A stretch of 64,000 bases of DNA, from the NCBI RefSeq assembly GCF_011745625.1, contig NW_027191474.1, positions 124,001-188,000 on the forward strand, read 5' to 3'. The position numbers were made by a program, and so were the translations under genes. The first letter of the stretch is position 1. Each line of letters begins with the position of its first letter. Below, piece by piece: positions 1-64,000 of the stretch. This DNA is from Cladosporium halotolerans (lineage: Eukaryota). The notes below the pieces were generated by a model. That model ran no database searches. It saw only the letters and a list, made by a program, of their open reading frames with translations, and had not been told where the DNA came from.

Positions 1-494
1 CCCAGTACCCACAGTGTAGCAAAGGATCGGAACCTTTGGTCAGTGAATGTCGATGGAAGCAAGTGCAAGCCGGGAAAGAATTATCTCCTGCGCTTCCAAA
101 CAGATTGAGCGAGATTCGAGCGCACACTGGATTACCCGAAGTCTCGGAAGAGTTCGTGCCATGGGTCAGTCCCGGCGGCCAAATCAGCAATGGGCAACTC
201 CGTGCTTAGCATCTTCCCAACCGACGAGGCTGGTGATAAGAACGTCAGTGCTGGTGAACAATACTTAGGGAGTCTGATGAACGGGTCATCGCCTCGCGTT
301 CTGCAATATACACCAGGAAGAAATGGAAGACTCCGGAGAATCAAGGCTCAAGTTCAATATATCATTGCTCTTCTGGTATTTCCATGCGCCTGTATATCCT
401 CATGCCCACATCGGCAGGTGGAGTGATGTCACACCCATAGCAAGCTCTCCATCGGAAACCACATCCATATCATACAGCCTCTCGCCTTCCCCAT

Positions 495-1346
495 CTAATC
501 CTTCTTCAACTCCATGTACTTCTCCTCAATCCCGTCCTTCGTAATGATGAACATCTGCAGCCCATCACCAACCTCGATCTGACGCTCAGCCGCACTCGTG
601 AAAGAATCCGTCACGAGCTCCTCGACCGTCTGCCTCGAAAGCGGCTGCGGGGCCTTGGTGACCTTCTCCAAACCCGAGCCGGACGTGGGATCGTACTGGT
701 TCTTGAGGTTGACCTGGTTGTCGAGGAACGGGGTGATGAGGGAGCTAGCGGCGCCGGCGGAGCGGCAGGTCTCGCGCTCGTAGGAGCCGACGGGGTCGTA
801 GGAGTACAGGGCGCCGACGCCGTTCTCGTCCAGCCCGCCGAGGATGGCGTGGACGTAGTAGGGGAAGAAGCGCTTGTTGTAGAGGATGTGGCTGAGGCGC
901 TGGGCGCAGGCGTGCACGCTCATCTCCTTGTTGTGCTGGAACTTGTACATCTTGACGACGGTGTCGAGGCGCTCCTTGAGCGCGTTGCCGTCGGCCGCGA
1001 AGCCGACGACAGACAGCACGATGCGCGCGCCCTCGTTGGCGCTGCCGGTGCCGCCGATCTTGAAGAGTTTGGGCGCGTAGCGAGAGTTGATGTTGTAGCC
1101 GCTGGTGCTGCGGGTGTCGCCTGCCAGGACGGCGAAGTCGGATCCTGTGATGCCGAGAGTGGTGCCACCGTTGTCTGTGTAGCTGGAGTGAGGGTTAGTG
1201 AGGTGGTGCTTGGAAGAACTGCATCGCGCTTAGACGTACGGGTAGAAGCCATGTTGTCTAGGGCCGCCTGCTACTGATTGAGGTGCTTGAGAGAAAGAGT
1301 ATCCGGGTTCTGAGGTGGGCATGGCGGACTGCATCATGGCGGCCAT
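495..1346 (-). CDS. PRE7: 20S proteasome subunit beta-6 (PSMB1 type), 2 exons
   Basis: ATG at 1346; intron 1183-1239 (GTACGT...CTAAC...CAG) joins GFYP to YTDNGGTTLGITG; downstream motifs GFAADG, FFPYYV, YSYDPVGSYER; C-terminus ELKKD. Confidence 0.95.
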
Positions 1347-2408
1347 CTTGGCCTGTGGAGCGGATTTTAAGGTGCTGGTGCTGGCGATGGTGGTGTAGAC
1401 GTGGAAGAGTTGTCGAGATCGGTCGTAAGCTCGTGCGATGGGAGTGTGAGGTTGAGATGTGGTTGGTGTTGGTGGTGGTGATTAGACGGCCGGGCCAGAC
1501 AGAGCTACACCTGCGCTGCGAGGCGGCCATCGAGTGACGACGCGAGCTGTTGCAGCACGGACCAGCTTCGTGTTTGGCCTCAGGCAGCCATATATTCAGC
1601 TTCATCAACGACCGCGATATGCGTCTCCTTGAGCGTGTCTTTAACGTTTCCTTCTCACTATTCACTAATACCGAAGCTATAATTCTGACTCAAGTCCGAA
1701 ATGACCTGGTATGTCCACAGTCTATTGCATGACCCTCGCAGAAACACATCCCAACCTCGATTGACGCCCCTCCACCATCCCCCGTCGATCCTCGAACACT
1801 CCAAAACTCACATCAAAACACAACGCCACGCCGCAAACACTCGAACAACACGAGCATTTTCGCGAACAGTGATGGCAGAACCAAACCTCACCTCCCTCTC
1901 AAGGCGCAAAACGAGACTGATAGCAAGAGCAAAGCACAGCAAGAATTGATACGGTACAGAGTGTGTGTCTGTCAGAGTCAAAGCTAACCAGCCGCCAACA
2001 CCATAATTCGACTAGGCATCTCCGTCGTCCTTTCGCATTTGCCCTGCCTTGCAAGCCACAACTCGCAAAACTCGCTGTCTATACGCCGCTATGCTGAAGA
2101 AAGAAAAAACGCCATTTCCATTCATTCCCGTCGCTTCCCCCGACCATCCATGGGTCGATCCGTCGTACACCACCGCGGGCGGTATGTATGTGATGTCATT
2201 TGTCGTAGTAGCAGTTGTTGTTGTTGCTGTTCTGACTCTTCTCTCCATCTTCGTTCGTAATCATGATCATAACAAGAGAAAAGGTGAGGTGTTCCCTGCG
2301 TTTTTGTTTTCTCGTTCCGTTTCCATTCGGTCTCATTTCATTCCATTCCATTCCCCTTCCATCTCCATCTTCATCTCCACCGCCACTCCCCCCACAACAA
2401 TATCAACC

Positions 2409-5303
2409 TCACCTCCTCGCCGCACTCCTCCTCCCACTCCCACTCCCACCCCCAGCACCCGCACCCACTCCCCTCCTCCCCCCACCCCCGCCACCACCAT
2501 CCTCCCCCTCATCCTCCTCCACAACCGGCGCCGGCGTCCTCCTCTCCCTCCTCTTCCTCACGCGCCGATTAAAACTAATCTGACTCGCGGAATCGTCCGG
2601 CGCCAGAGACGCCATATCCGCCAAGCCGTCGTCGTCGTACTCATCCTCGAAATCCGTGAACCCGCTGGCGGGCGTGCCGAGCCGCACGCCCGGGTCGGAG
2701 CTGAAACCGCGGCGCATCTGCGCCTGCATGGACAAGCCGGCGGAGCGCTCGCGGACGAGCTGGCGCACGAGCTCGGCGCGGCCGTGCAGGAGCTCGAAGG
2801 CGTCCTCCAGGCGCTCCATGTCGGTGTACAGGTTGCGCTCGAGCTCGGCGAGGACGGCGATCTCGGTGTCTTCGTCGAGCTGGACGGGGGCGGGGGAGGC
2901 GAAGCCGGCAGCGGAAGAGGACTGGGTGGGGGGCCGCGGCGAGGCGCTGTCGGGGGACATGACGTTGCGGAGCGGGGAGAAGGGGGTTGTGCCGCGCGAG
3001 GGGGCGAGGCCGCTGAGGCCGCTGAAGGGGGTTGTGTTGCGGGAGAGCGGGGTGGAGGACTGGTTGCGGGAGGGCCCGCGGGAGGAAGGGGCGTATTGGG
3101 AGGCGGAGGGGGGAAAGGGGGAGTTTTCGGCGCCGGACCAGAGGAAGCCGTCGAAGCGGCCGGAGATGAGGATTTCCCACTCCTGCTCGTTGACTTCGGC
3201 GAGGGTCGCCAGCATGCCGTGGAGTTCCTGGTTGTGGAGGAGGTACATGGCGCATTCGCAGTCTCGGGGCGGGCGCTCGAGCCGGTAGAGTCTCTGCAAG
3301 GCGCGACGAGCTCTCTTCAGGGCTGTCGAGGGGGTGGTGGGTCTCTCGGCTGGGGTGGGTGCGCGAGAGTCCGATATGCTGTTTTGTCCGTGCATCAGGG
3401 CGATGAACAGGTTGCGCTGTCGCGTGTCGAGTTTCGTCATCATAGCAAACATAAGGGTATCTTCGTCAGCCTCTTCGGGCGGGCCGGTGGGCAGCTCTGG
3501 CTGCTGCGAAAGCCAGCTTTGCACAGCCAATTTCGTCTTCTGGTTCTGCCGCTTGTAGTGGTCGCGGTATTCGTCGGGTACGTCGATGTCGATCTTCTGC
3601 ATGGGAGCCTCTGTGGCGCCGAGGATGCCGAGCCCACCCTCGTCGGGCTGTATGGCGAAAGGAGGCCACGGTGGAAGCTCACGGCGGCCGGAGACAAACT
3701 CCAAGATCTCGCCCCAGCTCACGCCAGAGTCTTCCTCGTCGGACAAGTACGGCTGCGGCACGGTGCTGCAAGTCACGCAGTCGCAGCGCACGCCGGAGAT
3801 GTCACGGGCGAAGATCTGTGACAGCTTGTCCAGCAAGCGTCGAGCGACCGAGCGGTATCCTGTGGCGACTGCGACCGAACCATTCCGGCGTAGAACGTGG
3901 AGGAAGTCATCCAGGCGCTTGTAAAGAGGCGAAAACACCTTCTGATACTCTTCCAGCGGCGCCGCCTGGTACATTGCCGGTGATTGGTACATTGCATACT
4001 GCACTGGTTTATTCGCATCGCTCGACACCAGCTTCTTGGAGATCATGTAAGGCAGACCTCCGTTCTTCAATAGATAGTCCACCCTGGGAGCCTGAGTTGG
4101 TGCGGCCATTGGAGGAGGTGGCGGGGGTGGAGGCATGCCAGCGTATCCGGTGGGCGTTCTTCCAGATTCCATAGACTGCACCGACCCGTAACCGCCACCC
4201 ACATCAATGATGGGCGTCTTCGTGGTAGACGGGTAGTGAGGATCAACATTGGTAGGCGTCTTCGGTTGCGAGTCAGAGGCAGAAGGCGGGGAATTGCTGT
4301 TGACGGGCACGATATTCGGTGTCCTCCTGGCCTTCCGATCTGGGGCAATCGACGTGGCGTCAGAATCCTCAGTCGCCTCGGTGTTCTGCGTGACGGTCGA
4401 CGCGGGCTGCGAGCCCGTAGACGCTGTCCGGCGGTAACTGCTCGTGGGCGTGGATTTGCGCTCGGCCTCGTCAGGGAATGCGCCCGGCATGCTGGAGACC
4501 TCGCTCTCTGTGAACCGAGCCTCTTTCCGCAGACTCGCACCCGACTTAGCATTCTTCACGCCGTTCGCCTTCGGATCAATTTCTGCGCTCCTCCTCCCGC
4601 CGTGCCCGTCCGCCTTCGCCTTGTCCGCAGCTTTTCTCATGCTGGCCCCACTTCCTGACCGCCTCACCTCGGGCTCGTCTGCGGTAAGCGGTGGACTTGG
4701 GGGTGTGCGGCTGTTCGTCGGCTCTGATCTCCTGCGTTTGTCCTTGTCGGCGTCCAGATCGGCGGATGCAGTCGTGTTCACGTCTTCCTTGCTGTGGACG
4801 GCCTCCCGGCTGTGCTGCTTGCTGAAGTTCGGGTAGGAGGTCCGCGACCTGGAATCCGAGGGGAGGTTGCTCCGGCGATCCATCTCAGGGACGGTCATTT
4901 TGACTTTCCTCGACCCCTTCTCCGAGGGCGTGGTGGACTTGAGGGAATCGGAGCTCCGGCTGTTCTTGTCCCTGTGGTCGCGGTCCCGCTCCTTGTGGCG
5001 GTCGGAGCGGTCGGAGCGGTCTCGGTCCCTGCTGGCGGTGCGGCGCTTCACCTTGCGGCCGCTGCTGGTGGTGGACGAGGGGGATTTGTGCGAGGAGCGG
5101 TGTTTGTCGCGGGAGAGGTTGCTGTCACGGTCGCGGTCGTGGTCGCGGTCGCGGTCGCGGTCGTAGTCCTTGCGTCGCCGGCGTGGGGTGTCATCGTCAC
5201 GGGACGAGGGCATGTTGTGGTGTGGGAGAGGCGGCGGCGGCGGCGGAGGCTGCGACAACGGCAGGGCAGTGTCTCGCGGATCTGGGTAATTGGGCATGGG
5301 CAT
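2409..5303 (-). CDS. Conserved fungal protein with a long R/S/D/P-rich disordered N-terminus and a conserved core; function unknown
   Basis: Uninterrupted ORF of about 960 aa; core motifs PRVDYLL, VAVATGYRSVARRLLDKL, CDCVTC and SGRFDGFLWSG. The start could be 5303 or 5213. I recall homologues being labelled 'G/T mismatch glycosylase', but I see no motif supporting that. Confidence 0.8.
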   Translation of the reverse strand: MPMPNYPDPRDTALPLSQPPPPPPPLPHHNMPSSRDDDTPRRRRKDYDRDRDRDHDRDRDSNLSRDKHRSSHKSPSSTTSSGRKVKRRTASRDRDRSDRSDRHKERDRDHRDKNSRSSDSLKSTTPSEKGSRKVKMTVPEMDRRSNLPSDSRSRTSYPNFSKQHSREAVHSKEDVNTTASADLDADKDKRRRSEPTNSRTPPSPPLTADEPEVRRSGSGASMRKAADKAKADGHGGRRSAEIDPKANGVKNAKSGASLRKEARFTESEVSSMPGAFPDEAERKSTPTSSYRRTASTGSQPASTVTQNTEATEDSDATSIAPDRKARRTPNIVPVNSNSPPSASDSQPKTPTNVDPHYPSTTKTPIIDVGGGYGSVQSMESGRTPTGYAGMPPPPPPPPMAAPTQAPRVDYLLKNGGLPYMISKKLVSSDANKPVQYAMYQSPAMYQAAPLEEYQKVFSPLYKRLDDFLHVLRRNGSVAVATGYRSVARRLLDKLSQIFARDISGVRCDCVTCSTVPQPYLSDEEDSGVSWGEILEFVSGRRELPPWPPFAIQPDEGGLGILGATEAPMQKIDIDVPDEYRDHYKRQNQKTKLAVQSWLSQQPELPTGPPEEADEDTLMFAMMTKLDTRQRNLFIALMHGQNSISDSRAPTPAERPTTPSTALKRARRALQRLYRLERPPRDCECAMYLLHNQELHGMLATLAEVNEQEWEILISGRFDGFLWSGAENSPFPPSASQYAPSSRGPSRNQSSTPLSRNTTPFSGLSGLAPSRGTTPFSPLRNVMSPDSASPRPPTQSSSAAGFASPAPVQLDEDTEIAVLAELERNLYTDMERLEDAFELLHGRAELVRQLVRERSAGLSMQAQMRRGFSSDPGVRLGTPASGFTDFEDEYDDDGLADMASLAPDDSASQISFNRRVRKRRERRTPAPVVEEDEGEDGGGGGGGRRGVGAGAGGGSGSGRRSAARR

Positions 5304-5655
5304 GGCCGCTGGCGCTGGGTGAGCGACGGGCCGGGCTTCGCAAGCCACAGCGCGTGGAGGAATGGCTCGCGGTGGGGCTCGCCCGCTGCCGTACCGTGGC
5401 TCGGCGCCTCAGGCCGCGACAGAGCTGCCGTATGGAGTGTGTATAGACGAATATCCTATCACGTGGTGGAGATGGTGGTGGGTGGCTGTCTCGCTGCAGC
5501 TAATGCGAGGATGAAGTGATGTAAGTGATGTACGGCGCGGCGCATGGGGAGCTGGGCGGGTTGGCAGAGAGCTGGCTACGTCGAATCGTGGCGTGGCGGC
5601 GTTCGGCGGCTCGCGTGCTGCTACAGTAGGTAGACCGCTAGACCGCACCCGGGTA

Positions 5656-5682
5656 GACTGACGAGACTGACGAGACTGACGA
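5656..5682. repeat. (GACTGACGA)x3 tandem repeat
   Basis: Read directly; each unit contains TGACG; lies upstream of the minus-strand gene. Confidence 0.8.
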
Positions 5683-5930
5683 TGGCCCAAGACTCCCAAT
5701 TTGACTTTGGGCAGCCGCCAGCAGTCGATGCCGCCAGGGTCCAATCACATGAAAAGACAGGCATGTGCCGACAGAAATAGGTGCGCGTTATCGATGCATA
5801 TCTCGGTGTAACATCCGGGCCATTGAGTCACATGATTGGAAGTATTCGAAGTATTGGAAGTGTGCCCAACGTTCCTCGGCACAGACTGTGGCAGTCGGCG
5901 GAGATGATGAGGACAGAGATCGGTGTAGAA

Positions 5931-6118
5931 AGGGTTAGGGTTGGGTATTGACAGCTATCTGCATTGGTGTTTTCTGCTCGTAACGAAGTTCGACAAATCT
6001 CATCTTGACGAGCTTCTATTTGATGCAGTGTGCACTCGTGTAGGCTGTAGTCGATTTGAGGCCAATCATGTATGGTTGTCAGATTGATGAGCTTACGGTA
6101 AATAGGGTTAGGGTTGGG
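5931..6118 (+). repeat. Two copies of telomere-like AGGGTTAGGGTTGGG
   Basis: Identical 15-mers at 5931-5945 and 6104-6118. Confidence 0.85.
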
Positions 6119-7767
6119 GTACCATCACGCGTTCAACATCTGGTTACTTGGGCAAAAAACCGGCATAAATGTCATTCTTTCGCCGATTATGAATTCCTTG
6201 CCTACTTTCGATAGTTCGAGTCAACAGGTTAGGCGAATTGCCTCGTGGCGGGTCCTCCTGTGTTCTTTTGTCGTCTAAGCTGCGCTGAAACCCTTAGAGG
6301 GTGTAGAGAACGCGCTTTTGCATTGCCTTCTTTTTGATTGCAGCAATTCAACCTGTAGACAAAGATTGAAAACCAATCAAGGATGGACCAATGCGACCAT
6401 CCAAGACAACGATCAATTTGATCAATACAAAAAAGAGCATAGTGCCCTACTGACCTGTGCGGTGCACGAGAAGCAAGGAGTTTCCGGGCCCCGATATTCC
6501 AACATCTCGGAAGCCCATCCATCTACTTCACGCATCAAGACACCTTGGTAGCGAACGCGAAACCACAAGCTGACAATAGATTCTTTCACGGTCCGAAGCA
6601 AAGAACACCAACGCAACGAACACTCTCAGGCACGGCACGTGTTGATAAGCAGGCAAGGGAGGACAACACCCTCCTCTCGTCCTCGTTCTCCCGCGCGCCA
6701 CCCAAGAAGCATCACGACACCCTGGTAGCAAACGGGGAGATCAGGGCTAACGATAACCTCTGCCGCCAAAGAATAGGAAGAAGCTGCAAGCGCAAATCCC
6801 TACCAACCAGTGTGGCCAGCAAAGAGTCTCATTCGTCCACAGCACACTGGTCACTCAGACGACGACCGACGTCGAGACGCGCTCTCTCGGGTAGACCTCA
6901 ACCTCGATAACCACACCGAAGAGGGTAACACCTCATCTCGCGAAAAGCATAGATAAAAACGGCATCGAAACTCTCACACACGTACAGTACAATCAGAGCC
7001 GCCCGAGCGGTCACTCGCCCAACACTCTCCCCACTCGGTGGTGCCACCACCACCACCACCACCGAGCGAGACACCGCCACCTCACCCTCCTCCCACACCC
7101 CCTACTCCGCCGCGCGACTCAGAGCGCAAAGAGAAAGGACACCGTTGATTGGGGAAGCTCTCCGATGCAAATGGCCATCGAAGTGTGTGCATAGAGAAGG
7201 GTAGTACCCTGATCTGAGGGAAGGATCAAGATGATGCTACGGACCTGGAGGAAGAAGCATTGAACTCTCAGAGGTGTGATATGATTAGATGAGAATGTAG
7301 GAGATGGTAGCTTTCTTAGCTGTTCCTTTGATCGTGTGGAAGGAGGATGGAAACGCGATTTGGAACGAATTAATCGCTTCTCTGAGGATTAATAGCGCCT
7401 GATGAGTATGCCGGTGATGGCAGCACCACGCACTTCTTCGCAGGATCGGAGGGAGAAGCTGCGAGTTCTCCATGGAAAGATTCGATCTGGTGGGTATGCA
7501 GATGATGATAGCACCGCTTCCTCCTTCGAGGTGTCAGGCAACGTGACGCCGACCGAAAGGGTCTCTCTCACAAATTACTGAATCCTGATAGTAGGATGGG
7601 GATGGTAGCAGCACCTACTTCTCCCCAGCCTCGGAGAAGGCAGGGCCAGACCGACCGGGCTCTCCGACGAGAATGCGAATCACAGTAGTACACGGCGGAT
7701 GGTAGCAGCACATATTCAGACTTCATGCTCGAAAAAGGCCCACAAGCACTTCATTACCACCACCAAC

Positions 7768-8871
7768 TCAACGACGCCTGTGCTCGCGGCTCCTCTCTCT
7801 CCGCCTATGCCCGTCTCTATCCCTCTCATGCCGCCTGTGTCTGTCCTCCCCACGATCGCGGTGGTGGCGATCCCTGTCGTCCCGCCTGCGCCGCTCGCGG
7901 TCACGGCTGTCCTCGCGCCTATGGCGCCTTCCCTCGCCCTCCCTCTCCCGCCTTCTTTCCCCCTCTCCCTCCCTCTCCCGCCTCCTCTCCCTCCTCTCGA
8001 ACTCCCTCTCATGCCTCTCTCTCTCCTCCTTCTCCTCCCTCGCCCTCGCCTCCTCCTCCGTAAACGTCTCCCCCGTCCTCTTATCCCTCAGCAACACCGG
8101 GTTATACACCACGGGCTCCCTGCCCCCCTTCCCGCGCGCCGCCTTCCCCCACGCGCCCAGCTCCTGCGCCACGGCCGCCTCCTCCTTCGCGCCGATGCCC
8201 AGCAGCGCAGGCCGGCGCGCGGGGACCTTCTGCGCCTCGACTTTCCTCCCCTTGTCGTTGCCGATGCCGTCGCCCTCCTTCCAGCCCATGCCGCGCAGCA
8301 TGGCGGCGCCGAACTGCTCCACGGGCACGCGCGCGTAGTCCTCCAGCGTCGCCATGTCGGGCGCGGTCTTGTAGTCCTGCTGGAAAGCGTCTTCCTCCGT
8401 GACGGCGGGGATGGTGAGGTCGGACTTCTTCGTGCGGCCCAGCAGGGCGTCCATGGCTTCTTGGTCCTCTGTGTTGGTGTTTGTGTTCGTCTCCGGCGCG
8501 TTCTCCTCCTCCTTCTCCGGCGCATTCGCCTCTCCCCTCTGCATCCGCCTCTTCTTCACCGCCTCGGCCTTCCAGTCGCGATTCCTCAGATTCTCGATCA
8601 CCAGCGGGCCCTTGTCGACGACTTTCCTGTCCTCGTCGATGGCGCCGCCGGCCTGGGAGTCGAAGTGTGAGACTTTTGTCGCGCGGCGGGCGTGGAGTTG
8701 TTTGGCTTCGTCATCGTCAGAGTCGCCGTCATCCTCGTCCTGGAGAGCGTCGCGTGGGCGTTTGGTTCCTGCTGCTGCTGCTGGGGTGCCGGGTTTCTTC
8801 TTGAGGGTCAGGGAGAGTTTCTGTGTAGGTTGGGCCTGTTGATCTTGGGGAGGCGAGTCGAAGTGTGCCAT
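7768..8871 (-). CDS. SPP2: Pre-mRNA splicing factor Spp2 (G-patch, Spp2/MOS2 type)
   Basis: ATLEDYARVPVEQFGAAMLRGMGWKEGDGIG...RRPALLGIGAK G-patch; R/E/D-rich tail; ATG at 8871 (MAHFDS). Confidence 0.88.
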   Translation of the reverse strand: MAHFDSPPQDQQAQPTQKLSLTLKKKPGTPAAAAGTKRPRDALQDEDDGDSDDDEAKQLHARRATKVSHFDSQAGGAIDEDRKVVDKGPLVIENLRNRDWKAEAVKKRRMQRGEANAPEKEEENAPETNTNTNTEDQEAMDALLGRTKKSDLTIPAVTEEDAFQQDYKTAPDMATLEDYARVPVEQFGAAMLRGMGWKEGDGIGNDKGRKVEAQKVPARRPALLGIGAKEEAAVAQELGAWGKAARGKGGREPVVYNPVLLRDKRTGETFTEEEARAREEKEERERHEREFERRERRREREGEGERRREREGEGRRHRREDSRDRERRRRDDRDRHHRDRGEDRHRRHERDRDGHRRRERSREHRRR

Positions 8872-9592
8872 CTTGAGCGAGGGTGGGGTGTCGGGTGTGT
8901 GGTGTTGTGAGCGTTGTCGTGAAGGTTGGCGCAAGCGATGCGCTCGCTTTACGCGAGGAAGGTTCCCGTGTCTGCTGAAAGTTCAAGTATGCTCAAAGCA
9001 GGCCGCGTCCAGTGCGTAAGTGGTCTTGGTAGTGATTTTGGCAACGACCTTGAGTGGCCTTCAAGTCGTAGCGGTAGCGGTCAAGAGAGGTTGCGTGATT
9101 GTGCTGTGCGCAAGAAAGTATTCAATTAATTGCCTAGGCACGGCGACACAAGTTCCAAACGCCGACGACAGTCGCGACGAAGGTTCGAAAGCAAGAGGCA
9201 GGTCACGCGAGCCTCGGCGGGGCTCAAGATTGAGATCAGATCAGATCTGTCTGAAAGTTTTGAGCCTCAGGCCCCAAACACTTTCTAACGGTGGAGCTGA
9301 CAGGTACATGTCGTCATGATGCAGCGACTGGCGACGTCGTTTGGTGGGATGTCGTCTGCTAACGGCACGAGATTTGGATGGTGCTGTGGAGTATACTGGC
9401 AATAATGGGTACGATTGCATGACTGCATGAGCTCAACGATTGTGGGAGAAAATTGTCAAGGTAGTACATGTATGTCACGACATTGAGCATTCGCACTTCA
9501 CCTCACCTCCTACAAGTAAGTCTATCTTGACTGCAAGCTGGATCACAAGCCATTGGCAAGGCGGAGCACATACCTTGTTGCTCAGCAGCACC

Positions 9593-9611
9593 CTCTCTCT
9601 CTCTCTCTCTC
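9593..9611. repeat. (CT)n microsatellite
   Basis: Read directly, upstream of the NRPS-like gene. Confidence 0.85.
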
Positions 9612-9784
9612 ACTTACCGTACCACTCCCAACCCTACGACGACAGGAGGAGACACAAACTCAACGATCAGCATCACTCACTTCCAATCACGCCTGGAGTC
9701 CAGAATCTCACGTCCACTCTCCTGGAACAAGACCCAGTAAAACCCCCTCACCCTCCCTCACCCAGGGAGACGAAGAAAACGAAA

Positions 9785-12700
9785 ATGGTCGAACAAACCT
9801 ACTTCACCACCCCGCTCAACCACGCCGCCAGCGCAGGGAACCAACTCCTTCTGAAAGGAATCACCACCGTCCCCGCCTTCCTCGCCCACGCCGCGTCCAC
9901 AACCCCCGACTCCCAAGCCGTAGCATTCCCCGTCCCACCCAAAGAAAAAGACAGCAAACAGCCCTGGACCTCCGAAATCTACACCTTCGCCGACCTGCAC
10001 GCGCTCTCCAGCACTCTCGCGCAGCACCTCCTATCCCAACACCCCACCGCCCTCTCCCCATCCAACCGAACGACCATCGCCCTCCTCTGCCCGAGCACGT
10101 CAACTTTCCTCTTCACCTGGCTCGCGCTGCAGAAACTCGGACACGCCGTCCTGCTCATCGCACCACAGTGTCGCCCCGCAGCCATCAGATCACTCTGCAC
10201 GCAGAGCGGCGCAACCCTCCTCTTCTTCGACGAAGCGTACGGCGAGCTCGCGCGCGAAGCGTCCGCAGCCCCAGAAACCCCCCTCGAAGCAGCGCAGCTC
10301 CCGCCCTCCCTCCCCAGCACCTCTGCCTCCTCCGTCGACCTCCCCTCCCCCACCCCACCAATCCACGAGTCCGAAACCGCCTACCTCCACCACACCTCCG
10401 GCACCTCCAGCGGCACGCCCAAACCCATCCCGCAGCCCCACCGCGCAGCGATCGGCGTCTTGCCCTGCATCGCAGCGAACGCCTCCAAAGCAACCTTCAC
10501 CACGACGCCGCTGTACCACGGCGGGATAGCAGACTGCTTCCGGGCGTGGGCGAGCGGGGCGCTGGCGTGGCTGTTCCCCGGCAAGGGGCTGCCGATCACG
10601 GCGGCCAACGTGGTCAGGAGCCTCGACGTCGCGGCCTCCGCGGCGGCAGAACAGGGCGCTGCGCGCGTGGCGTACTTCAGCAGCGTGCCGTACGTGCTGT
10701 CCATGCTCGAGGCCTCCAGCCCAGGGCTCGCACACCTGCAGCGGATGGAGATCGTCGGCGTGGGCGGCGCGGCGCTGCCGGGCGAGATCGGCGACCGGCT
10801 GGTGCGGCAGGGCGTGAACTTGATATCGCGCTTCGGCAGCGCGGAGTGCGGGTTCCTGATGAGTTCGCACAGAGACTACGCGAAAGACAGCGAGTGGCAG
10901 TATCTCCGGTGCAGCGAGGACGCGGCGTTCGTGAGCTTCGAGGCGCGCGAGGGAGGGCTGAGCGAGCTGGTGGTGCGGGTCGGGTGGCCGCACATGGCGA
11001 AGCGGAACCGGGGGGACGGGGCGTTCGCGACGGCGGATCTGTTCGAGGCGCATGCTTCTATTGCTGGCGCGTGGAAGTACCATTCGCGGGCGGACGCGCA
11101 GCTGGCGCTGGTGACGGGGAAGAAGTTCGATCCGGCGCCGCTTGAGTCCGCGATGGCGACTTCGGAGCTGGTGGAGGACGCGGTGATGTTCGGGAATGGC
11201 AGGCCGTATCCCGGCGTATTGCTGTTTAGGTCTGAGAAGGCGAGGGGGCTTAGTGATGGGGAGTTTGTGCAGGAAGTCTGGCCGGGGATTGAGAAGTTGA
11301 ACGCTGAGAGTCAAGATCACGCGAGGGTGTCGAAGGGGATGCTGGTGCCCATGCCTGTGCTGGAGCAACCGCTCGAGAAGAGCAGCAAAGGGACGATCCT
11401 GCGCGGCGCGGCCGAGAAGCGGTTCAGTACAGAAATCGAACATGCGTACGACGATGCAGACGACGACGGCGAAACCTCCAACATCCCCGACGCCGCCCTC
11501 CCATCAAAAATTAAATCAATCGTCACGACAATCGCACCGCGCAAAGCCGAACTAACCGACACAACGGACCTCTTCTCCTACGGCATCGACTCAGTAGCCG
11601 GCATGCAGATTCGCGGCCGCCTGCGCGCGCTCCTGCCACCCTCCAACCGGGACCTGCCCATCACCGTCGTCGAAGACTACCAAACAGTGACCGGGCTGGC
11701 AGACTACATCCTCAAGCGGCGGCACGGGCAGGCCGTTGGGCAAGGCCAGGCCGACGCCGACGACGAGCTGGCGCTCATGAAGAGCCTCGTGGAATCGTAC
11801 GGCAATTTCCCAGCATCGGCGAGCGAAGAAACGACAACGACAACGCCAACATCGACGACGGGCAAGGCCAACGTCAACGGCGACGTCGAAGACGACGGCA
11901 GAGACACCATCGTCCTGACAGGCGCAACAGGCGCCCTAGGCGCTCACGTGCTGGACCAGTACCGGTCGCTCGCGCGCGTGCGCAGGGTGTACTGCCTCGT
12001 GCGCGGGGCGAGCGCGCAGGCCGCCCGCTCGCGGGTAGCGAAAGCGTTGGCGGCGCGCAAATTGCGCGCGTTGGACAACGAAGACGACGGCCAAGGAGGA
12101 AAAGTCATCGTCCTGCCCGCGCAGCTGGCGGACCCCCGTCTCGGGCTCGACGACGAAACGTACAGACGGGTGGCCGCTGAGGCCACGGGCATCGTGCACG
12201 TCGCGTGGGCGGTCAACTTCCGGATGAAACTGCGCAGTTTCGCGCACGACAGCATCGGCGGGCTGGCGAACCTGATCTCGCTCGCGCTCGCGGCGCCTCG
12301 AAGCCAGCCCGCGCCGCGCGTAGCCTTCTGCTCCTCCGTCGCCAGCGTGATGGCGTACTCCTCCTCACCCATCCCAGAAGCCCTCGTCGACGACCCCGCG
12401 GCCGCGAGCGAGCTGGGCTACAGCCGGAGCAAATGGGTCGCGGAGCAAGTGTGCGCGCGGGCGGAGCAGCACCCGCGGCTCGCAGGGCGCGTCGCGGTGT
12501 TCCGCGTCGGGCAGCTGGCGGGGGCGAGCGACACGGGGGTGTGGAACGCGAAGGAGGCGTGGCCGCTGATGCTGAGCAGCGTGCGCGAAACCAACGCGCT
12601 GCCGGACCTAGGAGGTGAGGTGCTGGACTGGCTGCCGGTGGACGTGGCGGCGCGGGCGATGGTGCAGGGGGCGGAGCCCAGGATCGACGGCAGAGCACCG

Positions 12701-13105
12701 ACGGGGCTCGAAGTCTACCATGTTGTGAATTCCCATGCGGGCCCGGCGTGGACTGAGCTTCTCCGATGGGTAAAGGAGAGGCGAGACTTTGAGACTCTGC
12801 AGCCGGCGGCGTGGGTCGAGAGGCTCGAGCGAGCGGCCGAGAAGGGCTCCCAGCACCCGGCGCTGCAATTGTTGGAGCACTGGAAACGGGCGTACAGTAG
12901 CGGCGGTGGCAGTCAGGAGGCGGAAGGCCAGAGGAGTGGTGTAGAGGAGGAGGAGGAGGCGGCAACGGCGGCAGCACCGACGGCGCGCAAGACGTTTGCC
13001 GTCCAGCGGTCGATAGAGAGGCTCCCAGCCTTACGCACGGTGGAGCCGGTGAGCGAGGCGTACTTCTCGCGGCTGTGGGAGTGGGTACAGCAGGAGGTGG
13101 TATAG
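9785..13105 (+). CDS. NRPS-like / carboxylic-acid-reductase enzyme (A-T-R)
   Basis: Adenylation motifs HTSGTSSGTPKP and FGSAECG; carrier motif DLFSYGIDS; reductase motifs TGATGALG and YSRSK; first ATG at 9785. Confidence 0.92.
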   Translation: MVEQTYFTTPLNHAASAGNQLLLKGITTVPAFLAHAASTTPDSQAVAFPVPPKEKDSKQPWTSEIYTFADLHALSSTLAQHLLSQHPTALSPSNRTTIALLCPSTSTFLFTWLALQKLGHAVLLIAPQCRPAAIRSLCTQSGATLLFFDEAYGELAREASAAPETPLEAAQLPPSLPSTSASSVDLPSPTPPIHESETAYLHHTSGTSSGTPKPIPQPHRAAIGVLPCIAANASKATFTTTPLYHGGIADCFRAWASGALAWLFPGKGLPITAANVVRSLDVAASAAAEQGAARVAYFSSVPYVLSMLEASSPGLAHLQRMEIVGVGGAALPGEIGDRLVRQGVNLISRFGSAECGFLMSSHRDYAKDSEWQYLRCSEDAAFVSFEAREGGLSELVVRVGWPHMAKRNRGDGAFATADLFEAHASIAGAWKYHSRADAQLALVTGKKFDPAPLESAMATSELVEDAVMFGNGRPYPGVLLFRSEKARGLSDGEFVQEVWPGIEKLNAESQDHARVSKGMLVPMPVLEQPLEKSSKGTILRGAAEKRFSTEIEHAYDDADDDGETSNIPDAALPSKIKSIVTTIAPRKAELTDTTDLFSYGIDSVAGMQIRGRLRALLPPSNRDLPITVVEDYQTVTGLADYILKRRHGQAVGQGQADADDELALMKSLVESYGNFPASASEETTTTTPTSTTGKANVNGDVEDDGRDTIVLTGATGALGAHVLDQYRSLARVRRVYCLVRGASAQAARSRVAKALAARKLRALDNEDDGQGGKVIVLPAQLADPRLGLDDETYRRVAAEATGIVHVAWAVNFRMKLRSFAHDSIGGLANLISLALAAPRSQPAPRVAFCSSVASVMAYSSSPIPEALVDDPAAASELGYSRSKWVAEQVCARAEQHPRLAGRVAVFRVGQLAGASDTGVWNAKEAWPLMLSSVRETNALPDLGGEVLDWLPVDVAARAMVQGAEPRIDGRAPTGLEVYHVVNSHAGPAWTELLRWVKERRDFETLQPAAWVERLERAAEKGSQHPALQLLEHWKRAYSSGGGSQEAEGQRSGVEEEEEAATAAAPTARKTFAVQRSIERLPALRTVEPVSEAYFSRLWEWVQQEVV

Positions 13106-14053
13106 GCTTGCTTATGCAGAATGCAATCTCCCCGCCACGAAGACTCACGGTCGCATATAGGAAGCTAGCTGAGGCTTATAGGGCGGCGCATCTATATGAT
13201 CTGCCTGTATGCGGGGGAGGGGCGATGCTCGAAGGGCGGGCCAGTCCACGGTGGCGCCTCCACACGTGGTTTGCGGGGACGGATGTCTCAAAAGTGTTGA
13301 CCACCGGGTCGGAGGCGGTGGTGTCGCGTTGAAACTCCTGCCACTGCTGGTTTTGGCGAGTGGTGACGGCGAGACGCGGTGCGGGCACGCGTGGTGTCTC
13401 ACTCCGGCCGTGTGCTGGCTACGCGCCAGCCCGCGCGGTCACGCGTTTTTCGCTGGATGTCGGGAGGCTTGGTGCAACGGTGCGGTCCCGACTGGGAGAA
13501 TGGAGCTGGACGTGCTCCTGAGGCTATTGTTTGCGATTGAGACATCTTGCCACCTTAACGTAACCTCACCTGTAAGTGGTATGTCGTGATGTAGTAGCGT
13601 GCCTGAGGTCCTGAGGTACGGAAGCACTATCCACCGCGGCGGCCCAGGAAGAAGTGGATGCGCGCGGCCTTAGGCTTTGGGGAGAGATCTCGGAACGCGG
13701 CGGCGCGCCGGCACTCACAAACTTGAGATGGAGACCCCTTGGGACCTGAGATGGACCCTTCACGCTGGCCGGCTGGCGACCTTTAAGCAGATCTACAGCA
13801 CAGCATACCCAATTCACGATCGCTCTAAATCCGTCCGGCTGGACGGCCTGCATGCGGCCGAGGTCGAAGCAGGCCGGGGCGATATGCTTTTGGTGGGAAG
13901 TCTACGAAATTGCCATCCGCAACGCACGCCACCCACGCCACGCCATGCCACGCTGGGCAATTGGAGTGCAGCGTCGCCGGCGGGCGACCGCTCGCTCGTG
14001 TGCCATCGCTGGCCCTTGGCCCTACTGGACGGGCCGGCGGGAGTCGCCCGGCG

Positions 14054-14088
14054 GGATTAGGATTGGGATTTGGATTGGGATTGGACTG
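14054..14088. repeat. Degenerate GGATT-based tandem repeat (includes CCAAT units on the minus strand)
   Basis: ggattaggattgggatttggattgggattggactg. Confidence 0.7.
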
Positions 14089-16207
14089 GAAGGCTTCGAA
14101 GTTCTAGGTGCCGGCTGGCCGGTATGCTGGCGTCGCACACAATCTTGGCCGCGGTGGAAAATGGCGCTCGCTCGTGGCAGGCCTGTGATAGCAGCGTTGA
14201 TAGCGACGACGGGTGGCCGAGAAAGGCAGCTCGCCATCACGGTCCCTCTGACGCTGCTTGCGGTACACTGGCAGTCCGCGAACGACCGCCGAGCTCGCGG
14301 CGTGGCGCGCCGGGCGAGCGGTCGGTCGGTCGGTCGTCTGCACACGCAGCGCAATCTGCGGTATCGACGAGCGAACGAGTTACGACAGGTCAGAGATGAC
14401 GGGCGGGTGGGCCTGGAAGCGAGTCGGGCCTCGCGCGGCGCGCGCACCGCCTCGCGGCTACCAGGCAAGGGTCCTACACCGCTGACTATTTTCCCCGGGC
14501 GTGCCGAGGACGCCAGAAGGCATTGGCAGAAGGGCGATGGATCATGGAAGGGTAGGCACTCGGACGGCAGTGCTAGGGATGTAGTGGTGGAGGGCAATTT
14601 GCGGGCGGGCGGCCGGGACGTAATGGAAAAGAAGGGCAGGACGGGGCGGCACTGGCGGTAGTGAGCGCTGCTGGCGGCGGTGGGAGCACGTGCGGCGCAG
14701 GCCCGTCTGATCTCGCTCGCCGGCGCCCGGCCTGAAGACAGCAAGCGTGCAGGCAGTGTGTGGGCAAGGCCGGCTTCTACAATGTTGCAAGGTTGCGGTG
14801 CAAGCGAGATGGCGATGGCTGCTGCCACCCCTGGTGAAGAGTGTGACAGCTGCGCGCCGGGCGCGTCAGACAGTCTGCCACGCTGCCTTGCCGGGCTCGC
14901 GCGTGTCGTAAATAAAGCACACTTTCTGTACCTGCAGCAGCTAACGCAGGAACGCGGCCGAGGGTGGTGCGGGTATGTAGGTACTGCGGGCGGGCTGTAC
15001 TGTGAAGTACCGCAGTACCGAGCATGCCCAGGAATCGAGCGAGCCTGTCGGGATGTTTTGCCCACCCGCCCGTAGTGCGCCGGGCGAATGGTCGCGGTTG
15101 CATCAGCGCGCGGCACAGAAGGCCAGGGCTGGCGAAGGCTTGCAGCAGGGCACGAAGAGGGCACGGCTTCTGGTGACGCTGCGGCCTGCGCGGTACCTTG
15201 ACCTCGACAGTCCGGTGCGTGCTACTGCACAAATCCCATCTAGCGAAGCGTGTCAAATCTCACACCACGCCCGCCCGCCCTCAGAGTAGTGCTCACCTCT
15301 CGCCATAGCTGGGGCAGGCTGGCGTCGCGTCTGGCCGTGTCGAGCCGTGTCGTTCCGCGCTGGCACCGCCGGGCATGTCTCAGGGCCACGTGACCCCGAC
15401 GCGTCGAGCAGTGAGACAGGCAGTCCTTTCTCCTGCCTCGCACAACGGCGGTACTATAGCTGGCGAGCGCGCGTCCGCGGACCTGGTGGGATAGAGCTGG
15501 CGAGAGGCGGGCGGGCGGGGCTAAGACTCGGAGGGAGGGACAGTATGGACCGCAAGGTATATGCGCGCGTTATGCTGATCGCGAGGCCGACGATAAGGCA
15601 GCAGGCGATATGGCCCGGGTGCGTGGAGAGGGCGTCGAAAGACATCTGGTGTGTGTGGGCGGGAGGGTTTTGCCTGGCGGTGCCGGGGCTGCGCTTCGAG
15701 AAGAGCCGGCGCGTTTCAGGACGGCCCTTCGATCGGCACCACGACTTCTGGCCGCGCTGCGCCTCCGCCTCTTCTCTTGCGGCCAGCTGGGGATGCCAGA
15801 GAAGCTGCGGCGGCGCGCCGTCTCAGCAGCAGGAGGGTTTGTTTCAAGTGCGCGATGCAAGCCGTGGGCGGCAGGCGAGGCCAGGTGCGCGATGCCTGAT
15901 ACTTTCGCTACTCCACCTGCGTGTTTGGAGTACCAGTATAGCAGCACTTCCAATCTACACACCACCGCCGCTGCAGTCCAGTAGTACCGACGACTCGACA
16001 CGCTCCACGCTGGTCGCCGTGGTGAGCGAAGACGGCAGACGTTGGCACGTTGGCTGCTGATCCGATGACGCGGAGGCGACGAGGGCGGACAGGCTCACAG
16101 ACACGGCGTCTCACAGCGTTGGCGAATCCCGGCCGTTGTCGGCAGTGCAGGACTGGACTGGAGTGGGCTGCCCTGTACTGTCAGCGTCGAGACACGCAGC
16201 TGGTGAT

Positions 16208-16259
16208 GCGTTCAGCGTTGCGTTCAGCGTTCAGCGTTCAGCGTCCAGCGTTCACAGCG
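16208..16259. repeat. (CAGCGTT)n heptamer repeat
   Basis: gcgttcagcgttgcgttcagcgttcagcgttcagcgtccagcgttc. Confidence 0.75.
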
Positions 16260-18293
16260 GCTTTCTACGGCAGAGAGGGAGAGGGTGGCCTTGTGCTGCT
16301 CGAGCGCCCTCGAACGCCAACGATAGGCTGGACCGCTCGCGCCCGGCGAGCCAGTGTGCCACTCCGGACGCACGGCAGCCCACGAGTAATCGTCGCGGGC
16401 TGGGTGATTGATTTCTGCTCGCGTGCGCCGCCAGCAGGAATTATTGGCATCAGCACCAGCAATCGTCAGCGGCCAGTGGCCCTCCTCCTCCTCCACCAAC
16501 CGCATCACCACCGCGCTGGCACACCCACTGCGCGGGCTGTGGTGAATCGTCGGCGAAATCTGCGGACTGCCCATCGTCAATCACAGCGGCCGGCACGAAT
16601 CATCAGTGCGGTGCCCATGACTGGCAGGCTTCGTCGCGGCGCGGGCGGCTAGAGGCTTCCGCGCACACCAACCCGCGAGCTGTCTGTAGACAGTGTAGAG
16701 CTACTGGAGTTGGGCTAGAGTAGGCGTGTAGGGTCACCTGCGCGGTGCCATGATTATTTCGGCGGCCGCCTGCTCTGCTCTGCTCGCCCGCGGGCTGCCG
16801 ATCCGCTGAATGACGAGAGGTGCGCTGCGCTATTACAGGCGCGAACTTCGGCAGGCCGTACGGGCAGGACGCCACCACCAAGGTGCCGCCGGGCGCAGGC
16901 GGACCACTCATCAGGCTATACTGCTGCTGCCGCTGCTGCACTGCAGGCTGCTGCAGGACGGGATAAGTGTCGTCTCGCCACTGGCGGAGAGGCAGGCCCG
17001 AAGGCGGGTGGACGTGTCTGGCAGGTACAGTATGTAGGTCGCCACACAGCAGGACTGGAAGTCTGGTAATATAGCGGTGGTATGCGTGAGGGCATGCAGG
17101 CCGCGCAGCACCGCCTACCGTGTACTGTAGATAGGTACACACTACTGTAGCGGGCGACGGAAGCACACAGCGCCAGCAAAGGCACACATCATCGACGGCA
17201 CCAGCGGAGGCACACCACACGCAGCAGCAGCAGAAGCACACCACACACAGTACCAACAGAAGCATACATCGCGCCGCCCGCAGGAATACCTACCTAGTAC
17301 CGGCCGACACGCACACCTGGCCTCCACCACCCTGCCAGAGCCTGCCTCTTGGACTGCCTTTTCGACTGCCCTCTTCGACCAGCACTTCTGACACGCACAA
17401 TCACCCCTCGAATCATGGACGCAGGCGACGATCAGGGCGCACCGACTGGCCGACTAGCGCGTAAACCTGGCCTTCCGTTCCTGCAGGCGGAGTGGAGTGA
17501 GGTGTGTGTGCGCGGTGCGGTGGCAGTGGGTGGATGGCCCGGGTGGCAGCGCCAGACGCGCCCGAGCGCAGCCCAAGCGCAGCGCCAGGCGCACCTCTCC
17601 CGACCTCCCCAGGCCCCACCCGCGGGTGCGCGCGCCTTGAGTCGCGCGCGGGCCACGCAGCCACCAGGCCGCGCTAGCCATGCACGCCCTCGTACCTGGC
17701 TAGTCCCGAACGGGCGCGCGCCGCCGATCGCTGCCCGCCGCGCGCGCGCCTGTTCCCCATCCTGCCCACCTGCCCATCCTCGCCTCCAGCGCCCGTCCAG
17801 GGTTTATCAACCGCGGCGGCCTGCCCTTTGCTTCCTTGCATTCTTCTATCATCGTCATCCTTCTCTTCGTTCCACCCTGCTTCCTTCTTTCCAGCAATTA
17901 ATCTCACATCCCGGCACGAAGCCACCCCCGAAGCGCTCCTCTCATTCCTTTCGAGGGCCTTCCCACTGCCACCACCACACCACCCACCATCCCACGCCTC
18001 GCCGTGTGACAGTCCTTCCTTGACACCACCATTGCTACCTATTAGACGCCGGACTCCGCAGTCCCCGTTGACGCCAACAACCGTACATACTCCGTACAGC
18101 GCCGAATACCTGTGTAATTATCGATCCCGACGTCGACATCGACATCGACCAACCGCCATCCGAAACATCGACCTCACTTCTGGATCACGCCCGCTAACCT
18201 GATTCCGAATCACCCAAACGTCAGTGGACCCTTGAACGCCGGCTCTTTGGGACAGCTGTATCTGACTCCACGCAGCAGCACAACCACACCACA

Positions 18294-20054
18294 ATGGAAT
18301 ACGCCTCGCACACAACGCCCCCGATGGGCCAGTCGCAGTTCTACTACTACACCCCCGACAACCGCGAGCAGCAGAACGTGCATTACCCGCAGCAGCCCCG
18401 TCACATGTCCGCCGCTTGCGTCCAGTCGAGCCCCGAATACATGATGCACTACCAGCAGCCCGTATACCACCAGCGTCCCCAGTCCGCCGGCCCTCAGATG
18501 CAGTACGCCCAGCAGCCGACCTACATCTCCCACGCCATGCTCACTCCCGACGCCTCGCCCCGCGCCCACCACCACAAGCCCACCATCATGCTCCCCCAGA
18601 ACATGATGCCCATCGACACCAGCTGCAACTCGTACTTCCCTGCCACCCCGACTCTCTCCGCGTCTGGCAGCTTCAGCTCCGTCGACAGCCCGCCTTCCAG
18701 CGGCATGCTCTCCGCTCCCGTCAGCGGCATGCTCTTCAACAACCCCATGATGGCCAGCTTTCCCGTGGTGAAGGAGGGCTGCGAGGAGGAGGTCTTCTCT
18801 GAGGTCCTCGCCGGTGGTGACTGGTCTGGCTCCCCGCCCATGACTCCCGTCTTCCTCCAGTCTGGCAACAACTCCGTCGACGGCTCCTACCACCTCACCA
18901 CCGGCAACGCACAGACCGTCTCTCCCTCGCCCTCGCCCGTCCCCAGGTCCGTGGCTTCCGAGAACGACGTCTGCGACCCGAGGAACCTCACCGTCGGCAA
19001 CGTCGAGTTCCCCACCCTGCCCACCTTCTGCACCGCCGAGGACGACAACATGCTCAAGGGCAACATGCCCATCCAGCACGAGGCCCAGCCCATGATCGCC
19101 AACCCCGCCGACATCTCCAACTTTGGTGGCCTCCCCACCTTCGAGCTTCCCTTCGAGCTCGACGTTGAGGACGACTTCTCCGGCTTCGCTTCCTACGCCG
19201 GCCCTGAGAACATCAACTTCAACGGCAGCAAGCGTCAGCGTCTCGACATGGCACCTGGCCTCGTCGAGGACGACGGTTTCTTCTCCGAGGAGAGCTTCAG
19301 CGATGAGGAGTTCGCCAGCGGCAGCTTCTCCCCCGCCACCTCTCAGTACTCCGTCCCCGAGCTTTCCGCCGCCGCCGTTGTCAAGCCCAAGCGCAAGTGC
19401 GGCAAGAAGTGCGACGCTCCCACCCACCTCCACCAGACCGCCGAGTCCTCCGAGAACACTGCTGTGCAGGTCTCCGTCTCTCACACCGAGGGCTCCGAGG
19501 CTCCCGAGTCTGCCGTTGGCACTCCCTCCCAGGGCGGCAACCCCTCTCGCCGTGGCCGCAAGCAGTCCCTCACCGACGACCCTTCCAAGACCTTCGTCTG
19601 CACTCTCTGCTCCCGTCGCTTCCGTCGTCAGGAACACCTCAAGCGTCACTACCGTTCCCTCCACACCCACGACAAGCCTTTCGAGTGCACCGACTGCGGC
19701 AAGAAGTTCTCCCGCTCTGACAACCTCAGCCAGCACCAGCGTACCCACGGTGCCGGCACCATGGTCATGGGCGTCCTCACCCAACCCACTGAGGCCCACA
19801 TGCACCAGCCTATCGAGAGCGTCAACGGTGGCGACAGCGGTCGCATGATCACCCCCAAGAGCGAGCAGGCCTACCACCAGCTTCCCCAGCAGCACCGCGT
19901 CTCTCCCGACTCGGCCGAGATGGGTGCCATGCTCTTCGACATGGCCTCCCAAGTCCACGGCTCCAGCAGCAGCAGCGTCGGCAGCTACAGCGACAACGAC
20001 CTCAGCCCGTCCGGCAACAAGGAGGCGGCCAAGAAGCGCAAGAGGGACGATTAG
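18294..20054 (+). CDS. seb1: Seb1/MsnA (Msn2/4-like) C2H2 stress-response transcription factor
   Basis: [39 protein letters not shown] followed by [21 protein letters not shown]; strong C-ending codon bias; basic C-terminus KKRKR. Confidence 0.92.
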
Positions 20055-20943
20055 AGTTGATCTCACCCATCTCTTTCCTTCCTCTTGAGCCTTGCTTCCT
20101 CAATTCCTTGTTTTCTTGCCACGAACCTTAACGCCGTCATGCTGGGGATACCACCATAGAAAGGGGGAATCACTTCCCAAAAAAATCTTCTACCACAACG
20201 GGACTTGGAGTCAGTCAGTCAGTCAGCTGCGCCACCAGAGCACACCGGAGTCTTCTTCCACACCTTGGGACGCGAGAACCAGAACCTCGCCTGCCACCAA
20301 CCAACAACTCACACCTTCTTACCTTCTCCACGATCGCTTTTGTATTACTACCACCTTTTAGTCACTGGGTTTCGGCTTTCTGTTTGGAGATACCTCTTTT
20401 CATTCGCCATCTTTTTTTTGCTTGCGATTTATTGCTGGAATCTATCCGGAAGGAAAAAGGGAACAACGATGCGATATCCTGCCTTTTGCCTTTGCCTCTG
20501 CTTATCTTGTTGTAAACACCACGCCCGCCCTCTGCTTGTTCGCTCGCTCGCAAGCACGGTTTTCTCTTCTTTCAGCAAACTTTTTCTTTTCTGTTCTTGT
20601 TTATGGAGGGGAGGAATCGGACTTGGGAGGAGAAGGAGACCCCGCGCTATACCTGACGCCGTTACCGCTGGCCGGACCCGCCGAAGGTCGTGGGACTTTC
20701 TTCTTCTTTCTAAAGCTGCGCGGCTCGTCCGCTGTTCCTGCCCTGGGAGAGAGAGGGCGGTTTGTACGTACATGTAATGGGATATATGCATCTCATATAC
20801 CTGCCGACTTTGGATATATGGAAAAAGGACAAGACAAGACGAACAAACATTACAATGCAATGCAAATAAGACAATGGGACGATTCCTCCATACCAATTGT
20901 TCTCTTTTCGCTCCGCTCTTTCAAAGTGTCGAGTCTGCCTGCA

Positions 20944-20964
20944 TGTGTGTGTGTGTGTGTGTGT
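20944..20964. repeat. (TG)n microsatellite
   Basis: Read directly. Confidence 0.9.
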
Positions 20965-23803
20965 CAACGACTTCCACCACCACCACAGCCCGACCGGCCA
21001 AGCCTCCTCGCCGCACTCGCCACGCCTTGCGAGCTGCCCTGCTCTGCTACCTGTGATGAGGACCTCTATCCACCCGTCCAGTCTACCTGCACACACAAAG
21101 CCATCGCGCTAGCAGACACACTTACGTGTACACGTACATGTACCCGTCTGTCATCGCCCGCTCCGCTCCGCCCGCGCCGCGGCTCCGGGCAAGATACACT
21201 ACTGTGGCAAGGTTGGAAAGCAGCTATAGCGACAAGACCTATATGCATCCTTGCTGCGCAAAGCGGGAGATGCGCCGTGCCGCTCCGAGCCGCCTGCCGA
21301 GCCGCCTCGGGGAAATACGTGCATGCATGCGCATGCATGCATATACATAAAGACAGGGCACTATAGGCAGGCGGCTGAGCACTACTATACATGCACGGCG
21401 TCGACTATAGGCACCTGCACGAGGGACGCGGACTGGAATTACAGTTTCCCTTGCCCTCGGCCTGCTCGGGCATTTCTAGGACGCAGGGCAGGGCATGCTA
21501 TATCGCGCGCGGCGGGCGCTGGGCGCTATTGCAGCGCGGTGCTGGGTTCAGGGGTTTTGTTGTTTCTTTCCGTTCCGTTGGGGAGATCGTCTGTGCAGTA
21601 GCAGATCCTGGGGTTGGGGAGGTGAGATCGGGTGCTGGGAGCCGAGAGCGAGGTACGGGATTGGTATTTTGCCCTGGGGGCTGATATTGGGTGGGTGGCG
21701 GCGGAGACGGGGTGCTGGCCGGCTGGGTTCTGTCACTGTCAGGGTTGTTGATGGCTTGCTTGCTTTGCCGAGCTGGGTGTGGAGGGTGCTATTCTTGGTT
21801 TCCTGCGGCTGCGACACATGACGGTTGTGTAGGCGAGGGTAAGACTATGGCGAGGCGGCTGTGTCTTAGTCTTGCTCTTGGAGGTTTCGGGCGCGGTTGG
21901 CTATGCTATAGGTGGTGGAAGGCGTTGGGTTCGAGAAGACGTCATGGTAGGCGCGCGTCTTGGTCTTTCGCAAGCTGACCGTTCTCCATCGTTTTCGCAA
22001 GGAGTGCGTATAGCCGACGGGGTTGGACATGACATTTGGCAATTTTGACAGGGAGCTGGAGGGTCTTGTCGGTGATGCTTTGAAATTCTTTGGTCTCTGG
22101 TCTGTTGCAGGGACCCCTGCTCATCGTTTTACTCACAGATGAGAGACAGGATTGCTTCAGCCGAAGAAATGCTCATGCGATGCAAGACCCGAAACCCTGT
22201 ATGAATGGAGGAGTATGCCTGCATTCGATCACTGAGTGCAAGTTAATCTCTCAGGTCGAGAAGACGAAAAGAAACGACGACCGCAGAGACGGCCACTGAG
22301 CTCTATTCGTTATTCGTCATTCTGTTACACGAATGCGTTTTCAAGGCGTTTGCACCCTTCACTCTATTATTCTAACGTCCTGTTCATCGATCATCGATCC
22401 CGCTGTGAATAGAAACAAACGCCAAGACGTAGCAGGTGGGCTTTGCCGTGTCTTTCGCTCGCAGAGTATTGTCTTCCTTGAAAATGTAGCGATGGCCTAC
22501 GGCGATGAGATCTCTCTTCATGACTGCCTTTCCAGCACTGGAAATTGCACGAAACATGTGTGAACGTATGCAAGAGAATCACATTGCTCATTCGTCGTAT
22601 TGAGAATGGCGAGAGATTGGTATTCAACACAATTGACTGAGGTGCTGGATCTATTGCGAATCTGGTGCTGTTGCTGAATTCTTGACAAATACTCATCTCT
22701 TGTTCTCACGAGATCCGGGGCAAGAGATGCTACTGCCATCATGCCATCCTCCAATCCGTGAAGCACTACTTCCACAAAACGAAGATTTTTTCAGATTTCC
22801 GACTTGTTGCACAAATGAGCCATTTGGACCTACCGCTGGACGTCTGCAACCGCAGAAGGAGTAAATTGGATGCATCTGGTACTGGGTGAGACCAGACAGC
22901 TAGTAGACGCTTTGGTGCCGTCACGGATGCAATTGGGGCAAACAGCGAGTGCACTCTGGCAATTGCAATATTGGTCGGCCGCACCAAGTCGGCCATAGAA
23001 GATGGCGTCTGTGACAAGTGAAATTCTTCCATTCTCAGCAGGCCGTCGGTGAGAGTCATCGAGCAGGTCGTCCGGAAAGGCAAGCTTGTCGTTGTTTTAC
23101 CAAATGTATGGATCTGTGATGAACGATCATACAGGGATCATTACAGAATGGGCAGATATCGAAGTTTCCGTAAGAAATGTTGACTTATCATTTACCGCTA
23201 CATCAAAAGAGCCATTGCTTTCACAGGCTTCACCCAGCCGCTTAAAAGATCATCAATGAAGGCTTTCAACATGTGAACAGTGACCCGCCTTGAATCGTCT
23301 TCTTAAAGCAATTCCAGGATCTGGCTAGATCGCCAGCCTCTATGACAAGGGCTGTTCTGGGCGGTGTTTCGGCTTCATCACCCTCGATGCCACAGACCTC
23401 TGCAAGACGCTTGAGACGATGTGAAGGCCATGTCTAGGACCTGCAGTTGCAAGCTCGTCTCGTGACGTCTTTCAATCGATGTGCGGATCTCGAAACCAAG
23501 TGAGTCGCAGATTGTCATGTTCCAACAACGTGTTTCACAATTGCATCAGAGGAAGCGTAGCAGAAAGACATCGGCAACGGCCAGATGCGGAGTTGGAGTG
23601 ATGAAGTTCCCGAAGCCCAGCTTCGATTTCCCTGATTCGTGCCTCAGGCATCCTAAATTCCTGCCTCACAGCCGCCGCTGCCAAGCCCCAAAATTCAACC
23701 TCCGCACTGAGGCTTCGAGCCAGGCTGGAAGCACTTTGCGCAGGCGAAAGTTCGACGACCGTACTCTCCCCATCGACGACGACATCGACCAACGACCGCC
23801 ACG

Positions 23804-24348
23804 ATGCCCCAGGAAGTCAAGCAGAAGTCCGGCATCGCCACCGGCCTCAACCGCGGCCACGTACGTCCACCCCGAATATCTTGTTGTCGCACGCGACCGA
23901 GTGGAGGAGCAGAATGAGATTGGAGGATTGGAGGGTGCATCGAGATGGCAAATGGAATGGAACACTGGCTGACCGGGCTTGCGTGTATACAGAAGGTCAC
24001 CCCTCGCCAGGTGAAGCCCCGTGTCTCGCGCACCAAGGGTCACCTCAGCAAGCGCACCGCTTTCGTGAGGGATGTTGTGAAGGAGGTTTCTGGGTACGGA
24101 CCACTACCCCATGCCATGCCACCATCAGCAGGCACACCACCTGCCGGACCTGGCGATATCCTGGGCATACACTAACACAGCACAGCCTCGCCCCCTACGA
24201 GCGCCGCGTTATCGAACTCCTCCGCAACTCCAAGGACAAGCGCGCCCGTAAGCTCGCGAAGAAGCGCCTCGGTACCTTCGGCCGTGGCAAGAGAAAGGTC
24301 GACGAGATGACCAGTGTCATCGCCGAGAGCAAGCGTGCCGGCCACTAA
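23804..24348 (+). CDS. RPL36: 60S ribosomal protein L36 (eL36), 3 exons
   Basis: Exons 23804-23860, 23993-24093 and 24186-24348 give [16 protein letters not shown]...[34 protein letters not shown]. Confidence 0.97.
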
Positions 24349-25329
24349 GCGGTTGGTGTGTTTGGGGATTGACGATCAATTTGGGAGAGGTGTTTGCTAT
24401 TGGGGTGGAACCTGCTACAATGTATCGGCGTCAAAATGGCAATGGCACGCTCGGTCCGGTCCACGGACGGGCTGGGGGGAGCCTTTTGATACAGCGAATG
24501 AAAAGACACAATGCCTGTTTTGAGCGTTTGATACTTTTTGAGACAACAGCAAGGAAAAAAGACATGGCACGCCTCTTCCGAAACGAATTGACATGCAAAT
24601 ATTTTGTCTCATGGTGGATATTGTCATGGTAAATTGAGTTGAATGCTGACCTTACTGCTGGCTTGAGCGACTAGAACGACACTGCCCGCGAGCATTCTGG
24701 CTCGGAGTCCGCTGTATGATCGCCAGATTGCAGACACTCAACGTCTTCGGCAGCACTGATTGGAAGCCTTGAAAGACTCGAAATACACACCAGCACACCC
24801 GGACATCCCTACCGCAATGGCGAGGTCTAGGATATTTCCATTGCCGCCATTGGCATGACCACCCTCGCATTCTGGCCTCGTCGATGCATCCAGCGTCCGC
24901 AAATGTCGGAAGTCTATGCATTGGCAAGGAGGGCTTCGGCAACCAGTCCATTGGAGACCGCCTGATCTCCAATTTGGCAGATGAGTGGTCATGGCCAGTC
25001 TTCCATGGAGCAGCGTGCAGTGTTGCTGATGAACGGGATGACCTCTTCACGTGGACCTACTTACGAGCAAACCACTGGATCACAGCCTGCAGGATCGCTT
25101 CCTCAACACCATATCGTGTCAGTACTCCAAAGCTTCGTGTCGTGTTGTGCTATGCCGTGTTGTGCTATGCAGAAAATATCCATACCATGCGTCTGACCAT
25201 ACCTCGCGGGATTCATACCTGATCTATTAATCATGACTATAAACCGCATGGCTCTAAATGCAATTAAACGCTCATTTTGCCCACCCATTCCTCACAATCA
25301 TCCAATTGCAACACCACCCATACAATGCT

Positions 25330-26313
25330 CTACTCGCCCTGCTCATCGCCAAACTTCTCCAACTTGCCCATCGCCTTCTTCTCACCCGTGTCACCCACAA
25401 GGCGCAGTCTGTCAATTCTTGTCTTCTCGCTCTCCTTGTCGTTGTCCACGACAAAAACGACCAAGCTAGAGATGTTCTGAAACTTAACGAACCGCAGCTC
25501 CACCTTCGCAGTCCCCGTCTTCTCATCCCAACTGTCCTCGCCAATCTCAATCGTCTGCGTCGCCGGCTCACCATCCGCCTCGTCGAAACCCAGCGTGTGC
25601 GATCGGTTCGTGTACAGCCTCAGCGTCTTCGGCCTGCCCACCTCCTCCTCGCCACCCTCCCCAGGCACCGACGTAACCTGCAGCGTGTGCAGCTTCATCG
25701 TGCTCTGGAACGGCACGAACAGCATCATCTGCTCGTCCGTGTCGCTCTCGATGTAATCCTTCTTTCCCGCCCCTCCCAACGCGCTCGGCTTACCACTCTC
25801 AAACACAACCCGCGCCCCGCCCGCCTCGCTGTCCAGGTTCAAAAAGTCCAGGTTCAACTGGTCCACCGCCTCCGTCACATCGCCATAACCCCTCGGCAAG
25901 CTCGCGCCCAACCACCCCGCGCCGCCCGCCTGCGCAGCACTCGCACTCGCGCTCGCCTCCGCCTCCGCGCCAGCACTGCTCGCCTCGGCCGCCAGCTCGC
26001 GCACCGCCTTATCCAGGGCTTTCAGGTCGGCGCCCTTGATGCGCTTCGCCTCGCGGCCGGATTTGAAGACCATGAAGGTCGGCATGGCAGAGATGTTGTA
26101 GGTCTGGGCGATCTGGCGCTGCTCGTCGACGTTGACTTTGGCGAAGGCGAGGACGCCCGGGCGCGTGAGCTGGGCGGCGAGGGCTTCGTAGGCGGGCGCG
26201 ATGGCGGCGCAGGGGCCGCACCAGTCGGCGTGGAAGTCGACGACGGCGATGCGCGTGCTGGAGAGGAGGGTGGTGAAGTGTTGGGGGGAGGTTATGGGGG
26301 TTGGTTTGGCCAT
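25330..26313 (-). CDS. txl1: Thioredoxin-like protein 1 (thioredoxin + PITH domain)
   Basis: DFHADWCGPC active site; PITH motifs ESDTDEQMMLFVPF and LRFVKFQNISSL; ATG at 26313. Confidence 0.92.
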   Translation of the reverse strand: MAKPTPITSPQHFTTLLSSTRIAVVDFHADWCGPCAAIAPAYEALAAQLTRPGVLAFAKVNVDEQRQIAQTYNISAMPTFMVFKSGREAKRIKGADLKALDKAVRELAAEASSAGAEAEASASASAAQAGGAGWLGASLPRGYGDVTEAVDQLNLDFLNLDSEAGGARVVFESGKPSALGGAGKKDYIESDTDEQMMLFVPFQSTMKLHTLQVTSVPGEGGEEEVGRPKTLRLYTNRSHTLGFDEADGEPATQTIEIGEDSWDEKTGTAKVELRFVKFQNISSLVVFVVDNDKESEKTRIDRLRLVGDTGEKKAMGKLEKFGDEQGE

Positions 26314-26720
26314 TTTGGTGGGTGTTGGTTGTGTCGGTTGGGTTTGTTTGTTGGTAGACTTGGATTTGAAATGTTCCGAGTTTGGTGTAGAGCCTTCCCG
26401 AGTCTCCTTGTCGTCTTCGCAGGCTGTAGGCAAGAATTGTTTGTCGTCAAAAGCGGTGTTGGACGTCAACCAGCCAGCGGGGCGAACGACGTCTCGTCAT
26501 CGCGAAACGTTTGCCCTGACGCGGGGCAGCAGCAGCAGCGGCAGCAGCTCGCTTGGCTGCCTGATGGCAGCTCCAGCACAGCAACACCTCCCGCCCGTCG
26601 GTCAGCCAGCGAAACCCATCGAAACAAACCACCTCACCTGCCACTCGCACGTCACATCACGATTACCTAATCACCCACCCTCACACACAGCAGCAGCAGC
26701 ATGCCCTCTCACTAAACCAC

Positions 26721-27005
26721 ATGCCCACCGCCGCCAACAAAACCGATCTCACAGGCCTAGCGCTCACCCGCACCGAACGCATCCTCGTCGTCGCCCTCAG
26801 CTACGTCTACGTCGCGCCCATCCTGCTCGCGCACGGCAAAGCGCTGCTCGATTTCTTCCGCGGGACGGCCGCCGAGGCTAGGAGGCAGATCGCTGACGAG
26901 GAGAGGGTCAGGAGAAGGCTGGAACGGCGCGAGCGCGCGCAGAGGATTGTCAGAGAGGATTGGGAGAGGAGGGTTGGGGCCGGGGACGTGCTGCCGGACG
27001 TTTAG
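26721..27005 (+). CDS. Small 94-aa protein with one hydrophobic segment and an R/E-rich helix; unknown function
   Basis: ATG in CAC-ATG context; codon usage like the neighbouring core genes; ILVVALSYVYVAPILLA hydrophobic stretch. Confidence 0.6.
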   Translation: MPTAANKTDLTGLALTRTERILVVALSYVYVAPILLAHGKALLDFFRGTAAEARRQIADEERVRRRLERRERAQRIVREDWERRVGAGDVLPDV

Positions 27006-27067
27006 GAGCAAAGAATTGGAAAAGGGAGAGGATACCAAGCAAGCAAGGAAAGGAACGAAAAGGAAAG

Positions 27068-28642
27068 ATGTCCGCCTCAGTCTTCGTCATCGACGCCGCG
27101 CTCAAGCGGACCGTCGTCAAAGTGACGCCCGGCAAGGTGCTGAGCGAAGTGCTGGAAGAGGCCTGCCGGGCCAAGAAGCTCAATCCGGACGAGTACACGC
27201 TCAAGACGCAGAACAACAAGCCCGTCGATCTCTCGCAGCCGTTTCGGCTCTCTGGCCTGACGGCCGGCGCGAAGCTGCAGTTGACGCAGGCGAGTCGGTC
27301 TACGGGCGTGGTTTCTGTCGCGCTGCAGCTGCCTGAGAGTGAGGGAGGGGGAAGGTTTACGGATAAGTTCCCGAGTAATACGTCGCTGTGGCAGGTGCTT
27401 AGGAAGTTCGAGGAGGGCGTGGCGGGACAGGCGCAGAGGAAGCTGAATTTGACGCAGCGTGGTGTCCCGTCGGACAGTTCTGGCGCAGGACGACTGCTGT
27501 ACGAGCAGCCTTCGCTGAACCTGATGAGCAGGAGTGTGGAGAGTTTTACAGATTTGCAGAAGACGCTGGCGCAGCTGGGGATGAACGGCGGCAGCATTCT
27601 CATGAGGCTGAGCTTCAAGAATAGCGGACAGCCGTTGGAGGAGGCCATGACAGATATTTCTGGATACTTCAAGTCGGTGGAGACTGGTTCTGCTGGTGGT
27701 GGTGCGAGCGAGACAAAGGAGGCACACGGAGCTCACGCTGCTGGAGATGGATCGTCGTCGAGCGCGCTGAATGCTGCCGCGGACAATGCAGGTGCTCCAT
27801 TGGAAGGTGAAGCTGGCCCGGAGCCGAACGATGAGGACGTGGAGATGACACCTGCACCTCCCGTGGCGCCTGTGGTTGAGGACGACGTGATAGCATCCTC
27901 ATCAGAGACGAACACGCAACCGCTGGCAGCACCACCAACACCACAGCAAAACATGTACAACGGAGTCTCGGTCTACCGCGCACCCTCCAACAGCACCCCA
28001 GCCGCCGCGCTCGAAGAAGACGACCCATCCACCTTCGAGCCCAGCATCGCCCACGCAAAGGCCCACCAAGCAGCGCTCGAGCGCTCCGGGCGCAACACGC
28101 GCCTCCTCTCGGACAAAGAGCTCGAAGAGCAGGAAGCGCAACGCCAGGCCGCGCTCGCGACAGTGCAGACCGTGACCGTCCGCGTCCGCTACCCGGACCA
28201 GAGCATGATCGAGACGACGATGCACGCGTCGGAGAACAGCGCAGACCTCTACCAGAAAGTGCGCGACACGCTCACGCACGCGACGGAGCCCTTTGAGCTG
28301 AGGTTCATTGGCAACAAAGGCAACCAGAGCCTACCGGACGACGTGGGCAAACGTCTCGTGCGCGACTTTGGTTTCAGAGGGAAGGTGCTCGTCACGTTCG
28401 CCTGGCTGCCGGAGGCGTCTTTGCAGGCTCGGCAGGCGCCCGCTCTGAAGGACGAGTATCGCAGCCACGCGCAGGACCTCAATGTAGACCTGTCTGCTTT
28501 CCGCGCGAAGACGGAGGACGGTGGCAGCTCATCGACTGCGGCGCAGAAGCCTGAGGCAGCGAAGAAGGAGGGCAGTGGGAAGGGCAGAGGAGGCGACGTG
28601 GAGGCGAAGATGAAGAAGTTCTTGGGTTTCGGGAGGAAGTGA
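27068..28642 (+). CDS. UBX4: TUG/ASPSCR1-like UBX-domain Cdc48 cofactor
   Basis: N-terminal ubiquitin-like domain (VKVTPGKVLSEVLEEAC...VDLSQPFRLSGL) and UBX domain (VRVRYPDQ); ATG at 27068. Confidence 0.88.
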   Translation: MSASVFVIDAALKRTVVKVTPGKVLSEVLEEACRAKKLNPDEYTLKTQNNKPVDLSQPFRLSGLTAGAKLQLTQASRSTGVVSVALQLPESEGGGRFTDKFPSNTSLWQVLRKFEEGVAGQAQRKLNLTQRGVPSDSSGAGRLLYEQPSLNLMSRSVESFTDLQKTLAQLGMNGGSILMRLSFKNSGQPLEEAMTDISGYFKSVETGSAGGGASETKEAHGAHAAGDGSSSSALNAAADNAGAPLEGEAGPEPNDEDVEMTPAPPVAPVVEDDVIASSSETNTQPLAAPPTPQQNMYNGVSVYRAPSNSTPAAALEEDDPSTFEPSIAHAKAHQAALERSGRNTRLLSDKELEEQEAQRQAALATVQTVTVRVRYPDQSMIETTMHASENSADLYQKVRDTLTHATEPFELRFIGNKGNQSLPDDVGKRLVRDFGFRGKVLVTFAWLPEASLQARQAPALKDEYRSHAQDLNVDLSAFRAKTEDGGSSSTAAQKPEAAKKEGSGKGRGGDVEAKMKKFLGFGRK

Positions 28643-29587
28643 GGTGGATTTACTGACGGTAGACCTTCTGGCACCGCACGGCGTTAACGGACATACGAAC
28701 TTTTGTGAGCGTTTCGAATCGGGCATGGGCAGGCGAGAGGGACGCCGGCGGCATTCAAGCATACAATTGATGATGAGAATAATACAAGCTCTCACTAAGG
28801 TATTTGACGGGCCGCCCGCTACTGAAGTGCAACGCAGACACTATCGACTCGTGACTCGCGCGGTGAGGATTAATTAAGTATTTGGCCGAAATTTGCTTGT
28901 CTGCCCCGGGTTGCGCGTACCGCAATCTCGAAGGCGCGCCGATCTGCAGGTAGCGGCGGGTGGAGGCGGCGCCACTCAGCCAGCAAACGCCTGTGCCTGA
29001 AGAGCCGCAGTCTGCGCATGCGTCAGCATCACCTGTTCGTCTATCGTTTGCGTGTACTGTATCTTTCGGCACTTCCTATAGCCGGTGCACAACGATGCAC
29101 AGCGATACCCGGCGCGTGGCTGTACAGCAGGTACATCAACAGCGGTACCTCACTAAACGCAGCGCAGCTCTCGTAATCCACTTGACCCGTCCACTCCCGC
29201 GCGCCAACTCAATCCGACTTTCTCAGACGGTGACGTAGCCGTCGCTCAGCAAAATTGCCCATGACGCCGTCCCTTCGATGGCGATGCGACGACGCTACCA
29301 CCAGATCTGCCCGCCCCGACTCCCCCAGACGTCGACAGACCTGACCTCCAACCTCACCTGGTGCCGACCACAGCCATCCTCGCCGCCTGCCCAGCTCCAG
29401 GCTGTGTCTGCTCGTCGTCGTCGCTGCACCGCCGCAGTGAGAATACGTCAACTCCCTATCTCCGGCAACCTCTCGCGCCGGCTCCGCGGATTTGCGACTC
29501 CACGTGCGAATAAATAAACAGGCTTGAAAGCCCACCGCCAGCGCGACTGTTTCGCGACGACGCGCAACGCATCGCATCGTAGCAATC

Positions 29588-30579
29588 ATGTACGGCCTTT
29601 CATACTGGTTCATCCTGCTCTTCGCGGGATGCGTGTGGCTCGGTATGTCGTGTCGCCTCGCGTTCGAGTTCAAGCATCACCTCTAACAATTTCACCACAC
29701 AGGCACCCTTCTCGCAATGCTAGGCGTCTGGGTCGCGCAAGGCTCGCCCGGATACCCATGGGACAACCCAGGCCAGCGCATCATGTTCATCTCGACCATC
29801 GGCGCGACGGGCTGGGGCAAGCCGCTGTTCATCGCCGGCAGCGCCGTCATGGTCGTCTGTTTCAACATCGCCTTCTGCGCCGAGCGCTGGCTGCGCCACA
29901 AGGGCCGCCTCGTCATGAACTACAGCAACTGGGAGAAGTTCCTGTCCGCTGCTGCCATCTTCTTCGCCATCATCGGCGGTTTCGGCTTGATCTTCTTGAC
30001 TATCTTCGACACTCGCCGTTATCCTAGCGTTCACCAGGCCATGCTCGCAGTCTTCATGTAAGCCTGTCTGAAATCTTCCTCACCCCTCTCACAAATCACT
30101 GACACTTCTCTCGCAGCGCCGGCTACGTCATCTCCGCCATCTTCATCTGCGCCGAATACCAACGCCTCGGCATCAAAGCGCGCGAGCACCGCGTCCTACG
30201 CGCCTCCTTCTGGATCAAACTGACCTTCATCCTCGTCGAAGCGGCCCTCGCGATCGCCTTCGGCGTAACCCAGTACGTCGACCGCATCAACCCGGCCGCC
30301 ATCCTCGAATGGGTCATCAGCCTGATCTACATCTTCTACGTCTGGAGCTTCATCATCGACTTCCTGCCCGCGGTGCGCACGCGCAACAAGCAGGACCGCT
30401 TCGGCCCGCCCGTGCGCGCCGCCGACGACGAGATGGCCATGAACACCCAGGCCGGCGGCAACTTGATGGGTGGCCCGGTCTATACGGCTGGTGGGCACTA
30501 CGGGGATGCGTCGAGCAACGGGAGCAGTTTGCCCATGCAGGAGCCGCCGAGGAATGTGCCGGCTTCGAGGAATTTCTGA
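29588..30579 (+). CDS. SFK1: Sfk1 / Frag1-DRAM family membrane protein, 3 exons
   Basis: Introns 29643-29702 and 30058-30116; motifs FISTIGA, KPLFIAG, LTIFDTRRYPSVH, CAEYQRLG, AAILEWVI. Confidence 0.88.
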
Positions 30580-32386
30580 AGGGAGTTCGGATCGTGAAAG
30601 AGGAGGGAATTGGTTAGAGTGTTTGGGAAAAAGTCTTAAGGGGGGGCGGATTTTCCTTTTTTTTCCTTCTGTTATGAAATATAATCTTGCATAGAAGCCG
30701 AAGAGGATAAAAGAGGGAGAGGTGTGAAGAGAGAGAGAGCCTAGGACCAGGCTAGGTGTACATATCGGTCGGTCGGTGGAACGTTTGGTCGGTCGGTCGG
30801 CTGCTGCTGTTGTGATGATGATACCAATTTGCTGGGATTTTGGTTTGCGATACTTTTTCTCTTTTTGTTACACTATACATGCATATACACATCAACGTCA
30901 GTTACACTAATTACTTATTCTTGGAGACGCACGGTTGGATTTTTCCGATGAAGCGTGATGAGGAGACTGGTCGATTCGTTTTTGTCGATGTTCTCAGGCG
31001 GGAAGGGAGTGGGAGATGGTGGGGTGGTCGATGTTGAGGATGAGGGGTGGGAGAGAAGGGGAAGTAGGATTCTAGGATATGCCGGGTCAGGGATGTTGGG
31101 AAAGCGGGTATGATGTTCTACTGGTGTGGGAAGTGCAGATGAGAGGAGGAGAATAAGAAGATGTAATGGTGATAACGAGAAGGTAAGGACGTGAGGACAT
31201 GTGAGGACTGGTCAAGACGTGAAGACAGGGTGAGAACGTGAGCATGAAGATATTCATGCTTCCTTCCCAACGTTGAAGACTCACCTCTCTCGGATCTCAT
31301 CACGACCTCATCGCGACATGGGATAGTTGAGACGCCCTCTCTCTAGACCAAAGATGGATCCTTACTCAAAAAACGGTTGTCGCACGCTGGTGACCTGGAC
31401 GGAAGCCAAGGTGCGGAGGCTGTCCGACTTCGCGTGAGAATCACAAACACTTTGCAAAAAATGCACATCACTCGCAGCATCTTTTCTCTCCATCAAGCAG
31501 GATATGTGGGACGCAAAATCAATATAAGAATCGGAAAATCTGTACCATGGGTATCGCCACGAATCTCGACGAATCTCATCGCTTGCCTGCTAGCAGGAGC
31601 AATGGCCAGGGGCAGTGGCCGGGCGCCGTGTCACGTACAATACTCTGCATTATAGTCTCGAAAGGATACTCAATGGCTCGGCTGCCCTGGAACGGGAACA
31701 GATGATTCGAACATGGGATAGTTCTGACCTCTCTCCGTGCGCAGAGTGCCCAGCGTCACGCCTTAGCCACATGTAAGGTTTCGACCTCATTGCAGATGTT
31801 CAGTATAGTAAATGGGGTGTGTGTGAGGACAGGAGCCGTTTCGACACTTGGAGTCGAAAATCTCTCTTCTGCGCGAAATCCAACGAGACCAAATTAGGTA
31901 CTCCCTACTGACATACAACCATGACCGGATGAACCAGCAGCAAGCTAGCCTTTCAGACCCCTGCAAGCTAGAATCTTGGCCTGATAACCTTCTTTGCCTG
32001 GAAAAGCTTCGCCATGTGATGTCCCTGCTGGCATTTAGCGGCTCTTCTTCATATGCGCAGGCTCCACGAACAGACGAACGGTCTGCCACATATAAGAAGA
32101 CGAAGGCGGCCAATCGGCGATTGCCAAGGGATTCCCTTATTCATGCTGGTTCATGGAACTGCAGACCCGCCAGAGACGAGACATCACCTTCCAGGCCAGC
32201 GTTGACAGGTATACATACTCACCGACAGCTGCAGCCAAGCACTGGCAAGCATGCCCAAAAATGCATCATTTTTCTTCAAAGTTGTATCGAGGAAGCACGA
32301 CTTTGAAACACCATGGAAGCAATGGCTCACACTTGGGCAGCGGTCAAACACTCCCTTAACGGGCAGCGGTTGTCCAAAAAGCAAAA

Positions 32387-32505
32387 ACATACAACAGGCG
32401 GGATTCCCAGATGGTCACCCACTCTAGTACTAGTCGCCCGGTTCAGTGCTTATGTATGGCAGAGCGGACGGGATGCCCAGTTTTCACTGACCTGTGGTCG
32501 TATGT
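32387..32505 (-). rRNA. 5S rRNA gene, copy 1
   Basis: Reverse complement ACATACGACCACAGG...CATCCCGTCCGCTCTGCC...GGGAATCCCGCCTGTTGTATGT, 119 nt, followed by T-runs (Pol III terminator). Confidence 0.96.
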
Positions 32506-32958
32506 GTTAGACTTAATTGATCTATTGGATATGGAGTATGACTAATTTAGGAAAGCAGCTCTCGATAAGATCGTCCACCGGCTGGGAACAACGCAGACTC
32601 GCCAGGACGAACGAAAATCATTGCATGTGAGTTCGCAGCTCAGTTTTTAGCCTGAGTTCCGATCTTCGTTCCTGAGCTTGCTCATTACGTGAGTGGGCGC
32701 GGACTCGAAATCGACATCAGCTTCACGGGTCGGACAAAATCCCCGCACGGAGAATAAATTCCCCATGGGAGTGGAATGTTAGTGTATTGTGGAGCATTAC
32801 CCGTCTGCGCGTCCAAGATTGACGCACATGCTTCCCTGGTTCAATTGCCGAAGGCTTGTTCAGAACTCTAATGCAACCCATATATGATATATGGTGCTCA
32901 GGACACACCTGTGGCCGACAGGCACATTCACCATTAGTACGAAACTTATGCAGCCACG

Positions 32959-34399
32959 ATGTTGAAGACTCTGATATTAGGGCTTCTTCAAGCCACCGGC
33001 ACCTTCGCCACCTGGTCTGCCTACGAGGAGTACATGCAGAGCCACAGCATGAAAGCTCATTCGCATGAGAGCAACAGACCATCCCTGGTGTACTCACCGC
33101 ACCGTCCATACAAGAAGATGCATGACTCGCCAAGACGTCACAAGAAATGCGTTGTCAAAAGTCACAACGATTTCAAAACAGATGACTCTTCGTATGTCTT
33201 ACATGCCGTGGAGAAGTGTAACGATGGTGGGCATGTCGTCTTCCCCGAAGGGACGACGTATGTCATTGGCACTGCTTTGGATCTGACTGGATTGAAACAC
33301 ATCGACATTGGTATGTCACTATCCTTGCGACTGATGGGTTGAGCTTTATCGATGCAAAGGAAAGCAATGCTTTACTGACACACCATATTTTCAGACATCC
33401 AAGGTTATGTTCAGTTCTCGAATGACACGGACTACTGGCAAGCCAACGCCTTCAACCAGACATTCCAAAACGCTACCACCTTTTTCCAACTTGGAGGTAC
33501 AGATGTGAATGTTTACGGTGGCGGCATGCTCGATGGCAATGGTCAAGCATGGTACGATCTCTACGCTAAGGACATCTACATCCTCCGGCCTATTCTCTTT
33601 GGCGTCACTGGCATCCGACAGGGTTCGGTCTCAGACCTAGTGTTCCGTTATTCGCCTCAGTATTACAATTGGGTTGCCGACAGCGAGAGCGTGACATTCG
33701 ACAACATTGACATATCCGGCGGCAGTCAAAGTAACAATCCGGCGAAGAACACCGATGGCTGGGATACCTACCGCAGTACCAACATCGTTATTCAAAACAG
33801 CATGATCAACAACGGCGACGACTGCGTCAGCTTCAAGCCTAACAGCACTGAGGTGGTTGTCCAGAACTTACACTGCAATGGAAGCCATGGCATTAGCGTC
33901 GGGTCGCTTGGCCAATACGCAGGCGAGACCGACATCGTCGAGAACGTCTTCGTTGCCAATATCACAATGGAAAACGCGTCTGATGGTGCACGCATCAAAG
34001 TGTGGCCTGGGGCGCCTGCTGCTCTCTCTGGCGACCTCCAGGGTGGTGGAGGTGCCGGTCGCGTCAACAACATCACCTACGACGGCATGTTTGTCAAGAA
34101 CGTCGACTACGCCGTGGAGATCACTCAGTGCTACGGGCAGAAAAAATCTCACGCTCTGCAATCAATTCCCGTCGAATCTCACAATCAGCAATATCAAGAT
34201 GACCAACTTCCACGGCAGTACCAGCGACAAATACTCGCCATACTCTGGATACGTCGTCTGCTCGAGTCCGACTGTTTGCAAAAACATCACTCTTGACGGT
34301 GTCAATGTCGTATCACCGGCTGGTGCAACGAACATGTTCAAGTGTGGTAACGTTGACACAGCATTGTTACATAACATCAACTGCACTTCTGTCACCTGA
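32959..34399 (+). CDS. pgaX: GH28 exo-polygalacturonase (PgaX-like), secreted; apparent +1 frameshift at 34141-34146
   Basis: Signal peptide; intron 33311-33394; catalytic motifs NTDG, GDDC, GSHG and RIK; the C-terminus continues in another frame ([16 protein letters not shown]). Confidence 0.9.
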
Positions 34400-34823
34400 A
34401 AAGGCACCATCAGCTCAAGGCCGTTGACAAAACCATATGTGGAGGGTCATTGCGGACACATTCGGAAGTGTCACAGGCTCCCTGGATGGAGATTACGCAG
34501 TATCAGATAATTGAGTATACGACGAAACGTAGCAAAAAGTCTTGATCCAACTGAACCAAAGTTCTCGTTATCAAATACTTGAGACATTCAGTTGCTATAC
34601 GCGCACTACATGATCAGGCACCGACGTTCGTAGGCCCAAGATTGATTGAGATCGAGCAGTTGGGGTTGAGCTAACAGCTTGTCCCTTCAAGCCGTACCTC
34701 TAAGGATTCCGCGCGAGTGAGGTACGATGACCGCAGTAGCCACAGCAAGCATTTCAATTCTCACCCGCATCTAACATTTTAGATTGGAGTCCGTGAGCTT
34801 GTCAAGATTGCTCGCCGTGATTC

Positions 34824-34871
34824 ATTGGTGGATCAAGCCCAGCTTATCAGACCCCGTGGGGTCCCGTGGGG
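34824..34871. promoter_or_regulatory. Putative galacturonate-response element plus two CreA-type sites
   Basis: ATTGGTGGA (reverse complement TCCACCAAT) at 34824-34832; GTGGGG (SYGGRG) at 34856 and 34866. Confidence 0.5.
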
Positions 34872-35468
34872 AAGCATTCGAGTGATCCCGAAAATCTAAT
34901 CCGGATTGGCGTGGCCACGGCTATCGATTCACGGCGCTTGTTGTTCCGCGAAACACGTTACTGGCCGAGTGGGATTCAGCAGACACCCAGCTTGATGTAC
35001 TGATCGGATAGAGAGCTTTATTTGACTGACCGACACCATGCGGAATAGGATGTCGACCATATTACAGCATAGTCAAAGACGACGTTGGCGCCATGGCGAG
35101 GCTTGACTCTTGGTCCAGATTTGCGAGGCTTGTTTGCGAGGCTTGACTCCTGTTTGCAGCACATGAAGCTTTACCACCCAGGCTTAGCCTTGAGGAACAA
35201 GATCTGGGGCTGAAGCTTAGCTGCAAGCTCACTGGTGGAAATGATACATGACACGCCTGCGAACAGCCTATTGATGGACGGCCTTGTAGGTGGTGCGGCA
35301 CGTGCTGATGCGGTATATACAACGACCCACAGCTCTTCTTGAGACCTGGGGAGACTCCACGCAAGAGATCAGCACACGATCTGAACTGTAACAAACCAGG
35401 ATATCTCCGAAGGTCGATCACCTCTTCTGTCATCGACAAAACGTCCGTACGGCAGGGCACTCGACATC

Positions 35469-37225
35469 ATGCCTAACAAATTTGGGATGTCGCCAACTCG
35501 GGCATACAACTGGTAAGATTCACCCATCGGCCTGACTTCTGCCTGTGCCTAAGAAAGTGTACAGGTACATCTCCCTGGTTGCTGCCTCTTGTATGGTTCT
35601 GTACGGCTACGATGCTTCCGTATACAATGCCGTCCAAGGATCGAAACACTGGGTGAAGTGGTTCAATGATCCCGATGACAATATGATTGGCCTCATCAAC
35701 ACGGTTTACACGGTTGGTGCTATCATCTCGGGATTTTTCTTCGGCGGTCCAGTGGCCGATTATCTTGGTCGTCGCGCTGGTATGGGCATCGGCGCCATCC
35801 TTGTTATCATTTCGACCTTGCTGCAGACCTTCGCGCCAAAGGGCAACCTCGGCATGTTCATGGCGGGCAGAATCATCATTGGTGTCGGTCAAGGCTTGGC
35901 TTTGAGTGAGTTGCCATCAAGAAGATCGAGCAGTGCCCAAAAAGTGACTAACAGTCGATATAGCCGCAGGATCTATTTATATCGGAGAGCTAGCCCCACA
36001 AGAGATTCGTGGAAAGATCATGTCTCTATGGCAAACTTTCTACAGTGTAGGCTCATTCATTTGCTGTAAGTATAAGGGACATATCGAAGCCACCGCGATG
36101 GACGCTAACAGACCCCAGTCTGGGTGAATTATGGTTGCCAGAAGAACATTGCTTCGAGTGGCAGCCTCGGTCAATGGGATTGGAAGATGGTCGTCATCTT
36201 CCAGTTGCTTGTGCCTATACTCATCGTTGCGCAGACACCATTCATCCCCGAATCCCCGCGGTGGTATGTCAAGAAGGGAAAGACCGAGAGTGCTCGCAGC
36301 TCTCTTTCCCGCGTCCGAGACACAGAGGAAGAGATTGAAAATGAACTTCTCATGATCCGCGAGGCGATCGAGTTCGAGAAGGAAGCCATATCTTCGACCT
36401 ACTCCGCTCTATGGAAGGATAAGTCCGTGCGCAAGCGTCTTGGTCTGGCGCTTATCATCAACGCTGGCCAACAGATTACCGGTCAAGGCTCCCTCAACAG
36501 CTACTCCACTAAGATCTACCAGAAAGTCTTCAAAAGCGCCTCTACTATCGCATTGATCAACGCCGTCAATGCGACTTTCGGAATCTTATTCACGCTCAAT
36601 GCCACTTGGACTGTTGACCGTTTCGGCCGTCGCTTCCTCTTCATCGTTGGTGGCATCGGCATGGCGGCATGCATGCTGATCGTCGCGACAGTAGAGACGC
36701 AGACTCCGACTCTTCCTGGAGGCGCCAAATCGCATCCCGTGGCCATCTCGATCGTGTTCCTACTCTTCCTCTTCATCTTCTTCTACAAGCCCTCTTGGGG
36801 CGCTACCGTTTGGATCTGGACCTCGGAGGTGTTTTCCATGAACATCCGTGCTCAAGCGGTCGGCATGTCTTCGCAGACGCAGAACATCGCCAATCTGATT
36901 GTGAACCAATTCTTCCCGACCTTCCTAACCGTAAGACCAATTCTCGACCGTAACAGACTGCGGAAACTAATTCGCCTCGCAGAACTGCGGCTTCTATGCC
37001 TTCTACATGTTCGCCGGTATCAACGTTTTGCTCGCGGTCTTCGTCTACTTCTTCATCCCAGAGACCAAGGGCGTCATGTTGGAAGAAATGGACGCCAAGT
37101 TCGGTGGTGTCAACCACGTAGACAAGGGTGGCGATCTCTTGGGCGTTGAAGACGCACACCACGCGGATGCTGCAAAGGCTTCCGAGAAATCACACGTGGA
37201 GCATGTTCAGGAGGTTAGATCATAG
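35469..37225 (+). CDS. MFS sugar porter (lactose/oligosaccharide permease-like), 5 exons
   Basis: Motifs LYGYD, DYLGRR, PESPRW, QQITGQ, DRFGRR and PETKG; four GT-AG introns restore a continuous frame. Confidence 0.92.
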
Positions 37226-37495
37226 GGACCTGTATAGTGAGCAATCCAAATGCCTTATTGCTATGCAACGTCGTTCAGCTTTTGGGTTTGTATTCTTTTC
37301 GGATTCTGTGCTGTCACGCCTGCTCTACTTTCCAGCCGCAGTCGATTGTACTGGTCACCGAAAGACGAAAGACATTCCACAGTCTGAACTCCCTCCGCAC
37401 AAGTTTGTCACAGGCCCAGACTGCGAACAATCTGTATCGCCCATTGTCAATTCGGTCGCTTTTGACCTTGATCGGGGAAATTGGGGAATTGACCT

Positions 37496-37504
37496 TCCAC
37501 CAAT
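37496..37504 (+). promoter_or_regulatory. Putative galacturonate-response element TCCACCAAT
   Basis: Exact TCCNCCAAT match about 240 nt upstream of the esterase ATG. Confidence 0.45.
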
Positions 37505-37745
37505 CGGACCTGTCCATCATGTGAATTTTGACACATGTCCGTATGCCGGTGATTTAAAGTATGCCGATTGAGTGTGCAGTCACGGGATGCTTGGCAAGTA
37601 CCAGAGATCTCCTCCTCCTTTCTGTCTACATTGAAGGCTCACGAGGTGCAGACCTGTTGATTCCGAGCTCGATAAATCATCCTCAACGTTCTCTCGACAT
37701 CCCAGTCCCAGCCACACGCCACCTTCATCCTGTGACATCGCGAAA

Positions 37746-38732
37746 ATGGACAAAGTGCACGGGCTCAAGCCCGACCGGGAGTTCGCCACGATCGTCGCTG
37801 GCCTCGGCGAGAGGGGAGCCATATTGCCGGGTCTGCCGGTTGGCGATGTTGTTGGACGGCGTGAGCGATACGATCTGCGCTCCCAGAAATCGCTCTCCAT
37901 GACACCACCCACGGCCGACGTCGTGCAATGCAGCCACAAGATCCGCAGCAAGGACGGCACCTTCATCGCTCTCGAGGAATTCCGCCCGAAAGGCGCGCCC
38001 GCCAAAGCCTCACCGGCAATCTATCACGTGCACGGCGGCGGAATGATCCTCGGCAGCGTCGCGTCTTTCACTCCCGCGATCTTAGCTAGAGCCAGGAGCT
38101 ACAAGTTACCGATATTCTCGATCGAATATCGACTCGCTCCAGAAAATCCACACCCTGTTCCAGTCAACGACTGCTACGCAGGGCTCGAGTGGCTGTATGA
38201 GAACGCCAGCGGGCTAGGCGTCGATTGCACACGTATCATAGTGCTGGGAGAGAGTGCTGGCGGCGGCCTCGCGGCAGGAATCACCCTCATGGCCCGCGAC
38301 AAGGGTCTTTCGCCTCCGGTGGCATATCAGATGCTCATCTACCCCATGCTCGACGACCGGAACTTGCAGCCTCAGCCGAGCATTGAGGCGCACACCAAAT
38401 GGAGATCGGACGACAACAAGACCGGTTGGGGCGCGTTGCTTGGAGAGGCTGCGGGTCAAGACTGCGAGGTGGCCGGGCACCAATATGCTGCTCCTGCTCG
38501 TGCGCAGGACCTCAGTGGTCTTCCTCCGACGTACATCGATGTTGGTCATCTGGACTTCTTTGCACACGAGGACGTCGAGTATGCTGCCAGACTGCTCGCA
38601 GCAGGCGTTCCGGTGGAATTGCATGTATACCCGGGCTTGCCGCACGATTTCGAAGCCATAGGATCGGGTGCGCGGATTGTCGAACGCACTCTGGAAAACA
38701 GGCTGCGTGTCGTTGAGGAACTTAAGCTTTAA
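37746..38732 (+). CDS. HSL-family alpha/beta hydrolase (esterase), no evident signal peptide
   Basis: HGGG oxyanion motif, YRLAPE, GESAGG nucleophile elbow, catalytic Asp region (LDFF) and PHDF His. Confidence 0.92.
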   Translation: MDKVHGLKPDREFATIVAGLGERGAILPGLPVGDVVGRRERYDLRSQKSLSMTPPTADVVQCSHKIRSKDGTFIALEEFRPKGAPAKASPAIYHVHGGGMILGSVASFTPAILARARSYKLPIFSIEYRLAPENPHPVPVNDCYAGLEWLYENASGLGVDCTRIIVLGESAGGGLAAGITLMARDKGLSPPVAYQMLIYPMLDDRNLQPQPSIEAHTKWRSDDNKTGWGALLGEAAGQDCEVAGHQYAAPARAQDLSGLPPTYIDVGHLDFFAHEDVEYAARLLAAGVPVELHVYPGLPHDFEAIGSGARIVERTLENRLRVVEELKL

Positions 38733-38927
38733 ACATCCAAGGAAACTCCGCGTGTGTAACTTCATAGATGCTACTGCTACCGAAAGAGGGTTGATAGGTC
38801 GATTTTTGGCACATGATCAATGATCGTCTTTCCGTGGCCCAATGTCAGGAAGCTTGCGTAGATGCTGTTGTCTCAGGATGAGCTGACAGAGAGTTTCGAC
38901 CATTTGCACGCGAAGCGCCCCGCGCTC

Positions 38928-41219
38928 TCAAGCATCTCCTTGAAGGCCAGACCATTCCTCCTCTTGCTCTTCTGCTGCCGAATCAACGCGCCCGGGGTTC
39001 TCGTCCCTCACGAGCGAGAGCCGGTCGAAATCGCCCGCGAGCCTCTCCGCTTCGCCGCCGCGGTCCGCCTTTCGCTCGTGGCTCAGATCCATGTACACCC
39101 TCAAGTTCCGAGTTTCCCTCACCTTCTCCCTCCCCTCGCCGTGAAACAGCTGCCTGTACAAGTCCCGCGCTTTACTGCCAGAGAGCTTGCCTTCGGCTAT
39201 AGCCATAGTGAGTATAGCCTTGTACGAGATGGCCGCGAAGGGGTACACGAGCGCGAGTTGACGGTAGGCCTTTAAGCAGATGAGCAAGTAGAAGCGCCAC
39301 TCGGGGTCGACTGGGGAAGCGGTGAGCACGGCGTGCGAGACGGTTATCACGGCGGGGTTCCACCAGGAGTGGTAGCGGGCTTCCGGATAGTGGAGTTGGT
39401 AGAGGATGATGATACGCTTGAGCTGGAGGATAGAGGCGTTGAAGACCGCGGAAGGTGTAGTACAGAGTGTTGCCGAGGCGAGGAGGCGATTCGAGCCTAT
39501 CCAGGGGCGGACGAGCAATATCACGAGGCAGTGGTAGTAGACGCTGAGGAGAGGAGTTAGTCGTATGGTACAGGATGAGACTGGTGCCACCGCGTCATCT
39601 GGCTTACTGCATGTTCATAACATGGTGCGGAGTAACCTCGCTACGGGCGCAACAGCTAGGAAGGTCTGCAGCCCATTGCAAGAGCCGCCCATAGGCCTGC
39701 TCCACGATATGAAAAGGCACTTGGCCTAAAGCTTTAGTGCCAGAGTGGCTTAGTGCACTCTCGGCGATGACGAATAGCTTGCAAAGTGAGGTGAAAGTGC
39801 TGCCCATATACCAAGGTAGATCAAAGCCGTACGTCCCAGGGATCGGAAGCGACAAAGGCGGCTTGGGGAACGGTATTTGATAGACCAGATTAGCAATGCT
39901 AGACTTGTTAGAAAGTGAATCAGAGAATGGATGGAGTACCTCACCAAGTGGAAGTAAAGTAACCCCATCTGGCGTGAGTCTCCCAACGTTGCTCAAGGCT
40001 AGGCAATCTCGAAGACGCGAAGATATTAGATGGTCGAAGCGTTTCTGCCATCTCTTCTGCGAGTTGGGTGAGCCGCCGAGCCTCGAGGTCGATCCCACCG
40101 GTTACACCGGCGTAGTCCATAATCTTTAGCGCCGCCAAATTCATAAAGGTTTCCCGGTTTGTCTCTGCATCCCATAGCTGTGTAGCTGTGGAATAGAACC
40201 TCGCGTGTAAATCCACGGCGGAGGAGTCAAAGATCTCGTATGCTTGCTGAAGAAGTTAGCTTTTGTTTCCATACGAGGGGCGTCAGATCTTACTATCGCG
40301 TATGCAAGAACCGCATTCACAAGAAGGCGCGAGCAAAACCTCTCTCGCTTTCCCACCAAGTCGCCAACAAAGAGGCCTGGGTCGAATAGCGCCATACTCG
40401 GGTGCTCCGTCTGCAGGTAATGAGATATAACTGCAGCAGCGTAACCGCTACTGATTGGGACGTCGGTCCAGTACGAGATATCTAGTTTCTGGAGACGAGG
40501 GTCGCATAAGTACGCCTTCAGCTTCTTCCCCGAGTCTGAGGCACCCAGATCCAGCTTCATTCTGTACCCGGTTAGCGAAAAGACTGATGTATCGGTTTGT
40601 TGAAATACCTCATGATATCTTCCAGTCGGTGCGATCCCGAAGGATTCAAGAGACCTTTAGCGATAGACTGCGGGTTTTCGAATGCCACGATTTTGGGATA
40701 CACCTTGGAGAAGTTCAGTGGCAGGTCGGCCTGCAAATCCGATATTAAGGGAATCAGCGGTGTAGATGGTGGTGGTCGAGCCAATATCCTGGGCTGGGGC
40801 CAATCTGCGTTGAAGCGGTCTGAATCGATGAGATTGACGCCATCGCTGCGGCTCTTGAGAATCGCCAGAGCATCCTCCGCTGGTAGGGATTTAATTTCGT
40901 CGACGAGCTTCTGGTACTCCTGTAATCTCTTCTTCAAGGCCTCGTTCTCACGTCGAACAGCCTTCTGCCTAGTCTCGTCTGCATATCGGGTCGCGTAAAC
41001 GCATTCTACGCCATGCGACCTGCAATGCCTGCATGCTGGTCTCGATGCATCGCACCATATGCCCGTCAGCACCGAGGATTGCTCGAGAAAACCCTTCTTT
41101 ACTCAGGTACATACACCGATTTTTCGAGCTCTGCACTGATCGCAGGCGGCTCGGACTTGGGCTTTTTTTGTCGCTCGCGTGCGGGGCGCATGCCTCGACA
41201 TGCCGCCGCCTGGCTCCAT
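38928..41219 (-). CDS. Zn(II)2Cys6 transcription factor, 6 exons; intron-1 acceptor is non-canonical
   Basis: ACDQCRARKIG joined to CDASRPACRHCRSHGVEC; introns 2-5 are canonical and keep the frame; intron 1 (41055-41114) ends in GG. Confidence 0.8.
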
Positions 41220-41866
41220 GGTGCGAAAGAGTAAGTATGGTGTCACTGGCGGGCCGTAAACGCCATGGCACAAGCCTGAAGCTCTTCAAGATGACTGCGG
41301 GCTTGCCCGAAATGTGTTTGTGGCAAGCAGGGATAGCATGAGCACGGCTGTCTATGTATCAACGTCCGGCAAGCCTGGAGCAGATGTTCGGTGCGCGGGT
41401 GGCGTGACAGGGAACCTACAGTATCTCTGCCGACCGCCGATGTCTTCCCCGTTTTTGATGAGGGCGCCGAGCGCGCAAATCTGGCGGGTTGTCCGGACTT
41501 GCCTCCGCCGCCTCTCGGCAGGCATTTGCTCCATGGGTAATGGCGTGACGAGCGACGATGTAATCGATCCGCACCGACAGATCGAGACCATCACCTCTTA
41601 TTACTCGGGTCTTAGAGCACGTCCTGGAATTGCAGCGTCGAGGCAGGTAGATCGGACGTCCTACAGGCCAATTGATTTCCGTACTCCCTCCTATAGCGAC
41701 GATGAAATAAGGCTCACCCTTCCCGGCTTGGTATACAGGACTCCAGTCCTTAGGACCCTTCACACCATAGTGGCAACCCCCTTCTATCCGGGTGTTCCCA
41801 ACGATGGCGGAAATGATGGGTGGTTTGGAATCTAAGGATGGAGTGGCCAGCAAAAAGACAAAAAAA

Positions 41867-41985
41867 ACATACAACAGGCGGGATTCCCAGATGGTCACCC
41901 ACTCTAGTACTAGTCGCCCGGTTCAGTGCTTATGTATGGCAGAGCGGACGGGATGCCCAGTTTTCACTGACCTGTGGTCGTATGT
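41867..41985 (-). rRNA. 5S rRNA gene, copy 2 (identical to copy 1)
   Basis: Same 119-nt sequence; T-run terminator; TATA-like TCATAGA at -29 to -23 (42008-42014). Confidence 0.96.
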
Positions 41986-42936
41986 GTTTGGTATGCGCTA
42001 GCTAAAATCTATGAATGCTTATCATCAGGCGCATGAGCAAGAACGCTCTCCCCAAATCGAGGGTCTACTTGATCATACGCAACATCTCGTTTTTCTTTTG
42101 GAAGATACGACTATATCAAAGAGGATTCGCACAATCATGGATGATAAGCTCGACGATTGCTTCTTACTGCCCGACGATGCTGAGCTTTAGCACGATGGCG
42201 CAGTTTGATGAGCTCAGCTGCGAGAAGAGGCGCTGCGGCATTCCTTCTCGTAGGCGAGAGGTGGAAGCGAGAGGTGATCTCTATCGAACGGTCATTATGT
42301 CCAGCGTGAAAATCGCTGAGACTTGTCTTCGATGTCGGTGTTTATCACGGCAAATGTGTGGCGCTGACCTGAGCACCCTTACTTGCCTTCACTATACACG
42401 CATCACCTCAGGTCCGAATGGACCGCAGCAAGCGAGACTCCGGGAAGATCTTTGCGCCGCGTAAATGCGAAAAGAAACAGGCTATTTACAGACTCTTTGA
42501 TCATTCGCGAAGAATTTTGGCTGATTGAAGGGACGCTAGATGCATGCCATTGAGTTCTTTGGGTGACAGATTCCCCTCGTCCACAAGAGAACAGCAACCC
42601 CGCGCATTGAAGCTTCCTCCAACGACACCTCAAATTCTTCCGTCAATCAAACAATTTGCGGCACTATGTCTTGCTTAGACGAATGTGGGCTTCTGTACAG
42701 GCAGTCAGGTGCTCTCAGTTCGCTGATGATGCGACTAGAAAAGCGATGACGATATTACGGAGACCTGTGAAGTACCTTGCGGGCATGCGGGGTCGGGTTA
42801 TTGCAGCTATAAGAGCAGTGTCTGGCCCAGTATCACCAGAGAAGTAGTTGAACTTTTACGGGCCTAAGAGTTTACACTGATAGACGACTGAGCTTACTCT
42901 TCGTTACAATCTCTAAGCACATCAGGCCTCACCTTC

Positions 42937-44409
42937 ATGTGGGTGTTCAGAGTCTTGCTGTTGGCCGTCTTACGCCATGCTGTTGCTTTAGAAGGTCCAG
43001 TCGGCCGCCTGCCCGCCATGGGCTACAACAGCTTCAATGCATTCCAGTGCAACTACAACGCCTCACTGCTAGAAGCCCAAGCTAAGGTCCTTCACGAACG
43101 AGGTCTTGTCGCTGCCGGCTACAATATCCTCACCCTGGACGACTGCTACGCCCTTGAAGAAACGCAACGCCACTGGGCACATGGTCGACGACCCTGCAAA
43201 GTTCCCAGAGGGAATAGCAGCTTTCTCACAAAGTGTGCATCCTTATGGCATGCGGCTTGCAGCGTACGGAGACAACGGGTACAAAACCTGTGCTGGGCAC
43301 CCTGGCTCTTACGGTCGTGAGTTGCAAGACCTGGAGACTTGGTACTCGTGGGGAATGACCTACTTGAAGTACGACAACTGCTGTGAGTAAGCATGCCGAT
43401 TACTTCACCGGGTCGAAGACTGACAAATCGAGCAGACATACCGGCCGACAATATAACTCAGGACAGCATGTTCGGCCGCTTCACGCGCATGTCAGACGCT
43501 ATCGCTGAGTTTGCGGCTCGCACGAACGTCACTTTCCAGTATTCGCTCTGCCAGTGGGGTTGGAACCAGCCTTGGGTCTGGGGCCGAAGGATCGCTCAAT
43601 CCTGGCGCAACACGGGCGACATCAAGCCGTACTGGGACGCGCTCGCTGCCATCATCAACACGGCATCATTTCATTCGGAAGCTGCCAATTTCTTCGGGCA
43701 CAACGATCTGGACTTGCTGGAAGTCGGAAATACCGGGCAGGGCACTCCGCCTGGAAACCTGACATACGACGAAGCGAAGAGCCATTTCACCGCTTGGGCG
43801 CTTCTGAAGTCGCCTCTGTTCATCAGTACCGATCTCCGGAACGCTTCCGAGGAGACCTTTGAGATTCTGGGAAACAGAGACATCATCAAAATCAACCAGG
43901 ACCCTGTGGTAGGCGAGAGCGTCACGCCGTTCCGGTGGGGCGTTAACGAGAACTACGCCTACAACGCCACCCACCCTGCCGAGTACTGGTCTGGCAACTC
44001 GAGCTACGGTGTCAGCTTCATGATTCTGAATAGTCTCAACTCACCACAGCAGATGTCCTTCAATCTTACGGAGAGCTGGGCTATACGCACTGGAAGACAG
44101 TACTCGGTGTACGACATGTGGCAGCACAAGGTGACTGGAATAGCTGTGAGGTAAGCACGTAGTCTGAGTGTACGCAGAGACTTGCGACGCCTGCTGAAAT
44201 CTCTCACCAGGAACATGACAATCGATCTGCCGCCACGTGGAGTCGCTGCGCTTCTGTTGAACGACGACGGTCCAGAGCCTGAGTCGCTGAATGGGACTTG
44301 CGCTCTCTATTACCAGTGCTCGGTGAGTGTAGCGTAGTCCCTATTATTCCGGTACTTCCTACTGACATTATACTACTAGTGGCCCAATGGCACATACATT
44401 TCAAACTGA
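42937..44409 (+). CDS. GH27 alpha-galactosidase-like enzyme, secreted, 4 exons; apparent +1 frameshift at 43151-43153
   Basis: Motifs LPAMGYNSFN, LDDCY, YLKYDNC, SWRNTGDI, NDLDLLEVGN and HFTAWALLKSPL; introns 43383-43435, 44151-44210 and 44323-44379. Confidence 0.88.
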
Positions 44410-44621
44410 AAAGTGACTGTGTCGAAAGCGTCGGTGACAAAACGGGATGTACAAGCTTTTCTGCATCTCGTGTCGTTAGATAACGACCGCCTTACGGAAT
44501 TAGTGTCGGTTATTACATCAATCCCCGCCAAATCCGTGTACGCTCATCATTAAAATCTTCCATACAGCTGTTCGGAGTGTTCATGGGTGTTGCTTGGAAA
44601 ATTGCGACGGCTCCTCCAACA

Positions 44622-47600
44622 TCACAACCACTTCGTCTCCGGCGGCCCCAGGTACGAAGCAGGTGCCGGCCGCCCATACTCCAGCACGATCTTTTCAAGG
44701 TAAAGCTCCGGCGAGTCCGTCCCGAACCGCAGCGTATGCTTGCCCGGCTGTACTTCGCCTAGCACGGCCGTTCGTTTCCAGACTCCTTCTGCGACTGAAG
44801 TCGTCCAATCGTCAGGCAGCTCGCCGACTGCTGAGGGCTCGAGAAGGAGCCGGGTCATGGTGGGGTTAGTCGATGGATCGTCGAGAGTGAGGGAGTAGTG
44901 CATTGGCAGGTTGGGGTCGGTGTCAAGAGCGCTGTTGATGTATAGGGTGGAGTTGAGTTGGTCCGTGGCGTTGCCGAACAGGAAGATATCGTATTCTACC
45001 CATGCGTGATGAGAGGCGGAGGGATTGCCTCGGGCTTCGTGGTAGGGCCGTAGTGCGATTGATCCAGAGTTGCTGCGGGAACCGAGATGCGGTATGTGTT
45101 GAAAGGAGACCGAGCTATTGCTATTGGCTGATGATGAGCGTTGGAAGTGAGAGCCTTCGATGGAGATCACGCCGCCAGCGTCGGGGAAGCCTGTAAAGCC
45201 TTCGGGGACTTTGTTATTGAAGACCGTCAGTCTCAAGTTGTCGAACGAAGGTTCGGGCTCCCAGTTGATGCGAACGTCAAACTCCTCCTGGAATCCCTCG
45301 GGCACACGGCTCCAGTCGACAGTGATGTTGATGCGCTGCTCAAGCTGCTCGGAATACACCGTGCCGGAAGTGAGAGAGAATTGCAGCCATACATAAGGCA
45401 CATCGGCGGACCATGCAATACTCTTGCGGCTGTCGCCACGATGGAACAGATCAACAGTCACAAAGTCAGGCCCGTACGGTGTGATCACAGGCAGGACCGG
45501 CTTGAAGCCTTTCTCCGTGGGAAACGCCGGGTCAATAGACGCGCAGATCCTCCCTTGCCGCGCAGCACTCAAGGATCCTTGGGCGTAGATTCCGAGATTA
45601 CCAAAGCCGTAGTCGAAGTCCTGCCGAGTCTGCACGTACGAGATATTTGGCAGGACGTCTTTTGACGGAGGTATCCAACTCACGCTGCCGATGTCAAACT
45701 TGGGCGTGGACATTATGCCTGCCCATTTTCCGCCGGCAACCTGATCGTATTTGAGCACGAGATCCCAGTCCATGCCGAACTCGTCGAGAATGTCGGTAGC
45801 TACCTGATTTGCAGAGTTTCGTCGTTCGGTGGCGAACTGGTAATTGAGAGCGGTTTTGATCTGGATAGAATGGTAGTTCGCACCAGCTACAGATGGGTAG
45901 ACGGCGTGGTAATAGAAGGGATCTCGACGGTCAGCCGGCAGGCGTGAATGTACAGATTTGGCGCGCCCCGCAAGATCTGTCCATGCCTGCAAGACACGTT
46001 CAGCTTCGTGGTAGTTCATGATGGAGTACGTGTTCGGCAGAGTAATCTCAAATTTGCGTAGACCGACCAGATGGCTGTAATCGAACAACACTCTCGAGGC
46101 TTCTCCTGCTAGATCAGGCCCAAAGTCCCTTTGCGAAAGCGTGACGAGCCATTTCGGGATTGTGTCAAAGTCGACTGCGGAAGCGTTCCAGGCTACGGTC
46201 ATTGCAAGCTCGAATGGCAACTCAAGACTTTTGATGTCTCCAACATTGAAGATCCAGATCTGGTTCGCCCCTCGTTCGTGAGCGTGATGAAGATCCTTGT
46301 ACAATTTTGGCTGGAGACTGTGTCAGTAGGGTCCTAGCTGTTACCATATAGATCGATCGCACTGACCAAATTGTTTGTGTTCATCCATTTGTAGCTTTTC
46401 GGACGGCCAACGTAGCTGAGATGGTGGTATAGCTGCTTAAAGTCAGGAAACTCCTCTAATGCGATCTCGAACGACTTCTACTCACACCAAATCCTCCTGA
46501 CCTGTCGCCGTCCTCTGCTGCAGGAAGGCGTCTGATGTTCCCCCAATTGTCGTCCGCAAACATTATGGTCACATCAGAAGGAGGCTTTAAGCCTGCCTCA
46601 TAGTACGCTTGTACCTCCTTGTAAACCGTCCAGACCTCTGAGGCCAAGTCAGCGTTGACACCGCATCCAAGGAACACAAACCAATCTTACGTCTCGTGTC
46701 CGAAGCATTGCCATGATGCTTCGCGATCAAACCCCTCTGAGCCGCAATAATATCTTCAAGGATCGCCGCGGGATCGTCGCCATTGATCGGCCCGTCGTTC
46801 TCGCCTCGCATGCCCAATGTGAAATAGGACTCGTTGTTCCCAGCTCGGATCACCCCTTCCTCCATAAAGTTCAGGACTTTCTCCCTGTTCGTGACAAAAT
46901 TCCACGGCCCATCGCTCCCGTTTTTCTTCTGCCATTCGTTAGAAGCCCGCTGCATCGGCTCGTGGTGGCTCGTTGAAACCACGATGCCGTAGTCGTGTGC
47001 CAGTTGCTGGTTCTTCGGGTCATCCGTGAAGAAGATGCGGCCAGGCTTGGGGACGAATGATCCCCACATGGCCGGCCAGATGAAGTTGCCCTTAAGGCGG
47101 ACTATGAGGTCGAAGACGTGGGTGTAGAACTCAGAGTCGAAGGTGTAGTCGGACACGTTGTGCCTTCTCGCCCACCAGCCCGTGAGAGCTGGCGCCTCGT
47201 CGTTGATGAAAAGCCCTCTGTACTTGACGGAGGGCTCGCCGTGGGTGGTTTTGTGAGGCAAGGCATAGATCTCTTCATGCTTGGTAGCGGGAACGTCTGA
47301 CCAGAAGTGGAGCCTGGGCTGTCAGTGACGGATTGTATGGTTGTATAGCAGTCAAGATGCACTCACGGCGACTGCCCACTTTGCTCAGCTAACGTGTAAA
47401 CGCCAAAGGCCGTGCCTCGTTTATCACTGCCAGCAATGACAAGAGCCCTGTCAACTCCAATCAAAGGATCAGAAACCACCGTTGTGGTAAACTTCTCCCA
47501 CTTCCCGTCAAGATCAGAGACGTCGATTTTGCCCCTGTGAACAAGCTCAATAATCAAAGCAGAGTCGACCGTGCCGACGATGATGGCTTCGGCTGCAGAT

Positions 47601-47851
47601 GGACAAGTGTTGGTCTTGTTCTCGGACCATTCACAAGTCGATAGCCTCGAGCCAGTGATCTGCTCCCAGTCAGATGCCAGGCTGCGGACAGAGATCTGGA
47701 CTGCCTCTGCATCTTTCGCATCGTGCAGAAGAGTAGCGTTGCGAAGTCGAACAGCGCCATCGACCGGCTCGAATGTGACAAACGTTTCCTCTAGAAGTGC
47801 GATTCCGTAAGTGAAGAAAGAGAAAAGTATGACAGCTAGTCGAGCTATCAT
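44622..47851 (-). CDS. GH115 alpha-glucuronidase, secreted, 5 exons
   Basis: Signal peptide; motifs IAGSDKRGTAFG, PSVKYRGLFINDEAP, STSHHEPM, DDNWGNIRRLP and WIFNVGDIK; the introns restore the frame. Confidence 0.92.
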
Positions 47852-48687
47852 CTTGCTGTTTCGCGGATGCAATGCCCGAAAGCAATGCCGCTTCTGGAGA
47901 GCAGTTTGTTGGACGATCGTTCTCGCTGAACGTGCACGAACTGCTCGCTGTTTTAGACGCAGTATTTCATCCTGGCTCAAGCTTCACCATTCGCGGGAAA
48001 TTTACTTCTACTCATGTCGTCGCTTTTGCAACAGCAACTAGCGAGACATACTCGCATGCGTCACCTGTTCAAGTCATTAGACCGAGGCGAAGACGTCCTC
48101 CTCCCAAGCACACCTTGGCGGAGGGGTGATCGTCATCCTTGTGCACCTGAGAAGTGACAGGTTCATCGCTTGTCCGCCCACAAGCGTCAATAGGCCAGAA
48201 GTAAAGGGTATAGCCACCCTTGGCTGGCAATGTTGATGTCTCGAGGGGTGTGCTCGGGCCATTGCCGAGCGAGGACTGACCTCTTCCCCGCTGAACGATT
48301 CTCGCCCAAGCGTCCTGCCCAAGCGTCCTTCATCCCAAGGGCGGAGAACAATGTTCCGGTCGACGCTCATGATGCTTCGGATCGTACGGACTGGGCAGAC
48401 CTCATAAATCCTGCTTCAGTCGTATGTCTGGAAACAGGATGCGGTGAAAATTGTCTGGCAGTAGCAGTAGCTGTGAGCTAGGAATTAGCTGGATCTTTTG
48501 TGACATGCTATCTGGGTCTGGAACCCGCACTCATGTCTAGGTACAATCATGACATGCAAGCAGTAAATCTTCCACTGTCAGGTCGTTGAAGCAGATGGGC
48601 AAAAGTACTCGGTACATTTCATTAAAAGCGCTCCAAGCTCAATATCCCCTATCCGTACCAGGACTTCAGCATCTCGCCATCGCAAAG

Positions 48688-49464
48688 TCATGAGAAAACA
48701 CTCGTGAACCAAGTTTGATAGAGCACAACGGCGTGGGAAACGAAGAGAGCGCTCGTAACCGTGGCCATAACAATCCTCGCGTCCACCTCAGCGTCGTGTG
48801 GACCCATATACGATTTCGCCCCGTACCACCAGACAGAGGCAGCCATAGTCAGCAGGAAGAAACCATAGAGCAGCGCGCAAATGAAAGAGAGCACAGCCTC
48901 GGGAGCCTGCGCTCTCTGTACGTCGTGGAGACCGGCCAGAAAATGCAGGGCGGTGTGGAGCGCTAAGCAGACGACCATGCCCTTCCATGCGGCAGCCTCG
49001 ACGCGGTCGCAGAAGATGCCTTTATCGACGGAGAAGAGGGACCTGCGGCAGAGTGGGCACGTTGTTTGAGAGTCCTCGCCAAGAAGCTGCAGGCAGCGGT
49101 CGCAGCAGCGGTGTCCGCAGAACAGTTGGGCAAGGCGGTGTTCGTGGTCCCAGCAGACGATGCAGTCGTCCGGCTTCCTACCTTGCTTGACAAAGACCAG
49201 GTTGCGCATGAATGTCGAGTGACTTGGGAGACCTGAGGCTTCGTATGAGATGGATAGGTGAGTCCAGACGGTGTACGCGACGGCCAAGGCGAGCGGCAGT
49301 TGAGGCTGCTTCATTGGGTAGAGAGCCAGACAAAGCATGCAGGCCGTGAGATCTATGATCATCTGCCTTTGCGTCGTGTGCCACCATCTTGGCAGGAGTG
49401 TGCATAGCACGGCAGGTGCCAGAGAACTTACAAGCGTCTCGGAGCTGCAAAAAAGGAGAGCCAT
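48688..49464 (-). CDS. Membrane protein with a C3HC4 RING finger (putative E3 ligase)
   Basis: CIVC...CGHRCCDRC...CPLC flanked by hydrophobic segments; first ATG at 49464. Confidence 0.75.
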   Translation of the reverse strand: MALLFCSSETLVSSLAPAVLCTLLPRWWHTTQRQMIIDLTACMLCLALYPMKQPQLPLALAVAYTVWTHLSISYEASGLPSHSTFMRNLVFVKQGRKPDDCIVCWDHEHRLAQLFCGHRCCDRCLQLLGEDSQTTCPLCRRSLFSVDKGIFCDRVEAAAWKGMVVCLALHTALHFLAGLHDVQRAQAPEAVLSFICALLYGFFLLTMAASVWWYGAKSYMGPHDAEVDARIVMATVTSALFVSHAVVLYQTWFTSVFS

Positions 49465-50052
49465 GGCAGAGGTCGGAACCGATGGAGGTTGATAGCGCGA
49501 CGCGAGCAGATGCACGGCACTCCTGCAGATGTTCCGGAACGATACTTAGAGATCTATCACGTAAACGGTACAAGGCTCCTTTATGGCAAGATCTGACCGC
49601 AAATTGCCGAGTGGATGTCTCGCATTGCTCTGGAACATGCAGTGTGAAGTATCGAGCACAAGCCGTGCCTGGTGCCACGCTGCGAGTTCCCGAGCAGAAG
49701 AATCATGTCAGGGTCAGTAATCAGTGGCTGTTGTCAAACGTGAGCCTAGTCAATTGCGCGCCTGAATTGCTTCAACAGTCTCCGATGCGACTCGCCTTGT
49801 TCACTGCTCAAATCGTTCGTCGTCTGAATCCTGTGCCTCTTCATCCAAACATGCGATTCGTCAATGATCATCACGGCGATGTGAGCGGAAACCTGCTCGC
49901 TCGTTGAAACTAGCCCCTCGTGGAAGCGATTTAGCATCTATTATGAATACATGTGTGTAGCATAGCGCTAGGATCATGGCAACGCTATCAAGCTTAGCAA
50001 GAAACAGGTCTGCAAGTTAGGAATAAGGTAACATCTCAAGAAGTCACCTCAC

Positions 50053-51362
50053 TTAAGCAACCTCCTCAACCATCTTCCCGCCCCCCGAAGCAACCTTGAC
50101 AGCACCCCCGAAGACATCTCCAAGAGGGCTGTCGAGCCACTCGTCAGGGACGGCGACGATGCTGCCCTGCTTGTTGTTGACCCAGCGGGAGTAGAGCGGG
50201 TTGGCCCTGGGCCCGCCGTTCTCGTCTTCCTCGCCGGGGGTCATTTCGGCGGCTTGCTGGGCGGCGATCATTTCGGCGCGGGTGCGGCGTTTGGGGGCGG
50301 GTTTGCTGAGGAGCTTGTTGATTGTTTCCATCTGTGGAGAGTTAATATGTGAGAATTGGGAAAAGTCGATTTGGAATGCATTGTTAGTGAAGGAAAACGC
50401 ACCTTCTCCTCCTCGTTGCGCTTCTCGCTGAGGTTCTTGCGTCGGCGTGCCATTTCCTGTCGGCGCATGGCGTGCTCTTCTACAGACAAGAGTTTCTTCT
50501 TTTGCGCTTCGTTCGAGAGAGCCAATAGTCCAACGTTCTCTTCTTCGTACGCGCCTCGTTGTCTGCGGGTGAGCTTGGTGATGTCTGGCGTGGCGGAGCG
50601 AGAACCGTCGATATCGGATCCGGAAAGGTCGTCGTCGTCCTCGCCCATCTCCTCATCTTCGTCGCCCTCTCCGAGTTCCTCGCCTTCGTCTCCTGATTCC
50701 AGATCCGACAGCTCCTCGTCGTCCTCGTCGGCTTCCTCCAGCTCCTTCGCCTCGACAGACTTCAACGTCCCCGCCGAAGGAGCAGAGACTCTCACACTCG
50801 GCTTGCCCTTCGCAGTCGCCTTCCCGCGCTTGATGACCGGCGGCGGAGGATGGCTGTCCTGCAGCTCGTCCATGTCCTCGTCCTCGCCCTCGGCATCATC
50901 CTGGCTGTCCTCATTCGCCAGCAACTCCTGATCCACCTCCTCGCCCTCGGCATCTTCGTCCTCGTCCTCACCCTCCGCATCCTCCTCTTCCTCCTCCTCC
51001 TCGTCCTCCTCCTCGTCACTATCCTGCTCAACGAACGTCCTGGGATTGCGCGTCGCGCGCGCAGAGCGCACGGCCGGCTTGGGCGTGGCGTCGCTCTCGC
51101 TCGCGTCGTCGGCGGACGGCGACTGGGAGCCCGACAGGGCCTGGCGCAGCTTGGACGGCGCGGCTTTGACGGTCAGCTTCAACGATGAGGCGTTGTTCGC
51201 GCCCGCCGCGCGGGTCACCGAGGCCGCGGGCGGGGCGCGGGGAGGGGGTTTGGGGCGGGAGGGACTACCACTGCGCGTCGTGTTAGCCCTTGCGTACGGT
51301 TGTGCGGCCTCGCGGGCGGCGGAGGTGGGCGCGGCGCGGTTGGAGCGGCGGGTGGGAGGCAT
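50053..51362 (-). CDS. IES2: INO80 complex subunit Ies2 (PAPA-1 domain), 2 exons
   Basis: Acidic linker; TPDITKLTRRQR; AMRRQEMARRRKNLSEKRNEEEK joined to METINKLL across intron 50332-50402. Confidence 0.9.
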
Positions 51363-52129
51363 TGCGGGTGGAGGTGGTGGAGGTGGAGGTGAGGCTGGAA
51401 TTGGTGGTGGTGGTAATGGATGATGTCGGACGGCGGCTCTTGGGTCAGGCGAGCCGGCTGTCGCGCGCGAGCCCTGATGCGCTGCGCCGCGCCTTCCTTG
51501 CCACAGCGTCGGATCGCGGTCGCTTCAGCCCGGTGTGTCCATCCACGCCGCCGCCATGCAATCCTTCCCCTCGCCGCTCCCCGCCCGCCTGCGCGACCCG
51601 ATAAGGTGTTAAGGTAGCAAGGCAGCGACGGCCACGTGACGCGGCGGCGCCCGTTGGACGGCGTCGCGCACTCTCGAGGCAGGCTGCGCTGCGCTGCGCT
51701 GCGTTGGGTTTGGCTGAAATGCACCTACCGAGCGGGAGGAGGCTGATACTGTGGCAGCGCTGTTGCGCCGCCGCCTGCAGATGTTCGCGACACGCTGATC
51801 GGCGAGCCCGACGACGACTTCAGCCGTTTGGCGCTTTCGTAGCTCATTGTCGCGCGCGCGTGGGTGTGTGAGGATGGTATGGAAAAATACAGGGAGAATA
51901 TGTGGCGGGAAAGATGGTGCTGTAATCCTCACTGCAAGGGAGTATGGAAGCTCCAACGGCTCTGAGGCCTGTGATTCGGATGCCTGAGGCACTCAGCGAC
52001 GTCGCTCGTGGCTCTCAGTTGCCGAGGCTCGTTCACATGCGCGACTTCAGCGTTGCCGACGTGTGCGACTTGAATGCTGCGATCGCATTCTGTGTTCCAA
52101 CACCATAATACCTTGACACTCACGCCAGT

Positions 52130-53320
52130 ATGTCCGACAACTCGTCAAAGCCACCTTCCATACCAGCATGGCAACGCGCCCAACAACCTCTGAAGCCGGA
52201 GACAGATGCGTCGCAGTCCGAGCAACAAGCCCGAGATACCGATGCGGAAGATGGCGATGCGCCAGGCCCGGAGGACTCCACACCACAGAATGGCTCCCAG
52301 GATGAACAAACAGAAGAGAAGGCTTCACATGAGCCCCCGCTCTCTGCGGACGAGCGAGCGCAGCAGCTGGAAATAGTCAAAGCCTTCCTAGACGACCCTG
52401 GTGTCAAGGACGAGCCCATCGAGAAGAAGCGTGCATTTCTGGAAAGCAAGGGTGTCACGACAGAGATGATAGATCAAGAGCTTGGTTCAGCATCTTCTTC
52501 GACTTTCAACACCTCCGACTTCGCCAGCTTCAAGCAAACATCTCAACCCCCAGTCGCGCCCCAACCACCCAGAGCCCCCGCGCCACCCATAATCACCTAC
52601 CCCGAGTTCCTCGAAGACGCCCGCAAACCCCCTCCCCTAATAACCCCAACCCGAATCCTAAACGCCACCTACCTCGCCTCCGGCCTCGCCGCCCTCGCCT
52701 ACGGCGCCAGCACCTTCCTCATCAAACCCATGGCGGCCAACCTCACCGACGCCCGCCACGACTTCGCCTCCCACAACCAGACCAAAATCGACGAGTTCAA
52801 CGACCGCCTCTCCAAACTCGTCAGCAAGATCCCCGAGCCCAAAAAATCCTCCGAAGACGCGGCCGACTCCTCTTCCTCCGACACAGAAAGCGTCGCCAGC
52901 GACCCCACCGAGCTCTTCCACCGCGACATCGGCACGCAGACTTCCCCCGCCATCACTCCCCCACCCACAAGCACCAACCTCTCCCCCAACCCCCCCACCG
53001 ACAAGCAGCACGAGCGCCTCTCCATAATCAACTCGCACCTCTCGCAGCTCCTCACGGGCCTCGAAGCCGGCGCGCAGCCCGCCAAAGACCGCCTGGACGA
53101 GACGAACAGGCTGCGCCACGCCCTGGACAACATGATGTACCGCGTGCAGACGGCGAACGCGTGGGGCAGCTTCGGCGCCGCGGGGGAGCAGAAGGCGGGC
53201 GGCGAGACGGAGGATGCGGTCGAAGAGCTGAAGAGGGAGATCAGAGGCGTGAAGGGCGTGCTTTTGAGCGCGAAGAGGTTTGCGCCTGTGGGGACGGTGT
53301 CGGGGAGGGCGGGGAGTTGA
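52130..53320 (+). CDS. PEX33: Peroxin Pex33 (Pex14/17), Pex14 N-terminal domain
   Basis: AFLDDPGVKDEPIEKKRAFLESKGV (Pex14_N-like), PPIITYPEFL, SDPTELFHRDIGTQT, and C-terminal EIRGVKGVLLSAKRF. Confidence 0.82.
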   Translation: MSDNSSKPPSIPAWQRAQQPLKPETDASQSEQQARDTDAEDGDAPGPEDSTPQNGSQDEQTEEKASHEPPLSADERAQQLEIVKAFLDDPGVKDEPIEKKRAFLESKGVTTEMIDQELGSASSSTFNTSDFASFKQTSQPPVAPQPPRAPAPPIITYPEFLEDARKPPPLITPTRILNATYLASGLAALAYGASTFLIKPMAANLTDARHDFASHNQTKIDEFNDRLSKLVSKIPEPKKSSEDAADSSSSDTESVASDPTELFHRDIGTQTSPAITPPPTSTNLSPNPPTDKQHERLSIINSHLSQLLTGLEAGAQPAKDRLDETNRLRHALDNMMYRVQTANAWGSFGAAGEQKAGGETEDAVEELKREIRGVKGVLLSAKRFAPVGTVSGRAGS

Positions 53321-54334
53321 TGGGGAGCTCGGTATGAGGATGATTAGGGATTGGTCACATGATGGATTCCATGAGCGCAGCACCGCCGAAGACGGCTGCT
53401 GCGTCTGACTGTTCGGGGTACTAGGAGGCTGGAGACGCCGAGGTCGAGAAGACTGTGCAGGGCCACTCCTTGACCTTGCAGCATGGAGGGCAAGCTCATC
53501 GTAGCACTACGACGGTACAGTCGCCAGCGACCGCGCAGGTCGAGTAGACGGTCTGCTAGCGCTGCAGTCGCTCTTAGCCCGGACGGCCGTATGCTCACTG
53601 GGCGCGACCTTGATCGACGTTGCAGGCGCAGCGAAGACAGATAAGTCATACACCCAATTTGACGAATGAATAGTAATGACCCAAGCGTCTCTCTTCCTCA
53701 ACAATGGCTCCCAACATGTTCCAAATCGAATCAGTGCCCATTCTAGCCCCCCAAGCCCACCCACCCAAAGAAGCCGTGAGCGCACCCTGCGCAGCCATCG
53801 ATCGAAACCGCAGGCAAAGGAAAACCACATATCTGATCTGGCGAACGAAGATGTAACGAGTCAAGCTCACTCTCCGTCTCCTCACCGCCTCATACCCCAT
53901 TACACAACGCCTCCCTGCCCATGCTCACCCCAAAAGCCCACCCAGCTCCGACGCTGTGAGGTCAAAATAAAGGTCGGACACCCGTTAGCGCCCGCGCACT
54001 ATCCCGCATCCGGCAACTGCGCGAGGGGCGACGGCGAGGTCCCGCTATCAGAACGCTCGGGCCTCGCCCCGTTGCCTGGGATGGGCTTGTTTGCGGGCGC
54101 TTGGACGCGCGGGGCGCGTGAAGTGAGGTTGTGGGGAGCGCGGGGTCGTGCCTTCCTTTTGAGCGCATGTGATTTTTGTTGTTCCTGCTCAGGTGGCGGC
54201 GTATTCACTCACTCACTCCCCTTCTTCGACTTCTTCAGTTCGAGACTGGCTGGTGTCGCTCCCTCTCGCGATCCCCTGCGCGCCTTTTCACAACCCCTTC
54301 ACTCACCACACTGCGCACCTCTTCTGCTGCAGTC

Positions 54335-55943
54335 ATGGCAAAAACCAAAGGCAAGAAACCGCAGAACGTGAGCGATACCTCTGGCTGGACCCACGAGTAC
54401 GTGCGCAGGATCCTGCGCCACGACAACCTGGGCCAGAACTTCTTCACGAGCGTCTTCGGTTGGACTGGCGAAGACTTCGAGGCCGCCGTCGCAGAGGCGA
54501 ACAGCGCAATGCACAAGTGGAAGGTCAAGCCCCGGCAGATCGTCAGGCACCCCGTCTCTATCGGTGCGAAGAGCACCGGGAAGCAAGACAACAGCGAAGC
54601 CGCGCGCAAGCGGCTTGAAAAAGCTGATCGCAAAGGCAACGGCCTCGAGAAGCTGCTCACTGGGCACCACTCTTATTTCAAGCTCCCGCATGAGCGGAAA
54701 TTTGAAGCGCCGCCTAAATGGTTCGACCCGACAATGACTCTCAACGGGCGGGTTGCTGGAGTGCAGTATGATTTCCCGACTATTGTGCAGAAGTTCTTGC
54801 CTTTTGCGTATGAGAGAGAGAAGAAGAGGGGGAATACTGAGAAGAACGCTGCATCTGGCCATGCGACTGCCGCTGGGAAGGTGTCTTCTTCACAGCAGAA
54901 GCCAGCGTTGCCACCGACGCTATGGGATGTCGCTGGTCAAAAGCGGCAGCTCCCTCTTGATGACGAGGCGGCATCCGCTGACTTTGACGGCAACAATGCC
55001 AAGCGCCGCAAGCTGCGTGCAGATGATAGTGATGTCGTAGCGGACATTGACTTCACCCTCGACGACGACGACGACGCCTACGAGCCTCAACTTGCTCTCA
55101 ACGACAACGACACCGCTACTGCGCCCCTCGACTGGCCATCCAACAACCGCACGCACGACAACATCAACACAGACGAAGAGCCAACCCTCTACCACTTTCC
55201 CCCTCACCAGCTCACCAACGTCGAATTGCACATCGGCTGGCTCACCGCCCAAGAAGACGGCACCCTAATTGTAGAGAAAGGCTTCCGCTCCCTCAACACC
55301 TGGCTCGAAAGCGCGAACCCGCTGCGCTACAACGACGACATCATCAAAGAAAGCCTGCGCATTGGGTGGGACTCCGGGTTGCAGATCTTCTGGTTTGACG
55401 ATTACAATCTTGAGCCTTGGGTTGCGGCTGACGTCCATGCGCTTGCGGGCGCGATCGATAGGGTGTCGAGGAAGGCGGACGAGGTCTGCTTGTTTGTTGC
55501 GAGGAGTGCTGGGGTCGTGGGCAGTTTGCCTGTTGAGCAGAGAAGTAGGCGTCAACGCTTTGATGCATGTGCGAACATCGACTGACGCACTCGCAGAGCT
55601 GCAAAACCAGACCGAGCAGACCATCGTCCTCATGCCCGTCGCCGCAGGGTCTCCGGGTTCTGCCACCAAGCTCGTTCGCGCGTCCGGCGAGTCCCCTGAT
55701 GGCCCGCGCACCGTTCGCCATGGAAACAAGCACTACTTGATCCCTGGCATCTCCGTCAGTCTGGCGAAGAAGCTAGGCGAAGCAGTAATGAAGTCACGCA
55801 TTTCGTACGAGTACCGTGACGAAAGCGGCAAGAACGATTCTGACCAGGGCGGTGGTGAGGGTGGTGAGGTTGGGAAGCATGGTGACGATGATGGCGTTGA
55901 CGAAGAGGAGAAATCCGTTGACGAGGAAAAGGACTACCCTTGA
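54335..55943 (+). CDS. Hypothetical protein, 2 exons
   Basis: Long ORF from ATG 54335; intron 55545-55596 (GTAGGC...CTGAC...CAG) continues the frame to 55943; KRRK basic patch; no recognised domain. Confidence 0.7.
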
Positions 55944-56366
55944 GGACTGAAAATCAAGACGAGCTATCTCGAATGCACTCTGATGCTCGGATTGAACAAT
56001 TGATGGTGCGTGCGCACTGTTGCTGATCGCCGTGCACCTCGCTACCGTAAGTCGATAGCCGGTAGTGATCAATGTGCGCTTCGAGAATGTCTCCGTGTTC
56101 CAACACCATGCTTTCATTGTTGCAATCTATGGCGGAGCACAGATGCACACCATTGTCTGAAAGTGCAGGCGTGGAGCCTGCGCCTCCATATGACTCAAGA
56201 CGGAGAAACTCACCAGGTCCACGCACAGTAAGGTTTGACAGATCGAGAGCTGCTTCTCACTTTCTTGATCGCTAGTGCATGGTCATTCTTGGTTGGTGAG
56301 GTGATTATCTGCTTACGATAGTTGCGACAACGAACGAGACCACCCATCGACCCCCCAACGAACATC

Positions 56367-57308
56367 TCAAACAACAGACCGACTAGCCTGCACAACCCAA
56401 TCGTAAACCGTAAAAGTGATCGAACTGCTAAACGTAAGCCTAACCAACCTCGGCGTCGTCGCCTTCCAAAACACGCCCACGCCCTCTGAAGCCAGCATCT
56501 TCCGCGCGCAAGCCAGCATCCCGCTCCCTCCAGCGCCTTGAGTCTGCACGCGCGTCTTGATGTTGTCGAACGGCATGCTGGCGTACACCGTTATCACGCC
56601 ACTGCCGGCGCCCGCAGCGAAAGTGACGACTGACGGACTCGCGTTGGCTCGAATAGTGTCTGATTTCTTGAGCAGGTCGCCCAGAGCGCTGAAAGTCGAG
56701 AAGCGCACGGCGCTGTTCGTGCCTTGCTTGCAGACGACGGGCGCCAGGCCTCGCCAGAATGACAAGATGCCTTCTTGGCGGAGCATCTTGGCGACGAGTC
56801 GGGGTGCGGAGAATGTCGTTCCTTTTGCTTGGGCGGTGGCTGTTGCGTTGACGATGCGGGTTTTGACTGCTTCGCCGGGCGTGACGACTAGGATGCTCTC
56901 GAGGATGCCAGCGCAGAGGCCGGCATATACGCTCAGGAGAGGGCTGGATACGAGCCCAGGGAACAGACGTGGAAGATTAGATCGTGCGGTTTCGAACCCG
57001 AGGAACCGGATACCTGACTTGGCCATGTTGCTGGCCGCCAGCGCTCCGCAGCCAGAGTAGAGTCCTCTGATGCCGGACGTTGCCAATGTTTCGCGGACAA
57101 TGGCAAGAGAGGAGAGGGATTTTGTCGCTGGTAATTGTCGACGAGTCTTGATGTACTCTACGGGATACTATGAGGACGTGTCAGAAGGCCTGTGGTTGCA
57201 CACTTTGACTGACTTCTTCAAATCGTGGAAGCTCACTGTCACTAAAGTCTCGCATCCACCTGCTGCTGCTCCAGCAGCTATACTTGTAGCAACAGAGGGT
57301 TTGCTCAT
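56367..57308 (-). CDS. Mitochondrial carrier, citrate/tricarboxylate (Ctp1-like) type, 2 exons
   Basis: Three carrier signatures (PVEYIKTR, PGEAVKTR, PFDNIKTR); KSGIRF, KQGTNSAVRF and PRLVR contact motifs; intron 57168-57236. Confidence 0.88.
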
Positions 57309-58068
57309 ATTGGGTTCTGCTTCAAGGATCCAATGTCGTATGAGAGAATGCTTGAACGAGAGGATCAGCCGCAGTTGGCGATTTGATAAGAAAATGGGAT
57401 ACAATGCGTTGCCTACTACTCTTCAAAGGAGAGTATCTCCATACTTACTATCTCAGCTCTGGCCTGAGCGCCGCATGTCGGCGCAAGACGCTCTCAACCG
57501 CAGCATGCACTGTCAAGTATCCAAGATCTTGGTGCAAAGAGAGCCGGGACTGTCAGCAACGGAGCTTGACCGAGAAACATTCGCGTCTGTGCTCGATATA
57601 AGATGGTACTCCACTTCGGCACGCTGGAGCCGGTCAGCATCGCAATCGGAAGATGACCGAGATGTAAACAGGCTGTGTTCAGCTCGAGACACAATAGCAG
57701 TTCGAGTCGTTGAGTTTCTTGAACCTGCGTCGGTAAAATGTGAATCCGCGGGGCAGTGCACTTCCAAGGAACGCATCACGCCGCAATTGGAAACGCGATA
57801 TGGGAACTACGGAACGGATACCTTGAAGCATCATCGGAATGAGTACGCTGATTCCCGCGTAGACTCATATCATCGGCGCTGGCACAAGACTTTCTGCAAT
57901 TTATGTTACAGCAATCAAATTCGAGAACGCGAGCACTCAATATCAACGAGATCAACGAAGATAGTACCTTAAATATATTATCATCAATACGCTGATCTAG
58001 CAATAGTCATGTGTATATCGTAATGATTCTAATGCACAGCCTCCCTCCAAGTAATTCCAAGAATCCGC

Positions 58069-59088
58069 CTAGTCGCAGATATCCCAAAGGCTCTTGGCGT
58101 TGGTTGAAAAGACCTTCTCAACGCTGCCAGCCTCTGCCGCCCATTCCAAGCACCTCTCCTCAAAAGGCTTGATATCAAGACCCTCGAAACGGGTGTGCGG
58201 CCAATCGCTGGCAAACACAGCCCGGTCGCTCCGAACGCGGAGGATTTCCTTCGCAACAACTTCCAGCTGAGAGCTCTCGAGCTCGACACGGTACGGCGCG
58301 GAAAATTTGACGTAAGTGTTGCCTTGCTCGAGCAGATCGATCAGAGACTGGAATCCCGTGATCGAGTAAGGGTTGAAAGGCATCGTCGAGTTGTCTGAAG
58401 GCTTCGACGGCTGTGCGAAGTGATCGAAGCACACTTTGACTCCGAGCCCGTCGATGGTCGACTGAAGGCCTGGGAGCAAGTCCATCGACATGTAGATCTG
58501 CAGCATCCAACCGAGCGGCTTGATGATCGCTGCGTACTTGACAATCTCGCTTCTCAGCACCTCGATGTCTGGTGTCTTTTCGGTTGATGCAAGATTGAGG
58601 CGAACACCGCGCACACCGAGACTGTGCCATTCGACGAGAGTGTTGTTGTCAATGTTGGTCGCGTTGAAGACGACGACACCCCGCGAACGATCAGGGCCGA
58701 GTGCTCTGATGGCGTCGAGCAAAGCGCTGTTGTCGAAGCCGTAGATGGATGGCTGAACGACGACGATATTCTTCATGTTGATGGTATTCTCGAAGGTAAC
58801 AGCATCCCAGACAGAGTGAGCTGATGGCGTATATACGGCATCTGCGGATAGCGGATACCGCTCTGGGTCGATGATGTGCATGTGGCCATCCCAGCCATCG
58901 GTGGGAATGCTGGCGTTGGATTCTTGAAGGCCACGAGAATACTTCTTCGGGCCTTCAATCGCGGCCGGTTTTGCTGATGCTCCAGAGAAAAGAACAGCAG
59001 CACGCACCTCGCTGCTGGTAAGGAAGAAGAGGCTGAGAAACGAGTGGTTCACCGTCCTGAAGAGGTGATTTAAAGTTGCGGCGAGCAT
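58069..59088 (-). CDS. Amidohydrolase_2 (LigI/COG3618 lactonase-like) protein with an N-terminal extension
   Basis: Motifs DGHMH, VQPSIYGFDN, GVRGVRLN, DHF, YVKFSAPYR and ASDWPHT. Confidence 0.88.
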   Translation of the reverse strand: MLAATLNHLFRTVNHSFLSLFFLTSSEVRAAVLFSGASAKPAAIEGPKKYSRGLQESNASIPTDGWDGHMHIIDPERYPLSADAVYTPSAHSVWDAVTFENTINMKNIVVVQPSIYGFDNSALLDAIRALGPDRSRGVVVFNATNIDNNTLVEWHSLGVRGVRLNLASTEKTPDIEVLRSEIVKYAAIIKPLGWMLQIYMSMDLLPGLQSTIDGLGVKVCFDHFAQPSKPSDNSTMPFNPYSITGFQSLIDLLEQGNTYVKFSAPYRVELESSQLEVVAKEILRVRSDRAVFASDWPHTRFEGLDIKPFEERCLEWAAEAGSVEKVFSTNAKSLWDICD

Positions 59089-59649
59089 CTTGCTGAATTG
59101 ATTATCGTAAGATCGTGACAGAGCAAGTTTGTGGTACTTGTGTCGATTTCCAGAAAGAGTCTGGAGATGCGAACTGCCGTTCCAGTTTCTCGCAACCAGT
59201 GTCGACCTCGTGCTTAAGAGGCCCTCAAAAGGCCCGAGTCGCCCTACTCCACCTGGCAGACCTTGGTGGAGCCGCGACCGGACAACTTGTGCCGGCCGTC
59301 GACATCGCTGCACGCTCATATCCGGCACTGGAGCATGCCATGTCTTGTTAGCCTAAGTTGCCACAATACTCACCCAGGTGGGAAGTCAGTTCGGAACTTG
59401 ACCGAATGAGTGGGCCGTGCGGAGGACAAGCAGACTCGTGACGCCGAGACGGACGATGACCGAGCGCGCAAACTCCACCTCATCTTTCTCCCCGCATGGC
59501 TTCTCCAGAGATTGTGGGGATGGGGTTATTCATCATACCGTGATCGGATTGAACGGCACGTCGAAAGCGAAGGCGTTCAATACAAATATCACGTCGAGGT
59601 CGGCGTGAGGAACACGGTCTGACTGTCAAAAACAAACACCTCGACGAAC

Positions 59650-61488
59650 ATGGGTAAAACGCCTGCATATTACTACATTGCGCTTGCCTGCATTGCATGT
59701 GCAGGCATACCGAAAGGTGAATAAACACCCCACTCGGTCTTCACGATCGTCAAGCTGACCATTGAGATCAGGCTACGATGAAGGAGGCTTTTCTGCGAGC
59801 ACAAAACTGCCATCGTTCGTCCAAGACTTCAACCTGGTGAAAGCGAACTGGGAAGGCCGGGCATCGGAATTGGCAGATCGAAAGGCCAACATCTCATCCT
59901 TCGGTGTGTTGGGAGCAGCATTTGGATCGCTCATAGCAATCTTCCTCAATGACCGAATCGGCAGGCTGCGTACGTACCAGCTGGCCATTTGCGTCTGGGG
60001 CGCGGGCATTCTCATGCAGATCTTCTCGTCGGGAATCTATGGATTTATGCTGTTTGCGAGGATCTTTGGAGGTCTTGGAGCAGGCTCTTTGACCGTCACT
60101 GCGCCCCTCTTTCTAGCCGAGATCGCCACGGCAAAGAGGCGTGGTCTGATGGTCAGCTTGTACATGGTCGTGTTGCTGACGTTCTTGACGCTCGGTGAGT
60201 AGCCATGGGCGCAAGATACCAAGTTCCTGTACTGACTCCCGTTTAGGCTTCTTCATCAACTACGGCGCTGAAAAACACATGGCATCGAACCGCACTCAAT
60301 ACCGCCTCGTGCAGGGAATTCCTCTGATCCCGACGGGGATCGCATTCATCTGCTCATGGTGGATGAGCGACACACCTCGCTGGCTTGCATCTCAAGACCG
60401 ATACGACGAAGCGCTCGCATCTCTTGCACGCCTTCGCGGGTCCGACATGAACGACAACACCGTCCGGGAAGAGTTCGAGCAGATTGAGGCGCAGAGGCGG
60501 CAGAAGCTTGCGGACCTTTCTGGCACGTCGCTGTGGAATGTGTTGAAAGAGATTGTGACGGTGCCTACGTACCGCAGTCGCTTCCTTCTTGTGATGACCA
60601 TGCAGACCATCGCACAGTGGTCTGGCGGCAATGGAATTACAGTGAGTACGCCGAATAAGTGCACACCTCAGGGCATGAACTGACAGCTTCGCAGTACGTA
60701 AGTCGATTTCCGCGGAGAATATCTCTTTCGTCACCTCATGGAGTCGAAAGCTCGCGATTCAAAGACAAAAGCGCTAGACCGCTCAAACGCACACGCTGAC
60801 CGTCGTCCTCTCACAGTACATCCCCGAAATCTTCCAGTACGCCGGCATCGACGGAGAATCCAGCTCGCTGATCTCCTCCGGCGCGTACGGCATCGTAAAG
60901 CTCGTCTTCACCATGGTCTTCGCCTGGGGCCTGATCGACATCATCGGACGCCGGCGCTGCTTCCTGGCCGGTCTCTTTCTGCAACTTGCTGCCCACATCT
61001 ACATGGCCGTCTACATGTCGTACCAGCCCGGCGTCGCGAGCAACAAGTCCGCCTCGGATGCCGCGATCGCGTCGGTCTTCATCTACGCGGTCGGATGGTC
61101 CATCGGCCTGTGCACTGTCCAGTACCTGTACGGAACGGAAGTGTTCCCGACGAGGATCCGCAGCGTCAGCTACGCTTCCAGCATGGCGCTGCATTGGTTC
61201 TTCCAGTTTGCCGTCGTGAGGGTGACGCCGAACATGTTCGTCAGCCTTGACGTGTGGGGAGCGTACATTTTCTGGGCTCTCATCTGCGGCTGCGGCATCG
61301 TCATTCTCGGTCTTTGGGCTCCGGAGACGAAGGGTGTGCCGATGGAGCGCATGGGCGAGCTGTTCAGTGGCCATTGGTGGATGGGATGGAGGGCAAAGCT
61401 CGGCTCTGAAAGTCTCGAGGAGCTCGTGCGGGAGGGTAAGGTCAGCGAGGAGAACGTGACCACGGACACTCGCGTGGAGCGAGTATAG
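59650..61488 (+). CDS. MFS sugar-porter-family transporter (quinate-permease-like), includes a 3-nt exon
   Basis: Motifs GYDEGG, DRIGR, DTPRWL, QWSGGNGIT-Y-YIPEIF, DIIGRR, EVFPTRIR and PETKG. Confidence 0.9.
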
Positions 61489-61678
61489 ATCATTTTGATA
61501 GATCGTAGACATGGAAATTCCTTCTTAGCAAGAAAAAGACAAATCATTCTTGCGAGTATTACTGAGTTATAATCGTACTCATTGCTCCTGTCGCCAAGAC
61601 GTGGTTGCTGAGTTTGCACATGGTCTTCCAAATTGATTAAATACTCACTGAGAGCAATTTTCAATGCCGGAGTCGGCT

Positions 61679-63861
61679 CTAGTACCAGGGCTTATCCAAA
61701 TCGATATCAAACCCAGCGTTGACATTCGCCGAGATGGGCTCCAGCTCTGGAAGCAAGTTGAAGAAGTCCGGAGGTATCTCGAGAGCGTTGAAGTCCGGAA
61801 CGGCGAAGGCATCGTAATTGCTTGTCCAAGCTTGTTCCGATGCTAGATTGCCAGCCGGTTGGTCTTTGGCTTGCTCCTGTTGGTGTTGTAATGAGCTGGT
61901 CAGGTGGTGGGAGCCGTCTGGTTCTCGGGATATCAATTTCGTGTCTAGATGTTGCAGCTCTCTATAGATGAGCGCTAAGGCTGAGGTGATGACTGGCAAG
62001 AATGGTCAGCTTAGCAGGCATATTTGCTACATAGCCAAGCTTACTAGGGCTGGTCACTTTGATCCTCTCCAGCGTCTCGACACAAAATTTGAGGCTGTCC
62101 ATGGCTTGAGAAGTGAAGTCTCTCGTAGCTTGCACTTGAAGCAAGAAGACAGATGCTGCGATGTAGACTGCATACGCCTGAGATGTAATAACATGGCCGT
62201 GACCGAAGGACCTTGTGAAAAAGCTGAAAAGTACAAGGATAGCGTTGGCAGCTTCGAGACATTGCCGGAGGTGATGTCCGCTCTGCGAATCGCTAGCCTC
62301 TTCGTGCTTGCCGTAAGTCGTGAGCAAGGGTCTATGCAGGAGTATCCGTGTAGTATGATATAGGAGGCTGTGCCATGTTAGTTGAGATGTCTGGCAGGCT
62401 GCCCAAACTAGTATGCTCACTTCAAGGTTACAATGTGGCTCGGCGGGCACTGCGTGGGCAGTGACTGAACCGATATTGTGAGATGAGCCGGAAGTCGTTC
62501 ATGCCATGTCGCAAGCCTTCTCTCTTCGTCAAAAGCGCATTTGGCCACCTCTGCAAGAGTGCTCTCTTTCACCGGATTGTACATCGTGACCAATACAGCG
62601 TTCAAGATCTTGGACAGAGCGCATGTATTAATGAAACAGGATGTGGTATGGGCCTGCATTGGCGGATAGTTGTCAACGTAAGATTGATCCAGCCCTTGTG
62701 GTACCCACGTTTCGATCTCTCCAGTATCATCCAACACGTGAAGCGGTGGACTTTCCGAAGTCTCGTGTAGCGCCGGCAGCCGACCCAGATAGAGTGAGAT
62801 TATTTTGTCCCAAAAGTAGCACGACCAGAAGAGACGATTTCGGATCTCGATTTCCTCAACAGAGAGTTGAACGGTCTTTGCGTATTTCCGCCCGTCAAAA
62901 ATGATACCCAAATCGACAATCAGTCTGAAGGCCATGCCACTGTAGAGCCACGCTTGAGAGAGATTGCCTGCGCCGCATTCCTGGGCACTGAGTAGTAGCA
63001 AGGCCTGTACTGTAGGAATGGAAGGAGCGCCAGTTTGCAGAGCGGTCATGAGATCAGCTCGCGCCTGACGGCCAAAGTACGCACCGCCTTCGAAGGGTTC
63101 CAGGAGAGGTAGGATACGCTCGTTTGCCTTAGCCCATCTCACAGAGTGTGCGAGAACAGCATTCAGCAGTAAGACCGAGCAATACGGGCCATTACTTTGT
63201 AAATCACGGGTAAAGGTAGGCCGGTAGACGAAATTGAAGACAGGCTGTATCCAGCACCAGTGGAGATCCAAGAGGATTTGTATTACCTCGGGTAGATTAG
63301 ACAACTTTTCGAGAGCACGCTCCGTCCAGGCACTGTTGATGAGTTCCTGCTTCGCCTGCTCGGGATTATGCTCCGAGCCAGATGCTGCAGCATAATGGTC
63401 ATTGGGTCCTGCAACACCCAAATTCATGAAGCTAGTACGGCCATGGAACGAGATGTGACCACCATCGCGCCTGGTCAGACTGGGCAAGTTCCTCGATGAC
63501 TCTGAGCGTTCGTCTACCGGGGATTGAACGGATCCACTTTGCTCAGAGCCAGGCGACTGATTTGGCAGACCTTGAGCTTTCGCCAGAGCCGTCTCAAGCT
63601 CCGATATACGACTTTCTAGCCTTTGAATGTGGGACAAAGATGGTGCTCTAGACCGATACCGTTAGAATGCGAATGGGGTACAGCCATTGAATCTTCTTAC
63701 AATTTATAGACACACGAATGGTCGCCTCTAGCCAAGCAACGAGCACAAATGGGATGGCCTCCATCGCATTTGACCTTTCTGCGCCGACATGATTCACAGG
63801 AGAATGCGCTCTTTTTACGGATACCGCCGTCTGGGACCGGAGGGCTGCTTGGCGGTGCCAT
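61679..63861 (-). CDS. Zn(II)2Cys6 transcription factor with a fungal TF middle domain (NirA-like), 4 exons
   Basis: ATG at 63861; CESCRRRKVKCDGGHPICARCLARGDHSC; AWLYSGMAFRL and RNRLFWSCYFWDKIISLYLGR; canonical introns. Confidence 0.92.
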
Positions 63862-64000
63862 AGCAGTGAAATCAGAAGATAGGTATATACAGCAAACGAT
63901 GCAACGAAAGCATGATGTCTGTCTGAATCGCGCGAAACGATTCCGACCGGTCGGGTGCTTCTAACGAAGATGCGGAGGGCATAGAGGATGGCGAATGGAA

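Follow-up and report, generated by a model that had tools for sequence, protein, structure and literature searches.

The window analyzed here, a 64-kb stretch of the Cladosporium halotolerans genome, carries four adjacent genes between positions 56367 and 63861, each at the position given in a preliminary description. The carrier gene (57308-56367, minus strand) encodes a mitochondrial carrier of the citrate/tricarboxylate-carrier type of 290 aa in two exons (57308-57237 and 57167-56367) separated by an intron (57236-57168). Next to it, also on the minus strand, lies a single-exon gene for a LigI-like (COG3618) amidohydrolase of 339 aa (59088-58069). The third gene (59650-61488, plus strand) encodes an MFS transporter of the sugar-porter family of 519 aa and comprises the exons 59650-59716, 59772-60194, 60247-60641, 60695-60697 and 60817-61488, the fourth of which is a micro-exon of 3 nt (TAC). 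The last gene (63861-61679, minus strand; exons 63861-63701, 63647-62421, 62367-62045 and 61992-61679) encodes a Zn2Cys6 transcription factor with Zn_clus and Fungal_trans domains. It is convergent with the MFS gene, and the stop codons of the two are 190 bp apart. The hydrolase and MFS genes diverge from ATGs at 59088 and 59650, which leaves a bidirectional promoter of 561 bp (59089-59649), in agreement with the roughly 560 bp described before. The outer limits given for the region were also exact, as 56367 belongs to the carrier stop codon and 63861 to the regulator ATG.

The carrier and hydrolase models are identical to the public proteins P0422 and P0418, respectively, and C. halotolerans proteins match the window at 100%, among them one that is identical over the last exon of the MFS gene. 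Contigs cover the hydrolase gene, and those from the runs X3 and X7 span the MFS and regulator genes in spliced form, which confirms each of the three intron joints of the MFS gene and each of the three introns of the regulator gene, the latter in an X3 contig; none of these runs is on record as RNA, and the contigs show joints rather than expression levels. The micro-exon TAC is seen between 60641 and 60817 in an X7 contig, and the intronless MFS orthologue at locus L001 reads ...GITYYIPEIF... in this region, in agreement with the model. The carrier intron is absent from the contigs and rests on the identity with the public model.

The Sugar_tr profile (PF00083) matches the MFS protein on its three large exons over profile positions 12-452, which places it among the sugar porters. 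The regulator matches Zn_clus (PF00172, E 2.9e-10) and Fungal_trans (PF04082, E 7e-32) and is a Zn2Cys6 protein. The carrier has three Mito_carr repeats (E 2e-47) whose Px[DE]xx[KR] signatures read PVEYIK, PGEAVK and PFDNIK, and it belongs to the mitochondrial carrier family. The hydrolase contains an Amidohydro_2 TIM-barrel domain (PF04909, E 1.9e-25).

Inspection of related loci showed that this layout recurs, by locus tags, in four classes of Pezizomycotina. The locus tags of the carrier, hydrolase and MFS genes run consecutively in Cladosporium fusiforme, Zasmidium cellare and a Teratosphaeriaceae species. The hydrolase gene adjoins the MFS gene in Aspergillus wentii, Rasamsonia emersonii, Elasticomyces and A. 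niger. In Cadophora sp. M221 the carrier gene lies at most three genes from the hydrolase gene, and in A. ustus the tags of carrier and MFS gene are two apart. In a metagenome set of 63 non-redundant loci, the MFS gene is divergent from the hydrolase gene in 16 of the 30 that extend at least 2.5 kb upstream. Ten MFS-linked loci extend at least 2.5 kb downstream; the carrier is found in 4 of these and missing from 6. Both flanks are available for 17 loci, and in 8 of them a relative of the regulator is linked to the hydrolase, at one of three positions. The genes outside the module vary from locus to locus (kinesin, Pam17, DnaJ, RPA43, Sec23, a DEAD helicase and others), so the unit consists of regulator, MFS transporter and hydrolase, with the carrier in 4 of the 10 informative loci. 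Since the carrier is missing from the other 6, the module can do without a dedicated carrier for entry into mitochondria. The cluster had been thought to possibly continue past the end of the window; this now appears improbable, because in related loci the genes beyond the regulator are unrelated, locus-specific housekeeping genes, and it probably stops at the regulator.

Both promoters of the module contain a CGG-N7-CCG element with the consensus yTCGGTCAACTTCCGw. Two sites lie in the carrier promoter (57559-57574 and 57646-57661, minus strand; matrix scores of 20.0 and 24.8 bits) and two in the hydrolase/MFS promoter (59391-59406 and 59449-59464). These are the four matches to the pattern TCGGTCANNNNCCG in the whole 64-kb window, against 0.24 expected. 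All 21 non-redundant orthologous MFS/hydrolase promoters contain the element (about 4.3 expected), and a matrix of the motif finds 85 sites in 724 kb compared with 5 in shuffled DNA. Carrier promoters were left out when the matrix was built, and 10 of 11 non-redundant ones contain the motif, against 0.015 in shuffles. The type of motif and the linkage together suggest that this element is bound by the regulator of the cluster.

The hydrolase relative also occurs without any partner, among housekeeping genes, in 7 of the 17 metagenome loci with both flanks. It is therefore possible that enzymes of this family have a housekeeping role as well, and the same loci could be taken to mean that the four genes are unrelated neighbors brought together by chance. 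We regard such a coincidence as extremely improbable, as it is already contradicted by the adjacency kept across four classes, by a regulator that stays linked although its position differs, and by a common promoter motif far above chance. Conserved synteny and the shared motif show that the linkage of the four genes is beyond chance, and they bear out the grouping of a LigI-like hydrolase, a transporter and a dedicated regulator proposed in the preliminary description. Judged from the DNA, the genes form a conserved and apparently co-regulated cluster.

By sequence and modeled fold, the hydrolase most resembles LigI of Sphingomonas paucimobilis (PDB 4D8L and 4DI8), which has the same fold and belongs to the same COG3618 branch. 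LigI ranks first by sequence (E 6e-19) and also by fold (E 7e-20, TM 0.67-0.79), the latter for a model with a pLDDT of 83 and a barrel in which 213 residues exceed 90. The closest solved relatives, LigI, 2FFI, 4I6K and Atu3138 (4MUP), were found by both sequence and fold, the top fold matches are COG3618 structures, and those decarboxylases and oxygenases that share the Pfam family of the hydrolase come much further down. Four residues show no variation among 16 sequences, namely H69 and H71 (an HxH motif), H223 and D295, which correspond in the alignment to His31, His33, His180 and Asp248 of LigI. All the above suggest that lactone hydrolysis is the reaction of this enzyme. An assignment as 4-sulfomuconolactone hydrolase is not supported by its score of 76.9 bits against the NCBIfam equivalog NF042924, whose curated cut-off is 500.

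The resemblance to LigI raises the question of whether the module degrades 2-pyrone-4,6-dicarboxylate (PDC) as a fungal arm of gallate/protocatechuate meta-cleavage. Y86, R163, Y199 and R267 are kept in the fungal family, at the positions of Tyr49, Arg124, Tyr156 and Arg217 in LigI; we take these four residues, Arg130 and the aligned His/His/His/Asp set to be catalytic or carboxylate-binding. PDC would be opened to a tricarboxylate, a product that fits a tricarboxylate-type carrier and could be carried by the citrate-carrier-like protein of the cluster. However, the identity to LigI is only 22-23%, and the full carboxylate-binding set of a PDC hydrolase is not found in the fungal family, in which the position aligned to Arg130 is variable (K, Q, T or other). 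The fungal enzyme also has the further invariant residues H91 and E100 and, at its N-terminus, a basic extension of about 60 aa. While LigI belongs to an aromatic meta-cleavage operon, the fungal hydrolase is found in a transporter-regulator module, and no hydratase, aldolase or ring-cleavage dioxygenase lies beside it in any locus examined. In those parts of a study of the A. niger tannic and gallic acid regulon that name the top induced genes, these carry other gene numbers (PMC10512348). PDC breakdown in the manner of LigI is for these reasons rather improbable as the function of the module.

The TIM barrel of the hydrolase starts at about residue 62, and residues 1-60 form a presequence-like extension, which the model renders as a helix of low confidence and, after it, a disordered linker. 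An N-terminal extension of at least 40 aa is present in 84 of 120 hydrolase relatives. In these 84, acidic residues make up 3.7% of the extension, compared with 12.7% of the mature part, and the net charge of the extension is +2 or more in 66. Fewer than 40 aa precede the HxH motif in 18 of the 120, and a subgroup of the relatives has a signal-peptide-like N-terminus. The presequence-like N-terminus suggests a mitochondrial location of the hydrolase. The order of events put forward previously, in which a lactone is opened and the resulting acid then imported, is doubtful in this light, as most relatives have such an extension rather than a secretion signal, and uptake probably comes before ring opening.

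The MFS protein and the fold matches brought a different substrate class into consideration, namely sugar-acid lactones of the L-rhamnono-, L-fucono- or galactaro-lactone type, degraded by a cytosolic pathway in which the MFS protein imports a sugar or a sugar acid and the carrier acts only at a later step. Sugar lactonases are members of COG3618, as is a galactarolactone isomerase, which we take Atu3138 of Agrobacterium tumefaciens to be, and the fold matches include 4MUP and 4DLF/4DO7. Atu3138 (4MUP) has the COG3618 fold and was recovered with the family profile (E 6e-10) as well as in the fold search, but it shares only 18% identity with the fungal protein, is bacterial and isomerizes its lactone. 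The sugar lactonases rank below the LigI-type proteins, and sequence search found none of them. GH28, GH115 and alpha-galactosidase genes, which encode pectin and xylan enzymes, lie 10-25 kb away in the window, but housekeeping genes, Pex14 and PAPA-1 among them, separate them from the module. There is no conserved dehydrogenase, dehydratase or aldolase among the neighbors of the module.

Sugar-porter MFS proteins mostly transport neutral sugars, and databases label this one 'quinate transporter'. The A. niger orthologue is An01g10970. The quinate permeases of that species are qupA, in a cluster on chromosome 8, and qupB (NRRL3_05631). The An01g number lies outside the chromosome 8 cluster, and what we take to be the NRRL3 number of An01g10970 differs from that of qupB, so the orthologue is probably neither of these quinate permeases, as told by gene numbers only. 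On 22 sugars and plant polysaccharides, An01g10970 was expressed at a low level with little change (54-275 units; PMC5968117, supplement file 4), and rhamnose, galacturonate, pectin and xylan did not induce it. The fungal quinate (qut/qa) clusters and other catabolic clusters of this kind resemble the module, which is presumably inducible as they are, in being small nutrient-use clusters and in combining a sugar-porter-type permease with a regulator of their own. They differ in their activator/repressor pair and in their dehydrogenase and dehydratase genes, which the module does not have, and beside them the mitochondrial carrier is an unusual component for a catabolic cluster. Taken together, the evidence makes a sugar-acid lactone pathway an unlikely explanation.

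In a quick tree, the carrier falls into its own cluster-linked clade of 41 rows (SH-aLRT 100). Another clade contains a Pyricularia 'tricarboxylate transporter', a Hortaea carrier and an Aspergillus protein. The carrier falls outside the clade of the likely housekeeping citrate carrier (CTP1) in this tree, and its basic pore residues are common to the canonical tricarboxylate-carrier clade. The sequences set the carrier apart from the likely housekeeping citrate carrier, and its own clade, its presence in only 4 of 10 informative MFS-linked loci and the cluster motif in its promoter agree with the earlier view of a specialized protein that is not simply CTP1. The sister of its clade is an alt9-like clade that includes 'Tricarboxylate transporter alt9' from a toxin cluster. 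ALT9 and, presumably, FUM11 are likewise CTP-like paralogues inside gene clusters; ALT9 differs in its clade (SH-aLRT 100, stem length 0.84) and in its partner genes.

This kinship, together with the layout of the cluster, allows for a biosynthetic unit in which the carrier exports a TCA-cycle acid from mitochondria, the enzyme closes a ring and the MFS protein exports the product. The itaconate clusters of Aspergillus terreus and Ustilago maydis consist of a mitochondrial tricarboxylate carrier, an MFS protein, a regulator and enzymes, and the catalysis of LigI is reversible. The likeness to itaconate clusters noted earlier holds for the layout, as a citrate-carrier-type carrier, an MFS transporter and a pathway regulator stand side by side, with one enzyme. 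It does not extend to the enzymes. A Pfam scan of the window pieces and 8 related loci found no domain of a cis-aconitate decarboxylase or of an aconitate isomerase/decarboxylase pair, and the module has no decarboxylase, synthase or other biosynthetic enzyme. Its MFS protein is a PF00083 sugar porter, a family made up largely of importers, rather than an exporter of the drug/H+ antiporter type, its enzyme is a lactone hydrolase, apparently with a presequence, and its direction is likely catabolic. The module is also very widespread, including in fungi that are not known as acid overproducers. A function in synthesis and export appears improbable.

On balance, we favor, with some reservation, a small catabolic module for the inducible uptake and mitochondrial entry of an exogenous anionic lactone or a related hydroxy-carboxylic acid. 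The Zn2Cys6 regulator, probably as a dimer, would bind inverted CGG triplets spaced by 7 bp, and its sites in the MFS/hydrolase and carrier promoters would switch on the three genes together. The sugar-porter-type MFS protein would take up the compound across the plasma membrane. The citrate-carrier-like paralogue would then bring the compound, or the product of ring opening, through the inner membrane of the mitochondrion, and the LigI-like hydrolase would open the lactone to a di- or tricarboxylate that enters central metabolism. We infer the direction of transport in this scheme. Several observations weigh against it, namely the preference of most sugar porters for neutral sugars, the flat expression of An01g10970, the loci that lack the carrier, the hydrolase relatives that stand alone or have a short or signal-peptide-like N-terminus, and the variable position aligned to Arg130. 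No other conserved pathway enzyme adjoins the module in the related loci scanned. The cluster could not be matched to a described pathway before and is not matched to one here, and the literature searched contains no description of it.

A narrower and distinctly more tentative version of this uptake scheme can be drawn. It would be an undescribed fungal route that brings a tricarboxylic-acid lactone through a dedicated permease and a dedicated citrate-carrier paralogue to a LigI-like lactonase in the matrix, whose reaction would be the single enzymatic step needed to supply the TCA cycle. Isocitrate, hydroxycitrate or homocitrate lactone, or PDC, might be the substrate, and the genes would belong to a newly defined CGG-N7-CCG regulon; we hold these details just as tentatively.

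Small clusters of a regulator and a permease reveal the nutrients for which fungi are equipped. The range of this module includes Aspergillus, Penicillium, Colletotrichum, Trichoderma and black yeasts, where its members are annotated solely as hypothetical protein, 'TIM-barrel hydrolase' or 'quinate transporter'. A defined cis-element, clean gene models and orthologous loci make it directly testable. Should the hydrolase prove to be mitochondrial, with the carrier as its partner, the module would be a rare example of a catabolic cluster with its own mitochondrial import step, and a fungal branch of the LigI family would gain a function.

We found four genes between 56367 and 63861 by combining stop-to-stop frames with Pfam scans and building models from the window DNA. 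The mitochondrial carrier (minus strand, 57308-57237 and 57167-56367) has 290 amino acids and three Mito_carr repeats. The LigI-like hydrolase (minus strand, 59088-58069) has 339 amino acids and an Amidohydro_2 domain and is encoded by an intronless gene. The MFS transporter, a sugar porter of 519 amino acids, lies on the plus strand (59650-59716, 59772-60194, 60247-60641, 60695-60697 and 60817-61488), and the regulator, with Zn_clus and Fungal_trans domains, on the minus strand (63861-63701, 63647-62421, 62367-62045 and 61992-61679). The coordinates and the 560-bp divergent promoter of the preliminary description are exact according to these models.

The public proteins P0422 and P0418 are identical to the carrier and hydrolase models, respectively. 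Every intron of the MFS and regulator genes is matched by spliced joints in contigs of the sequencing runs X3 and X7, and the final MFS exon shows 100% identity to a Cladosporium halotolerans protein. The MFS gene contains a 3-nt micro-exon, TAC, encoding one tyrosine between two short introns (60695-60697). It is confirmed by the spliced contig of run X7, which carries TAC between 60641 and 60817, and the intronless MFS orthologue of the metagenome locus L001 has the matching extra tyrosine. The public 518-residue MFS model P0242 skips the micro-exon and is therefore one residue short. Upstream of the chosen ATG, the hydrolase reading frame has no stop for 88 codons (59089-59352); an in-frame ATG within this stretch, at 59319, would add an arginine-rich sequence. 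Longer forms of this kind are seen in the 414-residue database member P0419 and in the open reading frame of L001. We set the start at 59319 aside: contigs of runs X7 and X1 end near 59138 and 59093, a weak hint, and the public 339-residue protein begins at 59088.

Elsewhere in the window, a group of plant cell-wall genes (33379-47321) lies 10-25 kb from the module and includes a GH28 polygalacturonase, a second sugar transporter, an alpha/beta-hydrolase esterase, a Zn_clus frame, an alpha-galactosidase and a GH115 alpha-glucuronidase. RING finger, PAPA-1 and Pex14 housekeeping genes stand between this group and the module; the region of the PAPA-1-like gene shows a G+C peak (51000-51499, 0.716 vs 0.48-0.64 around it). 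A 470-codon frame free of Pfam matches and motif sites occupies 54173-55585, between Pex14 and the carrier. A similar-sized Pfam-less frame is found at its position in the syntenic metagenome locus L002 and is absent from more distant loci.

The genes of the module are linked in many fungi. The names given with homology-search matches served as a source of locus-tag neighbours, and carrier, hydrolase and MFS transporter bear consecutive tags in C. fusiforme (002528/29/30), Zasmidium cellare (62325/26/27) and a Teratosphaeriaceae species (002073/74/75). In the leotiomycete Cadophora sp. M221 the tags are 007284, 007287 and 007288. The hydrolase adjoins the MFS gene in Aspergillus wentii, Rasamsonia emersonii, Elasticomyces and A. 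niger, the A. ustus carrier (HK57_00152) and MFS transporter (HK57_00150) are two tags apart, and both genes share one contig in Helotiales, Xylariales, Glomerellales and Hypocreales.

We also searched 80 metagenome loci around hydrolase relatives (63 after removal of near-duplicates) with the four window proteins. Upstream sequence of at least 2.5 kb is available in 30 of the non-redundant loci, and in 16 of them the MFS gene and the hydrolase are divergently transcribed: 16 of the 26 with a hydrolase identity of at least 43%, and none of the four below 43%. Of the ten MFS-linked loci that extend 2.5 kb or more downstream, four contain the carrier (L002, L015, L016 and L020) and six lack it. 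Where both flanks are available (n = 17), the MFS gene occurs in ten loci, the regulator in eight and the carrier in four, and seven have none of these. In most metagenome loci, as in the window, the regulator converges tail to tail on the MFS gene; it lies beyond the carrier in L020 and L024 and directly 3' of the hydrolase in L030, L033, L035, L036, L048 and L049. Chance adjacency is the rival explanation, and the seven loci with the hydrolase alone would suit it, but the genes have been rearranged and are still linked, which argues for selection on the linkage.

The 140 flanking frames of eight long loci contained, by Pfam, only unrelated genes that differ from locus to locus (kinesin, Pam17, alcohol dehydrogenase, DnaJ, RPA43, heme lyase, mevalonate-diphosphate decarboxylase, Sec23, DEAD helicase and Ydc2 among them). 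The unit therefore consists of the regulator, the MFS transporter and the hydrolase, often joined by the carrier. It had been proposed that the cluster might run past the window end; nothing beyond the regulator in these loci suggests so. No second conserved enzyme was found beside the module in the same frames, so that any later enzymes would be unlinked. Full-text literature searches gave no paper describing the cluster, its motif or its members; subscription journals and supplements may hold more. Small fungal catabolic clusters with their own regulator are a known kind, and what is unusual here is the mitochondrial carrier together with a LigI-type enzyme.

The linked genes share a promoter element. 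CGG-N7-CCG occurs in all 21 non-redundant MFS/hydrolase intergenic regions, the window included, vs about 4.3 expected from shuffles, and 17 of the 21 also contain the 8-mer CTCGGTCA (null maximum 6). The 36 best sites gave the consensus yTCGGTCAACTTCCGw. The pattern TCGGTCANNNNCCG has four matches in the 64-kb window, against 0.24 expected: two in the bidirectional MFS/hydrolase promoter (59392-59405 and 59450-59463) and two upstream of the carrier (57560-57573 and 57647-57660). Bare CGG-N7-CCG is not enriched over the whole window (19 matches vs 27 expected). An exact core match with the consensus 7-bp spacer at 12210-12222, inside a 1224-codon frame (9431-13105), is probably due to chance, as it scores below 14 bits and has no flanking consensus.

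A matrix trained on the bidirectional promoters only, with a threshold of at least 16 bits, found 85 sites in 724 kb of loci vs five in shuffled DNA, almost all of them between MFS and hydrolase or between hydrolase and carrier. Ten of the 11 non-redundant carrier promoters contain a site as well, vs a mean of 0.015 over 200 shuffles. The element also occurs in a few regulator promoters (L042 and L030) and at some hydrolases that have no adjoining MFS gene (L026, L029 and L031). Zn2Cys6 dimers usually bind inverted CGG triplets, and we infer that the element is bound by the module's own regulator. According to the preliminary description, genes that are unlinked in other fungi and not co-regulated would count against the cluster. 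Because the element stands in carrier promoters as it does in MFS/hydrolase promoters, a common regulation of carrier, MFS transporter and hydrolase is supported in cis, contrary to that condition.

A sequence search of solved structures with the hydrolase returned only LigI and the putative 2-pyrone-4,6-dicarboxylate (PDC) hydrolases 2FFI and 4I6K, to which the family profile added 4MUP. The AlphaFold model (pLDDT 83.2) has LigI as its best fold match (E 7e-20), followed by 2FFI, 4I6K, 4MUP and the COG3618 lactonase 4DLF/4DO7, while decarboxylases and PtmU3 appear at E 1e-8 or weaker. In 16 fungal sequences the positions aligned to LigI His31, His33, His180 and Asp248 are invariant, likewise those aligned to Tyr49, Arg124, Tyr156 and Arg217, and the position aligned to Arg130 is variable. 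ESM Atlas matches were 'amidohydrolase' clusters only, and the NCBIfam equivalog for 4-sulfomuconolactone hydrolase scored 77 bits, below its cut-off of 500. The matches, the aligned residues and the sub-cut-off equivalog place the hydrolase in the LigI branch of COG3618, where it is not the orthologue of any characterised enzyme. The rival reading of a PDC pathway draws on the LigI matches, and the variable position aligned to Arg130 speaks against it. A reading as an amidohydrolase-related dinuclear oxygenase, prompted by one paper (PMC10811679), was set aside: PtmU3 came only 35th among the fold matches (E 1.5e-6), no oxygenase-named chain was among the matches listed in either sequence search of solved structures, and Pfam scans revealed no Rieske domain in the neighbouring genes.

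At least 40 residues precede the WDxHxH motif in 84 of the 120 best hydrolase relatives. This extension is rich in Arg/Lys and Ser/Thr, has 3.7% acidic residues vs 12.7% in the mature part, and carries a net charge of at least +2 in 66 of the 84. The model shows a low-confidence helix at residues 2-21 followed by a disordered linker. The N-terminus thus resembles a mitochondrial presequence, and its composition would place the enzyme in mitochondria. A cytosolic sugar-acid lactone pathway is the rival here, and some relatives have no N-terminal extension at all. In one subgroup, 52-55% identical (database proteins P0044, P0048, P0050, P0051, P0058, P0064, P0071, P0075 and P0081), a signal-peptide-like start and an NAT sequon replace the basic extension, which suggests that this branch of the family is secreted or lumenal.

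A quick maximum-likelihood tree of 97 carriers groups all the cluster-linked ones in a single clade (41 rows, SH-aLRT 100, stem 0.84) that covers Dothideomycetes, Eurotiomycetes, Leotiomycetes and Sordariomycetes. A small clade containing 'alt9' is sister to it. The next clade, with a Pyricularia oryzae 'tricarboxylate transporter', an Aspergillus protein and a carrier that occurs in many strains of Hortaea werneckii, is likely the housekeeping citrate carrier. Only five Aspergillus species are among the matches listed (A. puulaauensis, A. recurvatus, A. ustus, A. pseudoustus and A. keveii), so the cluster carrier seems to be patchily distributed in this genus. The conserved basic residues of the canonical clade are all kept (K74, R78, K171, R179, K228, R264 and R267), and at six positions each of the two clades has its own fixed residue. 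We therefore expect that di- or tricarboxylates are still transported by the carrier, with altered specificity.

Conservation is much higher in the MFS transporter than in the hydrolase (58-68% vs 43-49% identity in distant loci). Expression of the A. niger MFS orthologue, An01g10970, stays low and flat across 22 carbon sources (54-275 units), including galacturonate, rhamnose, xylose, arabinose, pectin and xylan (supplement of PMC5968117). One paper has it among the genes that are down in RacA mutants. The two A. niger quinate permeases named in PMC12610400 are qupA, in a chromosome 8 cluster, and qupB (NRRL3_05631). By gene number, An01g10970 is outside the qupA cluster. Its NRRL3 number, as we take it to map, differs from that of qupB. 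The flat expression on sugars and the differing gene numbers make the usual plant sugars, and probably quinate, unlikely substrates.

We propose that the regulator would turn on the MFS transporter, the hydrolase and, where present, the carrier in response to one compound. The MFS transporter would serve uptake, the hydrolase ring opening and the carrier mitochondrial transport. Uptake would probably precede hydrolysis because the hydrolase looks mitochondrial; an itaconate-like export module, the rival in this respect, would run the transport outward. Against a firm claim count the optional carrier and the hydrolase relatives that also stand alone among housekeeping genes. The LigI-type binding residues and the tricarboxylate-type carrier suggest that the compound handled would be anionic. 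Tricarboxylic-acid lactones, that is, isocitrate, hydroxycitrate and homocitrate lactones and PDC, would fit all parts of this reading and are candidates for this compound.
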